The notes under the pieces were generated by a model. The model was not told where the DNA came from, did no database searches, and was given only the letters and a program-made list of their open reading frames with translations. A program made the position numbers and the translations under genes. A stretch of 64,000 bases of DNA from Moniliella sp. 'wahieum' (lineage: Eukaryota): NCBI GenBank assembly GCA_003971905.1, contig RSEE01000016.1, positions 124,001 to 188,000 of the forward strand. Reading direction: 5' to 3'. Position 1 is the first letter of the stretch, and each line of letters begins with the position of its first letter. Below are positions 1 to 64,000 of this stretch, piece after piece.

Positions 1-520
1 TGAAGCTTGATGCATGATGCATGATGCAGACGCGGGACTAGTGACCAGTGAGTGACTTGCGATGTGTGGCCCCACGTGGTCGGGACCGCGGGACCGGCGA
101 TAAATTCACGATTTGATGGACGAGAATCTGAGGCGCTGAGGCTGCTGGGCAAGGCCAACCCTTCATGGCGTGGGGCCAGACATTTGATTGGTCCGAATTG
201 TGGTCCGGACATTTGAGATGTTGTGGCTTGACGTAGTGGGCCAGAGTGAACCAGGTGAGGGCGTTGCGGAGTTTGCCTCCTCTGGCAAGTACCAAGTTAG
301 CGGGTAGCATCAATGTTAAAGAGCGTTGGCCCAGTGCGCTACCGATGTTTGGCGCCTATGTATGGGCCAGAGCCCCCACCGGTGATGCGTGCGAGCTCTG
401 TCTGTCATCGGTGTCACCGTGTCACCAGGCACCGGTCACCTGTCACCAAGTACACAGACCGGAGACAGCGCCCAGAACATTGATCATCGACCAAACCACG
501 TGGTACAATATAACCCAAAG

Positions 521-965
521 TAACCGGTGACTACTGAGTACTGAGTACTGATTAAATTACTGATTAATGATTAAGTCGATTAAGCTTAAGCTTTAAGGAT
601 TAACGATTCGTGACGCGTGACCCATGTTTCGGGACAAGCAGGGTGCGTCAGGCGTCACTCGTCACGCATGTATGGTCTCAGATGTGGTTCACCCGGTGAG
701 CGCTCAGTGAGCTCAGCGCTCAGCCGGAAACGGTTACATGCAAGTCATGCACTGCTGCAGATGCATCATGCATCACCTGCATCAACATCATACGCTCCAT
801 GCATTCTCCACACCATACCCATACATCACATGCATCACACATCAGCCACCCCAACCTATCTGACCGCAACGCTGGTCCCCATCGCCACGGATGGAGCTGA
901 GGAAGGGAGCAGATGGTAGGGCCAGCCATCAGGCCTGAGTCAGGCCTCAGGCCCAGGCCTCAGGA
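521..965. repeat. cluster of TRA + 4-bp-palindrome heptamers
   Basis: TAACCGG, TGAGTAC x2, TGATTAA, TAAGCT, TGACGCG, TGAGCGC/TCAGCGC, TCATGCA, TCAGGCC. Confidence 0.8.
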
Positions 966-1124
966 GTGCCGCGGCTGAGCCCCTCATCGCTTCTGTGGGC
1001 AACTCGAAGCGATCGATGGGCATGGTTGTCTGGTTATTATAACCCGGCCATTCTGCTTCCAGCAGCGTTCGCGCCCAACTTTGGCCCTTCACCATCTTTG
1101 CCCCTTCTGTCAGCTGCGGCCAGC

Positions 1125-3108
1125 ATGCAAGCCCAGGCCTACCCGGCGCCCTGCGCGCCGCGCAAACTTCCGCTCCCCAGCGACAGCGATCCAAGCGGCC
1201 CTCCTACTCCCTCCGACCACACCACGCCCTTCTACCTGCAGCGCAAGCCCCTCGTCCAGTCCAGCGATGCCCAGCCCTGGTCGCGTTCTTATGCCCCAGA
1301 CGCTATTGCGTTTCGCGGAAAGAGCCCTGACGAGCAGCAAATTGAACACCTGCGCACTATGCTCGCCCACATTGCTCCTGACGGTACGTGTCCCTATGAC
1401 CCTTACCCGGTCACGCCTTTACAAAATTCTGACAACGTCCGCTTTCTGCCCATAGGCCACCAAGCGACGTCATACAATTATTACCAAACGACCCCACGGA
1501 CATAACCGTGCCGGGTACGAACGCCGCGAGTGGAAGTTAGCCAGCCGCAACGCGTCTACGCCCTCGGTCGAGGCGTGCAACGCTGATGTCGAGGTGATCG
1601 AGACACTAGACGAGGGGTGGCGGGCAAACCTCTGGTGCAGACTCCCATCAGCTCGTCCATCATGGCGACGGAAGCGATGCCAAAGTTGTTTCCAACCTTT
1701 CTGCCGTCGACGTACAGTTCCTCGTGTCCAACCAAGAGCCCATCCCGCCCTCGTCGGAGGAGTTACGTGACCGGATTGTTAAGCAGCATCGGTTCCTCAG
1801 TCAGCGCATCGAGCCTGGTGCCAAGCCACGCAAGCGCACGAGAACCCACCTGCCGTTGACAAAGCCATCCGGGCTCGATTCAAACCTATTGGCCCGAAGA
1901 GGAGCAAGCCCGCCTCGCTGCCCTCCAGGTGCAAGTCGACAGCGTGATGGAGCAGAGCGTTGTGCGTGGCGTCGTTGTCCTCGAGAAGAGAGGCTTTGTG
2001 GAAGCCGTTGGGCTCTGGGCCACCTGCTGACCGGGTGGGTATGGTAGAGACGGTGGAGCGAGCACCTGCTCTACCTTCTGCCTGGCTTTTGCCTCTGGAT
2101 GCTACTTCGCACATTGCCACCGGCAAAGCCAAGAGCAAGAAGACGTTCCGTTTGCCGGAGTTTGAAGCCATGGCTGGTTGCTCTTCGTGCGACGCCAAGG
2201 GAAAGACCATGTGCCCGCTTTGCCAGGATGCGCAGCCGGACGAATGTTTCTGGTGCGAGGGTACCGGCATCCGGAAGCGCAAGACGTGCGACAACTGCCA
2301 CGGTCGCAAGATCCACGCTTGCCTAAGGTGCGACGCGCGGGGTACGATCGATTGCAACGAGTGCGGTGGTAATGGCCAAGTGTATGTGGGTGCGTTTGTC
2401 GACGTCAAGTTCCGCACCATCTCTCTTCCACCCATTGCGGTCAAGGACTTGGTTTACCCTGGTACCGGTCGCCCCCCGGTTACAGCCGAGGAGGTGGCTC
2501 AGTGCTCTAAGTTGAAGATGGCCCAGACGATTTCCGAACTATCCCGCGTCCAAGCCGCCAAGGGATCGCCCTCGGTGCCGGTATTGGCTCGCTGCGTGTG
2601 GCACAAGAGTGTTAAGCGCATTGTCTCGGTCACCCGCCCGGCTACCATCGAGATGCCGGGACAGAAGAAGTTGGGTTTGAGGCGCAAAGCGCATCAAGTG
2701 GTTGTGGAGGGAGATACCCACCGCTTCCTTGTCCCCAGCGAGAAGACAGCTCCAATCGTTGAGATCACAGCCACTGCAGCCGCTGCTGCTGTTGCTGCCA
2801 ATTATCGGCCCGGCCCCTCTTCCAGTAGTAGTAGCTACATGGGTGATACTACGCCTTCTACTTCGACGGTGGACACTCCTTCTACTTCCATGGCCCACTT
2901 GCAAGCGCTGTGGCACCAGCCCGATGTTGTGCCTGCCGTTCCCGCCGTTCCAGATGCCTACACATCCCCTGAGGGGGGAGTTACGTTCCGGCCCCCACTT
3001 CAACTGCGACAGTACAGGTCTATTAAGCTAATTACTGTTGCTGTGGTACCCCTGCTGCGCTCACATACGCAAAAATGGGGCCACGCCATTTGCATAATGT
3101 CTCGTTAA
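1125..3108 (+). CDS. SSUH2-like protein with DnaJ-type CxxCxGxG zinc-finger repeats (frameshifted model; 5' part tentatively joined)
   Basis: ORF 1960-3108 has CSSCDAKG, CPLC, CFWCEGTG, CDNCHG, CLRCDARG and CNECGGNG repeats. Upstream ORFs from ATG 1125 appear to run into it across frameshifts. Confidence 0.6.
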
Positions 3109-3337
3109 TTTCTTCTCATTTTCAGTCGCACACTTTGCTGCATCATTAATTCTATGTTCTCTTCCCTTTCTTTCACTCCAATTGTTGACATTCCCGTAGT
3201 GCTTCTTGTAGTACCTTCCCCCACACATCATCTCTTTGTGCATACCCACATTTGCAAATCTCCCTTTTCATCCTAATCTACTAGTCCATCTTATTAACAG
3301 ACAAGTCCCAAGAGTAGTTAGCCCAGATGCCCATAAT

Positions 3338-3985
3338 ATGATCCCCGACACCCACGTCCGCAACCAACCAGCTGTGGAGGAAGAGGATGGGTCGAGGCGC
3401 TGGGGAAGGCGCTGCGCACCGACTACCGCGTGATAGGGCCCGGAGCACTCGGAGGATCAGGAATGGAGGTGGACCACACGTTGCGCGGCACGGAAAGGCA
3501 GGAGGCGCAAAGCGCGTACCGGAGGCGGTGCATGTGAGACCACCGCGACGCCTTTGGAGCGCCGGGAGAAGGAGCTGTTGCTTCGGCTGCTGGAACAAGC
3601 AAAATGCAACAAGAACGCCAAGGATCAGGGACGCACCCAAGAGCCGTTTTCCCCTGGTCTTGACGACGCGAGGATACTACGGCACCAAGACAGCGGGCAA
3701 GATGCTTGGGCACTGGAAGGATTTGACTACTGTCTCTCAATGGAAACGGTTCCTCGCTCGGATGTCTACCACGTTCATCCGTATCCACACGTGCTACCTC
3801 GGGTATAGGGACGGATGTGGCGGGCACAAGAGGATCCTGATATCCTGGCGATTCCCCTGGTTCCTTAAGCCAGGTTGACGCTATACTAAGCAGCACACGC
3901 AAGATGAACGAGTCGGTTTAGGCGTAGCGTTTCCCTGTCCCACAGCCTTAAGCTCTGTCAATGATATGGATGCAAATATAGATAT
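3338..3985 (+). mobile_element. degenerate 3' end of a CRE/Cnl1-like non-LTR retrotransposon (restriction-like endonuclease domain plus 3' tail)
   Basis: Joined frames read LRTDYRVIGPGALGGSGMEVDHTL ... LLEQAKCNKNAKDQGRTQEPF/FPLVLTTRGYYGTKTAGKMLGHWKD ... WKRFLARMSTTFIR. This fits the RLE pattern R.D...D.T / K..KY / F.PLV.T.GG. Parts recur at 6851-6944 and 22822-22891. Confidence 0.6.
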
Positions 3986-5688
3986 TGGTGTTGATCGATG
4001 AACGATGATCAGCCATTCATTTATTGCCGATCATCAATCAACACATGTAATACACATGTGAGACGCGCTTGATGAGCTGGATGCTGGGCTTGCCCTGTGG
4101 CCGTTTTTCTTTCTCTCCCCAGAGCATGAAACATATTTTTCACCAATAACTATATTTTGTCTCCGTATGTGTGTCTCTGTGTGCTTTTGTTTGGGAGACC
4201 AGATAGCAATCGGTACCCGTATTACCCAGTACTCAACAGTACTCGGTATATCCTGGTTAAATAGTCAAAAACACATGACAGTGAACTCATGTCTCGACAG
4301 TGACTGTCACAGTCACCGGGGCTAAGGCGAGGGAGACCAGAATCGGGACTAGGCCAAGGGGTGTAGCAATCGTTCGTGGGGAAGAAGCAAGATCAGAGGA
4401 CATGGTGCGAAATGGAAACAGGGAAGGAGCGAGACGCTCGAGACGAAGAAATCGGAAATGGGAGCGAGATCAGCGCCAGCTGAACTATGACAGTGACGTA
4501 ATACTGTTGTTCATTTTTTAATTGCATGTGGCAGCTCGCGATTTGTGCACATAAAAAATGGAGATTGTAATAGTCGCGGGCGATACGAGTGGGGCCAAGT
4601 ACCAAGAGAAGCAACGGATGTGCTGCGATGGGAAAGGAAGAGGATCGGCGAAGAGAGGTGAGAAGATTTACCTGATTAGCTAATAGGACCGTGACGGAGA
4701 CAGTAAATTAAATACCTTACTTCCTTCTTGAAAAGGAATGTCTGAATCCTACTGCACGGTAACCGGTAACCGGTAAGGTCTAAGGCCTAAGGCTTAAGGC
4801 GTGACATATGCAAGGAATGCCCGAATCCCCAACCGAGCTTGGGATACGATACCAATGTCACTATCCCACGGTGTGATGTGCCACAAGTCGGCCAGAACGT
4901 CTCGCCAAGGCCTCTGCTGTTGGTCAGGCAAAAAAAATGCTTCTTGTATTACGTCTATTTTATCACATGTCTCACAAAATGACGATCTCTCTTGTGTCTG
5001 ACACAGCTTCATGGCGGTTTTATAGCTGTACTCACATCACTGTCTGGTCTTCTCGCAAGGGTCTCAGCTCAGCCTCCGTTACTATCGATTGATGCTTTGA
5101 CCACAGCGATAGGGTCGGAAATGAAGGAGGCTAAAAAGTTGGGCTCCGGAAGTGTGTGTAGAATGCCCGGAGGAAGGAGCTGCTGGCACGGGGCGGGCCC
5201 GCCAGGGCCTCGCTCAGGTTTGTGGGGTATACAATTTAAGAGACGGTAGGTACTCACACGGTAGTTTCGGGCTCGGCTAGTTGGTGCAGTCGTCGCAAAG
5301 ATACTGAAAGCTTGTGTCCTTACACTACCGACCCCTTTTTGATAGTGTACACGTCATCGATATCCACCGTGGCCTTGATGTCGCTGATGTCAGAAACTTA
5401 TTTATTCTGGCATCCAGGATGTCAGCGCCATCTCGGCTCCCCTTGCTATCCCTCGGGTCAAGGACGCGAGTGAGGTCAAAATCTGTTATCGGCGACCACA
5501 AGGACTCATGCCATCAGTTTCAAGCTTCAATGTGAAAGCAAAAGTCAATGGTCCCTGGATCTGCTTATGCAACCTCGATGGTGGCCGGTAAGGGGCAGGC
5601 ACCCTCGCATCGTATCTTGGGCGAGGCGATGGCCCCGTGTTCCGCGCGTGTTCCGCTGTTGACTGTGATCCTGCAGCTGTTCTTACCC

Positions 5689-5762
5689 GGCTCGATAGCG
5701 TAGTGTGGTAACGCATCCCTGGCCAATAGGCGATGACATGGGTTCGAATCCCATTCAAGCCT
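5689..5762 (+). tRNA. tRNA-like gene with aberrant anticodon arm (pseudo-tRNA, isotype undetermined)
   Basis: Acceptor GGCTCGA/TCAAGCC (1 mismatch), D-stem GCGT/ACGC, T-arm ATGGG-TTCGAAT-CCCAT, TTTTT immediately downstream. Anticodon arm TCCCT-GGCCAAT-AGGCG is imperfect. Confidence 0.7.
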
Positions 5763-6181
5763 CTTTTTCCTCATGTTTCCCCGGGTGTGCCCTCCCACAC
5801 CGCCTTCCTTGGATGTGTTTGCCACGTATTCGCTGCTTTCGCCACAGTTGACCAACGATGGGCCAGACATTTGTGCTCCATGCACACACCACTTTTCTTT
5901 GCATCTCGTCCAAGTAAGCGATCTGTGGGCGACCGTGACCCGTGACGAGACCTGGAGTCCAGATGGTCCTGGAGGGTGATGCAATCGCACTGGTGGTGGT
6001 GGTCTAAGCCAACCAGCAACGCCTACAGAGGAACATCAAAAGCAGTGAGTCGCCACCAGGGGCTAAGCTGCGGAACCAGGAAAAACAGGAGAGAAAACAA
6101 CGGAACTCCCAGGCCTGAGGAGAAACTGAAGGGGCATTGGCCAAAGCACGAGCCACCTGATGGCTCAAGACCGATGCGCCT

Positions 6182-6490
6182 CACTAGGAGACCACCGGGC
6201 CCACTGTTGCCACGTGGCTGGCTAGGTCTTCTGCAGTTAGCTTACCTACTCAAAAGCTTTTGTTTTCTTCTTGTAGCAACGCCTGTATTGCCTTGCCTCA
6301 CCTGTATCCCGCTCCCGCTTATATACTCGATACTCCTCTCTCTCTCCGCTGTATTCGCTGTCTGCATCGTAGAGATGTTGGTGCTCGCTTGCGTTCTGGC
6401 ATACTTGCGTCGCTACACCACGGCCCGGTTTGCTGAGGCTTCGCCCCAGCCTGTTGGGCTGGGTCACCGTCGCCACCGTAGCCACCGTTC
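6182..6490 (+). repeat. dispersed repeat shared with 22524-22640 (possible retroelement terminal repeat)
   Basis: CACTAGRAGACCACCGGGCC, ACGGCCCGGT...GGCTTCGCCCCA and CCGTCGCCACCGTAGCCACCG occur in the same order at both sites. Confidence 0.65.
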
Positions 6491-6850
6491 CCCTAGAGAT
6501 ACGCGCTGGCTGGGTGGACTGGAACGTGGCACACATCAGCTGATGTAAAAGTGTACAGGGGCGGTTCCCATTTCCCGTTTTTTCACCCGGCCTCACGTAG
6601 TTCGAAGAGTACCGAGTACTGGTAGAGCTAGTGAAGCTTGAAGCTTGAAGAGCTAGTGAAGCGAAGCTTGAAGAGATTATCGATTGGCATGAGATCCGAT
6701 ATCGCAGTAGGTGATCAGTCGATGGCGCCGCAAGCAGCGGGCTGTACTGGTACTGAGTGTAAGGTGAATCCCACGGCATCACAATATGGTGGCGTGAGTA
6801 AAAAGGTTCTCATCGATCATCGGCCTGAGCAAAGGAGCAACTCAAATAAC

Positions 6851-6944
6851 GCAGGAGGCCCAGACCGCGTACCGGAAGGTGGTACATGAGAGCACTGCGA
6901 CGCCTTTAAAGCTCTGACAATGATAGGGATGCAGTATAGAGATA
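6851..6944 (+). mobile_element. internally deleted copy of the 3338-3985 retrotransposon relic
   Basis: 6851-6907 matches about 3498-3555, then jumps to match about 3945-3984 (GCCTT..AAGCTCTG.CAATGATA.GGATGCA.TATAGA). Confidence 0.65.
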
Positions 6945-7021
6945 ACTCCACTCCTCCTCTCAGTGGCATGGTAATTTGATGTCCTCGACCAAAGTTGCAG
7001 CACGGTGCTGAGCCACCATAA

Positions 7022-7835
7022 TCGCCAAGTGGCGCCCCACAGTATGGTAAAGGCGTAGCGCAAAAGCGCGAAACCTTTCTGGTCATTCCTTCCAATATCC
7101 TTCTTAGGGGGCAGGAGTATTCTTTAGCCTCTGTATTTTCTTGACTCTTGATACGAAGGCGCTGCGATGTCTCCCGATGCAGAGCCCCTCATGTCATAGG
7201 CTTACTAGCACGTCTTCAGTCTACATAGGCTAGCAAGAGAGAGCTTATCTATCCATGCAGCTGGCATCCTTCGCAGCCCGCTCAATATATGGGCGCATGA
7301 GTACGATGCTTTGTTCCCATTGCGCCCACAGTCTTGGCAGAACCCTTTATCTGCTGCGGCCCACCGGACCGCGGACTTGACAGAACAGACTGCGCTTTAT
7401 GCCTTACTATTGTAGCTCTCTCTTGCTAGGCTATGTAGAGACTGAGTACTGACGTGTTTGGAAGAGATGCCTACGAAATGCGGGGCTCTGCGTCATGAGA
7501 GATACCGCAGCTCCCCGTAACATCTCTGTAGCTCATGCGCTCATGTGCAAAATTATGCAATACACCGTCAACTGACTGCTCTCTGGTCTTCCACATCATT
7601 ACTCAGCCCACCGGACACGGTCCGTGCGCTAGTATGTCCGTCGAAGCGGAGGGTGCACTACATAGTGCAAACACTTGCGCTATCTATATATACAGTTGGA
7701 GCAGGGTGTATACTAGGCCAAGTGCCAGTCGCCAAGTGGCGCCACAGTAGGGTAAAGGCGCAGGCTAAGGGACCCTTCCTTATCATTCCTTCCAACATTC
7801 TTCCTGGAGGGCAGGAGTATATTCTCTAGCCTGTA
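7022..7835 (+). repeat. ~110-bp imperfect direct repeats at 7022-7134 and 7729-7835
   Basis: TCGCCAAGTGGCGCC..ACAGTA.GGTAAAGGCG ... TCATTCCTTCCAA.AT.CTTC...GGGCAGGAGTAT..TAGCCT is present twice. Confidence 0.8.
7150..7524. mobile_element. MITE-like foldback element with ~100-bp imperfect inverted arms
   Basis: 7221-7245 CTACATAGGCTAGCAAGAGAGAGCT is 24/25 identical to the reverse complement of 7414-7438. Similarity extends outwards (GCAGAGCCCC / GGGGCTCTGC). No ORF. Confidence 0.65.
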
Positions 7836-9249
7836 CTGTAGCTTTCATGTGCAATGTTAGTAGTACTAGTATCGGTTATTAAGGGCGAGGCCAGCTCTTA
7901 TTCATCCCACCTCCTGAACGCTTTCGGACCCCGCAAGTCTCGATATGGCTCCCATCAGACCCGATGTGGATATTTGATGACAGCCATGGCCTAGCGAGGC
8001 AACCAGACTGCATCCAGGACCAACAGGACGACATCCGCGCACACCTCGGCCATACGTTTGTTCACCTCCAAGCCGACTTCCAAGCCGGGGCCAGCCGCCT
8101 GTTGGAGAGCATGACGTGCCCGACACCCATGTGGAGGGTCATGATCCGACTCCAAGATCAGGTCACAGACGTTCGCGAAGCCCTAAGTGGAGTAAACGAA
8201 ATGCAACATGAACTCCATGAAGCCCAAAACAGAAAATTCTTCATGAGATCATGACAGGGACGGCCACGTCGCAGGCCACTACGAGCGAAGACGCAGAAAA
8301 GCGGACTCGAGATGCTGTTGGCCAAGTCCGCCCTATATCTGTATGCCTCCATTTTTCATCTTCAGATGATTAATCTTAAGGCTGACCACAGCATCTTTTC
8401 CGTTTAACCGCATTTTGGTTTTGCAGCGCAAGTACATTAAACAGCTAGTCATGTGTTGATGAAAGCGCCTTGGGAAGCGTCTCATCTAGAAGGCTCCTGT
8501 GCGGTATGTATCTATCTTGAATCGCTCGAGACCGAGCTTTCTCTGTGACAAACGGATGGTTTGGTTGAGCAGGAATGGGCCAAAACTCACGTTGCCAAAC
8601 CCAGGCCTTCTGGCACCGTTATCGATGTTGCAACTGTGATGATAAAGGGTGCCTAGGCAAAGAAGAGTATGGGCAAGAATAACGCGAGCCATAACGGTCA
8701 TCCGCTATGAGATCCTAACTAATGTGCGTATCTTCATTTGGTTCCTTTCCCCTTCACGGTACGTTCTGAACGCTTCTGCCCGAATCCACTTGCAGGTGGA
8801 GACGCACCACTGAGAGTAAGTAAGGCACCGTGGGCCCACATCGGGTGCTGTCAGTGTCGCCTCATTCAAAAGAAGGTTGTCAAACATAACCTGGGAGACT
8901 ATGGTCGCAACCTCAACGCGTGGAGGGCAGCAAGCTTGCGATGCGCATTCGCATCCTCCTTTATTCTGATTCGATTTGCTGAATATACGACCAGGTGGAG
9001 AAGCTGTCGAACGGACTTTGAAACCAGCTGGGGCATTTCGCTGGATGCCATCCCTGACTCTGATGCAACGGTACCCGCTGAGGCAGCGGCTGTGATGCTA
9101 ACCTTTCGAACACATGTGGCGACCGGGCCCGATATGCAATACCAATCTATCCAAATACCACAGATCTCCTTTTTTGTGGTTTAATGATAGGATTAGCCAT
9201 ATTATTGGATAGTCCCCCATTGGCAAGAAACGTGTACGCAACAGGAGTC

Positions 9250-9702
9250 ATAGTCTCGATGTCGACAGTGTCATCGGGAGACATTGATGTCGGGGTACCC
9301 GGGGACATCTATGCCATCGTTGGAGACCTATTACCCCTATGGTATCACCCACGTCAATGACACCGCCGACGTCTAAGCTCCCCCCGACGTCCAAGTCACT
9401 CACGACGTCTAAGGCACTCATGACGTCTAAGGCATCTTTGGTAGTGCTGTCATCGCGACATATTTGACGTGAACCCTATCATTGATAGGGCGTAACCCTT
9501 TGATGTTTTCCCCGATGTCTTTGATAAATTGAGCGAGTCTCGCATCCATGTCGCCAATGACATCCATTTCGTATCTGACATCATGGACATCACTACCGTC
9601 CCCGTCATCGAGAACAGCTGCGTTATTTACTTGATGTCTATGACACCAAAGTTCTGGTCCTACATCCATGACCGTCATGACCGTCATGACTGCCATGGAT
9701 GT
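9250..9702. repeat. degenerate 9/18-bp periodic minisatellite (GACGTC/GACATC cores)
   Basis: GACGTC at 9368, 9386, 9404 and 9422 (exact 18-bp spacing); CATGACCGT tandem near 9667-9690; many GACATC/GATGTC copies. Confidence 0.7.
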
Positions 9703-10437
9703 CAGAAAGGGGTCGGTAATGTATTTAGGTCATCTGACTTGGACTTGGGCGGGGGGCGATTATTTTGTCTCGGATGCATGTCCCCTCGGGCCATCGTATC
9801 TGATTTAACCAACCATCATCATACTTGGTTGGACTTCGGAGCGCGCTCCACTGGTGTGCAGAGCAAGCAGACCTTCGGTTGCTCGGACCATCTCGGCTCC
9901 AACGCAGCCCCTAACAGCTGCCAGGCTGTGTGAGCAGGCGAATTGGGAGGACGGTAACTATATTAATCGCCAGTTTGCACAGGCCAGCGAGATGGTCCGC
10001 TGTCTCGTCATCCGCCGGTAATCGATAATCCGATAAACGGCCTAACCCACCGTTAAAGTTATGTCTGTCGACATTCCAGTGTGTTAGTACTATGTATGCG
10101 ACAGTGCACCGTGTTGAGCTGGGTGGTTGGACTAGGTATACAGCAAATTATTCAAGGCTGTCGCTGCTGGACACAGCAAACGAGAGATGTGCGAATGAGT
10201 ACATCCGACAAAACCGTTTCAGGGACTGAACAGATGCATACAGGGGAGACGCGGCGAAGGAAAGGGCATGAGCAAAGAACCGGATGAGAGAGAGACGAAG
10301 AGGTACCAGCCAATAGGCCAGACCTACAGGATAGGACAAGAGGACCCGGTAGCGAGAGATACAAAAGGGCGAGGATCCAGCTTCACAAAAGGGGGGGAGA
10401 CAGGAACGAGTGTATCCAGTCTGCGCCGTATGACTGC

Positions 10438-11950
10438 TTACTCCTCATCGGCGGTAAGCCAGATAAAGAAGTTGCGGGCAAACCAGTCGGTGGCATCTCG
10501 ACCAAGATGGAATACAGTCGCAATAACGAGGGCCAGGGCACGCAGGCAAAGAACTGGGCAGCGACGATGGCGCCTGATCCCGTAGCGTGACCAGCGACAG
10601 ACATGCTGCCAAATCAGCGGGCCGAGCGATTGGAAAATAGCGCCTTCGACAAGGAAGAGAGAGTAGGAGATGCGGCCGAGGAAAAGGAGAACAGGGTGTT
10701 GGCAAAGATGCGCGAGCGGAACCAAACATCTCAAGCAGGATCATTGCATGGCCGCAACAAACCAGTCGTCGATACGCGGGTAGCCGGTCGCGGAGGGGTC
10801 AAAGTCGGTCCAGAGCAAGCCCGTCTGCGAGTTGTCATGCGCAACCCACTCGTTCCGGTGGTCTGGTGCCGCATCGCCGAACACATACTTGAGCATCACG
10901 CCCACACACAACCAAAGCCGGAATAGTCCAAGCGGAATGACGTTGAATAGTTTCTGGTCCCCAGGGACCCGAGGTCGTACACAACCACCGCCTCGGCCAA
11001 AAAGAGACCGGTAAGGGAGTAGTAGGCAAAGTTGCCAAGCCACCAGGACCAGATCCAAAGGATCGCACCAAAGATGAACTTGGGATAGCCACGAACGTAG
11101 GGAAGCATAATCGCAAAAGCGTACACCGAGTACGACTGAATGAAGTTACGTGTCACAGTCCAGAGGACACCACGGGGTGGGAAGAAGTCCATGGGCACAG
11201 TGTTGATAGCGTTAGAGTTGTCAAAGACATACGCAGTCAGTGAGTCCAAGTAGTTCAGCACGCTCTTCCACTTGGCTGCCGGGGCGACAAAGGTGTTGTT
11301 CAGGGCATAAGAGAAGGGCTCAGCGGCACCAAAGGCATTTTGAGAGGCCATGATGGTCACAATTGCTAGGGCAACAGCCAGAGGGAAAAATACGCGGATC
11401 GGGCGGCGGAAGGCGGCGCCAGCAATGGAGGTGTTCGTGCGGCGCTCAATGAATGTGTGCACGCCGACACGAGCCGCAATAAGGAAGAAAAAGGTGGACT
11501 GCAGCGTGCCATCCCACAAGAGCGGCTGGAAGACTTTGCGAACAGTGCTCTGCCACTGAGGCGAATGCTCAAGAAAGGGAGCTGGGCGCACGTTAAACTC
11601 GTCCGTTCGGTTGCAATGGCTGCAAAGGAAATTGAGTCAGTCAGTGCTTCGCCGGCAAAGAAAGGGGATGCAGGGGCATACCGGGCGCCAAGAGACGGAA
11701 AAAGGCCCAGAGGCAGACCTCGAACGCGATGAGGGCCGCAGCGCCTGAATGTAGGGCACGCGTTCCGAGTAAGAACGGCCGTAATCGTGGGCAGTGTCGT
11801 TGGTAAAGGCAAAGGGAGTCACGCCAGTCAGCTCGGCAGTGGTTTCGAGCTTCTTGTACCCCATTTCGGAGATGGGGCCGGCCATGGGCTCGACGGCGGG
11901 GCCTGCTGCTGGACCTCGGACTTCTCCCGCAGCTTGGAGAGAAGAGGCAT
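10438..11950 (-). CDS. acyltransferase family 3 (OafA/OpgC-like) multi-pass membrane protein, frameshifted
   Basis: Motifs FFFLIAARV, AFRRPIRVFFP, GVLWTV and LLFLGRISYSLFLV, plus many hydrophobic segments. Confidence 0.8.
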
Positions 11951-12239
11951 GATGATGGGTGGTGGTGGTGGGGTGGACGAACGAGCTGGGTGGGGCGGGT
12001 GGGAGGAGGTTTTGGGCTGTGGTGGGCTGGTTGCTGCCAATGCCCGCTGCTCGTGGCTCCTACGCCGCATGGGGGGCATACGGGGCGCAGGCAGCCACAC
12101 TGGCCCCAGGCTGTGTCTCCTGGGGTGTCCGACGCAGCGGCAGTGGCGCCGTGCAGAGACCGCTGCGACGGGTGAGGCCGAGGGGTGTGCTATCTGACGC
12201 ATGATTTGCGACAGAGGGCCACAATCGGAGCGGGTGATG

Positions 12240-15095
12240 CATTCAAGCTTTCAAGCGGCAACTTCGTGGCCGCAGGCCTCTCAGGATCTCAGGCGCTCAG
12301 CGGCTCAGCGCTCAGCCGCTGATCCTAGTGGATCTGAGATCTGACATTTGCAGGCGGGAAGTGCGCGCAGATGCGCGCTCGCTGAGCGCAGCGGGTAGTA
12401 GACTGCGTCACGCGCCATTTCCCCCCACCCGTGGTGCTCGTTTGCAGGCAGTATGGCTGGTGCTTGGACAGTGCTTGGGCGGACTCTGCGTGACCGGTGT
12501 GACGCGTGACGCGTGACTTGAAGCTTGACCGGTGACATGCGCCTCAGATAGTCCCTACAGGTCTCTGCTCGCATGGGGGCTTGGGTCACATGCATCACAT
12601 GACACTTCCCTCGTGGCTCGGCACCCCCACACCACAGCCCCATGCAACCACACCATGTATCATTCATCGCCCGCATCCTAGCGACGCGTGAAGCGCGACG
12701 CCAGCACTCGGCCAAATGATGCACAGACATGATGCGTGATGCGTGATGCATGATGCGCGGCTCTGACGCATGATGTTTGTTGCATAAATGTGTGATGTGA
12801 CATTGGTGACTAGGTGACTGCGCCAAGCCAGCCGCACAATTTGAGATTCTGATATCCGAGGTTCTCAGAATTCACCATTCTGATGCTCGGCGCTCGGCCT
12901 CAGCCTGAGGCCCTCAGCCTGAGGCCGGAGGCTAGATACTGGCCAAGCCCCAGGCTTGACAAAGTAATACTCGCCGCTAAATTTCAGTTCACTCAGATCT
13001 CAGAACCACACAGCTGTGCAGAGTGACGCGTGACGCGTGACGAACGTACGAGTGACAGAACCGATTGAGAACGTTTGACGCGTTGTCTGCTGTCCAAACC
13101 CTTTGGTACTTTGATCCCCACCGGGCTTGTCGTTTCGCTTCTGAAAACGGAAACGGCATTGTGCCTCTGCCTGCCCCCCCCCCCCCCCCCCCCCCCCACG
13201 ATCCCGCGTCTTCCGCTGTACTTGCCATGTTCTCCATGTGCATTGGCATGATTGATAGTCCTCGCCCACAACAGATGCACTGGGAGAGATCCCACGATCG
13301 CACGTCGAACGTAGTGAAATCCGCGTTACAACCCTGGACTGATAGTGTAGAGTACCGATATAACGCGTAACGATAGCAGATGCATACGTTGGACACTGTT
13401 GAAAAAAGCCCCAAGTGGCAAGACTGGACAAGAGCCTGTCACATGTCCGCTGTCCGCGTTCAGCGCCACCAGCCACACCAGGCCACACATATGAGCGAAA
13501 CAGTATATAAGCTACTCAGATATCGATAACCGTCAAGCTTCAAATTCGTCAAACCGAGGACACCGTACGATCGAAAATGTAGACAGTAGCGGTTACCGGT
13601 TACCCATCTGATAAAACCTGCCGGCATTAACGAAAACAGGCACGTTGGCTTGGTGCCCCCAGCATACCCCCGCTTGGCAACTGTGTGTGTGTATATAGTC
13701 ACCGTATGTGACCGGTAAGCGCTAAAAGCGCGTCGCGCTCAGCTGAGCTCAGCGGTTATGGTAGTTTTCGCACTGTATAATGAACGACGCCGGTGAACTC
13801 CACGCCGCAGCCACTCCCACTCTGTACGCCCATCGTGCATCGTCTGTAGAGCCCACATTGTGCGCTACCCATTGCAAACCTTATATCGTCCTCCGCCGGC
13901 GCCTCTGCCCCCTATTTAATAACTATGGACGGGTGCGAGAGAGCCTTCTTCCATGTGGCTCAGCGCTCGGTTGCTCAATACGCTCTCTGAGATACTCACA
14001 GAATCCATATGGTCTTTTTTGGCCCCCCTTCTCTCCTGCGTGCTTACAATTGCTGAACGCACGCCGCCGCTGTGGGGACCGCGAGCGAGCAAGCTCTGCT
14101 CTGCAACGAAAAGCCGCACACCAAGTTGCGAGCGGCCAACAGTTCGTTGTCGCGGTAGTGCGCGTAGCGTTCAACCGTTCTGTACCAGTATACTACGGCA
14201 GTGTATACTTGGGCAGGCGGGGGTTGGTGCGGTTGATGCATGTGACGCGTTGACGCAGTTGTTGCGCTTGGGCTAAGCGCTGGGCTGATGCGCTGATGGC
14301 GCTGATGCATGATGCCCAACGCATATGTTCTGTTTGATCGATGATCGATGATCGATGACCGGGATGCGGTACCGTATCGACGTATCGACAACCGGCTGAT
14401 CATGCATCATGCATTGTGCATCCTGAGCTATTCAACGTTCGTTCAACGTTCAACCATCCACCGTTTGATAATCGTATCCGAACTATGCACTGCTCCCAGA
14501 GCCGGATCACCGGGATCACCACCGCCTCCCTCGAAATCGGCGGCGATGGGACGCGGGATGAATGTGATGAACAAGTGCGGACGATCGATGACGATGGACT
14601 GTCCCAGTCCTCTGTCGGAGAGCACCACCAGCCGAGTGCAAGCCATTTAACAGAAAAACTTGCGAATGAGCCGGGTGACCGGTGACTAGTGCCCGATGAT
14701 CGATGATCTGGTGATGCAGGTGATATACCCCGGCGTGGCATAGCATCTTGGAGGGGCTGGGGGCTGCCTGAAGTTCAAGCTTGAAGCTTGAAGCTTGAAG
14801 CTTGAAGTTTAACTGAACGCATCTCGGGTCTCCGGCCACTGGCGTCACCGCGTCACCGGGCGCTGCGGCCAGGGGCATACGTACGTTGGAGCGGTGGCGC
14901 CGTGCGGATTAGAGGCGGGTGGGTTGTGGCGCTGGCGAGGCCCGAGCAGACTGGCTGAGGCCGAGCCGCCCAGTGCGACCCCCCGCTGACCCCCCCGGGG
15001 CAGAGAGCTGCGAATGTCGCAAGCGTAACCGCTGACCGCTGATCGATGAGGCAGTGAGAACAGTGCCCGGATGTCACCAGTCACGCGTCACTAGC
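12240..15095. repeat. dense field of TRA + palindrome heptamers in the divergent AT3/GT2 intergenic region
   Basis: Examples: 12491-12539 TGACCGG..TGACGCG TGACGCG..TGAAGCT TGACCGG TGACATG; 14335-14358 TGATCGA x3; 14782-14802 TGAAGCT x3. Confidence 0.85.
13174..13197. repeat. poly-C/poly-G tract (~24 nt)
   Basis: Directly visible homopolymer. Confidence 0.9.
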
Positions 15096-15390
15096 TTCAG
15101 CGCACGCCTAATTGTGTGTGATATCTATTGTGGTTTCAAGCACGGCACGGCACCAGTATCACAGCCCCCTGCACTGGCGCGGAGCAGCTCACTCGGCCAG
15201 CACCCTGGCCAGACAAAAGCGGTAGGTTCCTACACAGCTCCAGTGCCCCACCGGCACTGCCTCCCCCCCCCCCCTCGCCCGCACCTAGGCCACCGCCCAC
15301 CTCGCCTCAAAACTCGGCGCTGCCAGCCTAACTACCGCCCCTTTTTCTCCCACCACCGTCTCTCTCGGCCTACCTGGGACTGCTGCCACG

Positions 15391-16923
15391 ATGGGACTTG
15401 GCCAGCAGCTTGACCGCGCGTCCAACTGGATCATCGGGTGTATGTCGTTCCTCTCATCTACCCTTTGGAGCTCCGCGTACTGACTGCCTCCGTTGCCGCT
15501 CGTAGGGACACCCATTTCGTTGATGGTCACCTATGCCGTCTTCAGTGTCTTCTTCTACATCTTGATCCCACCTGTTCTCAACTCGGCGCTATGGTATACG
15601 TACATGGGCATCCAGACCTTTGTAGTGCTCACTGTCCTGAGCGAGGCCATCTCTTCCATCCGCCCCAACGTCGAGTCCCGTCGTGCTCGTCGCAAGGTCG
15701 CCAAGGTCGGCTTTCCCGATCTCGACGGGGAGGAAAACGAGCACAAGTGCCCGAAGATCGACCTGGTACTTGTCGCCTACCTCCCCAACGAGCAGTACAT
15801 CATCAAGCGCCAGATCCGCTACGCTATGACACAGATTGAGTACCCTGCCTCGCGTCTGACGATCAATGTGGTGTACAACACCCCCAAACCCATTGAACCT
15901 CTGGAGACGGAGCTGCAAGAGATGACAAGCCAGAGTACGGACACCTCAAGGTCATTTCTGTTCCAAACTCGACCTCCAAGGCCGACAACATCAACTACTT
16001 CCTCTCGCTTCCCTCTGACTCGGAGATCATTGCGATCTTTGACACGGACCACTATCCTTCTCGCTACGCTCTCAAATGGGTCGCCCGCGCGTTCAATAAG
16101 GGTGATGTGGACATTATTCAAGGCCGCTGCTGTATCTACAACTACTCCGAGACTTGGATCACCCGCCTGATTGCAGCCGAGTTTGATATGATTTACGGTG
16201 TTTTCCATCCGGGTCGTGCTCGCTCTCATCGCTTTGGTCTTTTTGGTGGATCAAACGGCTATTGGAATGCATCGCTGCTTCGCTCGCTCGGAATGCAAAA
16301 GCATATGCTTACTGAAGACATTGACTCCACTCTGCGTGCGATTGTGTCGGGTGCACGGATCAAGTACATGCTCGAAGTGCAGTCTTATGAGACCGCTCCA
16401 GAAACAGCAATGGCGTTGCTCAAGCAACGCATGCGCTGGACTCAGGGTTGGTTCCAAGTTACCCTCCGCCACGCGCTCCCTTCTCTTCAGTACGGTGCTT
16501 ACGGAACGGTCAACCCTCGGCTATGAGCACAAAGCTCATCTCTCGTGCTGGTCTCTTTCTTCCTCTTGGTTTTCCGTGAGGCCTTCTTTTACTTCATCTC
16601 CCAGCTTTCGGCTCTACTGCTTGCCAGTTTCGCCGTGCACCCGCCTCACCGCTGGCATGAGCTGTACCAATCATTTGAGGGCTTCAAGATCACCGTCTGG
16701 CTCTTTGTCCTGAACGCCATCTGCATCATGACAGCCACCGGCATCACTGCCCGCAACCGGAGCGAGTTCACCTCTGTTTGGGCCATCTTTGCCTTTGGCA
16801 TCCTCTCTCCCACTTACTACACACATCGTCACCTTCATGTCGATTACCTGCCACTTCCGTGAACTGGTGCAGTATTCTAACTGGAACCCGACCTCTCGTT
16901 CGGCTCCGAAGAAGACGACCTGA
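15391..16923 (+). CDS. processive glycosyltransferase family 2 (cellulose/beta-glycan synthase-like), intron 15440-15505
   Basis: VAYLPNE, SKADNIN, FDTDH (DxD), FGGSNGYW, LTEDID and QRMRW (QxxRW) motifs; N- and C-terminal TM helices; GTATGT..CTGAC..TAG intron restores the frame from MGLGQQLD. Confidence 0.9.
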
Positions 16924-19900
16924 AGCTCTCGTTTGCACTTTCTTCTCCCCCCCCTCCCCTCCACTCTCCGGTTTCTTGTCGCCGGTCCTCACTATACGAG
17001 GAGCATGCTACGGTCTTACCCAGGTATATTGCCCCTGCTTCTTTCTCGTGCACGCCTTCGTTCCTCGCACCAATGCACCCGCACCTGCTTTGTATTCTTG
17101 ACGCTACTTTCTTCCTTGTGTATTGTAGCGTCTGCCGGGTCGGATTTTTGTATTTCTCTCGTTTTTCGCACTGTCGAGATCTTGTCCTGGCCATGACAGG
17201 TCGAGCCCGATGTGATGGACAAGATCGTGCCAGCGATCGGTCAGTCACAAATATCCCCCCCACTTCGCCCCGAGGCGCTCGGCGGCTCGGCGCTCAGAGC
17301 TCTTTCTTACAACCTTCCCAAAATGCGAGTCAATTTATAGCCGCTTGCAGAACGAGCCAGGTGCTGTCCGCTTTGGCGACAATAACGCTTCGTGTGAGAA
17401 TGTATGTAGAAATGGGATACCACAGAGAAGACAGACACGCAGAGCTTTCTTTGCTTGAGAGTGTTTTTGGGACGATCCGGGGTCGGGAGTTGCCAATGGG
17501 GTGATTTACAGACTTGAGGCCGGTCAACTACTATAGTGACTAGTTTTGCTGGAGCTTTTGCTCGCGAGCGACGCCCATGGCCAGCTTATGTCGCACTCGG
17601 ATCGTCCTATGCCTCACCGCTCAGGGGCACTCACCCCACGTGGTAAAACTGGGGTCGCGACCAAAAGTACAAGAAGGCTCGGCCAATTCAGACACACTTT
17701 TGCATCCCCCCACACAGAAAAAAAGGCGAGCCTGTAGTGACTATAGCCATAGTGACTACGTAGTGACTAATAATAGCTATAGTGACTGTCAACATGCGGA
17801 AAATCGAGTATGAAACTAAAATGGAGAGACGTGTGCCGAATAAGCGTCCTAGTGAGAGGAGAGCAAGGCCAGGAAGAAATGGTGGGGATGTAATCAGCGG
17901 AAGGCAGCCCGGAGTCATAACTCGCACACCTATACGCGTGGTTCCTACTATATACATAAGGTTGCGAGATGACGCTGTTGGTAATGTTAGTATATTAATA
18001 CCAAAACATGTGGGAGAGTGTCGATCACCGCAACACTTCTGGCCCGCCACAGTTCTCTCAGCTTCTTCTATTCGGGTGCCCAGGCGCTCTCAGACGTTCA
18101 ATTAGAGCTACTGCTCTGCCATCTTCACACTCTAAGTAATATCGTCGTTTTCTGCCATACGTTTTGAGAGCTCGTTCGTTTGTTAGAGTGTTGGTCAAGA
18201 TGTTTGGGCTGGCGGTAGAGCAACAGAGGCAAACCTTAATACCTGTCTCTATCTCTTCCCAAGTGAATGAATAAAAGCATAATCGAAGGAAAGGAGGAGA
18301 GAAGAGTGTTACACCGAGAGTTCTGATACTTATGTTTCCCCTTTTTTATGGGAGCAAAAAACTCTCCGAGAATTCTTTTTGTTGAGTGGAGAGCCACAAA
18401 ATCTGTTCCTCACACGTAAAATATCTTTCCCTCGTCTCTCTTCCTTCAAACACGCGTATCTCGCATGCCTGTAATCGCGATCACTATTACGGTTGCTGTC
18501 CTCATACTGCTCAAATTCCAATGTGATCCTAAGATGAACATAAGAAGAGGACGTACGAGAATGAGCACTTCTTTCTCTACTGAAGAGAAATGTTGGGGTA
18601 GTAAAAACTGCGGTCGCCATGGTAATCATACTCTCCGGTGAGAGTGCGGTAATACTTATTGTACAAGACTTGGTATATACACGCAGCCTACTTTTCTCAA
18701 TGTGGCTTTGGAGGCTTTGTGGAACGCTAACGCTCTCTTCGAGGAGCCGCCGCCTGTGCCTAAAGGTAGCCTGAATTGAATGAGTTGAACCCACCAAGCC
18801 AGGTCGTTCAACCGGTTGATGATCTCTGTGACCTCTCATGCTGTTCATTCTACTCGACTTGCATCATTCTCACCTGGTGGTCCAACCAGTTTGTCTACTT
18901 TTTCCTTACCGGGTTGCTTCCATTGCTAATGCCATCTGAAGAATGACATGCCGGATACATTCCTGGCGTGGGTCATGTTCTTCCTTGGCGCGATCGTGAC
19001 TTTTGACTTCACTATGCCAACGGATGTACAGAATGAATGGGGAATCCATCCCAACTTTGGCACAGAGGGACGCCAAACAAGTGCGCGGGAACCCATGCAG
19101 ACGTGGAACTTGCCCAAGCTCAACAACGGAGTCTTTGTCATCTCCTTTTTCTTGTTGTGCGTTCTGTGCATGCCGGCGCGAGCCTTCTTCCAACTTCGTT
19201 TTTGGAACCTGCTTAAAAGCGCAACGCTTTCTTCTCTCTTTACCTTCTGCATGTGGCGTCGTCTTTTGGTCGGTTGGTGCAGTGGCGACTCCTAAGATGC
19301 TTGCTGCTGGCATTCCGTTGTATTGGGCTGCAATCCTTCTCAATTTACTCCTTTGCTACGCCAGCTCCTGGTTTTCTGTGAGATATTTACTCGCACGTTT
19401 GATGGTTGGGGTACCACTCTCGCTCCTTCCTTCTTCCGTGGTGTGTCGGGTGGTTTGGGTCGGCGCCCGACTCGAGGCGCGTACGGTATTTTTTTCTCTC
19501 TCCCTTTTTCCTCGCCTGCCCTGTCCTTTTCATCATGCCTCCCATCGCAACTCGCTCATACCTGATCCTAGGTCTCCCATCTCACCCCTATCCTTCTCTA
19601 TCTCTCCCTCACATCTCCAATCGTTGCGCACGGAAGTTCCCACACTCATTTTCCGACTGTTGTGCTGTGGCTACAATTTGCCTGTGCTCTCCCCATGTGC
19701 GAGCCCTCGATCCCGTCCCCATTCGTTTTCTTTATGACTTGATGCTGTCCTACCCTTTCCTCTTCTTTGGTCTGACATGACCGAGAAATTGTCTTCACGA
19801 GCTTGTTTGCATGTGCGAAGCGTCGTTGTTCCCTTTTTACGCAGTTGCCATATAATTGGAGCCATTAGGACCCAAGCTCTGGTGCCATGGCGGCGACCCC

Positions 19901-20459
19901 ATCTCCCGAGTAATGGGAATGGATAAAAACGGAGAGAGCATAAGCAAATATACTACTTCCGCACCTGGTCAATCGTCCAGGCCAGCAGCCTGCTGACTGC
20001 TGTAAGGTTCTTATACCCTTGAGGAGTCTGTCCCTGGACTCAGGCAAGATTCGATGCCATCATTGTGGATAACGCCCCAGTGTATATATCCCATGGCATG
20101 GTATTTCATTTGACCCTCGCTTGCTCAAGACGGTCAGGGGGAAACGACGAGGCGCCATTATCTTCTGCCCAAGGCGCTCATGGAGCACCCCCAGCCCAAT
20201 CTGCGCCTCGTCCCACAGCTCTCGCATGAATCCATCTTCCTTCTCGCATCCCGTATCCTTCCCCCCCTTTGACCCTGCATCAATTCTTTTATGCATGGTC
20301 CATCCACCGCCCTGTGTTCGAATCCTTCTTGCCCCATACGCGCTCCTTTGTCGGCAACTGCATCCATAGTCACTTGAGCATTGTCCAACTTCCTTCCCAT
20401 CCATGAATTATCCTCAATGTTTTGGAGAAATGGTGAGGTATATCTTGCGCTACACTTTC

Positions 20460-21800
20460 ACTCAGCCAACGCCAACCAAGTGGTCCCAGCAACGACGATC
20501 AGCAACGTGCGCACCTCCTCCGCCTGGGCCTGCAGAGGAGCGCGGACGCCATTTCCGAAGGAATCCATGAGAGTTGGTGCACGTCCAAGGGATGGAACGA
20601 GTCGTGTTCAACCGTTGCCCTGGTGCGGGCGGCTGGGCGAGGGGAACGGTGGCCGCGGTCATGGCGGCCGGTGAGGTGGGTGACGTAGCTGGACGGTCAC
20701 GACGTAAAGGGTGAGCCAAGGGCTCGGGACGCGGCGCAGGCGCAGCGCAGGGACCAAGACGAGATTCGTAAGGGAAGCAAAGCTTTTCGGTACAGAGGTG
20801 GGCGTCGGTCCCACTCGGCCCCTTCCAATTTCCAAATGCGAATCAGGCCATCGGGGCAGACCATGGCTACGAACGGGTAGCGGCAGCGACGGGAAGCACG
20901 ACCGAAGCAAAATCTTCCCTCCGATGGAGGAAGGGGGGACGATGCAGCTCGGCGCGGAGATGGGCGGTTGGACCCGCGGGGTCGGTGGGGATCTCCCACA
21001 GCCGCGCTGTGCCGCTGTAGTGGACGACCAACACCCGTTCTGGGTCACCCGGAGCGGACCAAGGGAGATACTTTGAACGGGGTCGCGCTGCCTGGACGAG
21101 GTAGGAGGAGAGATCATGCCACAGACGCGAGGGAAATCGTTCTCCTCTTCCGACGGGGCGAATCAAAACGAAGGGGTGCAGCGTACAGACGCTCTAGACG
21201 GAGGATTGTCCGTCCCGTAAGCCAAAGGAGAGTAGTAGTGCTCGGATAAACGGCCAGCACATCGGGCTGAGATGTCCTTTTCCTTGACTTGTTACTGTAC
21301 GAGGAAAGTAATGCTGTAGGGCCTCGTTTTGTTGTCGCGAGCCCCGTAGAGGACCGACCCATGCTTGCACCACCACCACCATCGTCGGCTGGTGGATGTG
21401 GTAGTGACGACATACATCCCGTCCTTGTTGGCAGACAGGACATGAGGCCCATTTGACCCAATCACTGGGTCAGGTGGAACGAGGGTCATGTCACAGGCAT
21501 TGCCGTCGACAGTGTTCTCGTCAAGGTTGACCGAACCGAGGCAATGACAAGCGACCTTGGCGCATGAGGATGAGCCACGAGCGGGGCCTGAGCTGCGATG
21601 GAGAGACCAATGGTGCTGGGCAAGTCAGGAGAGAGGAGCCACTGGAGAAGGTTGCGAATGCCCAAGGAAGCCCCAGCTACTACCGGCAGGCCATAGCTCC
21701 TCCCCGACTGACTGAACGCAAAAATTTCCCCGATCATTTGATGATTCAAGCCCAGGGAGGGATGTGATCCAAAAACCTGCACTGTGTTTCTCCCAGGAGA
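20460..21800 (-). mobile_element. possible decayed L1/Tx1-type non-LTR retrotransposon ORF2 C-terminal region
   Basis: The fragment SQSGRSYGLPVVAGASLGIRNLLQWLL resembles the post-RT GGLGLP....ALL..WL motif. Many stops; no RT core recognised. Confidence 0.3.
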
Positions 21801-21949
21801 GTGACAGCACCTCCGGTAAATACAACGAGGATTGCACCTTTCCCTCCGACCAAGTCAACGCCTAGCGAGCGGGGACCCTCTTGCTCAAGGTGGGGGAATT
21901 CCACCCACTGGGTAAAGGTTAACATCTGTGCGAAGACTCATTCAAGGGA

Positions 21950-22790
21950 AATCGGCGTACCATCATGTACCGAATCCCGCATCAGAATGTTGGGGGAAAT
22001 ATTGTCATTTTCAACGAAGGAGGCCAGAGCTGGGTGTGGCAAGCTGAAGACGCAGCTGATTGGCCCACATATGGTCCCTTCGGATCTGATCGCGCCTGGC
22101 TGGGCCAAACCCTGACGCAAACGAAGAATGGCGGAGGTGAAAAAACAGGGGAGGGCCCAAATGCGCTGGGGGGCCCAAGGGGGGCAGCACAGCTAGGCGA
22201 TGGCCAGTGGAATCCCAGAGGGTCGTGGGAAGGAGGCGCTTGCGTTTGCGTGCGGCGGTGGCTGCACCCCTGCTTTCTGTGGTGGCGCTTTGAAGAAGCG
22301 TTGCCGCTCTGGGTCCCATGTACCCTGGCATCTCGAAAGGGGGAGAAACGCCCATGGTGCTCGATACGAGGCAACCAAATGCCTGCCAAAAAGGAATGAT
22401 GTCGGTGGTGAACGTGGTAACCGGAAAAGGTTGAACGAAATTGGCCCTCAAAAGTTGGCGATTGATATGCAATCACGATCGGTTGAAATGTTTCTCTGAC
22501 TACACTGTTTTTGCTTTTGGATACACTAGAAGACCACCGGGCCTACGGCCCGGTCAGCTGGGGCTTCGCCCCACTTGGTGTGCTTGTGCTTGCTCGCCAC
22601 CTTAGCCACCGCTCCCCCGTCGCCACCGTAGCCACCGGTCCACCGTTCCACGCTGGAGAGCGGATAGTATTCACCACTACGCCTCGGGCGGAATTTTATC
22701 CCCATGTGCATCCGCCTGGCTGCGCCCGCCTGGAACGCGCCGGGTGAAACGTGCCAGGTGGCATGCTTGTGTAATTTTACGTAAAGTAAA
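21950..22790 (+). mobile_element. possible tyrosine-recombinase retroelement (DIRS/Ngaro-like) relic with terminal repeat
   Basis: PEGRGKEALAFACGGGCTP...AL and KLAIDMQSRSVEMFL weakly echo YR C-terminal motifs. These are followed by a GGGGCTTCGCCCC hairpin repeat shared with 6182-6490. Confidence 0.3.
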
Positions 22791-22821
22791 AGGGGGTCTG
22801 CGTTATGAAGCAAGTAACCCC

Positions 22822-22891
22822 CGCAAGATGAACGGTTCGGTTTAGACGTAGCGTTCCCCCTGTCCCAGCCTTAAGCTCTGTCAATGATATG
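22822..22891 (+). mobile_element. short (5'-truncated) copy of the 3' tail of the 3338-3985 element
   Basis: CGCAAGATGAACG..TCGGTTTAG.CGTAGCGTT.CCCTGTCCCA..GCCTTAAGCTCTGTCAATGATATG matches 3898-3968. Confidence 0.75.
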
Positions 22892-23060
22892 AATTCAAAG
22901 AGGTAGATGTTCTGCGGTCAAGTAGCTGTGAAGTCCCCCGGGATCCTACTCCACTCTGCCCTTTTTAAACTCTATCGTTTGTATATGTATCCGTGTACCG
23001 ACCTTTCCAGACCAAATATCTGTATCCTGTGTCGATCGACATTAAGCAAACACACAGCCC

Positions 23061-24706
23061 TCACTTGTCCTCCGGCTCCGGAGCCAGTCCCTGGCGAGTG
23101 GCTTCAGTGGCACGAGTGTGGTGGTCGGGCGTAGCGGACTGGGTAGGCGCTGAGCCTTCCGAGACAGCGTCCTTCGCCGGGTCAGTGGCCATGCCCTCGT
23201 CCAAAAAGTCCTCGGTGGCCGGGTTGGGGTCAAACTCCACCTCCGGCTCGGAATCCGGTTGTTCTTCCGGGTCCAGCTCCACCGTCTCTTGCTTCCCCCA
23301 CGTCGCTGGCTCCGCCTCGTCGGTGGGGGCGACGTAGCAGGCGCCTCGGGAGTGGTCGCCTCCGTCACAGGAACACTCTCCTCCGACCCGGAAGCCAGGG
23401 CAAACGATTTGGGCCGGCCGCCGATTGCAGAGACAGCCTCCTTGCCCGGCAACGCAGCACGGTATTGCTCTGCGGTCCAAGGAAGGTGTTTCTTAGCGGC
23501 CATTTGCTGGGCCGCCTTGCCATCCGCGCCAAAGCTAACGGGGAACCCGAGCTTGGCAGACTCGACCACGTTGGGCGGGACCGAGTCCGGGTTGCCCCAC
23601 GGCAACGACTTGTCCCATGGCTCCGCCGTCTTTTCGGTCATGTTCGAGTAGCCTCCCACCTCTGCACCAACCGTCTTGGACAACCACGTCGAGGGGAAGG
23701 TGCGGTAGGTTGCACCGTTGGCCCGCTTGAGCTTGTTCTTGTTCTTCTGAGAAGCGGTAACATGACGAATGTTCACGGGCAAGTCGTCAAAGTAGGGTCC
23801 ACGCTACAAGGCACCAGAGCGGAAAGGGAAGAGGGAAAGAGGAGGGTCAGTATCAAAAAACAGCACATTTGCAACACGCCAATGGGCAAAGGAATGGGTA
23901 GCGTACGTTGGATTCAGCCACCATGTCATCAAAGCGGTCGAAAACCCACTTGATGTTTTGGTTCACGTTGGGGAAGCGGGCGCAAGAGATCTTGACCCAA
24001 CCCAAGCCACGCTCCAACACATCGTCCCACGACATGGGCGCCAACGAACGGTAGGGGGCCTTCTCGGTTCCGGGCATGTGGTTGAGAGCGTCCGTGCGCG
24101 AGGGGTCGTAGCGAGTAGCAGCAAGTTGAAGGAACTTTTTGCGAGCCTGCTTGGTAGGCAGCAACCCCGATGCAAAGAGCTTCTCGACCGGGAAGTCAAT
24201 GCGTGCCTTGAGGGTCATCGGCTCGTCCTTCGTGCCTTGAAAGTGCATGGTGCGCAGACGCAGGAAGTGATGCTTGTCCGGCACGCGGAAGGGCGTGACG
24301 AATTCTGCGGGGGATCAGGCGGGCAGAGAGGGTAAAGAACCAAAGTGAACATAGGCCGAATGGTTAGAGCTGAGGGGTTGCACCACAATCATCACGTGGA
24401 CGAGGGAGACCAGTACGCACGAGATAGCCTTGGCAGTTCGTTCTCCACCAAACGCGCATAGGTGGCGAGGATAGGTGGCGGTCAATGTCCTGGTGGGGGG
24501 GTAGGGGACATCCTGATCCAAAAAGTCGTACATCTCCTCCATGCGGTGCTCCGGCTTGGCACCGCGCTCGAGGAACCAAGAGCCATGGGAAGTGTTGACG
24601 GACATGGCTTTGGAGTGGGCCGCGGCGGACGTAGAGAAAGGGCGCGAAGGCCCGTGGCGGACCGAAGGGCGGGTGCCTGCCGAGAGACAGCGCGAGCGAG
24701 CAGCAT
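23061..24706 (-). CDS. RSM24: mitochondrial small-subunit ribosomal protein mS35 (Rsm24), with introns
   Basis: Presequence-like MLLARAVSRQAPALRS; FLQLAATRYDP, VKISCARFPNVNQNIKW and DLPVNIRH motifs; intron GTACGC..CTGAC..TAG at about 23803-23905. Confidence 0.85.
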
Positions 24707-25943
24707 GGCGCGCACGGGTAGACCTGGGAGGAGGTGGGACAGGGGGCGCCGCAGCCTCTGCTTGGGGCAAGAATGAATGAGCGAACGAAGATGAGGGCTG
24801 AGGACCACTTACGTCAGCCGAGCTTCCGGGTCTCCCCGCTGGTTCCGCCTTGGGTGTCAATTCCGAGCCGGCATGTCTGGGATGCGATCGGTGCAATGCA
24901 GGAGTGGCCGTGCTTGGGCTGCTGGGGGGCGCAGGCAGGCGCCGGACTGGCGCCGAGCGGCGCCGTGCACGGGCCCGCCTTGGGTTCGGTCGGCATGGGG
25001 GGTGCCGCACAGGGCCGCTCTCGGCGTGGCCTGAGGCGGGAGCGCGTGAGCAGCGGCAGCGGTGTGCGCTGGGGGGCGTTGCCAGCGGAGATACACCGTA
25101 CGGGGCTGCACTTGCCACGCCAGCCATCGGGGTCGCGGCCAGATGCGGCAGGGGGTGGCAGACGAACGGCAGACGCCGGCGCTGGCAGGGGGGGGGGAGC
25201 GGATGGCACCGAGACGCACTGCCGCAGTGTGTGGGAGACCGCGCGGCGGCGGTGTGGGCTGTGTGCTACGGCAGGAGGGGGCGGGCGTGTGGGCTGGTGC
25301 GGTGTGCGAGGCGGGCGCACGGGCGGGCGGCCGCAGCAGCTGGCGCTGCTGGCGGCGGGCGGGGCGGCAGGGAGCGGCGCGTGGCAGCCCACCGGCCTGC
25401 CCCGTTGGCTGCGCTCAGCTCTGCTCTGTTCTGCGCACAACCGCATTGCTTGCGTGCCAACCCTGCCACCCCGTCTCGCCCGTCTCCCTTGCCTGCCCCA
25501 CCGCGCGCCCACTGCAGCCGGCAGCGCCAGCACCTGCCAGCACCCCGCACCCCGCACCCCGCACCCAGCACCTCACCCAGTCGCGTCCAGTCAGCCAGTC
25601 TAGTCTGCTGCCTGCTGCCTGCTGCCTGCGGCCTGCTGCTCCACCCGTCTCGGCACCCGACACGCCGCACCGCCACAGCTGTCACCGGCACTGCCCTTGC
25701 GGCCTGCCGCGCCGTGACACCTGCCGCCTGCGCTGCCCTGCGCTGCCCCCGCTGCACTCCACGCCCGTCGGCTGCGTTTAGCGCTACACCCCCCTCCTCG
25801 CCCCGCGTGAGTGCCCCCTGCCCCCGCCCCGTGTCCACCGTGCCGCGCGTGCTGACCACTGACTGCACTGCCCTGCTGCCCTGCTGCCCTGCCTGCCTGT
25901 CCCAACCGCTGACCCGCCCCTCGATGCGTGCCTGCCCCCCAGC

Positions 25944-27135
25944 ATGGACCCTCCCGACGCCTTTGGCTTTGGCGCACAGCCGCCGCCGCTCCCGCCGGCT
26001 CCTTCCCGGCTACCCCAACCTCGGCTACGCGTCCCAGCACACCGCCCCACCACCAGCCACCCACCACCGCCCGCACCATCCGTCGGCGCATATGGCGCCG
26101 GCCGCCACGCCTTGCCCCCTGCCAACAGCATGTACCTGCCTCCTCGGCCGACCCATACCAGCAGCCCCCCGGCCAGGCACGGCGGCTGTCGGCCTATTCG
26201 GCCCAGTCCGCGTACTTCCCCACGGGCATGGTCCCCCCCAGCTCCCGCCCCAGTCGGTCGACTCCCTTCTGACCCCGTCCGCGCCCAGCCACAACCACGC
26301 CCACACCCCTATTGCGCGCCAAGCGCGTGCGGGCGACGCGCGCATGCTACCGCACGGCTACCCTCTTGACGACCCTCAGTCCGAAGCGGCAGCGGAGGCC
26401 GAGGTGGATCAGTCGCCCCCTCCTCCCATTCGGCCCGCGGAAAAAGCGTGCCGTGCCCGAGGCCCAAGAAACCGATGCGGGCGCATGTCAAGCCGCCGAA
26501 GCACGCCGTCGGCGTGGCAGCTCTTCTTTACTCAAGAGCTGGCACTGCAGCGTAGTGCCAATCCACAGGGACGACTCAACGTTGCCCATGTCTCCAAGGG
26601 CGCCGGGGAGAATACAATGCGCTGCCCGCGAGCGAAAAGGCCAAGTACCAAGCCGAGAGTCTCCGTCTCAAGGGAGAGTGGGAAGAAGCGATGCGCTTAT
26701 GGACTGCATCCTTGTCCCCCGAGGACTTAAGCTGGAGAATGCCTACCGCACCCAGCAGCGCAAGGCGGGTAAATCCCGCAAGGCCAACCTGAAGGACCCG
26801 CATGCACCCAAAAACCATTGTCGGCGTACTTTTTGTTCCTCCGCGGCATCCGCGCCTCGCCTGAACTTACCCAGAGCGTGTTTGCCGGCGCGGTAGGCAC
26901 CACGAAACAATCCATGCTGGCCGCGACCCGTTGGCGCGAAATGAGTGAGAAGGAGAAGTTGCCATTCATCACCAAGGCGGAGCAGGACAAGGTGCGGTAC
27001 GAACAGAGTCACAAAGTGTATGAGGCAGCCTTGGCCCGTGGCGTTCCCCCGACACCCATCGGTCGAAGCCAAGCAGGCCGGTTTGGCGGCCTCAGACCAC
27101 AATGGCCAAGTCGAGTCCGGTGGTGGCGCAACTGA
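25944..27135 (+). CDS. tandem HMG-box protein
   Basis: Box 1 SAWQLFFTQEL..LNVAHVSK; box 2 KDPHAPKK(P)LSAYFLFLRGIR...WREMSEKEKLPFITKAEQDKVRYE. Confidence 0.9.
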
Positions 27136-27955
27136 TTCAAGAGGGTTTGCCTCGAGGCATTTCGTTTGACCCCAGCTCCAAGGAGTTTGACGGTACCGCG
27201 GCGGCGGCAGAACGGGCGGAATAATAGGTACCCCCCCCCCCCCCCGCCGCTCTCCTCCTTAGCCTAGGTCGAACTAGGACACCCAAAACTCCTCGGTCGC
27301 ATTGCTGTTGTCTTGGGCCTGATCTTGCTGTGCGGTTGCGCTCCCCCCGCTCTTGGCCCCATCTTTTTCTCTGATCGATAGGATGCAGAGGGGGCCTGTG
27401 CCCCTCTTCCCTGTCTCGCCTACTATGTGTATGACCCCCCGTGTATTTCCCCCCGTTCCCTTGCCCTGACCCCTGACTCTGAACGTCGGGACGCTCAAGG
27501 CACACCCTGGCCGGTGGTGACCACAGGCAGACGAAGGTTACCCTGCTAAGCCCTCCTTCCTGTGCGGCTCTATTTGTACAAATTTTGTTGACTCCGTTCG
27601 TGAGGAACGAACCGCACCCTGCTTCATTTACAGCAGTATACATGCGATTTCGTTCTCTTTGCCCTCGATGTGCTTTGATTGTGCTTGATACGTATTATAT
27701 AATGCCGTGGCTAGCTCTAGCTGTCTCTACATTAACTTTCTGTGGCGCATCGTCCGATTCCAATGACAGGCATGTACGACGACCATGTGCCTCAGTGATC
27801 AAGTATGACTTTTGTGGAAGACTCCAAATAAGTGAGGGGGGGTAGATTGGAAGGCCCACAAGATACCAACGGAGAGTTATCTAAAGCAAGATCGAGGGAG
27901 AAGTAGGGAAGATATACAATCCGACACAGACGGTGCACCGTTCTCTCCGCTCGAC

Positions 27956-29600
27956 CTAAATGCGCCCGCCCGCGTCTTGACAGATTGGAAGCCATCGGCT
28001 GCAACGTTGTCGCCCGCCCCGGTTCTTACCTGAGCCTCGACTTCGGTTGTTGGCAGCCGGAGCAGTCGACTCCGACGCTTGGGCCCCACCTGTACCACCG
28101 GCTGTCCTGGTGCCGTGGTAATCACGATGCCCTTTTTGGCTTGGACGCGGCCAAGGCACGCCGGGCCACCTCAGGCGAATCAAAGTCAACAAACGCACCG
28201 CCTTTGTGCGGCAAGAGGTGACATGCAGCACTTGACCAAACGGCGACAAGGCTTTCCTCAAGTCCGCCTCCTTGATGTTGCTCGTGACCGACTTGATGAA
28301 AACCGATGCATCTTTCACTTGCCCCTTGGGCGATGGTCGCGGAGCAGGGGCAGGTTTAACCGTCTCATTCTCAGCCGGAGCCACGACGGACGAGGTGGTA
28401 GAAATGGTACATGCGGCGCTGGGCTGCCCCTGGTGCCTTGGAGCCGCGGGTGCACTAGGAGCACCCTTGGTTGGCCCATGGGTTTCAGTCGGTTGTTTCG
28501 CCACAAGGCTCGCGCCAGGTACGTTGGTTGGGTGTAGGAGAGTAGGGGCTGGGGCTGGGGCTGGGACAGGGGTAGGATCGGGGAGAGCTTGAGTGTGGGG
28601 TTGGGTTGTGAGTGGGGCAGAGGCGAGGCTGGGGCCTGAGGTAGACGCAGAGGCCGAGGGACGTGTGGGAGCGGACGGCGTGGGCACAGTAACGCATCCT
28701 TAGTAACAATTGCTTGGGAAGAAACGGCCTGAGCGTGCGCGGGGGTACCAGTAGCACTTGAAGCGGGGGGAGTGGAGGTCGAGCTGCCGAGCTACCTGCC
28801 GAGGGAGCAACCGATGTGGAAGAGGCGACGATGATTCACCAACGGCGGTCCGAGGTGTTGAGACAGAAGGAGAGTCGCTCACAGGTGGTAGACTCGGCTG
28901 AGAGATCTCCTTGGCGACCTCGGCAGTGGGCGCCGAAGTATGCTCTCCGTGCTGTCCAGCATGGAGGCCGTTAGCACAGGCGCTACCGAAGGTGACTTGC
29001 TCCGCCTTCACCTCCTGTCCCACCGTGACCGAGTTGGCAGTTCCCGTCCCATTGGGTACGGGGCCGAGGGAGCAGACTCGTCATCTTGCTCGAGGCGGAG
29101 AATGTCACTGAAGATAGAGATGATACCGGGGGTGTCGATGGGAGCAAGGGGGAACCGAGCTGAATACGAGGGACTGGGAGAAGGGCGGAAGGGCAAAACA
29201 GTGCCTTGCGGTGGCAAAGCAATCTCCCCCACCACCTGGGTAAGAATTTGATGGGCACCAACAGGCACACTGTCGATCGACTTGATTACACGTACGTCCC
29301 GGGCTTGACTTGCATAGTAGGAAGCAATGTGCTACGGTCCGAGTCAGACACCGCCATTGCAGAGGGGAAGAGACGAAAACGTACAGTGTGGCCCATGACC
29401 TGGAACGGGATCGGTCACCCTGAGAACGGGAGAGGTGAGCATCCGGATGTAGAGCTGAGTTAGGTCGGCAGGCCGTTCGTGAGCAAGCTGCCAGTACCGG
29501 CCCATGACAAACCAGCTGAGAGCGGGGGTGTCAGCATACTGCCCAAAGGCGCCGAGCCAGAGTCTGCAGGGTCCGCAGCTGAAGTATCGGTGGCGGGCAT
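27956..29600 (-). CDS. NTF2-like + RRM protein (G3BP/Bre5/Nxt3-like)
   Basis: N-terminal SWFVMGRYWQ, ILTQVVGEI and IFSDILRL (NTF2-like); Pro/Ala/Ser linker; C-terminal SVFIKSVTSNIKEADLRKALSPFGQV RRM. Confidence 0.7.
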
Positions 29601-30201
29601 GGCGAAGCAACGGGCGATGGAGAGGCGGAGATGGTGGCGAGAGTCTGCCGCCGCCGTCTTTTTTATCCAAGAAAACCACCGATTTGCTAGTCTGCTAGGG
29701 TTACGCAGAGCGCCTGCCCACCTGCCCACCAGAGCACCCTGCTGCAGGCTGGTACACGGCCGCGTGATAAACGCTTCATCTGCGTTGGCAACTTCGTACC
29801 CATGCACTCGTGCCGGCCTGCGTGAGCATCTGACGGTCAAGCTCGCGTCTCGGTGCATACGTGCGTCGTCCGCCACCCGCCTGGGTACTGAACACTACTG
29901 ACCGACCACACCCAGAACGCTATTTCACGACAAGCTAGCAGGTATGCAAGAAGAAACCTAATTAATAGGTCGCGGTGATGCCGCAGGGGGACAGAGGGCC
30001 GTGGGTAACCTCCCAAATGAAGCGAAGCTTTAAGCAATGCATAACCACTAGCGCCTGGGATCAGCATACCTTTTATCTGCACTGGGCCGTTGGGCAACCA
30101 GCGAGATGACCACCGCGGACCAAGCAGCCTCAATGGTGGATCAGCCCCCCAAGAAGCTCGTCCACAGGCATAGCCATAAGGGGGGAGAATGTGCCTCAAC
30201 C

Positions 30202-31422
30202 TTAGATGAGGTCGGCAATGTCCATGGGCATCTCCTCAATGTGGGTCGAGTAGAACATCTCAATCTCGCGCATCATGGGGAGGTCGTCCTGGTGACAAAG
30301 TTGATGGCCACACCCTTACGACCAAAGCGACCGCCACGGCCAATACGATGGATGTAGTTCTCGCGGTTGGTAGGCAGGTCGTAGTTGATGACCCGACACT
30401 TGCTGGACGTCGATACCACGGGCAGCAGGTCGGTGGTGATGAGAATGGCGAAGAGGAACGCGAGGAGCAAGAGCTAACTCCTGCATGATAACGTCACGCT
30501 GCGACTGCTCCATGTCACCGTGCATGGCCGAGACAGTGAAGTCCTGGTGATGAGCTGGTCGGTGAGCCAGTCGACCTTGCGGCGGGTGTTGCAGAAGATG
30601 ACGGCCTGGGTGATGGTGAGCGTCTCGTACAGATCGCACAGAGTCGCCAGCTTCCAGTCCTCCTTCTCGATGGAGATAAAGAACTGACGGATACCCCAAG
30701 CGTAAGCTCGTCACGCTTGACCAAGATGCGGACGGGGTCGCGCATGAACTTCTTGGTCACCTCCAGCACATCGGTAGGCATGGTGGCCGAAAGAAGCACG
30801 ACCTGGGTGTCTTGGGGAAGGCGCTGGAAATCTCGTACATCTGCTCCTTGAAACCCTTGGAGAGCATCTCGTCGGCCTCATCAAGGCAGAACATCTTGAG
30901 GCGCTGGTCACAAAGTGGCCACGGTCAATCATGTCGAAGACACGGCCGGGGGTACCGACAACAACGTGAGGGCCCTCTTGCAGGCGGGCAATGTCCTCCG
31001 AGATACGGGTGCCACCAACGCAGGCATGGCAGTTGACCTTCAGGTAGTCACCAAGGGCGAGCACGACCTTCTGGATCTGGAGCGCAAGCTCACGGGTGGG
31101 AGCCAGGACAGGGCCTGGGTCTTGTTGACCGTGGTGTCGATGCGCTGGAGAATCGAGATGGAGAAAGTGGCAGTCTTGCCGGTACCCGACTGGGCTGCTG
31201 AGCAATGACATCGTTACCCTTGACGATGGGAACAATAGCACGCGCCTGGATAGCCGAGGGCTTCTCGAAACCATAGGCGTACACACCGTGGACAAGGTCA
31301 GGCTTGAGGTCCATGGTGTCGAAGTTGTCGCACACCTGGTCCCAGTTGGACTCAATGGTTGGCTCAGCCATGGGGTCGGTGCTGCCGCCAGCGGCGACCG
31401 GGGGGATCTCAGTGTTAGACAT
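30202..31422 (-). CDS. TIF1: translation initiation factor eIF4A (DEAD-box helicase), frameshifted
   Basis: [71 protein letters not shown]. Confidence 0.97.
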
Positions 31423-32621
31423 GTGGGCGAAGGTTAGGATTCGAACTGAACTTTCCTTGCTCAGGAAAGAACCACTCGGAGAAGTAGGGGGGGGGGTCGG
31501 AGGGGAGGTGGCTGCGAGGAAAGAAAGGTTAACGACCGCACGTGTGGCAAATAAGCGAGAATCACCGGAAGGCAACGTCGAACGCAAGGAGCGCGTACGA
31601 TGCTTGCCAACGAGGCCAGGATACGCACTTGGGATAGCGGGTAAGGATGGGATCCTTGGAGGAACAGAAGAAGAAAACGGAGACGCCGGGCAGCTTAAAG
31701 GCCATCATGTGGGGCGTGCAGTGCTCCAAAGCGAGCTCTAGGCCAGTGTCGACCAAAAATTGAAGGAAAATTTCAGCAGGGCGGCTCACTGCCTGTTCGG
31801 CAAGGGTTGCATGGCGTCTGCAACGCACTGGCCCTGTGCCGTCGCAGCAGCAGCGCACTGTTGGGCAAGAGCCGCAGCAAAGCGGAGGAGCACTGCCCCT
31901 TTGCTGTCGGGGTTCTCCGAAATGGCATCGGTGCATCAGCTCGGTTACGTGGCATTTGAAACTTCATAGTTAGTGAAAACGGAATATTTCAGGCTTGGCT
32001 GTGCAAAAAAATTATTGCCAAGCGACGTCACGCGTCACGCTTTACATGTCACACATCACACGTCACGTGCCAAGGCGCCACCACCAACGAGCAACTAGTA
32101 AGCGCCTGTAACATGTAACAAGCCGCCAAAACAACTCACTTCCCTGATCGAGATCATGCATCGACCCCTCCGTTGGGATCCTTGTTCGCATGTCATGCAT
32201 GTCACACCCCTCGTTTGTACCATCTCCCTTCTTTGCCTTTGCCTCCTTGTCTGCAATGCAAATAGACTTCGATACTTTGGCTACCCACTTCGCTTCCTTG
32301 CCTGAGGTGAAGGGGTGTTTCGCTTCTCTTGTTGACCTTCTCTGCAAATGAGATTGCCTTGAAGAGTTGCGGGTATCCCTTTGCCTCCTCACCTTACCTG
32401 GATCTGCCCCGCAGCTGATCCCACAAGGTCTCTCAATGTCTCCCAAGTCGTACTCTAGCACTCTAGTCCATTTACCGCAAAAACGGAGACACCGGTCTTT
32501 TCAGAACAAGAAAATAAGGTACGTGGAGGTCGGGGTCGGACCATAACGGGACCAGAACGGGAGCAATGGTGCTGTGCGAAAAGGACACCAGCAGGCAGGG
32601 GGATGCTTGTTGCTTGGATAA

Positions 32622-33396
32622 TCACCGCAGCTTCTTATCCTCGAAGAATACCTAGAGGGAACATGTACGTTAGAGAGGGATGCGAACTCGATGAACCAGG
32701 AAAAGTGGAAACTTACCCGCAGGTGGCGCAGCTGCCAAAGGCAGGTGCAAAGAAGAACAACCAACTGAACTGCCGACCAGTACACCGCGCGTGAGTTGGT
32801 CTTTTCAGAAAGGTTGCGGAACTCGGCCTCGCGTTCGCGCTGGTATCGTTGTTCGCGGCGAATGTCGCGGACGAGGGCGTTAAGGTCTTTAACGCGGTTG
32901 GACACTCATTAACGTGATTCTGATTCTTGTGCGAGTGATCGGGCTTGGCGTCGCCAATGATAATGTCAAGGTGCATACGAATTTGGCCGTGGTCAGAGCG
33001 GTGGGAGGAGAGGTAGTCGGTAGACAGGCAGATCTCGTGTTCCCCATTGTTGTGGCTCGTAAAAGCAAACTTGCCCTCGCTAGGTGCACGGGTGGAGGTG
33101 AGGACGTGGGAATTGTCCAGCTCACGAATCAAAATGTTCATACCCAAGTCATCGTGGATGTTAAAGCGTCCCTCGGACTTGTCCCATTCCTCAGCCATGT
33201 AGTGGCCCACGACAACTGTGTCGGAGGGAAGGTCCTCGATGAAGCACTTGCGCTCGTGCTGGTCAAGATAGAAGTAGAGCTACCCAGTCGAGAAGAGTCA
33301 GCATTCAATCGCCCAAGTCCGTGAAATAATACAAACCCCGTGCACAGCCTGTATCGAGGCGATGGCGAAGAGGCTGACCAACAGAAGCAAGCGCAT
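32622..33396 (-). CDS. p24/GOLD cargo receptor, alpha subfamily (Erp1-like), with introns
   Basis: Signal peptide MRLLLLVSLFAIA; LYFYLDQHERKCFIEDLP; GKFAFTSHNNGEHEICL; YQREREAEFRNLSEKTNSR; TM helix; tail FEDKKLR. Confidence 0.92.
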
Positions 33397-33754
33397 TGTT
33401 GTCGTAGGACAGCCGGGATCTCGGATAGTGGTGGCGTCCAAGAAGCCAAGGCAATCAATCATCTGGCCAACGTGGCGCGCACGAGATCTTACCTAACCAG
33501 CTTAACTCCACGTACCAGCGCGGATGAAATGTGAAATCCTATTCAGGCTCTGGACTACGGAGGCTCAATTAAAACCCCCTGCTCACCCAATACGCTCAGG
33601 GTAAGCGCAGCTTGTGTTGAGGAAACCGAGAGCCAGCTTCATATACCCCCCTATTCGCTGTAACATCATTGTAACACTTCTATGTGCAAGAGCATTTCTG
33701 TACCCTCTCTCCCCTCATGAAAGCATACCGGGGGGGTCAGCATGTTCCAATCAT

Positions 33755-34777
33755 TCATCCCACTGCCCACACTTGGACGCTGCCATCGGTACCGGCTGAC
33801 ACACCTTTGGCAGAGCCATCAGGGCACGAAACAAGGTCACTCCAAAGCACCTGCACCGCGCGCGAATTTTTACTTGGAGGGGTATGGAACGAGGTACAGG
33901 CCGCTGGCTGTAATGGGGGCACGCCATTGGAGACGACATCGGCTGGTGGTATTGACTGGGTGTCCCATAGGTAGACTTTCCCGTCTTCTCCTCCACCCAA
34001 AGCGGCTGTCCCATTGGATAGAATGTCTGCGTGACAGCGATAGTTTTGGTGCGGAGCACCCTCTAGCCTAGCCAACAGGGAACCGTTGTTGATGTCCAAT
34101 AATCGAGGGGGTGCGTGCAAAGCGGTGACGAGCATGCGGGAATCCGCGTCCAGGACGATACTAGTGACTGGGTCACCCATGTCGTCCGCGAACATGGTAC
34201 CGGACCGAACATCGTAGATGCGAACAAACCCATCGACGCTGCCACTGACAAAGGTACAGTCACCAGTAGCCAAAGTGAGGATAGCATCCTTGCCTTCGGG
34301 CAGCTCCATCAGAGGTCTCCCGCCCTGAGAGCGCAAGTCATATGCGGACCATGCCATCAAAACCTCCCACTGCAAGGGTGCTCCCATCGGGCGAAATGGT
34401 CCTGCTGAGTTCACACTGCGGCCGGCAAAGACGACCGCATGTGTTCGGCCGCTAGTGCTGCCTTGCAGCCTGCGACCGGGGAGGCAGTGACCACGTCCCA
34501 TAAGATGACGTTCCGGTCGTTCCCGGCACTTGCAAACGTAGAATTCCTGCGTCACATCGATCGCCAGAACCTCGCGAGCAGTTGCCTTGTAGGATTCAAT
34601 GGGGATATGCAGGCCTTCTTTGCTGAGCGTGTCGGCTGGCGGGCTGGACGCGTTCCACAAACAGACCCGCCCGTCAGCGCCGCCAGTTAAGACGTACTTG
34701 CCCTTGGAAGCCAGACGAGCTACATGCACAGGGCCGGTATGGGCATGGCTGTACCGGGGTCCACGCTCGATACGCAT
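33755..34777 (-). CDS. WD40-repeat protein, WDR83/MORG1-like
   Basis: HTGPVHV..GKYVLTGGADGRVCLWN, SGSVDGFVRIYDVRSG, GGEDGKVYLWD. Confidence 0.8.
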   Translation of the reverse strand: MRIERGPRYSHAHTGPVHVARLASKGKYVLTGGADGRVCLWNASSPPADTLSKEGLHIPIESYKATAREVLAIDVTQEFYVCKCRERPERHLMGRGHCLPGRRLQGSTSGRTHAVVFAGRSVNSAGPFRPMGAPLQWEVLMAWSAYDLRSQGGRPLMELPEGKDAILTLATGDCTFVSGSVDGFVRIYDVRSGTMFADDMGDPVTSIVLDADSRMLVTALHAPPRLLDINNGSLLARLEGAPHQNYRCHADILSNGTAALGGGEDGKVYLWDTQSIPPADVVSNGVPPLQPAACTSFHTPPSKNSRAVQVLWSDLVSCPDGSAKGVSAGTDGSVQVWAVG

Positions 34778-34981
34778 GAGCCGACGCGCAAGAAGGTGGG
34801 ATTGTGGAGTTGCCGAGGTGATCAGTGCATTGGAACATGGAAAGCGGCGGGCGGAACAAGTGAGCAGAAATCGGAATCCGGGACGACTCTCGCGAAAGCT
34901 GGTTACGTTTTGTCGCTTGTCAACACGGTGGCGCGATAAAGTAATTTAATTGGTTTGACCATTCTGTACGCACCACTGGGC

Positions 34982-36336
34982 ATGGCGCCCAACCACCGCC
35001 CAATCCAGCCACATGTCCGAGCGCGGCGGAGCCGACGAGATTGGCGACCCCAGCGACTGGACAGGAGAGATGCGGTGGGCTGCTTCATTAGACTCGAGCA
35101 TGCGGTGTGAACTGTGCTATGACTGTTCGTCGCACCCGTCAGTCTACGCGCCTGTGGCCACGCGTTTTGCAGCGTCTGCATCCGGACCCACATCAACCAG
35201 CCCCAAGCCAAGGGTCAATTCTGCCCCAAGTGTCGCCAGCCAAAGGCGTATGACTCGAGCCTTGTGCCCCAACCAGCACTTGAGATTGCAGCCGATGTCT
35301 GGAGATCCAACCGCTCGCGGTTGCGTGCTGCCCTTGAACGCCAAGCCCACGATGCCGCCACGATCGCCCGATTAGAAGAACGGATCCGCTCACTTGAGGC
35401 AATAGTTCAAGAGCAAAAACAAGCCCATCCCGAATCTTCGATGATGGAAGAAGATATTACTGCCCCCGCCATCCTCCTGACGAGATGAAAGAGGATGAGC
35501 TGTTTGATCGCAACCTCGAAGTTGTCCAAAAGATAGAACCGGGGCACCAGTTCCCTCCCCCTGACCAAGTGGAGCCGGCAGCTCCAAGGCAAATCCGCGG
35601 CACATCCTCCAAGCCCTCATCCCTACTCAAAAGAAAGAGGTCTCGCAGTAGCAATTCGGACAATTGTGACGTTGAGATTGTTCAGGCCACTCCCAAAGCG
35701 CTCAATCGTCATTTGGATAGTGGCCGTGCAAAGCTGACGAGAATCCAAGTCAAAGGGGACCCAGTCCTTCCTCTCGCCCATCGCCTAACCGCTCAAACTC
35801 ACTAAATGAGTTTTATGCGCCCGTTTCGTCGTCCGTTTGCGTAAACGAGCAGCAACAGGACGGATTGGGTCGGACGTGACGGCTTTCTTTGGCGGCAGCA
35901 CCCCTGACAATGCGCTTGACCCCCAAGCCAAACGATTGGTTCGGCCCCATTACCATGGACAACGGGATAAGGACCTACGCAAGTTACTCAAGGATGCAGG
36001 TCTTTCAGGGGTGGGATCGCGCCAGCGAATGATCCAACGGCACACTCAATGGGTCAACTTTGGAACGCAAATATCGATGCTACCCCTTCTTTGCGCAAGT
36101 CGACGGCCGAACTTCGATCCCAGTTGCATCAGTGGGAAAATAAAGTGCTTGACGCCTACCGCCCCACCGTGCCCCCGGCAAGAGCCTCTTCGGCAATGTC
36201 AAGCGACGCATGGGTTGCCGCCCACCGAGATCAATTTCGTGACCTGGTCCGAGCAGCCCGCACTTCGGCTATGCACGAACGGAAATGTCCTGCTGAGTCT
36301 GCTACGAAGGAGGCCAATGTTTCCGTTGAGCGGTGA
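34982..36336 (+). CDS. RAD18: post-replication repair E3 ligase Rad18 (RING, SAP-like), frameshifted
   Basis: LDSSMRCELC...CGHAFCSVCIR...CPKCR RING; LRKLLKDAGL SAP-like segment; LWNANIDA..RKSTAELRSQLHQWE. Confidence 0.9.
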
Positions 36337-37338
36337 CGCCCGAGGACGGAGGACCAGTGTTTATGCTCGCCACGAGGGAGATCTGCAGGGTCCCTCGGTT
36401 GCTCATGTGCCGCATCTTGTTGTCCCCCACTCTGTACCGTATTGTTGCCCCCTCTCGCCTCTCATCCGTACTTTTGACTATGGGAACTATGCTCATAATG
36501 CTATTTGAGTTTCTCTGATATAAGTTCGGGCTCTTCCTGGTGTTGGTTCTCCATGGCCGGCTGACATCCACCATTAGGTGGTCAACGCAGGCTTTGCCCT
36601 ATTTTCTATCTAGATGCAGTTTCAGAAAGGGGGAAACAAATGTCATTGAAAAGCGTCCTTGCTACAACAGATAAATGCTTGTGGCTTGTGTTCTCATCGT
36701 CAACAACGAAAACCTTCAAGCTTCAGTCCCGAACAACTCTTCTTTCTAGCCTTTCCAACAATCGAAAACTGCTTGTAATGCGATGTTATTTCTTGTCTTG
36801 GCGCCACCCCATCCTCTGGAGCAGTTGGGCTCTTCTCAGAATGCAACACGTCGCTCTTTTTTTTTCATGCCTCCCGCCCTCGGTTACGATAACGTCGCTT
36901 TCTTTTATGCATCGCGGTTCCTGATGGGTCCCGTTTCCCTAGGTCCTGACCAAATTGATCATACAGAATCGAGACATGCAAGTGAGGGGAAGGGAAAAGT
37001 GTACAGATGCCGTTTGGACAAGATGGGCTCGTCGGCCATTGACGAGGAGAGGGAGGTGAAAGGCCTGAGGGCAAAATCCGGGGATAGGTGAAGCCGTTGG
37101 GAAGGAAAAATGGAGTTGTAGGCATATGTGTATGGGCACAGGAACGTCTTGAAAGCTGCCCCCTCCCCACTCCCGGCATGGTAGATGAGGAGGAGAGGTG
37201 ACATGAGGAGAGAAACATTGGGGAGAAACCCAGGTGTCGAAAACCGAAAAATACGGAAACAAAACGTACACCATCTCCGTTGCGTGTGTATAGCAGAGAT
37301 GAGGCTCACACAATCCACGAGGGGCGAGATACCGGCTT

Positions 37339-38844
37339 CTAATTTGGGCGGCGCCCTGGAGGAGGTGCGCCGTTGGATGCCGCATCATATTCAAAGACGG
37401 GAAGGACGAGGGGGGGGTGTGGCCCCCGTTCCCAGATGAATGGGTTGCAAGGCAACGGCGCGCAGGCGATCGTTGGCGGGCCGCCCCTAGTTTGATTATG
37501 TGGCTGGCTCGGGCCCAATGGAGGGGGCGGGGAACCTGATTCAACAGAAGCGCGTGTCCGATGCTGGCCAATCGAAGTTAGCGTGGGCACCTCGAACGAT
37601 TCTACCGATGTCGTATGCCCCCGGGAACGAGTCAACCTCCCGTGGCTCCGCACCCGGCCATCCGAGCCGCCTGCTGCGGAAAAGCCAAGGGTGCGGTAGG
37701 TCGGACCTTCCCAGCTGGACCGGTGGGGCTGTTGAAAGCCTCGTCCGTTCGGATCCACCTCAGACCGCTGTCCTGTAGGGAAACCTCCGGTAGCCAGCTG
37801 CTGGCTGAGCCAGTACTGGTACATAAAGACTTGAGACGGATCCAATCCACTTCGCAACCCAAGCTGAGCTCGTTGGATGGCTTCAGAGTCATACGCGCCA
37901 CGAAACATCCTGCCTGTGTTGTTGTCGAACACAAGAGGAGGGTTAGCCAGCCCTCAGCACAGCTACGGCAAAAGAAATGGGTGCGGTCGACTCACCCTCT
38001 CGTGTCCGCGAAGCGAACCGGGCGGGAGCGGAAGAGGGCCGGGTTGGTCTGTGTCTTCGGTGAGCGAGAGCTGAACCGAGATGCACTTCCCTCTCATGCA
38101 AGCCCGTCAATCGCCGTGATCGCTGCCTCCGCCTCGGCGGGTGTGGCCATCGTGACAAACCCAAACCCGCGGGACTCGGTTGTGCCCTGATGATAAACAA
38201 CGTTGGCATGAAGTAAGTACCGTCATTTGTGCGTTTATTGCACCACCACCACCCCAGCTGCCCGTTTAGCGCACTCGGCAGCTTCACAGCACGAATATAC
38301 AAGCACACTTCTCGCAGAGGGGATGTAGGTGAGAAATACGTACTGTCCATAAGGTTCGAACATAGTGGCCAAACCCTGGTGGTCAATGTGGCTGGGTAAG
38401 CAACGGATATAGAGTGCATTGCCTGGATTGCGCTCATCTGCCTCGCCGTCGTAGCGTCTCCTGGGGGGAGAAGTGGGTGCGGTTGTGTGCAGAGTAGTCA
38501 CGCTCGGCGCGCTCTGAACGTGGGGCACGAGGCAGCGGGCTCCGACTCGACTCCGGCCGTCTCTGCCGTGAGGCCCATTGGCCCCGATCCAAGTCCATGT
38601 CCAGCTCAGAGCTGGTTTCGCGATGGAGGGTGGGCATTACCCCTATTGAGGGAATCGCTCGATGTAGAACGGCGGCGGCGGCGATGGACATGACCTTCCG
38701 GGTCATCAGATCCACTGTTGGTCCAACGAGGGTCGTCCTGTTGAGGGGACTGAGAGGCGGGAGGGGAAGAGTGGTCAAGACGGACCGAGTCAGAGCGGAG
38801 GACCAGCGAGAGCTGTTGTCGTAGTCATGATGGTTGTCAAACAT
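37339..38844 (-). CDS. RRM RNA-binding protein (Tra2/SR-related), with introns
   Basis: Arg/Ser-rich N-terminus; NPGNALYIRCLP (RNP2); ESRGFGFVTM (RNP1) followed by AEAEAAITAIDG. Confidence 0.7.
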
Positions 38845-40126
38845 GGTGCGGGGAGAGAGTTGGGACGGAGAAGTAGAGGTGCTTGTTCGTCGCTGAGAGC
38901 GTCGCTGGGCGGGTGGGCATGACGAACTGGGGTCGAGGTAGGGATGGGGAAGGGGGGCAGGAGATGAAGGGTAGGGAATAGGCAAGCAGAACACGTGTCA
39001 GTGCATGCAAGAGCAGATGAGACGCGGAGGGTTGCGTGGAGAGGCGGTGCGAGGCAGAGAAGAAGAGAGAGACACACGGGCAGTAGCAGCCGCCATGGTG
39101 GGGCCTGTGAGGACGGGACGAGAGAGGAGGATAGAAGAGACAGCCGAAGCAGAATGGGGTGGTGGTGGGAGAGAAGGGGATGGACAGCCCCGTCGGGGGT
39201 CTGGGGGGTTGGGGCGGGAATGTGTGGGTTTTAGGTTGGTGGCTAGTACGGTGGATGATGCATGATGCATGATATATTGAGCAAGATGCTTGCCGCCTGC
39301 ACGCACTGCACCCCTGTGCTCAGAGTACGTGCAGCGGCCGACCCCCCGACAGCTCCTGGCGGCGCAGCAGCCAGCAGCAGGCCGCCGCTTAGCGCCGCTT
39401 AGCAGCCGGACCGGGGTTCGTGGGTTTTGGGTTGTGGCGACAGGTGGGGACCAGAGGACGACCAGGGGTCTATAATCGATCTAACATCCATCCCTATCAG
39501 CGCATATCAGCCCTCAAATCCAACATTCAACGTCGCTCACCGTCAAGATTCAATCCCACGTATAACAGTGGCAACAGCAAACAAGCGACCTGGATTGCTT
39601 CTCCCTCTTCGCACACGCATTTTAAAGGTGCAGAGCGCAGACTACGTATACATACCACCCGCTGTTTTGCCTACTTATACTTATCTGGATCCACGATGCG
39701 CAGGCATCAGCGCTCAGCAGTGCCCTGCCTGCCCAGCACCATCCTCCCGGCATTACCGGTTACCTAGGTCCTATACTTACCCCAGTACTTGACAGCGTCG
39801 ACAGCTTCACCGCGTCTTCTCGCTTCAATTCAAGTACCAGTGTGGAGCAAGCGGCAGTGAGACGTGACTGCGACGTCCTCACGTGTGACATGTGATGCAT
39901 GGCCAAATTACAATCATGATTTCGATGTCTCGGATTGTCACAAACATCACCTGCTCTCCACGCCACAATCTGCCCCACACTCCTCTCCCCATGAGTGCAT
40001 GAGCCACTTCCTCAGCCTCCCAGCCCATTCCGCTGGCCCATTCCGCGCTGAGCACCGCGCACAGACACGTTGCAGCAACCCGAATATAACCCCCCCTCCA
40101 TCACCATCTCCTCCTCCGCTGGCTTC

Positions 40127-40674
40127 ATGGACGCCTGGCGCAAAATCGACATCGACCAATGGGACGAGGACCGCGTGCTCGAGGCGGAGCTCGCACCCAC
40201 CGATCCGCGTTCGGCCGCCGAGGTGCTCTCTGCTGTGCGCCAAGCTGGCCAGCAGGCCCGCTCCCTCATCTCGAGCGGCGATCAGCCGGGTGCCCTGGCT
40301 GCGCTCCTCGCTGAGCCACCATATGGCCCCGATGTCGAAGTGGGCGAGGCAAAACAGCTTGTTCTCGCCTCGCTTCTCGAGGTGCTCAATTCGACTCGAT
40401 CCACTGAAATTGCCAAAACCATCGCCTCCCTCGACTTGGACCAACACGACCTGCTCATGGCATATCTTTACAAGGGTCTCGCCCACCCAGAGAATGGCGC
40501 ATCGGCAGTACTCCTCCAATGGCATGAGAAGGTACGTTGATCCAGCCCTGTGCGGCCGCGCCTTGTTGTACGAATGTTCTGCGCCCTAACCTGTTCTATC
40601 TTTCCTGTAAGCTTACCGAGGTTGCTGGCGCTGGCAGCATTGTTCGCGTCATGACTGATCGTCGGAACCTTTAA
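40127..40674 (+). CDS. ARC15: Arp2/3 complex subunit 5, intron about 40532-40611
   Basis: WRKIDIDQWDED, EPPYG, DLLMAYLYKGL, VLLQWHEK | LTEVAGAGSIVRVMTDRR. Confidence 0.95.
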
Positions 40675-41624
40675 TGTAACAATGGTGCGCTCATCCTCTT
40701 GGGTCATGGACTCGTTTTTCAACATGTCAACCCAGAATTATTGAAATGCACTGATATCTAGCAGCTCATCGACTTTGGCGTTGCCTTTCCGTTGCCCTCC
40801 TCGGCTAGGCACAGTGGAACATCTGATCCCACTTTTCTCAGGCCCCTAATTTTGTGAACCAGAGCCTGGTCGGCGTGCCTTTGTAAACGGCGATGGAGCT
40901 TTGTCTCTATTCAATATCCAAGGCCTCATGAGCACAGGTCGTTAGGCTTGCTTTCTCTCCAAGCTCCCCCCTTCGTTTCCCTTGGTCCCCGCCAACGCCA
41001 GCGCTGATACTACGGCACCCCCTTGATATGATAACTGCACTCCCCCTTCTCGGGGCTTGCAGTTGCATGCATCCATTCGAGCCAAGCACAAGACATGGCT
41101 TGCATTGCAGTTGAGTGCTGGCTAGTCCTTGGCAGACCGTCAAGGGTTGAGCTTGTGGGCGCAAAGGGGCTTCAAAACCCGTTGAAGCATCTGAAGTCAC
41201 CCTTCTATATAGCTCCCCACAAGTCCCTTGTTTTGGTCTTATCCCTTGCCGTGAGCGCGCTAGGTTGAGGCCTGAGGCTCAATTCAACCCACAGGCGTGA
41301 GCTTCCCTCTGGCCTGATCGATCTGATCGCCTATACTATTCAGGATGCAGGACGCCCTGAGCTGGCAGTCACACAATGACATTGCTTGAATGCCCTTTCT
41401 GTCGGTCTATATATCCCCCTGGCCCATAGGTACTCCGCCGAGGTTTAAGACAAAGGCATCCAGTCTTCAGAGGCTAAAAGCGGAGAGGCGTCTGAACGCC
41501 TGAATTATGAGGGACAGGAACCAGCCACTATAGATTCAGGCGTGAGCGCCTGCTCCAGGCCTCGGGCCCATAGGAGATCTGGATATAAATGAGCTTAATG
41601 AGCGAAGCGGCATGATCTGTGGGG

Positions 41625-42310
41625 AACTCAGATCACTCAGATCTCAGATGATACACATCAGGTACCGTTATCATGCACATGTGCATGACTTCACATTATA
41701 CTCACTCTCTCTATAGTGAGACTCTAGTGCATGATGTATGACGCGTGACGCGTGACGTTAGATTATCTCGACTATCGGCCGCTAGCAAAAGAGTTGACAG
41801 GGGTTGGCTCTGCGCCCACGCACCTGTAGGTAACGCAGGAGTGCTGTGGGAAGGTAGTGGTCGATGGGTCAAACGAAGCTGGGGGAGAGGAACCTTCGGC
41901 ATCTGGTCGCCAGCTCAAGCAGCACAAGCTCTGGCCCAGGCACTACTGTCACATAGTGTCACGCGTCACGCGTCACGCGTCACGCGTCACGCGGCATTAC
42001 ACTATGGATCACAAAGTCACGGAAAGTCACGCATGTCACATCGCGTCACCGATCTCAGCGCCTCAGTAGTTAACTAGTAAGGACCAGGTCTTGCAGCGTG
42101 AGAAGTAGGTTCCGTTGAACGTTGGAACGCGGATGAATCGATGACTACAATCCAAGGATGGGGAGCGGGTATTCTCGGTGTACTCAATCGTGGGAGTTGT
42201 GCGTGATTCGTGTCCAGATTCCCGGTTGGAGACGAGAGGACCAGCCAGGGTCGTCGCTCACGCGTCACGCATGAACGACCTCTGAGATCTGAGATTGAGC
42301 GGCTCAGCGC
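41625..42310. repeat. TRA + palindrome heptamer cluster upstream of GH32
   Basis: TGACGCG x2 at 41739; TCACGCG x5 at 41959-41993; TCAGATC/TGAGATC units. Confidence 0.85.
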
Positions 42311-42530
42311 AGAGCGGCTGCAGCTTGGTGCAGGCATCGCTACACTGGCGCCATGCCGGTTCCGAAATAGCGCTGCCGGTTAAATTTTAAAGTATGCCCG
42401 TGCCAACAGTGGCGCAGCGTTGGCTTGTAGCCGACGGGATCGGCTGTGCGAGCCAGCAGCAGCCCGCGGGGCGGGAACAGCGCTTTCATGATGAATTCAA
42501 GCCTGTACTTGTTCCACCACCCTCTCTCAC

Positions 42531-44607
42531 ATGGCCACCCGCTCGCCCGACCCACGATTTTCGGATCAGGCCTTGGCCGAAGCTGCAGACCGACTGGAAA
42601 ACGCGCCCCTATTTCATGCCCATCGCCCAGGTGTGTCGCACGTGTGCCGATGAACCCCGTAATACACCTTCGCGTCGCATCAAGCCGACTGACATTTTTC
42701 GTGTTCGTTCACCTGTCTGTCATCTCAGGTGCCCACGTCATCGCTCCCTTTGGTTGGCTCAATGACCCTACTGGTCTCGCCCTTCTTCCTGATCCTCACA
42801 CCCGCACGCCCACCTGGCACCTGTACTACCAGTTCAACCCGCTCTCTTCCGACTGGGGCAACGTCAGCTGGGGCCATATCCAGTCCACCGATCTGGTGCA
42901 TTGGACGCCACCTCCGCCCCCCCATCCCTTTCCACGCGTACCAGCCTTGTCCTTAACTCCCTCGCGAGGTGGGCCCGCAGCAGAGGGGGTATTCAGTGGC
43001 TGTGTGCGTCCTTGGCCCCAGGTCGGCGGAGACGAGCAGGACACTGGGCTCGCTTGCCTTTACACTGCTGTGTCCGCCTGCCTCTGCACTGGAGTTTGCC
43101 CTACCGTCGTGGGACCGAGAAGCTGGCATTGGCCACGACCGCGGACGGTAGCCACCTCCCCTTGCTGTCCTCCTTTCTGGCCCGCCGAGCATCTGGACGT
43201 GACAGCATGGCGAGATCCCTTTGAGGCGGCGTGGCCGGCACTCCGTTCCTTGTTGGGCCAAGGTGGCGCTTTGCCCCAATCCGATCGGTTTGGCCTCTTA
43301 GCTGGTGGTCTACAGAAAAAGGGTCCCTGTCTTTTCCTCTACAGCCTGCCGGTGCATTCGACGGGCGCGCCCGACTACCGTCAGCCCTGGGCATACGAAG
43401 GATTGGCACTCCATTTGCCTTTGCACACGTCTCTGGGCGCCTATTCGGCCGACCTGGGAACCAACTGGGAAACGTCCGGCGTGCTGCGCTTCCCTACCCC
43501 GGGGCCATCCGGTTCCAACGAGACGGCCTACATTCTGCTCGGCGTCGAGGGCAGTTGTGCCTTGCGACGCGATGGCAAGCCGTGTCAAAATCCTTCTCGG
43601 ACCAGCGGGAACGCGCGCTGGATCGCTGTTCGTCTTCTCTCCCAGCCGCCTTCCGACCCACACGCCTCCCTCCTGACCCCCCTCGCCTCAGCCGCGCTGG
43701 ACTATGGCTCGTTCTATGCCCCCCACAGCCGGGGGGGCAGGAAGACGCAGCGAGCAAGTTGATTTGGGGGTGGGTGACCGAAGACAGTTTGACCGCCTCG
43801 GGCCGTGCGGCTCAGGGATGGGCAGGGTGCTTGTCGGTACCGAGGGATGTGATGCACCAAACCATCTCGGGCGTCGCTGGCAGTCTCTTCCCCGTCCCGC
43901 TGCAGCAGACCGGCTTGGTCTGGACCGACGCGGACGACTTGGGTACGGTCCATTTGCTCGGTACGCGGCCATCTCAGGTAGTTTGGCCCCAGTTGCTCAC
44001 CGAGGCGGCGGTCTACCTGACTCACCCCGATCCCATTGCCCTCCCCGCGCCCACGCACGAACACACCACCCACCAGGTGCCCCTCGTGCCCCATGCCCCG
44101 CCCGAGTTGGGCGTAACATGGGCGGTGCGGACGCGGATCGTGTTACCTGTCTCGCCCAGGGCGCGGGTGGGCATCGTGATTAAGCACCATGGGATGGGCA
44201 GTCGAGCTGGCTCTGGATCAAGGAAGGAAGAGATGGCCGAAGGACAGACCGTGGTGTATTTCGACCCGCTTGCTTCCCACTTGGTTGTCGACCGAAGTGC
44301 GTCGCATGCGCATCTGGTTGACGGGGAGGGGAAGCAAGTGGAAGTGGACAGGACCGAGGACTGGGGTCCTCTTCCCCTGTTTTACCGTCCTGCCTTGGGC
44401 CCGGCGCCCGAGGCGATCGAGCTGAGCCTCTTTTTTGACGGCAGCGTGCTGGAAGTGTTTGCCAACGATCGGTTTGCGTTGACCAGCCGCATTTACCCTG
44501 CCACCACCCACCATTCCCTCTGGGCTTTGTGCACGCCAGCCCCGGCCCTGGCACAACAATGGTCCTCGGCCCAACCGAGGTGTTTGCCAAGTTACCGCGC
44601 ACCGTGA
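42531..44607 (+). CDS. glycoside hydrolase family 32 (invertase/beta-fructofuranosidase-like), intron about 42630-42728
   Basis: WLNDPTG, HLYYQFNP, WGH..STDLVHW, FSGC, WRDPF, NWET, WAGCLSVPR and FDGSVLEVFANDRFALTSRIYP motifs. Confidence 0.92.
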
Positions 44608-45446
44608 CAGCCGCCTAATCGAGCCTGAGTCTCCGTGGGCATATGCCTCATGCAGAGGCATGCGTGTTATGCCATGCCATTCCGACTGCCCAGCCTCACA
44701 GCACCCAGCAAAGGCCATGCCACACACATCCTGGTATGTGCCTTCGTGCGCGTTGGAGCAAGGCGGGAGGCAAGGTGCGAGGCTCGGTGGCAGGGAGTCG
44801 GGGGGGGGGGTAGATGCTTGAATCGTACTGAACGCTGAGCTTCCTCAACTAGACACCCGGCGCTAGCGAATGGCGGCGTCACGTTGCAACCAATCTGGCC
44901 AGCGTGCAATCCAAGCTCCCCTGTTCAAAGCGCACTGCACGCGCACTGAACGCGCACGCAAAGCAGGCAAAGACAAATCAATGCATTTGCATCCTGCCAG
45001 GCCTCCTCGCAGCATGGGTGGGGCCGACATCCAGCCATGACAAAACAGCGCGCGAGGCTAGAAGAAAACAGTTAGACCAGGGGAACAGGACAGCGCTGAG
45101 ACCGGGAATCGCACATAGGTCCGACGCCTACCTGGTGACTCGGGCCCATTCCGCACAAGCGCCACGCAAAACCGGTGCAAGGCAAGGCAAAATACTAGAA
45201 CGACGGCGAACAGGCGGTGAAACAGCCGGAGAGGCGTCGGGGGATCGGATGGACGAAAGAGTTTCAACAGCCATCAACGTTCAACACCAGGAAAGGTATA
45301 TGGGTACAACCGGCCGTGAACGGTGCATGGAAGGCGCCATAATCATTAATCATAGTGGGCAGGCTGGTCCGGCAACAGGAACAGCTCCCAGGCGGAGTGA
45401 AGTGGGCGGGGGGAAAGAGAAGAGCAGGCGGCAACCCACACGGGTG

Positions 45447-47248
45447 TCATGCTTCGCTAGGTAGGTGAATTGGGGTCAGTTCGTAGTCCAGCGCCTCCTT
45501 TTGTGCTGTCTCGGCAACGAGCATTCGTCCAAGTGTAATTAAATGGGCCGGACCATCGGCCCCGTCGGGCGGGGGGAAGAGAGGACCGGTACCGCCCCGG
45601 CGGACCACACGGTCCAAGCGAAAGCCCGAACTGGACTCGATCGAATCCAAGCAGCTTGGATCGAGAGCGAGCGTGTGGGCAGAAGCATGGCGTGGGTCCA
45701 CATGGGGGTGCCCAAGGCCGACCAGGTGTGAGGAAAGTGAGTCTGGACCGAGGTGGGGGTGAGCAGAGCACGGGCCTTGTTTTCCAACTTTCTGGCTTCC
45801 TCCATTTTGCCCAATGCGTTGGCAAGGTGCGAGGCAAACAAGGTCAGGTCCCCACTGGTTTTGCCAGAGCAGGCTTTTTGGTCAAGTACCGCGTCACCCA
45901 TTCCATATAGGCCGCTCGAAGCAGCGTGATCCGAGCCCGCAGCATCATCATGAGCGCATCAAAGGCCTGGGCCCAGGGACGAGGACGCTTGCGCAGCTGC
46001 TGCATCGCATGAAAGAAGAGGGAGAGCTGCTCCCACTCGGCAGCGCCTCGTGCATCGGTCGACCGTTCCAGCGGGAGTGTCATGGGCACTTCCACTCAGC
46101 CCCCGGACCGGAGAAGAGGAAGGTTCCGAAGGACAGCGCAAGCGTTGATCCCGGGCCCAGGAAGCATATGCGTACAGCAAAAAGCTGTCGGCCAGCATCA
46201 GCGCGACAGTATCCCACTTCTGCCATTCAGGCCACTGGGCGAGCTGACCAATGCATCGGCTCGCTTCTTGACACTGTGCGCTGTTTCGCGGTAGTGGGTG
46301 TACAAGTCCTGGCACATTGGTCCCGTCCATCGTGAAGCAGAGGAACGAAGCGCGGGGTGGGATTGTTTGCTAGCCCGTTGTAACGCCAAGTCTGAACGTA
46401 ATCCGCCATCCTGCGAGGGGGGGGACTTGGTCTTCCGCTCACCCTTTCTGGACTCTGTTTTACCCTGAACCTTGCGCGGCTGGCCTGGGGCCCGTTCGCG
46501 AGCCGGCGTCTCCGACGTTTCTCGCCTCTCCGATCCTGGTGAGGAGGTCCCCTTGGTACTTCCTTGGACCGATCTGAACCGAGCGGCGACCGACGCAGGT
46601 GAGGAAGAGGTGTGACGCTTCCAGCCGACATGGCCTTGTCTCCTCTCTGAGATGGGAGAGAGATGCGGTTGGCTGCGGATCGGTTGGCAGGGGCGTTGGA
46701 TTGGGTCGAAGGCTTGGGATCGGCCTCGGGCTCTCCTCGTCCGGCGCCGTTCTGTTCATCGGGGCGGAGGGAGAGCGATGGTCCCTAGATCCTCCCACAG
46801 GCCGTGGCGGGCGCCGATGAGAAGAAACCGAGCGTGTGCTGGATGCGGCGCTGGCAGATGGATGCCGCAGAGGCGGGGGGATGAGGGGGAGCTTGTTGAG
46901 CGCCTAGGGGGGTGTGCAAAAAAAAAACACACATACACACAAGTCAGTTGAATCGGGAGGGGGTCAAGGACCAGAACGCATCAGTGCTCCCGAGTGGCAG
47001 CTGAAAGGGCAACGTACATGCAAGCCGGTCCGCATGCGTTCCAGGTGGTGGGCTAGGTGGGCATGGGACTTGGGCGTGGGCGAGAGAAGACGCGGGGCCG
47101 CTTGGTGGGGCAGCGGGAGGGAGGGCGGCCGAGGCGGGGCGACGGGCTGGGGCAGGGAGGGGGGCGGAGGAGGCGGCTGACGCTGAGCTGGGCGAGGGCG
47201 TGGGGGCCGGACGGATGCGCGATGAAAGCTGGGCAAGGGGGCCTCCAT
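45447..47248 (-). CDS. protein with low-complexity N-terminus and helical C-terminal domain resembling Ebp1/AFF-CHD
   Basis: YRETAHSVKKRADAL, LADSFLLYAYASWARD, AEWEQLSLF and HFPHTW pattern. Family call is by recollected resemblance only. Confidence 0.45.
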
Positions 47249-48030
47249 GGCGGGGGGGGGGGTGAGGGGGCGGAAGAGGAGGAGATGCAAGGTGCTGATG
47301 AAAAGCAGCGGGTGAGGCTGGGTTAGATGGGGGCGGCGAGGCTGCGCTGGTGCTGGATGTGATGCATGACAGGCAGCTGGGCCAGAGACACGGGGTGGTG
47401 ATCGCAGGCATCCCACCGCATCCCACCTGGCTGCGATGGAGATCTGAGGGCACTGGGATGCAGAGGCGCAGAAGCGCTGCTGCTCGCTCATCACCCGCTG
47501 CTCCGGCTCAGCGGCACCCTGTGGCCATTTCATTTCAGTAGCCACTGGGCCACCGCACGAAGACACCGTCGGCCGTCTGCGGCCCCGCTGCGACGAATGG
47601 GGCAAGTGCTGAGCACGCCCTCCCGCTCGCAGGTCATGTGACCAGCGACCCCCCGGCCCGACGGTGACTGGCCGCTGACATGGACGTGCATGTGACAAGC
47701 CAAGTGGCTCTAGTGACTTGGGCCGGTGCGGTGCTGCAGCCTGGTTCCTGCTGCGGCTGTCAGCGCTCAGCGCCAGCGGCCACCGGTCACCGGTCATCCA
47801 GCGCCGCTTAACCCCCCCGCAGCCGGCATGCTTATGTCAGCGCCGCCGCCCCCCGCTCCACTCGGCTCGGCTGGAGGACTACTTGGCCTCCCTGCAGGCC
47901 GCAGCTGGGCAGACAGCAGGGGGGCAGCGCCGCAGCGCACGCGAGCGCCTGGCAATATATATCCGCCTCCTTTGCCTCCTCCTCCTCCGCCTCTCCTCCG
48001 CCTCTGCTCCCACCCACCCCGCGCTTCGGC

Positions 48031-49591
48031 ATGCGCCGCCCCGCCTCCGCACCAGCGCTGCTGGCACTGTGCTGCCTCCTCCCCCCTGCCACCAGCCTCC
48101 TGCCCACCGCCCACGCGCTCGTCATCAACGCCTCCCTCTCCGCCCTCCCCGCCCGCCTCCAGCTTGCGCCCGGCCAGGAGCCTCCGCTGCGGGTGTACAA
48201 CCCATTCTCCTCCCACCTTCACGCCTCCTCCCTCTGCCCCCGACCCCCACACACACCCCCCCCCCTCCTACACCCCCGATAGCCCCTCTCCATTCCTTCC
48301 TCACCCAACACCCACGACGGCCGCCCCCCCCCCTCCGCCTACAACGCCCCCCCCTCCGCCCCATCTTCGCCCGCCCCTTCGCCCACCAGCCTCTGGGTCC
48401 CCCGATCTGTTCACCCCGCTTCAAGTCGCGGTCTATCAAGCGGATGTGCAGGTATGTTAGGTCGCCTATGGCATATGCCTTTCGAGGCCTCTTCCGCTTT
48501 TCCCAAATTGAGAATGCATACAGAGCTGATGATATCCTCGTCTCTTCCCCTCCCCTTTTCTACCTCTTCTCCCACAGGTGGCAGCCTTTACCTATGCCCT
48601 CAACACCTTCCCGGATGTGAACTGGTCTGGGGCTGGCGTGGACGACACGGGTCTTGTTCAGCTGGGGTGGATGGCCGAAACGTCTCAAGCACACCGTACC
48701 TTGCTCGCCAACCAGCTCGAGCAACTTGGTGGGCCTGTGCCGGCGCCGTGCAACTACACTTGGCAGTTCCAAACCGTTTTCGATTTTGTGGATTATATGA
48801 TCATCAATCTCCAAAACGGGATCGGCGGCCTGCTCGGCTCGGTGCAGGCGGGCGGGACGTGCGACGTGGGTCCTCTGGCGGCCACGATTGCGGCAGGGAC
48901 GAACGGTATGGTGCAGATTCTGCGCCAGTTTCGTGGGTTGTGGCCCAACCCTGTCGTCGTTCCTCCCTGCTTCCCCTCGCTTACCACTGGGGGCTGGCTT
49001 CGCGCGACATTGCTTCCTGTCCTCTGGGCAACCCAGCCCCGAATCTCCCCATTTACCCTAGCTTGGTTGTCAGCAACATGCCAACCTACCATACTAGCCC
49101 CCGGCCATCAACACTCTTGATTTTCCTAGTCTCACCGTCCCCAACTCCACGGTCATTGAGCTCTCCTGGCTTCCCGACTCGGTGCAGGGTGCGTGTGACA
49201 TGTCCCCTCTATGTTGAACGTTGATGACACCTCAGTTTTGTTTTGCTTTCTTTTCTTTTCTTCTGACGGCCGATTTGACTGTTTGTTCGCAGGTCCTTTC
49301 AACGCCTCCACTGGCACTTCCATCTCGGCGCCAACCCATGCCCTCTTCATTTCGCAATCGGTTGTGCTCACTACACCTCTTCTGTCCGTCGATGTGACGA
49401 ACAAAACGGCAACGGTGATTCAGCCGTTGGACCTCGAGGTGGGCGATCATCTGTTTCAACAACTGGTCCCCGCGGTGAACGGGACCATGTACATTGCCTT
49501 GGTGGGCGATGGTTCAAGCTACTCGCCGTACAACTTGACTTTGGTCGGTGGCTCGACATTTGCCGGACCGACTGCCTATCGGGCTGGGTAG
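48031..49591 (+). CDS. secreted Rds1-like ferritin-fold protein, with introns
   Basis: Signal peptide; AHRTLLANQL....PAPCNYTW; AVNGTMYIAL; C-terminal AGPTAYRAG. Confidence 0.7.
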
Positions 49592-50136
49592 ATGACGGAC
49601 GGATCTGGTCACCTCGATCCTGTTTCGTCCCACATACACTCTTCCCACATATTCTCCATAGCCCGTTTTTTCGGTACCGCTGTGTACCGTTTTTCATCGT
49701 CCACCGTCCATCTCTTCCCGTCCCACCGGCCTGGGATCCGCTCCCTGCCTCCCCCTGCGCCTCATGTGCACCTGCACTCGAAATGTGGGATGGACCTGAT
49801 GGGTGGACCCGCATCCAGGCCCAGGTTACTTTTGGACAATCCCTCATTAGAAAGGGTAGTATATGCCACTCTCCATGGCGGTTTGTTTTTATTGGCTTGA
49901 TTGAATAGCTACGTTACTTGAGACCTTTCTTTGGAACCTCCTTCTTTGCCTGTCCCTCCGTCCGTAGGGGCGTACGGATGCACCGCGCCACCCACCCACA
50001 TGATCTTTCCTTTCTCTCCGCTTGGTCTCGTTTGGGCAGAGAGAAACAAAGGAGAGAGGGGAGGGGCGCGGAGGCATAGGCATTTTCCACGCATCCACCC
50101 AACGGGAAGAGATAGAGATAGAGATAGAGAGATAGA

Positions 50137-52945
50137 TTACTTGTCGTCCGTATGCGTCTTTTGCTGGATCACCACCCTAGTGCGTTTGAGCTTGTCTGTC
50201 AGCTTCTTCTCCAGCGGCCCCGCCGAGTCGGGCAGATTGCCCATCCGGTCCAGCGGTACAGGCTGGGCGGAACCAAAGCGAGTCAGTCAGTCCACAACAA
50301 ATGGTAGAGGGAGGCTAGTTGCAGGGGGGAGGTACATACCGGCAGGACCAACAAACTCTTGCGTGGCTGGCCCGCAGCCCCCCGATCGCGTGCTTGTGGT
50401 GGTGGTGGTAGTGCGGGTGCTGGCTGCAGCGGTACGGCAGCTGGCCCAGATCCGTCCCCCGCACCCACAAACAACTCCGGCGCCCAGTGCACCGCCTTGA
50501 CCTTGCACCGTCTCAGTGGCGAACAGGGCACCGAACTCTCCCTGCGCCCCGACGGAGCCGACGCCGGCGCTCACCACCCTCATCCTCGCACCACTGTCCC
50601 GCCTGTCGATCGGGCGCCGAGTCGGACCCAGCCTCGACCTCGGTCTCGACCTCAGTCTCGGTCTCAGTCTCGCTCTCGCTCTCGGGCTCCGTCTCCGCCT
50701 CCGCCTCCAGGTCCGACACGGGACGAAGAGCAGCGGGACCAAGCGTCTGCGCCTCGGGTTGGGCAGCGGCTTGTTCCTGGCTCGGCGCATCCAGGCGCGG
50801 GACGGTGGTCGAGGACGACGGCAGCCGTTCTCGGTCCAAGGCCACTGCCACCGGACGAAACTCGAGGTGCACAGCCACCTTCTCGTTGCGACGCGTGTTG
50901 GCATTGGTGAGGCGGAGGAGCTCGGTGGTGGTCAGGGGAAGCAAGCCCCTGCGCACGCCCTTGGACCGCACATGGGAAGCAGACGCTGGCGCTGGCCTTG
51001 GTACTGCGGTGACTTTGGCCCCCCGTTCCCACCCCCCGCCTAGGCCCACTGCGAATTCGCACGGCCCGGACGGGACGTGAACAGGCTCCTGTCTCCCCGG
51101 CTGCCGAGGTGGTGTCCAGCCCCCTCGCATCGTTGGACCGAAGGCTGGGCGAGGCAGAGGCCGAATGGGTACCGGTTTCTCTTTGCCTTCTTTTCCTTTG
51201 ACCTCGTGGCCAGCTTTTTTCCATGCGTTCCGCATCACTGGGCCCGATCGAGGGGATTCCGAGGGCAGGAAGGAGGACATGGAGGAAGCCATGGAACGAC
51301 CGCGCCAGACGTCGGCCCGGCCAAGCCTGGTCCAGACAGACCAAGACTACAAGGGGGGCAGCGTCCTTCGCTCCGGTTTTCAAGACTGCCTTGGCTGCTT
51401 GTTCAGCCTGCCATTTCAGCCCGGCCACACGGATAATCGTCTTGCCCGATCCACAACCGCCTTTCGAGGTGGATGCAAGGAGGGAAAGGGTGTGCACCTT
51501 GATCGGCATTGTGCGTGACTGGGAGACGGGGCCTTGGGTCTGCGACGTGCTGGATGAGGCCCGGAGGGACGAAGAAAGGTGGCCACGTTGGGCGCGCCGC
51601 GAGGCGAGTGATAGATGGGCACGGGCGCGCTGGGTACGCCGGCGAAGCGAATTGCTGGACCGCAGCGCCTCTGCCTCGCTTGACGTTGGCGATTGAGGTC
51701 TCGGTTCGGGGGGAGGGGAAACGGGGTTGCTTGGGGCCAGTCCGGCCAGTAGCGGAGAATCAGAAGAACGGCCATCTTGCCACTCAGCTTCCGATTCAGT
51801 CGGGCTGGGACGGAGCTCGGACTCGTCAATTGGCAGGTCTTTTTGCGATGAGCACACAGGTCCGGCGCCGGATATCTCTTGCTGATCTTGGAGAGGACAG
51901 GAAGAGGGGTCAATGGGGGCTAGCGCAGGCGTACGAGGAATTGGAGTCGCTTCCTCCTCCATCGAAACAAGCGACGTCGGGTCCTCGCCCGATACCTCCC
52001 CGGGGCTCTGGGATGCTGGTTCCAACAACTTTGACAAGGCTCCCTCTGCAGAAGGTGAAGGTGGCACTTCTCCAATGGAGACAGCGCAAGGACTGCCAAC
52101 CGGGTGGATTCCCTCCTCATCCTCTGTTGGTCACCAGCACGGCTTCATCCGCGCCCACCTGTACGGGGCTTGGCACCGGAGGGCTCGCTACTGTGATTGG
52201 CTCAGGGCTGGGAACTGACACCGGCTCTACTAGAGCCGCACGTGCACCCGCTGAGGATGAGTCTACTACTCGCCCTGTCTGGGCAGTGGAAGCATGATGC
52301 TTCTTGGCCTCGGGCATGGGACGTGCGCGCGACCGAACGGGTGGGCAGACTTGCTTGGCACCACGCTGGGTTCAGTGGGGTTGCGCAGTCCGGTCGCTGG
52401 TTTGGGCCGGGGCAGACGACTGCTACCCGGTTCCGCTGGAGGTAGCGAAGTGGAAATGAAAACGGTTTGGGTTGCCATCCTGCTCGGTTCTGCCCCTGCG
52501 CCTGTTCTCGCCAAAGAAGCTGACCCAACCGGGGCGGCCGAACCACGGGTTCCCATGCGACGGAGCCCCAGGCCAGCGGGGCGGATGGGCCTAAGTTTGA
52601 CGACGCAGGCAGCTGGTCGGGCGGGTGGCGAGAGATGATTTGGTGGACAGAGTTCCGGTGGCGGGGCAGATCCGGCATTGAGATGGGACCGCGGGGGCGC
52701 TGGGCGCCTGTGCAGTGGCTGCGGGGCCGGGGAGATTTGAGAGCTGGGCTAGAGCGGCGGAGAACAGTAGTAGAGAGGGCAGGCACCCTTGAGTTGGGTA
52801 CCGACGCCGAGGAAGAACGCATGGTGGGCCTGCTGCTGCGCGCTGCCGCACTGCTGCCCGTGGATTGGGGGGGAGGCAGTGCCGAGTCGTGGGCGGACGC
52901 ATGAGAAGGTGTTGGCGGGGGTCGGGCCGGGAGGGTAGGGGCCAT
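50137..52945 (-). CDS. hypothetical Ser/Pro/Glu-rich low-complexity protein (frameshifted)
   Basis: Overlapping long minus-strand ORFs (467, 351 and 259 aa) and an ETE/ESE repeat. No domain recognised. Confidence 0.5.
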
Positions 52946-55706
52946 GCGCGTGGCACCGGTGGCAGGGGTAGGGGCTGGGGCTGGGGCTGAGTAGACGAGC
53001 AAGGGCCAGTCGAGTGCCCGCGGCCAGCTTAGACGCGGCGCAGGCAACGCAGATGGTGCGAGCGGGGCTGAGGATGGGCGGATGCTGCGAGCAGAGGCGG
53101 AGCAGCAGCAGAGGGTGGAGCTGCGCTCGCTTTGCGGCTGGTCTGGCAGGCGCTGTGTGGCTGGCCAGTTAATAGTTAGCTGGCTGATTGGCTGGCTGAT
53201 TAAGATGGCTGGCCCATTCAGCCAGCCAGCCTGCGCCGTGCTATCTGTGTGATGCATGTATGCATGCGATCACGAGCACTCAGCAGACCACGTGCCTGGC
53301 CCCTAATTTTAATTGCCTTATCGCCCCGTCTGGCCTCCAAGGCAACGCGGCTCGTTTCGCGACGCTTTGCTTCTCCCAAGCCGCGACCGAGTCGAGCCTT
53401 CCTCAAACTGCACTGATACCCCGCGCTGGCTCTGCCACTGGGGTGATACCATGTGAATGCGTTGCTTTGGAAGCCCCTTCAGGAACCTCACCCTTCCCCC
53501 TGGCTGGGCTCTTCAACCACTAATTCGGCTGGGAATGCGGAATGGGCGCGCTTCTGCGCAGGTGCTTTGGCCTGCTGGCGGGAGAGAGGGAACGGAGCAG
53601 GCTCTGGGACCAGTCATGCAAGAGAGTCGGCCCCGAGTAGAGCATAGGGGTTTGTCTCAGCACTGAAGCCCATAATGCATAATGAACAATCCAGGCTCAC
53701 ATGTACTGCGCGTAAATATGTTCCCATTGGTCTCTCCTTTCTTGCGTGCGGAGGAAGGTGAGGGAGGTCTACTAAAAAAATTGTGGCAAAGTTCGGTTTT
53801 CGGCCAGGGACATGAGGGCTAGATATGGTATGAAGGAACCGACGGAGTGGTATTTGTGGTCCCCTTGGTTGAAAGTGTGGAGATACCGTCCTGCTGCTCA
53901 GCGCCCGGGACTGGTAGAGATTCGCCATTGATCGCAAGCCGTCCGAAGGAGATCAAGGGAGCTGCATCTACCATGATATACGGGAGATGAGTTGAACCAA
54001 TGGGGTGTCGGTTCTATTATGCTCAAGCTGGCAGGTTTGCCAGAGATTCGAGCAGGCGAAGAACGAGATCGTCGGCCAAGGGTTGAGCTTCGAATATGAC
54101 CAAGGACTCGATGCCAAGGCATAACCCCCATCATTCTCCGAATCTGAATCCAACTCTTCGTCTGTATCGGACACAAACCGATAGATCCCCCTCCGCGCCT
54201 CATATCTGGTATGCAGGGGCATTTCATCTTGGTCCGGCATGGTACATCCCAGCAATCTGAAAGGTCGAAGGAACGGAGCCGACCGCCGTGGCCATGAGGC
54301 CTTTCCATATGGCTCTCATTTTCCCTCTCCCCACCGCTCCCTTGACGTAAAAACATAGAAGGATCCAGGGTTCGACGGCACCGTGCACGGGCAAAGTCAA
54401 AACGGTTGTGGCGCAATCGGCCATGATGTGAAATGTGGGCCTCGGTGCTCCAATCATGAGCTTCCTCGCTTTCATTCACGTCGCACACTTCCTCTGATGC
54501 GGACAGGTGTCCGTCTGCATTGCTTCACGCACCGCCTCGGTGGGATGGAGGGAGGAGGGAGTATTGCTTCCATGTTGCTCATGCTCTGGCAAGCAGAGAC
54601 CACTGTAGCATTGAGGTCTTCACCTCGCACCCAGGCAAGCACGTCCGGTACTCAAAGCAGCGTATTTCCACAGTGGGTTACCCGCATGGACCGCCTTGGT
54701 ATACCATCCCTCGTCTTGGGCCGGATGGAAGAGGAAAACGGGTTGGGCAAGAGGAGCAAATGCAGCTGGAGGGGGAGTACGAAGAAAGATTTGGTAGGGC
54801 AGTAGAGCTGGAGCCATCAGCCGTGAATTTCCCTACGTACATCAAGTTTCTGGGTCTTTCCCGCCGGTGGAAACGATGGCGAGCCCATAGGCAGGTGGGT
54901 GGAAGGAATCAGACGAGGATGCGGAGCTGGTAACGAACAGACCTGCAGGTAGATCGATGGGCGATCCGTCGAGCGCATCCATTCACCACTCGTGCCGGCA
55001 CCCATCACACACGCAGCGTACGGGCCGGTTGACTGGCCCAGGTCTAGTGCAGGACTGAAGGACATGGCATATGAGAGCGGCGCACAGCTGACCTGGCACA
55101 GACACGCTCCCCCGCGGGCCGTGCCCCGGCCGAGATCGACACGAGCCTGCCAAACATCAAGAGCTTCCCGCTTCACGCTCCAACGCGACCCGTGGAACGG
55201 GTGTGGTGACCGAGAGGCACTTGTCGCCGCGGCGCTCCGGAGACCCCAAGCGAGGGTTGTGTTGGTTTCCGATTGCTCGCTCAGGCCGGGTCACCCCGGT
55301 CACCGGTCGGGCCCTCCAGCTCAAAGCACCCACGTGACCGGGCCCCCCAAATGATGAAAGTTGAAATGCGAGAGGTGGGATAGATCTGAGAGAGAATCGA
55401 TCTTTCCCGCGAGCAGGCACCCTTAAAAGGCGACATCTATATAAGTAACCCACGCCCTTGGTCTATGGGCACCCCGGGCATTAGAGTGCGTCTTGTTCAA
55501 GATTCAGCTACGAGCTTTCCGTGCACAAACAGACGGCTTTGGGAATCACGATCGAGATGTCAGGTTGAGTGTAGTTCACATTGGGACACCATAACCACAT
55601 AACCACAGAGGCAGGAAAGACAGCAGCGACGGCCCGTATCAGGAACGGTAAAGAATGGATAGATGGCGGCAAAACCATCATTGGCGTTGGACCAGGGGTA
55701 TGCTCA

Positions 55707-57426
55707 TCATGATCCATCCCCTGGTTCTCCAGCTCCGATGGGGGTATCGGCGAAGTCTGCATTGCCATCGTCGATGCAGTGGTGGATCAGCAAGTGGGAT
55801 GTAGGCCTGGCGGCTGCGGTAGCAGGAGTGTAGGCATAGGGATAGGAATATGTTCTCTCCGGGGGGTACGTGTATCCCCCAGACACGGTGGAAGTGCGTC
55901 CGTCTGACGGGTAGAATGTAGTGTAGTCTGAAGCAGGAGCTGTGCTGTTGCCCACAGCAGGAGGAAGCTGCTGCTGCCTCGGCCGCCTCTCGCGCCCGCT
56001 GCTCTTGAAGCTCAGGCGGATCCAGGTGGGAATAGTCCGGGTAATGTAAGGGGCCGGATGGTAGCGCGCCACTCGTTGCGTCTGGAGCGGATGCGTCAGC
56101 CCCCGTAGATGTACGATGGTGCAAATTTCTTCCGCCTCCAGCGGCCCATCAACATCGTTGTCGATATCATGGTCCGTGTAGAGGTCAGCCAGGGCAGCAG
56201 TGTGCATTCGTGTGCGCCCTCGCCCCCAAGGGATCAAACGAAGGCCAGTGCCCACCCGCACTTCATTGAACGGGGTCCATCCGATCCCCAGACTTTGGTC
56301 GATTTCCAAAACACATAAAGTACGGGACCCCGTCCGGGCCTTACGGCGACGGAGGAGGCAAGCAGTAGCAAAAGGAGTGTCAAGCCGCTACGCCACCAAC
56401 CACCCCCCCACCGCGCTCCACCAACCCACCACTTGTCCCTCCATCATGGTGCGATGAGGCCAAGCCGCCTGAACTACGGTTTGAGTAACCATCACGACAG
56501 TAGTACCGGTGATGGGGATCAAGGAGCGTCGCTGTTCGTACTGGTCGAGGTGAATAAGCTGAGAAAACTGGAAGTATGAGTCGAAGGCGAGGCATTACTA
56601 GCCGATCGAGGTAATCGTGGGTGAGGTTGACGAAGAGAAGTTGGGCCGTAGGAGCTAGTGCTGTCTTTATGCGAGCTCGAGCTGAGGCCTGGCTGTGTTG
56701 AAGGTTGGGTCGTACTCGGGACTGGGAGGACGAATGCGTGAGCGGTTGGGTGGATGAGGCTTGACTGGACGATTGCACCGAAGGCTGGGTCGAAGACTGT
56801 TGAGTTGAGGACTGGGTAAGATCCTGAGTCGAGGGAGAGGTTGAGGGGGAGATGGAAGGGAAGAGTGGAAGGAGAGGTGGAAGGAGAGGTGGAAGGAGAG
56901 GTAGTAGAAGAGGTAGATAGAAGAGAGGTGGAAGGAGAGGTAGAAGGAGAGGTGGAAGGAGAAGTGGATCCAGGGGTGGAAGGTGAAGTCGAAGGCGATG
57001 TAGAAGGAGAAATGGAATCAGGCGTGGAAGGAGAAGTGGACGGTATTGTTGAATGTGGGACTGAAGGTGAAGTTGATGGGGTCGTTGATGCATCATCGGG
57101 CGTAGTGGAGGGGGAAGGAGTATCAGACACAGAATGATAGGCCGAAGAAGATGGTCCGTACTAGGGGTATGGATAGACGTGGGATCGGGGCAGGCTCGCT
57201 GTTGACGGAGGCGTTACTTTCTGTGTTTTCGCCTCCGCTTGGAGACACTGGCTGGCTGTGGGTGTCGTCTCCACTACCAGATGAACTGGCCTGCCGAGCA
57301 AAGATGGACGCTGAAGCATGCGCCTGCGCCTCTGCCCATCGGGCAACATTTGGGCCTAAGGTGGGAACTGTGCACACCCAGAGGATCGTCAGTCGCTAGG
57401 CCCACAGGACTTCACTGTAGTCTCAT
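55707..57426 (-). CDS. mucin-like type I membrane protein with PSTS repeats (may be a pseudogene)
   Basis: Ser/Thr/Pro ectodomain; TM-like GGVVGGVAA-LTLLLLLL followed by LRRRK; Tyr/Pro-rich tail; N-terminal frame interrupted. Confidence 0.55.
56833..57075. repeat. 12-bp coding minisatellite GGAAGGAGAGGT (PSTS on minus strand)
   Basis: Tandem copies directly visible. Confidence 0.9.
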
Positions 57427-58182
57427 CGTGTCATGGAGAGCCCAAAAGATTGGGGGGGCACTATAATGGGGTGAGGGAGACGAGCACGTACACAGTGGGG
57501 CGGCACGCGCAGCAGGGAGTAGCTGATTGGCACTGCGCATGGCGAAAGGACCTGCGAACAGCAGCAGGAGAGCAGGTGGTGGTAGTAGTACGACAGTGAT
57601 GCAAGGCAAGACAATAAGGCATTGTGTGGCGGCGGTGGCGGCGGTGGCGGATGTGGGAGTTGTGCCGCACGCCACATATCGATGATCGATGACCGTCTCC
57701 TGAGTACCTAACAAAGCATATATATCCGTCGTGCAGACCGTCGAGGTGTCTCAATGCCACCCACCGATACCCGATATGCCCTCTATTCTCGATTCTCTTT
57801 CCGCTCCACCCGCCACCAGCTGTCTGATCCCCGTTTGAGAGCAGAATAAGTTGCTCACATTGGTACGGCTCCTTCTTCACAGTGACTATGTTCGAATCCC
57901 TCTCGCCTTGGCCACGCAGAGAGAGCACATACGGAAAGGCAGAAGACTATATGTCTCTTCTCGATCGGAGTCGCGGTTTATAATCGCGTTGTCTCGATTC
58001 GCCTCGCCAGGTTCATTTTCCCATCGCTCTCGCAACAATTCCCACTGACTGTGCTGATGGCGGGAGATATGTCGATCCACATCATTGTGTTGCTGAGGGG
58101 ACAAAAGCTAACTTTTTTCGTGCGTATCTGGAAGCCTTATACTGTAGACGAGAGTAAACCCATCCGATATGGGTTTCCATCT

Positions 58183-58271
58183 GGGTTCGTGGTGTAGTGA
58201 TATCGTGCCTCTTTAGGTGCTGATCGTTAGCACACATAGAGGTGGTCCTCGGTTCGATGCCGGCGGACCCC
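58183..58271 (+). tRNA. tRNA-Pro(AGG) with ~19-nt intron
   Basis: Acceptor GGGTTCG/CGGACCC, C73, anticodon stem CCTCT/AGAGG, loop TTAGG.., T-arm CTCGG-TTCGATG-CCGG, TTTTTT terminator. Two G residues appear to be missing from G-runs. Confidence 0.8.
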
Positions 58272-58936
58272 TTTTTTCCTCTTTCTTTCTCTGTTGGCCT
58301 AGGCAGTACCAAGTCACTGGACCAATTATGAATGCTGAGGCGCTGAGGGCGCGGGAGACGGGGGCGAAGGTGGCGGGATGTGTATGAGAAGAGCCGTCGA
58401 CGGTGGCAATAGATCGCACAGAGAGCATGGGGCTGTGCACGGCGTGTGGAGTGTGCTGATTTGGTGATGTGATGATGATGGCGATGCACACGTGACAGGC
58501 GACATGTGGGATGGGAGGTCGATGATCGATCGGATTGGTGACGATGGCGATGGGTGGCCTGCGACAGGCATGACAGGGCGGTGGAGGGCGAGTACGGAGT
58601 GGATATGACATCAGCTGGCTTAGAAACAGCACCGGGGGGTGGCACGGGGGCAGAGGAAGGCGAGCCACTGGCCCAGCTGCGCACAGCTGCCGCTGGTGTG
58701 TGCTGTGTTCTGCTGCCGCCTGCTGCCTGCGACGCCTGCTGGCCCGCTGCTCGCAAGACGAGCTGCGAAAGGCTTGGCGAGCGAAGCCATGGGCCCATCA
58801 GCCATCGCCCCCCTCACCGGTCCCTGCCCAGCATCGCGTGTCTGTGTGTGTCTGTCTGCCCTGCGCATGGCCTCGCCTCGTCTCCTTCCCCCGCCACCCT
58901 TCTTCCCCCCGTCTTCCCACCACCCCCACCACCGCC

Positions 58937-61900
58937 ATGGCGTCCAATGGCGCCCCCCGCGCCCCGCCCCCGCACGCCTCCTCCTCCCCCTCCTTACTCC
59001 ACCCGCCCCCGCCCTCCGCTGCTGGCCGGGTCCTCTACCCCCTCAAGGCCACCTACAATCGCCTTGCCGCTTCTCTCGCGCCCCGCATCCATCTCCGGTC
59101 CTTCGCTCTGCCTCCCCAGTCGGAACTGCCTGTGCACAGCGATGACGCCGCGCCCCTGTCGCCTTCCCGCTCTGCCGATGCCGACGCTGACGCTGACGGT
59201 GCGCCCAGCGTTCCGCCTCCCAACCCAGCGACTGTCTTCAGCCTCTGACCAAACACGACACGTTGGAACGCCTCGGCGTCCGGAGCGATGTTGTGCGCGG
59301 CTCTGGAGGAACGAAGGATACGTCGGTGGATGCAGACAAGGAAGGAGTGCGCTTTGCCTACCTTCAGCATGGTCTCGGACCCGAGGAGGTGGAGAAACGG
59401 CGTGAGCAGAGCGGCCGTAACGCTTTTACGGAGCACGAGCCCGAGTCGCCGCTTGACAAGCTTCTGGAAGAACTGGGCGATCCAATGATCCTCCTTCTAC
59501 TCACCTCCGCTGCGATCAGTTTTGCGATTGGACAAAAGGACGATGCGATGAGCATTACCCTCGCCATCGCGATTGTCGTGACAGTCGGGTGGGTGCAAGA
59601 ACAGCGTTCGGAAAAGTCGCTGGAAGCGCTCAACAGTCTCGTTCCCAATTTTTGCCATCTCATTCGCCCTGCTCCACCCTCCTCGCCGTCGGCCTCGGAT
59701 GCAGCCTCTGCCCGATCGGAAAGCAGCAACGCTCCCAACCCTGCTAGTACCAGCGCTCCAACCGAAGATACGTCTTCCACGTTGGACCAAGACTCGGAAT
59801 CGGATTCGCTCGGAACCAAAGTTCTTGCTGATGAGCTCGTTCCGGGCGATGTGGTGACGTTCTCGACGGGCGACCGTATCCCGGCCGACATTCGTCTGTT
59901 CCAATCCGTCCAATTGGAGGTGGACGAGTCGACGCTTACGGGGGAAACCAAGCCGCGCAAAAGTCGACCAAAGTGGTGGCTCGTTGGCCCCTGGACGAGG
60001 TGGACAAGCGCATCGCCCAGCACATGGACAGGACGGCGCAGCATCAAACTGCCGACAATGAAGACGACCAGCCTCAGCAACAGGAAGAGCAGCCCGAAGG
60101 ACAGTCCAAGGACAACATTGTTTTTATGGGCACGATGGTCAAGTCTGGGTATGGCCCGTGGTGTGGTGGTTGGTACCGGGCTTAACACGGAGTTTGGCAA
60201 CGTGTTTAGCATGGTGGACGATGTTGCAGAGAAACGGACGCCGCTGCAGCACAGCATGGACGACCTGGCCAAGAAGCTGACGCTTGTCAGCTTTGTGGTG
60301 ATTGCCATCATCTTTATCGTCGGAACGTTCCAACACCGCTCCCTGCTTGAACTTGCGACCATTGCTATCTCACTTGCGGTTGCCGCGATCCCCGAGGGCT
60401 TGCCCATTGTGGTCACTGTCACCCTCGCATTGGGTGTGCTGCGAATGAGCCGACGGAACGCGATTGTCAAACGCCTTCCCTCTGTGGAGACGCTCGGGAG
60501 CGTTTCGGTGATCTGCACTGACAAGACGGGTACCTTGACGGAGAACCACATGACGGTCATCAAGCTCTACACGCTTCAAGACGGGGTGGTCAACGTGGAT
60601 CGGGACAAAACAAAGAAGCCCAGCAATGCTGCACAGGGCAAGGAAACCCAATCTCCAGCTTTGGCAGGCTCACTCTTGGTGGGCAACGTGTGCAACCGTG
60701 CCGTGCTCGACCATGATGGCCAATTGACTGGTTCCCCTACCGAGGTTGCGATGATCGACGTGCTGGGTGCGTATGAGCTGGTCGATCGCCGCCGTTCGTT
60801 CGATCAGACGGATGAGGTGCCATTTGACACAAACTGGAAGTACATGACCGTTGTCGGCCAGTTCGAAGGGGCCGGAGTGTCCGAGGCAGAGAAGGAAGTG
60901 AGAGGGTACACCAAGGGAGCCCCAGAAGCTGTCTTGGCCCGCTGCAGCCACGCGATTGACAAGACGGGCAAGACAGTGCCCATTACCGATGCCTTTACGC
61001 AAGAGATCCAAGACACGCTCAACAAGCTCGCTCGGAAGGCCTCCGTGTTCTGGCAACTGCGACGGGCCCCGCACTGAGCAAGGAGGACCACGACGCTGGG
61101 CCCGAGAAGGTGCGCAAAACGCTCACGTTCTGTGGCCTTCATGCGCTGCAAGATCCACCGCGCAAGGGGGTGAAGCCGGCAATTGAGGAGCTTTCCCACT
61201 CGGGTGTTCACATTATTATGGTCACTGGCGACTCTCCTTCAACCGCAGTGGGCATTGCCAAGCAGCTTGGCATTCTGCACCAGTCGGCCTCGGCTCCCTC
61301 AAGTTCTGGTGCCGGTAGTTCCGTGGGCTCGAGCGGGGTGATGACCGGGCGCAGGTGGACCAGATGTCCGCCCGCCGGCTAAGGGAGGTGGCACCATCGA
61401 TCAGTGTCTTTGCCCGCACCACTCCCCGGCACAAGATGGCCATTGTCTCGGCTTTCCAAGAGGCTGGGCAAGTGGTGGCGATGACGGGAGACGGTGTGAA
61501 TGATGCGCCTGCGCTCAAGATGGCCGATATTGGTATTGCGATGGGGGCGAGCGGGACGGATGTAGCCAAGGAGGCGGCGGACGTGATTTTGGTCGACGAC
61601 AACTTTGTCACCATTCTCAATGCCGTCGAAGAGGGCAAGGCCATCTTTGGCAACATTCAGAACTTCCTTGCTTTCCAGCTTTCCACCTCGATCGCCGCGC
61701 TTTTCTCATCCTCATGTCCATCATGTTCGGTATGGCCTTGCCGCTCAATGCGATGCAAGTTCTTTTGATCAATCTCGCCTGCGATGGTCCGCCCGCCAGT
61801 CACTGGGTGTCGATCCCGCTGACGCATCTGTCTTTCGCAAGCCGCCCGGCCCAAGAACAAGCCTGTGCTCGACAAGCGTGTCTTCTTTGACATTCTCTTT

Positions 61901-62292
61901 TCCTCTGCCATCATCTGGGTGGCACGCTGTTTGTCTACCTGCACGAGGCTGCCGTCGACGGCACGCCGGACGAGCGCGACATGGCCATGACGTTTGTCAC
62001 CTTTGTTTCCCTCGACTTGATCACGGCGGTGCAGTGCCGCGGGCTTCACGTGGGCCTGTTTGCCAACCGGGTAATGACCATCACCCTCTCCGTGTCGTAT
62101 GTGGTGCTGGGCGCGTTGATCTACTTCCCCCCGCTCCAAGCCATCTTCCAAACCATCCGCTCTCTCCCCGACCTGTTGTATGTGGCGGGCCTGACCGGCA
62201 TCACGTTTGCTCTGCACGGCCTGCGCCGCAACCTGCAACGCAAGCGTGAAGCCAGCCTCGACCTCGCGCCATGGGAGGCCCAGGTCGCTTGA
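58937..62292 (+). CDS. PMR1: Golgi Ca2+/Mn2+ P-type ATPase (SPCA/Pmr1), frameshifted
   Basis: [71 protein letters not shown]. Confidence 0.95.
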
Positions 62293-63349
62293 GGCACGCA
62301 CCTGCCATCTGGTGAGGCGAGTGCAGCAACCCCCCGGAGCACCTGAGCACCAAAGCCCAACCAACTCTACCCTTCCACATGGCATGCTCCTTCCCTTTCG
62401 TCTGCTTGATTTCTTATGGACCCGACCCTTTTTGCTGTGGGGGCCCTGCCCTCTTTTCTCTTGCTTTGCCATCTGGGCCCCCGTCCAGATTCTCAATCTG
62501 GACCGTTTATGCTAGGCGTGCTCTCGTTGGATGTTTGCCTGCACATCGCAAGACAGTACCTACCACTAATCCGCATCAGCATCAGTCTCTCTCATTCCGT
62601 CTTGACCCCTGGCTTGGGGTTTGGGGCTTGGGTTGGGCGACCGCGGCTACGTAGTGTTGTAGGGCAGAGCGAAGGTCGGAGGGGGGAAATGTGGTGGAGG
62701 TGTCATAAGTGTATAGGTTTTTGCACGGCCAGGAAATCAGTTTGGCTAAGCGGACACGAACGCCACAGGAGTGGCGTTGATGACCTCGGTGGCGGGTCAC
62801 GTCGGTCACGGTGACTGGCCCACTGTTATAGGGCTGTGAAGATGGTAGCTTCCCTAGACAAGAAACACTCTGCGACGCTAGCACCGAGCCACGGCTCTGT
62901 CTTCTTGCCGGTATTGCTTTGTCCGAGTAATGGAATCTAAATCTACTGTGGTCGCTTCCCCTCTTTTGTATTCCCTCCACGACTGCCACCGCTTCTACTA
63001 GTAATATGGTTGGTTCACCGTTTACCGTGTACCGTGCACCGACCTCTGTGCTCGTGATCAGCTAGCTCGCCATCTCTTCTTTCAGTCAATCGGGGCCATT
63101 TCATTGAAGTCAGTGGGCCATGGCACGACACCGATTGCTCAGGTCGTTTGCGCAGTCTCAGGACTGGGAGAAGCAGGGAACAGAAGGAGGATCGGGGGGG
63201 GGGGCACAGTTGACCAAATCAAAGTGCACAGAAACAAAACGTGAACAGCTAGGTGTGGGGGGGGGTCAGTTAGATGCGAAAGAAGGTTGGTTCGCTCGAC
63301 AAGGAAAGAAAAGTGGGGGATAGAACAGAGTCCAAGGGAAGAAGAAGAA

Positions 63350-63391
63350 AGAACAGAACAGAACAGAACAAACAGAACAGAACAGAACAGA
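63350..63391. repeat. (CAGAA)n microsatellite
   Basis: Directly visible. Confidence 0.85.
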
Positions 63392-63434
63392 GCCGAGGCA
63401 TAAGGAGGCCAGGCGCAAGGCGCACGCTTCACTT

Positions 63435-64000
63435 TTACTTGATCGTGCTGCCCGAGGCACCCAAAGATGAAGAGCCGCGCTGGAACGGGAGAATGGAGAA
63501 AGGAAGCCCGAACTCTTGCCCATCGGCTGGGCCAAGTTGAACTCCGATTCGCGCAAGAGGGGGGTCGACTTGCCCGTGGCCAAACCAGTACTGGGCGCAC
63601 GGAAACGCATTTGGCGTGCGGGCCAGCCAGCATACACACCCTGCTTCGGCAATCTCACCTGACGCGACAAGCGTGTGCTCGTACAGCATCGAATGCGGTT
63701 CCATGCTCGCACCCGACAAGAGACGCGATCCTGTGCGCAGCGCACAGCCGTCACCAATGGTCAATCGGTTGAGACTAAACGACCACGCGAGTTGATGTGG
63801 GCCCAACCGACGCATCGTCCAGACTGACTTTGTTGCCCATCGTAACCATCTGGTTCGGTGAGTTGCAAACTCGGCTTACCCCCGGCCCAGATAGCACAGT
63901 CCTTCCCGATCGTCGCGCCAAGGAGACGAAGGTAGAGCACGGCGTACCATGTGCCCGAGATGCAGCCCACGATCCGGCCGCCAAAGCCGCGGCCGAGCAG
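63435..64000 (-). CDS. C-terminal part of a Pls/PosA-like NRPS-related protein (LpxA-like terminal domain); continues beyond window
   Basis: ISGTWYAVLYLRLLGATIGKDCAIW..TEPD(M)VTMG..VSLDDASV..HINSRG.FSLNRLTIGDGCALRTGSRLLSGASME..SMLYEHTLV.SGE....YAGWPA. Confidence 0.75.

Follow-up and report, generated by a model that had tools for sequence, protein, structure and literature searches.

Seven-base intergenic insertions built to one rule in Moniliella sp. 'wahieum' and their possible origin as transposon excision scars

The intergenic DNA of Moniliella sp. 'wahieum' carries insertions of seven bases that are built to one rule, and these are real and far above chance. We analysed a G+C-rich stretch of 64,000 nt (assembly GCA_003971905.1, RSEE01000016.1:124,001-188,000, forward strand), referred to below as the window. 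The counts given below show an elementary product ab-TNA-b'a'-ab-TNA-cd with a net gain of +7, the basic event (ab-TNA-b'a'-ab-TNA) consisting of 5 repeated and 2 inverted bases. With slightly better than even confidence, we take these insertions for excision scars of a putative cut-and-paste element, or of a transposase-like activity, that duplicates a 7-bp target site nnTNAnn (target-site duplication, TSD) and exits through flank hairpins. The responsible element is a putative one, deduced from its scars, and none was seen in the window. Repeated hits at TNA sites look like the origin of the short repeat arrays. In the literature on intergenic palindromic heptanucleotide repeats, 7-bp TSDs and excision footprints, we found no description of this pattern. 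The loci are listed here by position in the window; +8, +9 and +10 mark variants of the +7 product.

1..28: chain TGA-AGCT-TGA-TGCA-TGA-TGCA-TGA-TGCA, in phase; TGATGCA three times at 8-28
532..551: (AC-TGA-GT) array, 2.9 copies, core GTAC
561..597: TGA-TTAA-TGA-TTAA, then +9 GATTAAG-TC-GATTAAG (569-584) and TTA-AGCT-TTA-AG (586-597)
609..621: single event CG-TGA-CG-CG-TGA-C
711..724: GC-TCA-GC-GC-TCA-GC, two complete palindromic units
761..775: ATGCA-TCA-TGCA-TCA, core TGCA
824..839: +9 variant, 7-nt direct repeat CATCACA with TCA central and an inverted TG spacer
940..953: TCA-GGCC-TCA-GGCC
4757..4793: (CGG-TAA-C) in 2.9 copies, then C-TAA-GGCC-TAA-GGC; TAA-centred examples
6632..6650: TGA-AGCT, 2.7 copies
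7441..7452: minimal 12-nt event AC-TGA-GT-AC-TGA
12303..13042: cluster of seven rule-conforming runs at 12303, 12331, 12499, 12517, 12744, 12992 and 13023, with cores GCGC, GATC, CGCG, AGCT, TGCA, GATC and CGCG in that order; CCGG occurs in the 12519-12535 chain, outside the seven runs, and an exact 7-nt array of CGTGATG lies inside the cluster at 12730-12749
13361..13725: single events TAA-CGCG-TAA-CG (13361) and CGG-TTA-CCGG-TTA-CC (13590); chain TGA-CCGG-TAA-GCGC-TAA (13709)
14284..14315: graded series on the site GC-TGA-TG, with +8 GCTGATG-C-GCTGATG, +9 GCTGATG-GC-GCTGATG and +7 TGATG-CA-TGATG
14335..14807: cluster of TGATCGA in 3.4 copies (14335), TCA-TGCA (14399), TCA-ACGT (14440), +9 GATCACC-GG-GATCACC (14505), GG-TGA-CCGG-TGA (14674), TGA-TCGA (14694) and TGAAGCT in 4.4 copies (14777)
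15080..15091: G-TCA-CGCG-TCA-C
32026..32120: CG-TCA-CGCG-TCA-CGC and TG-TAA-CATG-TAA-CA
39255..39895: TGATGCA in 2.7 copies (39255); single events at 39707, 39753 and 39884
39387 and 39495: +10 variants whose inverted bases come from either flank together, GCTTAGC-GCC-GCTTAGC and TATCAGC-GCA-TATCAGC, respectively
41266..42391: cluster before a GH32 reading frame, with loci at 41266, 41588 (+9), 41626 (+9), 41636, TGACGCG in 2.7 copies (41739), GTCACGC in 5.1 copies (41958), and 42113, 42258, 42281 and 42380
45274..45353: TCA-ACGT-TCA-AC and TAA-TCA-TTAA-TCA-T
47760..47796: TCA-GCGC-TCA-GCGC and CACCGG-TCA-CCGG-TCA
55289..55308: +9 variant GGTCACC-CC-GGTCACC, overlapping a period-7 run
57678..57692: ATCGA-TGA-TCGA-TGA

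Inspection confirmed the arrays where a sequence-only reading of this DNA had placed them. That reading described a TRA anchor (TYA on the other strand) followed by any 4-bp palindrome, and the excess of palindromes over background which it foresaw was borne out in the window. N4 was palindromic in 79 of 149 TRA-N4-TRA sites on both strands; for TNA-N4-TNA the count was 84 of 183, where 100 simulations under a third-order Markov model gave 7.2 (sd 2.9, maximum 14). Of the 16 cores, 14 were used (ATAT and TATA were absent), namely the twelve named in the sequence-only reading plus ACGT and AATT. Since none of them exceeded 9 of 67 loci, counted as independent, the signal is not that of one or two motifs, an outcome which that reading had itself named as contrary to it. 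Exact period-7 tandem arrays numbered 46 versus 4.0 simulated, and in 31 of the 46 the unit was TNA plus a 4-bp palindrome (uniform expectation 2.7%). The centre triplets among palindromic units were TGA 25, TCA 21, TAA 6 and TTA 4, roughly tracking the background frequencies of these triplets; the TGA and TAA forms of the proposed anchor stood, but the anchor is actually T-N-A with any N. The same four triplets were at the centre in 88 of 129 12-mer positions, the rest being mostly the second register of the same arrays. By these counts, T and A are obligatory at fixed positions, and any ab is accepted.

The palindrome follows its context. The arrangement abTNA + 2 nt + abTNA was found 112 times versus 3.9 simulated, and the spacer was the inverted prefix in 88 of the 112; with 0 nt between the copies, the same 5-mer occurred 9 times versus 5.65 simulated. 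In 40 of 52 two-TNA chains the palindrome half was identical to the 2 nt that border the chain, on one side or on both, where chance gives about 1 in 16 per side. The idea of "any" palindrome thus has to be replaced by a core templated by the 2 nt adjoining TNA, while the suggestion of fold-back (P-nucleotide-like) palindromes, as left by hairpin-forming transposases, is upheld by the 88 of 112 spacers and the 40 of 52 chains. The same fractions agree with the general footprint of hairpin excision, in which bases added at the joint are the inverted adjacent flank; both TSD copies are also retained, the common product keeping 5 + 7 nt. The repeat is not the trinucleotide, as had been proposed: it measures 5 nt in the common product, and the rarer products repeat all 7 nt of abTNAcd.

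The product in which 2 nt are clipped and 2 kept was present at 31 loci versus 0.2 simulated, and its mirror product at 39 versus 0.15; a class with hairpin opening at one nucleotide is inseparable from the 2-nt class. Two-sided 14-mers made up 9 of the 52 chains versus about 2.5 estimated for a random target, an excess that counts against the excision-scar reading. Complementary centres (TGA..TCA, from a 4-nt opening) were considered and rejected, as such chains are few and their flanks do not fit.

The rarer +8, +9 and +10 variants consist of full 7-base direct repeats centred on TNA, with 1 to 3 inverted bases between the copies. Because they lie on the same sites, the 7-bp phase described in the sequence-only reading is dominant but not strict. 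The +8 classes contained 5, 7, 6, 2 and 2 loci, the +9 classes 5, 3 and 1, and the +10 class 2 (0 simulated). The +5 classes, which lack inverted bases, contained 3 versus 1.95 and 6 versus 2.1 simulated loci, and on these counts the products without inverted bases show no apparent enrichment. Exact 7-nt duplication without inverted bases was likewise rejected, with 0 of 11 in register at non-palindromic TNA sites. Among 7-nt direct repeats with an inverted-dinucleotide spacer, TNA was exactly central in 5 of 8 and 3 of 7, where chance is about 4.5%, and it was central in the two products that draw inverted bases from each flank (39387, 39495). Full 7-nt TNA-centred repeats with inverted spacers are found at 9 loci, and we read them as a probable 7-bp target-site duplication nnTNAnn.

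The scars could have arisen as follows. After excision, each flank would be a full abTNAcd copy closed by a hairpin exactly at the element border, and such closure would give an even palindrome. RAG and Transib have this geometry, with even palindromes that arise where the hairpin closes exactly at the border. A host nuclease would cut both hairpins open at about 2 nt from the tip, leaving 4-nt 3' overhangs of 2 original and 2 inverted bases, and end joining would then use one overhang whole and the other clipped at the duplex junction (7 - 2 + 2 = +7). Since either flank may be the one kept, two mirror-image product types would be formed, and where the clipped side is trimmed only in part (3, 2 or 1 nt), the +8, +9 and +10 products would result. 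Each scar would recreate TNA sites, allowing later hits to lengthen the chain in phase; as successive hits need not keep the same flank, adjacent units may differ in their cores. Ordinary slippage would contribute too once at least two units exist. Arrays of 4-5 units exceed what independent re-hits would produce at the estimated per-site rate, which counts against the excision-scar reading, so that slippage or strong local re-insertion must be added. The near-exclusive outcome of one overhang kept and one clipped, more stereotyped than published Ac/Ds footprint spectra, counts against it as well. In coding DNA such scars would shift the reading frame and be purged by selection, which fits the intergenic distribution.

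Published systems are compared here as far as the available portions of the sources describe them. As in V(D)J P nucleotides and Transib/RAG excision, there are apparent flank hairpins, off-tip opening, and inverted additions of usually 2 and at most 3 nt; the even palindromic additions of Transib/RAG-like systems are also found here, with joints b'a'|ab. The outcome is, however, far more uniform than in V(D)J coding joints. Flank hairpins are formed by hAT, Transib, MULE and RAG enzymes (PMC5499845), and a nick-hairpin mechanism is reported for RAG/Transib, together with 5-bp duplications for RAG, Transib and RAG-like elements (bioRxiv 10.1101/2023.08.20.553239). In contrast to the latter, the duplication read from the scars here appears to be 7 bp centred on T-N-A. 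A 5-bp Transib/RAG duplication was tried: it fits the common 12-mer but does not account for the 7-nt repeats seen in the +8, +9 and +10 variants, and it would also call for an asymmetric target with a terminal TNA. A further source (PMC9942834) concerns a 5-bp retrotransposon duplication only.

Excision of the hAT type had also been invoked in the sequence-only reading. Canonical hAT odd palindromes, counted as TNA-centred 7-mers, came to 12 versus 3.55 simulated and were called not enriched. Duplications of hAT elements are usually 8 bp, unlike the 7 bp found here, although a 7-bp subgroup, hAT7, exists. Ac/Ds excision is described as keeping both target copies, with small deletions and palindromic joint insertions explained by a hairpin model and end joining; the centre of the palindromes is complementary to the base adjoining the element, so that they are odd, and 28 different footprints were recorded among 128 revertants in Candida (PMC5873905). 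The present scars are like those of Ac/Ds and other hAT elements (in plants, budding yeast and Candida albicans) in their two target copies and palindromic joint insertions, but their palindromes are even (at the 31 and 39 loci above), whereas those of Ac/Ds are odd, and Ac/Ds footprints are heterogeneous. Basidiomycete elements with 7-bp TSDs are hAT7 in Pucciniales (rust fungi), which groups with hairpin-forming hAT elements, and Kyakuja in Laccaria, with ends CA..TG (PMC12730594). Both share with the scars the 7-bp duplication and the phylum; the available parts of that source give neither their target sequences nor their excision products. Neither hAT7 nor Kyakuja was found in the window.

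The window has 176 reading frames that reach 130 aa or more; 132 of these were scanned, and no transposase domain was detected. Inverted ends with 5-, 6-, 7-, 8- and 9-bp duplications numbered 16, 9, 4, 0 and 0, respectively, where simulation gave 21, 3.4, 1.0, 0.4 and 0, and no convincing case was among them; a 26-nt inverted repeat at 7220-7439 was rejected as an element, being without a matching duplication. A Ca-ATPase query for relatives in metagenome contigs gave 193 stretches that matched a pattern, none of them encoding a relative. That the 64-kb window holds no element or transposase counts against the excision-scar reading, and so does the high density of about 50 perfect loci in 64 kb.

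These two observations, together with the unusually uniform product spectrum, speak for a different source of the same scar chemistry, in which no mobile element takes part: a resident nuclease, such as a domesticated hairpin-forming transposase, would make 7-nt staggered breaks at T-N-A, followed by fill-in, the addition of inverted bases by hairpin or turn-around synthesis, and rejoining. We consider this unlikely. To our knowledge, no enzyme cuts with a 7-nt stagger and then turns both filled ends into hairpins, and target-site duplication followed by excision gives two full copies plus hairpins in one step. The documented 7-bp-TSD elements of Basidiomycota (PMC12730594) also speak against a resident nuclease. 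A more far-reaching proposal, which seems distinctly doubtful to us, is that the cell itself, rather than a parasite, writes the units, with a resident RAG/Transib-like hairpin nuclease, or an unknown 7-bp T-N-A transposon superfamily, breaking and resealing accessible non-coding DNA. Each cycle would then add one 7-base palindromic unit, and the constant supply of 6-bp palindromes (A-N4-T, including ACGCGT) and short promoter repeats would act as a built-in generator of regulatory variation. The excision-scar reading is less surprising than such a wholly new DNA-writing system because each of its chemical steps has a known precedent.

It is very unlikely that the arrays are ordinary microsatellites, in which quasi-palindromic heptamers would form hairpins and expand by slippage more readily. 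Some arrays do reach 5 units, and slippage is the simplest growth route for those already having at least two. The commonest state, however, is the 12-mer of 1.7 units, which is beyond slippage to create, and the period-7 match-run lengths are quantised, with a peak at 5-8, zero at 10-11, and runs again at 12-14 and at 16 or more. Slippage implies whole-unit growth with an unconstrained unit sequence; here T and A are obligatory at fixed positions and the unit must be ab-TNA-b'a'. Moreover, adjacent units often have different cores, and slippage does not produce the +8, +9 and +10 variants, which have inverted spacers.

A selected regulatory lattice, composed of TGA/TCA half-sites (bZIP-like) or of A-N4-T palindromes such as the ACGCGT cell-cycle box, retained in promoters so that proteins can bind, has only a slender chance of being correct. 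The process does create 6-bp palindromes including ACGCGT, and the arrays lie outside confirmed coding sequence, since none of the 56 rule-conforming runs falls inside Pfam-supported ORFs (9,695 nt), where 8.5 would be expected if they were evenly spread. The earlier statement that the arrays are outside coding regions holds for these ORFs only: long open frames, codon-usage scoring and 3-base G+C periodicity did not separate coding from non-coding DNA in this G+C-rich window, and therefore the location relative to genes is given by the Pfam-supported frames. Instead of a single conserved core there are 14, none dominant (the commonest at 9 of 67), and the core is dictated by the adjoining 2 nt. 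We know of no binding geometry with a 7-bp spacing of identical sites. Perfect loci (50 versus 0.3 simulated) are accompanied by a decay tail of loci with one violation (32 versus 7 simulated), which suggests neutrality and fits a neutral scar accumulating over time. The pattern is supported as a mutational scar rather than a conserved motif.

The mechanism offered in the sequence-only reading, a PIF/Harbinger-like element with a 3-bp TNA duplication and a free fold-back palindrome, is now barely tenable. TNA resembles TWA, the target of PIF/Harbinger, and the canonical Harbinger duplication does have 3 bp; the latter is given in PMC12730594. Such a duplication cannot give the observed products: the direct repeats are 5 to 7 nt and not 3, the plain TNA-TNA (+3) class is at chance (44 loci versus 43.4 simulated), 46 of 56 units have G or C as their centre base, and a flank that ends in TNA would contribute hairpin bases TN' instead of b'a'. 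Sites of mPing excision are, furthermore, reported to be repaired precisely (PMC4561436). An assembly or sequencing artefact has next to no chance, given a sequence-specific rule, confirmed coding DNA free of the arrays, and the existence of decayed copies.

If the excision-scar reading is true, this genome is a natural archive of excision-repair events in one format, with about 50 intact scars in 64 kb. The scars would reveal, without experiment, hairpin opening about 2 nt off the tip and the joining of mismatched ends in a little-studied fungus. They would also betray a highly active element whose 7-bp target is centred on T-N-A, of which we found no description in the literature, and offer a concrete route, described in no paper we found, for the birth of short tandem repeats and of palindromic motifs in promoters.

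Short direct repeats in ribosomal spacers have been read as transposon remnants (bioRxiv 10.1101/2023.02.20.529178). The available part of that study describes neither one strict 7-bp rule nor inverted bases, nor chains in phase; its likeness to the present reading lies in the proposal that non-coding DNA fills with small repeats through the arrival and departure of transposons.

The arrays of T-N-A triplets and 4-bp palindromic cores are a real, rule-governed feature, and the most plausible reading is that they have built up as excision scars from a putative element that forms hairpins and targets 7 bp around T-N-A; no description of a 7-base T-N-A scar pattern was found in the literature searched. 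The array positions listed by the sequence-only reading were confirmed, and so was the palindrome enrichment over a Markov background that it proposed as a check: the core was palindromic in 84 of 183 TNA-N4-TNA sites, in comparison to 7.2 in 100 third-order Markov simulations (sd 2.9, maximum 14), and in 79/149 TRA-N4-TRA sites (both strands). Many cores are indeed employed (14 of the 16 possible), and as the commonest account for only 9 of 67 independent loci each, the signal does not come from one or two motifs. Exact tandem arrays numbered 46 for period 7 (4.0 simulated) and 11 for period 8 (0.8 simulated). In 31 of the 46 period-7 arrays, a rotation of the unit reads TNA followed by a 4-bp palindrome, against a uniform expectation of 2.7%. 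The central triplets of palindromic period-7 units were TGA (25), TCA (21), TAA (6), TTA (4) and others (7). Since the G/C excess at the central base roughly tracks triplet availability, the anchor is T-N-A with any N, rather than the TRA (TGA/TAA) described earlier.

The palindrome had been regarded as arbitrary; however, it is templated by the flank. In 52 two-TNA chains, the outer 2 nt matched the far palindrome half on at least one side in 40 (right only 20, left only 11, both 9) and on neither side in 12, where a rate of roughly 1 in 16 per side is expected by chance. The "neither" chains are about as many as chance alone would produce, and 5 of the 12 have unlike TNAs. As the outer 2 nt are mirrored in the palindrome, the elementary object is the 12-mer ab-TNA-b'a'-ab-TNA or its opposite-strand mirror, where ab is the 2 nt left of TNA and b'a' its inverted complement (5 nt repeated, 2 inverted, net +7). 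The form abTNA plus 2 nt plus abTNA occurs 112 times vs 3.9 simulated, with the spacer being the inverted prefix in 88; without a spacer, 9 were found vs 5.65 simulated. In the general form abXYZ-b'a'-abXYZ, XYZ is TNA at 88 of 129 positions, and most of the other positions arise where TGATGCA and TGATCGA arrays are read in their second register. Ancestral targets reconstructed for 31 one-sided events share no fixed bases other than T at -1 and A at +1. Period-7 match-run lengths are quantised (excess at 5-8, zero at 10-11, then 12-14 and at least 16), as is expected from repeated +7 additions to a 5-nt repeat. Scars without any violation of the rule occupy 50 loci (0.3 simulated) and those with one violation 32 (7 simulated), thus older, decaying scars exist. 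At 12885-12898, GCTCGGC is present twice, with palindromic arms around TCG; it may be a scar with a mutated central A, or it may depart from the T-N-A rule.

The duplicated target is 7 bp, and not 3 or 5. We searched for 7-nt direct repeats whose spacer bases are an inverted copy of one repeat end or the other. Those with a spacer of 2 nt inverted from the right copy numbered 8 (0.2 simulated), 5 of them with TNA exactly at positions 3-5, and those with 2 nt inverted from the left copy 7 (0.35 simulated), 3 with a central TNA. Bases inverted from both sides (2 + 1) were seen in GCTTAGC-GCC-GCTTAGC (39387) and TATCAGC-GCA-TATCAGC (39495), both with a central TNA. At 14284-14315, +8, +9 and +7 products of a single GC-TGA-TG site lie adjacent. 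The 3-bp TNA duplication assumed earlier therefore does not hold: the repeats are 5 to 7 nt long, and plain TNA-TNA is at its simulated level. The strict 7-bp phase stands for the dominant +7 class and fails for the +8, +9 and +10 variants.

Product classes for target abTNAcd (cd, the 2 nt right of TNA), as loci observed/simulated; classes overlap where the target itself is palindromic
Net +7: one copy minus 2 nt, the other plus 2 inverted nt; 31/0.2, mirror 39/0.15
Net +8: observed 5, 7, 6, 2 and 2
Net +9: observed 5, 3 and 1
Net +10: 2 + 1 inverted nt; 2/0
Net +11: 2 + 2 inverted nt; observed 0
Net +5: trimmed copy, no inverted bases; 3/1.95 and 6/2.1
Net +3: both copies trimmed (TNA-TNA); 44/43.4

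The number of nucleotides removed at one side mirrors the number added at the other. None of 11 two-copy arrays held an exact, in-register 7-nt duplication with a non-palindromic unit centred on TNA, so the inverted bases are obligatory.

In the proposed mechanism, two DNA ends, each with a full copy of the 7-bp target, would be sealed as hairpins at the exact border, and each hairpin would be opened about 2 nt off its tip, so that 2 original and 2 inverted bases would form a 4-nt 3' overhang. Of the two overhangs, one would be retained and copied and the other cut back to the duplex junction; the net gain would be +7 in either case, hence two mirror-image types. If the cut-back side lost 3, 2 or 1 nt rather than 4, the +8, +9 and +10 minority would result. 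As the centre lies between T and A, opening 3 nt off the tip would yield the same sequence, and the ends would then presumably also share a 1-nt A:T microhomology. As each scar adds a TNA site, later hits lengthen the chain in phase. Neighbouring cores differ in TGA-AGCT-TGA-TGCA (1-24) and TGA-AGCT-TGA-CCGG-TGA (12519-12535), which could reflect different flanks kept in successive events. Two or more added units were present in 11 of 61 same-N runs; by a rough estimate the two-unit count is near the re-hit expectation and four or five units are too many, thus slippage probably helps longer arrays grow.

The same chemistry may belong to a stationary nuclease, with no mobile element. In favour of this, no transposase domain was detected in the 132 (20 + 112) frames scanned, out of 176 in the window that reach at least 130 aa, and elements with inverted ends plus a flanking duplication do not exceed chance. 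Transposon insertion followed by excision is the simplest reading, as it yields exactly two ends with full 7-bp target copies.

An inverted repeat at 7220-7439 (26-nt arms, 96% complementary, 168 nt apart, outer ends CAGTCT...AGACTG) has no matching flanking duplication and is directly adjoined by a 12-nt scar at 7441-7452; possible identities are an old miniature element and a hairpin RNA gene. The earlier placement of arrays outside coding regions was borne out in the part of the coding sequence covered, the Pfam-supported frames, whose 9,695 nt contain 0 of 56 rule-conforming runs (8.5 expected).

Among known hairpin-forming systems, RAG and Transib produce even palindromes, and those of the window scars are even as well. 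The available text of PMC5499845 attributes flank hairpins to hAT, Transib, MULE and RAG enzymes. The palindromes of Ac/Ds (hAT) are centred, according to PMC5873905, on the complement of the element-adjacent base and so are odd, whereas the window scars are even; odd-type products at TNA-centred 7-mers (12 vs 3.55 simulated in the window) were called not enriched. RAG, Transib and RAG-like elements make 5-bp duplications according to the available part of bioRxiv 10.1101/2023.08.20.553239, in contrast to 7 bp here. In the portion available of PMC12730594, 7-bp duplications in Basidiomycota are given for hAT7 (rust fungi) and Kyakuja (Laccaria), with no target sequences in its supplement, and CACTA, Transib and relatives are grouped as a clade with CA..TG ends. 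The PIF/Harbinger-type origin suggested earlier is excluded by the repeat lengths. A repeat or binding-site reading, our starting view, was dropped after testing the "five forward, two backward" rule on the window.

The window (57% G+C) has introns of fungal type (GTACGT ... CTGAC ... YAG) and ordinary eukaryotic genes: a PMR1-type Ca-ATPase, GH32 glycosidase, WD40 protein, emp24, ARP2/3 p16, DEAD helicase and GT2 transferase. The Ca-ATPase (59197-62300) shares only 47% identity (first 626 residues) with its nearest homologue that bears a name, a protein of the smut-related yeast Tilletiaria anomala, and 62% with an unnamed public-assembly protein; we therefore took the source to be a basidiomycete with no close relative among the sequences compared. 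Its lineage seems, from these sequences, poorly sampled; no relatives were found in the metagenome contigs searched.

Other repeats in the window were as follows.
9367-9434: 18-nt repeat, 3.8 copies
9666-9697: 9-nt repeat (CATGACCGT), 3.6 copies; contains TGA and TCA, yet is a plain 9-nt array, which may be coding
13174-13197 and 27231-27245: pure C runs of 24 and 15 bases
24000-26700: 69% G+C, several long overlapping open frames (up to 642 aa) without Pfam match, and many short C-rich repeats (GCACCCC, CTGCTGC, CTGCCCTG) not obeying the TNA rule
56826-57040: 12-nt (GGAGAGGTGGAA) / 37-nt tandem array, about 17 copies, within long minus-strand open frames without Pfam match
63346-63391: pentanucleotide array (AGAAC), 9.6 copies

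Follow-up and report, generated by a model that had tools for sequence, protein, structure and literature searches.

The run of TRA trinucleotides at positions 4758-4804 of the window (the whole stretch of 64,000 nucleotides analysed here) is probably a stack of excision scars left by a cut-and-paste transposon which makes a 7-bp target duplication centred on T-N-A. As originally predicted, a TRA recurs every 7 nt while the core between successive trinucleotides switches; the last TGA extends to 4804, a single base beyond the 4803 first given.

Table 1. Heptamer arrays, single units, and elements; positions are those of the window, and C numbers denote contigs of the assembly.
Feature	Position	Strand	Remarks
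Heptamer array	4758-4804		reads GG TAA CCGG TAA CCGG TAA GGTC TAA GGCC TAA GGCT TAA GGCG TGA
Left-templated arm GG TAA CCGG TAA CCGG TAA	4758..4776	.	read from sequence
Asymmetric heptamer GG-TAA-GG, switch point	4772..4778	.	putative original target site
Right-templated arm TAA GGTC TAA GGCC TAA GGCT TAA GG	4774..4799	.	
CG TGA, in 7-nt phase, different central base	4800..4804	.	both haplotypes carry CG TGA
Array AC TGA GTAC TGA GTAC TGA, left-templated	533..551	.	
Single unit CG TGA CGCG TGA, left-templated	609..620	.	
Single unit GA TGA TCGA TGA, left-templated	57681..57692	.	
Empty site CA TCA CT	5035..5041	+	C4 haplotype: CG TCA CGCG TCA CT
Unit GA TGA TCGA TGA TC	14695..14708	+	C4: empty symmetric site
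Unit CA TCA GCGC TCA GC, right-templated	39705..39718	+	C4: empty asymmetric CA TCA GC
CACTA-type element, CACTAC ends, 2-bp duplications	5323..9721	+	at least a dozen related copies, nested small repeats
C20 element, 378 bp			7-bp duplication GATGATG
C23 inner element			7-bp duplication GATCATG
C34 element			7-bp duplication GTTGATG
C35 element			7-bp duplication CATCAAC

The array and its flank rule

In the left arm of the array the core CCGG is the reverse complement of the left flank GG followed by GG, and in the right arm GGCC is the right flank GG followed by its reverse complement. Only three of the six cores are palindromic (CCGG, CCGG, and GGCC); GGTC and GGCT are each one change away from GGCC, by mutation or read error. 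The closing CG TGA is probably flank rather than unit, its phasing presumably being due to chance. The homologous haplotype on contig C4 reads GG TAA CCGG TAA GGCC TAA GGCG TGA, with one left- and one right-templated unit; at this site the window carries 21 nt (three units) more, whether by gain in the window or by loss on C4. The C4 form GG TAA CCGG TAA GGCC TAA GG, together with the two-core rule described below, is the reason for regarding GG-TAA-GG as the probable original target. What looked like drift of the cores is one left-to-right template switch around this heptamer, plus point changes.

Of the drifting cores proposed earlier, the switch is borne out and free drift is not: all 15 arrays composed entirely of palindromic cores of more than one type show exactly two types and one switch, a test which left out 77 arrays (three or more TNA) with a non-palindromic core, the 4758-4804 array included. 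In 12 of the 15 the cores match both outer flanks. The flank-derived cores to which attention had been drawn, GG-TAA-CCGG here, AC-TGA-GTAC at 533, CG-TGA-CGCG at 609, and GA-TGA-TCGA at 57681, were all found as described.

The rule is wider than TRA, since it holds for T-N-A on both strands, with TCA and TTA included. Its form is that a site XY-TNA-ZW carries an insert of 7 nt (+7) whose core consists of one flanking dinucleotide plus its reverse complement. Analysis of 264 kb reveals a palindromic core in 239 of 441 same-centre TNA-xxxx-TNA pairs, compared with 2.9-8.2% for the 15 other classes of trinucleotide defined by first and third letter. The 19-mer GGTAACCGGTAACCGGTAA, which is the left arm of the array, occurs 139 times in the 69.5-Mb assembly, overlapping matches inside longer arrays being counted, against once for its reversed control. 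The window possesses 46 exact period-7 tandem runs, where 4.25 ± 1.5 are expected from 20 Markov simulations, and 66 junctions were counted in it.

When cores were compared with their flanks in 464 kb from contigs C16 (that of the window), C1, and other stretches, a sample which is not random, 179 of the 211 single-unit palindromic cores matched the left or the right flanking dinucleotide (the left alone in 80 cases, the right alone in 67, both in 32, and neither in 32). Permuted cores matched in 28 cases on average and in 47 at most (2000 rounds). All 16 palindromic cores were seen; therefore, no fixed element end is retained. The original prediction had set local templating against a fixed transposon end. 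Local templating is upheld by the 179 matches, but it is no argument against a transposon: the junction spectrum and a family of elements with 7-bp NN-TNA-NN duplications, both described below, point to flank-derived excision scars.

The centre base of the palindromic units is C or G in 81%, TAA/TTA centres accounting for 42 of 238, and no target preference wider than T-N-A was seen. Mixed-centre pairs such as TGA-xxxx-TCA (window 698-724, and sample-wide) also show an excess of palindromic cores (55/278), which may reflect palindromic tracts of greater length or a centre base that has decayed. The units cluster in intergenic DNA: none is found in 17.9 kb of blocks conserved with a syntenic copy on C1, and 75 in the 44.3 kb outside them. 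The intergenic stretch 12082-15195 and its C1 counterpart (940-942 kb) are not alignable, and each is dense in heptamer arrays of its own.

Haplotypes, empty sites, and junction lengths

Contig C4 (approximately 190-250 kb) is the homologous haplotype of the window, with 87-95% identity over 161 kb aligned. A third syntenic copy lies on C1 (approximately 930-975 kb), with about 80% identity in conserved blocks, and is too diverged between genes for use as an outgroup. The presence of both suggests a hybrid or polyploid genome. Comparison of the two haplotypes, in pairs without an outgroup, yielded 11 exact empty sites, nine of which are asymmetric, so that the inverted dinucleotide does not come from slippage. 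Among 21 clean 7-nt indels, chosen irrespective of the rule, TNA is duplicated in 16 and the rule is obeyed in 13. Most units are shared by the haplotypes. The 61 aligned single units on C16 comprise 53 shared (27 identical and 26 with one or two differences), four empty on C4, and four other; the 61 on C4 comprise 45 shared, seven empty, and nine other, these counts excluding units of longer arrays (80 and 84) and unaligned units (5 and 6). Indels of 1-3 nt are very common, coding DNA included.

Dispersed copies of the CACTA-type element in the window supply filled and empty versions of several units. The filled allele is mostly in the minority (one versus two, four, five, or six empty; three versus four), with exceptions at two versus two and one versus one, a distribution which favours insertion as the direction of change. 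As a source of the scars this CACTA element itself was rejected; its copies have 2-bp duplications and no TNA preference.

Several other repeats were observed. An abundant repeat family whose members share one end and vary in length is represented by pieces at window positions 3341-3985 and 22525-22904, the latter piece being absent from the C4 haplotype. Elements of about 845 bp with TG..CA ends and 5-bp duplications, resembling solo LTRs, are found at L038:2611-3455, L054:8975-9828, and L059:414-1281. Contigs C98 and C108 (approximately 200-211 kb) give identical matches at a constant offset, which suggests that the assembly is redundant here or holds a near-identical duplicate.

In 394 of 838 junctions, compared with 234 of 12405 controls, the anchor of the palindrome lies exactly 2 nt outside the TNA (k=2); at k=3 it is found in 0/459, and at k=1 in 40/252 against 12.0% of controls. 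Flank plus palindromic bases explain 440 of the 838 +7 junctions (controls 10.6%). Longer junctions can be read as the full 7-bp duplication plus palindromic bases in 48/328 at +8 (controls 1.7%), 44/459 at +9 (0.5%), with left and right additions even, 7/276 at +10 (0.3%), and 3/305 at +11 (0.0%). These four classes, with at most two palindromic bases per side, are approximately 8- to 20-fold enriched or absent from controls. Such products would be expected if the intermediate were a 7-bp duplication hairpinned at both ends. The +4 and +5 junctions are at background level, and +6 is slightly higher. Odd-centred palindromes are mildly enriched (17/328 vs. 129/9579 controls), and junctions of the Ac/Ds form, whose centre is the complement of the neighbouring base, number 2/328 against 32/9579. 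Two marks of hairpin-type scars are present, namely even-centred additions which are the reverse complement of the flank (179/211; 394/838) and a series of junctions in which the duplication is kept and bases are added at one end or at both (+8 to +11).

A candidate family with 7-bp duplications

Scanning of loci and pattern searching revealed a family with terminal inverted repeats (TIRs) ending in CTCACTGA, of which 17 exact ends are listed. A true TIR continuation is found at 20 ends (the 17 exact and three variant), representing about 14 independent sites. Of the 20, 19 adjoin NN-TNA-NN, against a background of 4.0% and none of four chance matches without a TIR. The identification of the family rests on the TIR continuation, because the 12-base terminal pattern alone gave 14 matches versus 13 in the control, i.e., no excess. 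Matches to the end with two mismatches number 16; the six examined were three true ends and three chance matches.

Exact 7-bp duplications flank four of the seven paired elements (Table 1). The homologue of the C20 site on C22 carries a single GATGATG and no element, and therefore the duplication must be 7 bp; relative to C22, about 13 bases to the left of the duplication are also missing from C20. Three of the seven pairs have no matching 7-bp duplication. The C11 and C38 elements have two different NN-TNA-NN flanks each, and the right end of the outer C23/C8 element does not fit NN-TNA-NN.

All 20 ends begin CTCACTG. At the termini a CT stands before the canonical CACTG, and the duplication comprises TNA with two more bases on each side; compared with an ordinary CACTA element of 3-bp duplication, each of the two is shifted by 2. 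At C8:478692 an extra CT lies between the heptamer GA-TGA-AG and the element end, and the C23 homologue is without it; these two bases may have been added palindromically when an end was reopened, or they may be a read stutter of 2 nt.

Four full copies of 4.85-4.97 kb differ by 0.25-0.54% substitutions and possess a TIR of approximately 67 bp followed by short repeats. These four copies are defective but young. Of a Tnp2-like protein they keep the C-terminal half alone, interrupted by stops (profile positions 480-853 of 936, iE down to 2.6e-9). The profile was made from library matches to another PF02992 locus, two of which carry PF02992. CxxC-like and ExxH stretches are visible in the remnant, and the PF02992 stretch itself is missing. 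Four ORFs of the family copies gave no Pfam match, and no intact transposase was found among the copies.

At the 19 fitting ends the centre base is always C or G, with a lean to the cores TGCA, TCGA, and ACGT; none of these ends would yield CCGG, and none stands at a TAA/TTA site. The 4758-4804 array has TAA and CCGG, and therefore requires either a broader range of targets or a sister family. A left end is present at C16:193641, 5.6 kb past the window's end; both haplotypes carry it, and no Tnp2-like sequence was found near it. No clear case of an element on one homologue and a scar on the other was found among the homologues of C20 (empty), C23/C8 (rearranged), and C16/C4 (end on both).

Searches of the assembly for the families PF13359, PF05699, PF10551, and PF18758 gave no match; their sensitivity was low, the assembly being intron-bearing and indel-rich, and two controls also rang nowhere. 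The PF02992 search gave two loci, C17:557 kb and C34:515 kb. The Tnp2-like gene at C17:556930-557982 has an orthologue at C62:282 kb, neither has a TIR, and it is possibly an immobile or domesticated transposase; 437 homologues of its ORF were obtained by full HMMER library search and none by word-based search. The gene at C34:513408-516695 covers profile positions 120-819 over several frames; no TIR was detected, and a copy of the 7-bp family lies at a distance of 8 kb. A de novo scan for TIRs and duplications over 932 kb of partly redundant loci revealed no other TIR element with 7-bp NN-TNA-NN duplications.

Proposed mechanism, alternatives, and known systems

The excision-scar model runs as follows. 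An element would insert at XY-TNA-ZW and duplicate all seven bases, a step seen in the family ending in CTCACTGA. On excision, a flush hairpin would form on each flank, sealing it at the heptamer's outer margin, and a host nuclease would open each hairpin approximately 2 nt beyond its tip, which matches the biochemistry of Pso2 and Artemis, described as opening hairpins 2 nt 3′ of the apex (PMC3299998). The products would be the 4-nt palindromic 3′ overhangs ZWW′Z′ and Y′X′XY. To judge from the junction spectrum, end joining would mostly keep one overhang and drop the other, giving +7; the retained overhang would set the left- or right-templated palindromic core, and partial trimming would give +8 to +11. 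Every scar would create new TNA targets, and since a symmetric scar would return the same core on reuse, at most two cores should occur, with one switch at the original asymmetric heptamer. Replication slippage may later add or remove units. The agent would be the EnSpm/Tnp2-like family described above or close relatives of wider target range. About 20 element ends stand against about 59,000 junctions (extrapolated from 394 per 464 kb of a non-random sample), which argues for long turnover and probably for later slippage.

The same junctions might be produced without any element if a nuclease or template switch at empty TNA sites wrote a 5-nt copy plus two inverted bases, the TIR family merely sharing the TNA preference. 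The scars are about three orders of magnitude more numerous than the element ends found, their TAA/TTA centres and CCGG core are not among the element sites, and no element-to-scar pair was seen among the homologous sites checked, all of which would suit such a process. We consider it unlikely, however: in the +8 to +11 junctions both heptamers are complete and palindromic bases have been added from one side or the other, so the 7-bp duplication must come first, and a young TIR family makes exactly this 7-bp NN-TNA-NN duplication. It is also quite improbable that most of the scars, formed by the same hairpin mechanism, trace to a different superfamily making 7-bp duplications, for instance the hAT7 of rust fungi. 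The hAT7 families are reported to make 7-bp duplications (PMC12730594), the target range of the CTCACTGA family is narrower than that of the scars, and the family searches of the assembly were insensitive, with the hAT control ringing nowhere. On the other hand, Ac/Ds-form junctions are rare (2/328 vs. 32/9579 controls), PF05699, PF10551, PF18758, and PF13359 were unmatched in that low-sensitivity search, and no second 7-bp NN-TNA-NN element appeared in the 932 kb of partly redundant loci.

Direct copying gives no inverted dinucleotide at the asymmetric empty sites (nine pairs), 16 of 16 palindromic cores occur, and units arise inside transposon copies too. These observations leave very little room for the proposal that the arrays are slippage repeats under selection as palindromic transcription-factor sites in promoters, even though the units are confined to non-conserved DNA and clustered intergenically and symmetric units are able to slip. 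As the origin of the units, slippage is refuted by the asymmetric filled and empty pairs; as a later expansion step it is possible. Remnants of fixed element ends between TNA duplications, comparable to Tc1/mariner footprints, or a sequencing artefact could be invoked since every unit duplicates TNA and the assembly is rich in 1-3-nt indels. Neither is credible: the core follows the flank, CTAG, expected from the family's ends, accounts for just 11 of 211 cores, 53 of the 61 C16 units are shared with the other haplotype, and the units shun the conserved blocks. The flank test and the sharing between haplotypes refute both.

Beyond the excision-scar reading of the array lies a broader proposition, for and against which we see the balance as even: that the elements form an undescribed lineage, related to EnSpm/Transib, which ends in CT..AG, duplicates the 7 bp of NN-TNA-NN, has moved recently, and excises by RAG-like flush hairpins, and whose tens of thousands of stereotyped scars would be rebuilding intergenic and promoter DNA as heptamer arrays. 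Were it correct, it would provide a self-targeting route to tandem repeats and a natural, genome-scale record of hairpin repair. No description of the heptamer-scar signature was found in the literature covered, which does not include most subscription journals or Repbase Reports. In 304 kb of metagenome loci seeded with one array, among the matches listed, at least 16 other units obey the rule (0.05 per kb), compared with 2.76 per kb in seeded loci of the own genome; the signature looks lineage-specific. Palindromic excision footprints are known from assays of dozens to hundreds of events, whereas here they form a major mutational signature of non-coding DNA, and the target of each can be read from it. 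Should their connection with the 7-bp family prove correct, the scars would be indirect in vivo evidence for flank-hairpin excision by EnSpm-type elements, the duplication range of that clade would widen beyond 2-5 bp, and a tandem-repeat origin unexplained by slippage alone would be at hand.

A study of mPing reportedly found precise repair after excision. P nucleotides, which arise when Artemis or Pso2 opens a flush flank hairpin (RAG1/2 coding joints, Transib, and Muta1), resemble the present scars in their even-centred, flank-templated additions of 1-2 nt and the 2-nt opening offset. The present scars differ from them in the dominance of a single product (+7), in the NN-TNA-NN target with its 7-bp duplication, and in forming arrays of heptamers through reuse or expansion. 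Hairpins at the flanks have been reported for hAT, Transib, RAG, and Muta1, being flush for Muta1, whose excision in yeast is given as more than 90% precise (PMC5499845). Ac/Ds in Candida albicans, budding yeast, and plants likewise leaves short palindromic insertions from hairpin opening and end joining, the arms being short in the fungal case. According to PMC5873905 the complement of the base adjoining the element forms the centre of its scars, whereas the palindromes here are even-centred, and this hAT footprint form is found in only 2/328. Tc1/mariner footprints keep fixed end bases, whereas here all 16 cores follow the flank; PIF/Harbinger (Tourist-like) elements make a 3-bp duplication instead of 7 bp, and PF13359 was unmatched in the low-sensitivity search. 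The 10-bp repeats of Ustilago maydis, small and intergenic, have been suggested to be transposon footprints (PMC4081816); many small intergenic repeats read as past-transposition scars are also what is seen here, a likeness of description only.

EnSpm/CACTA elements possess TIRs with subterminal repeats. The candidate family shares with EnSpm/CACTA and Plavaka (CMCT) elements the CACTG-containing TIRs, the subterminal repeats, and the Tnp2-like remnant. Most CMCT elements are described as ending in CA..TG and duplicating 2-5 bp, and EnSpm, Plavaka, Transib, and RAG1 as sharing motifs (PMC12730594). A Tnp2-type transposase is recognised by its C(2)C and H(3-4)H motifs. In contrast, the candidate has CT..AG termini, with CACTG from base 3, and a 7-bp duplication; because these termini and this duplication depart from two features of the CMCT clade, it is not filed there. 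CNIRT6 of Cryptococcus neoformans has TIRs starting CACTG, like those of the candidate, but a 3-bp duplication, and the duplication of CNEST is TA (PMC12810828). The 7-bp duplication is shared with hAT7 of Puccinia and Melampsora (PMC12730594), and Repbase includes hAT entries with duplications of this length (PMC4455052), whereas the remnant of the candidate matches Tnp2-type proteins and apparently not hAT. In mechanism the closest systems are P nucleotides of the RAG/Transib type and Ac/Ds footprints; the closest element is a fungal EnSpm such as CNIRT6, hAT7 being close in duplication length only. The candidate would appear, from its sequence features, to work like an element of the EnSpm/Transib type without being filed as a member.
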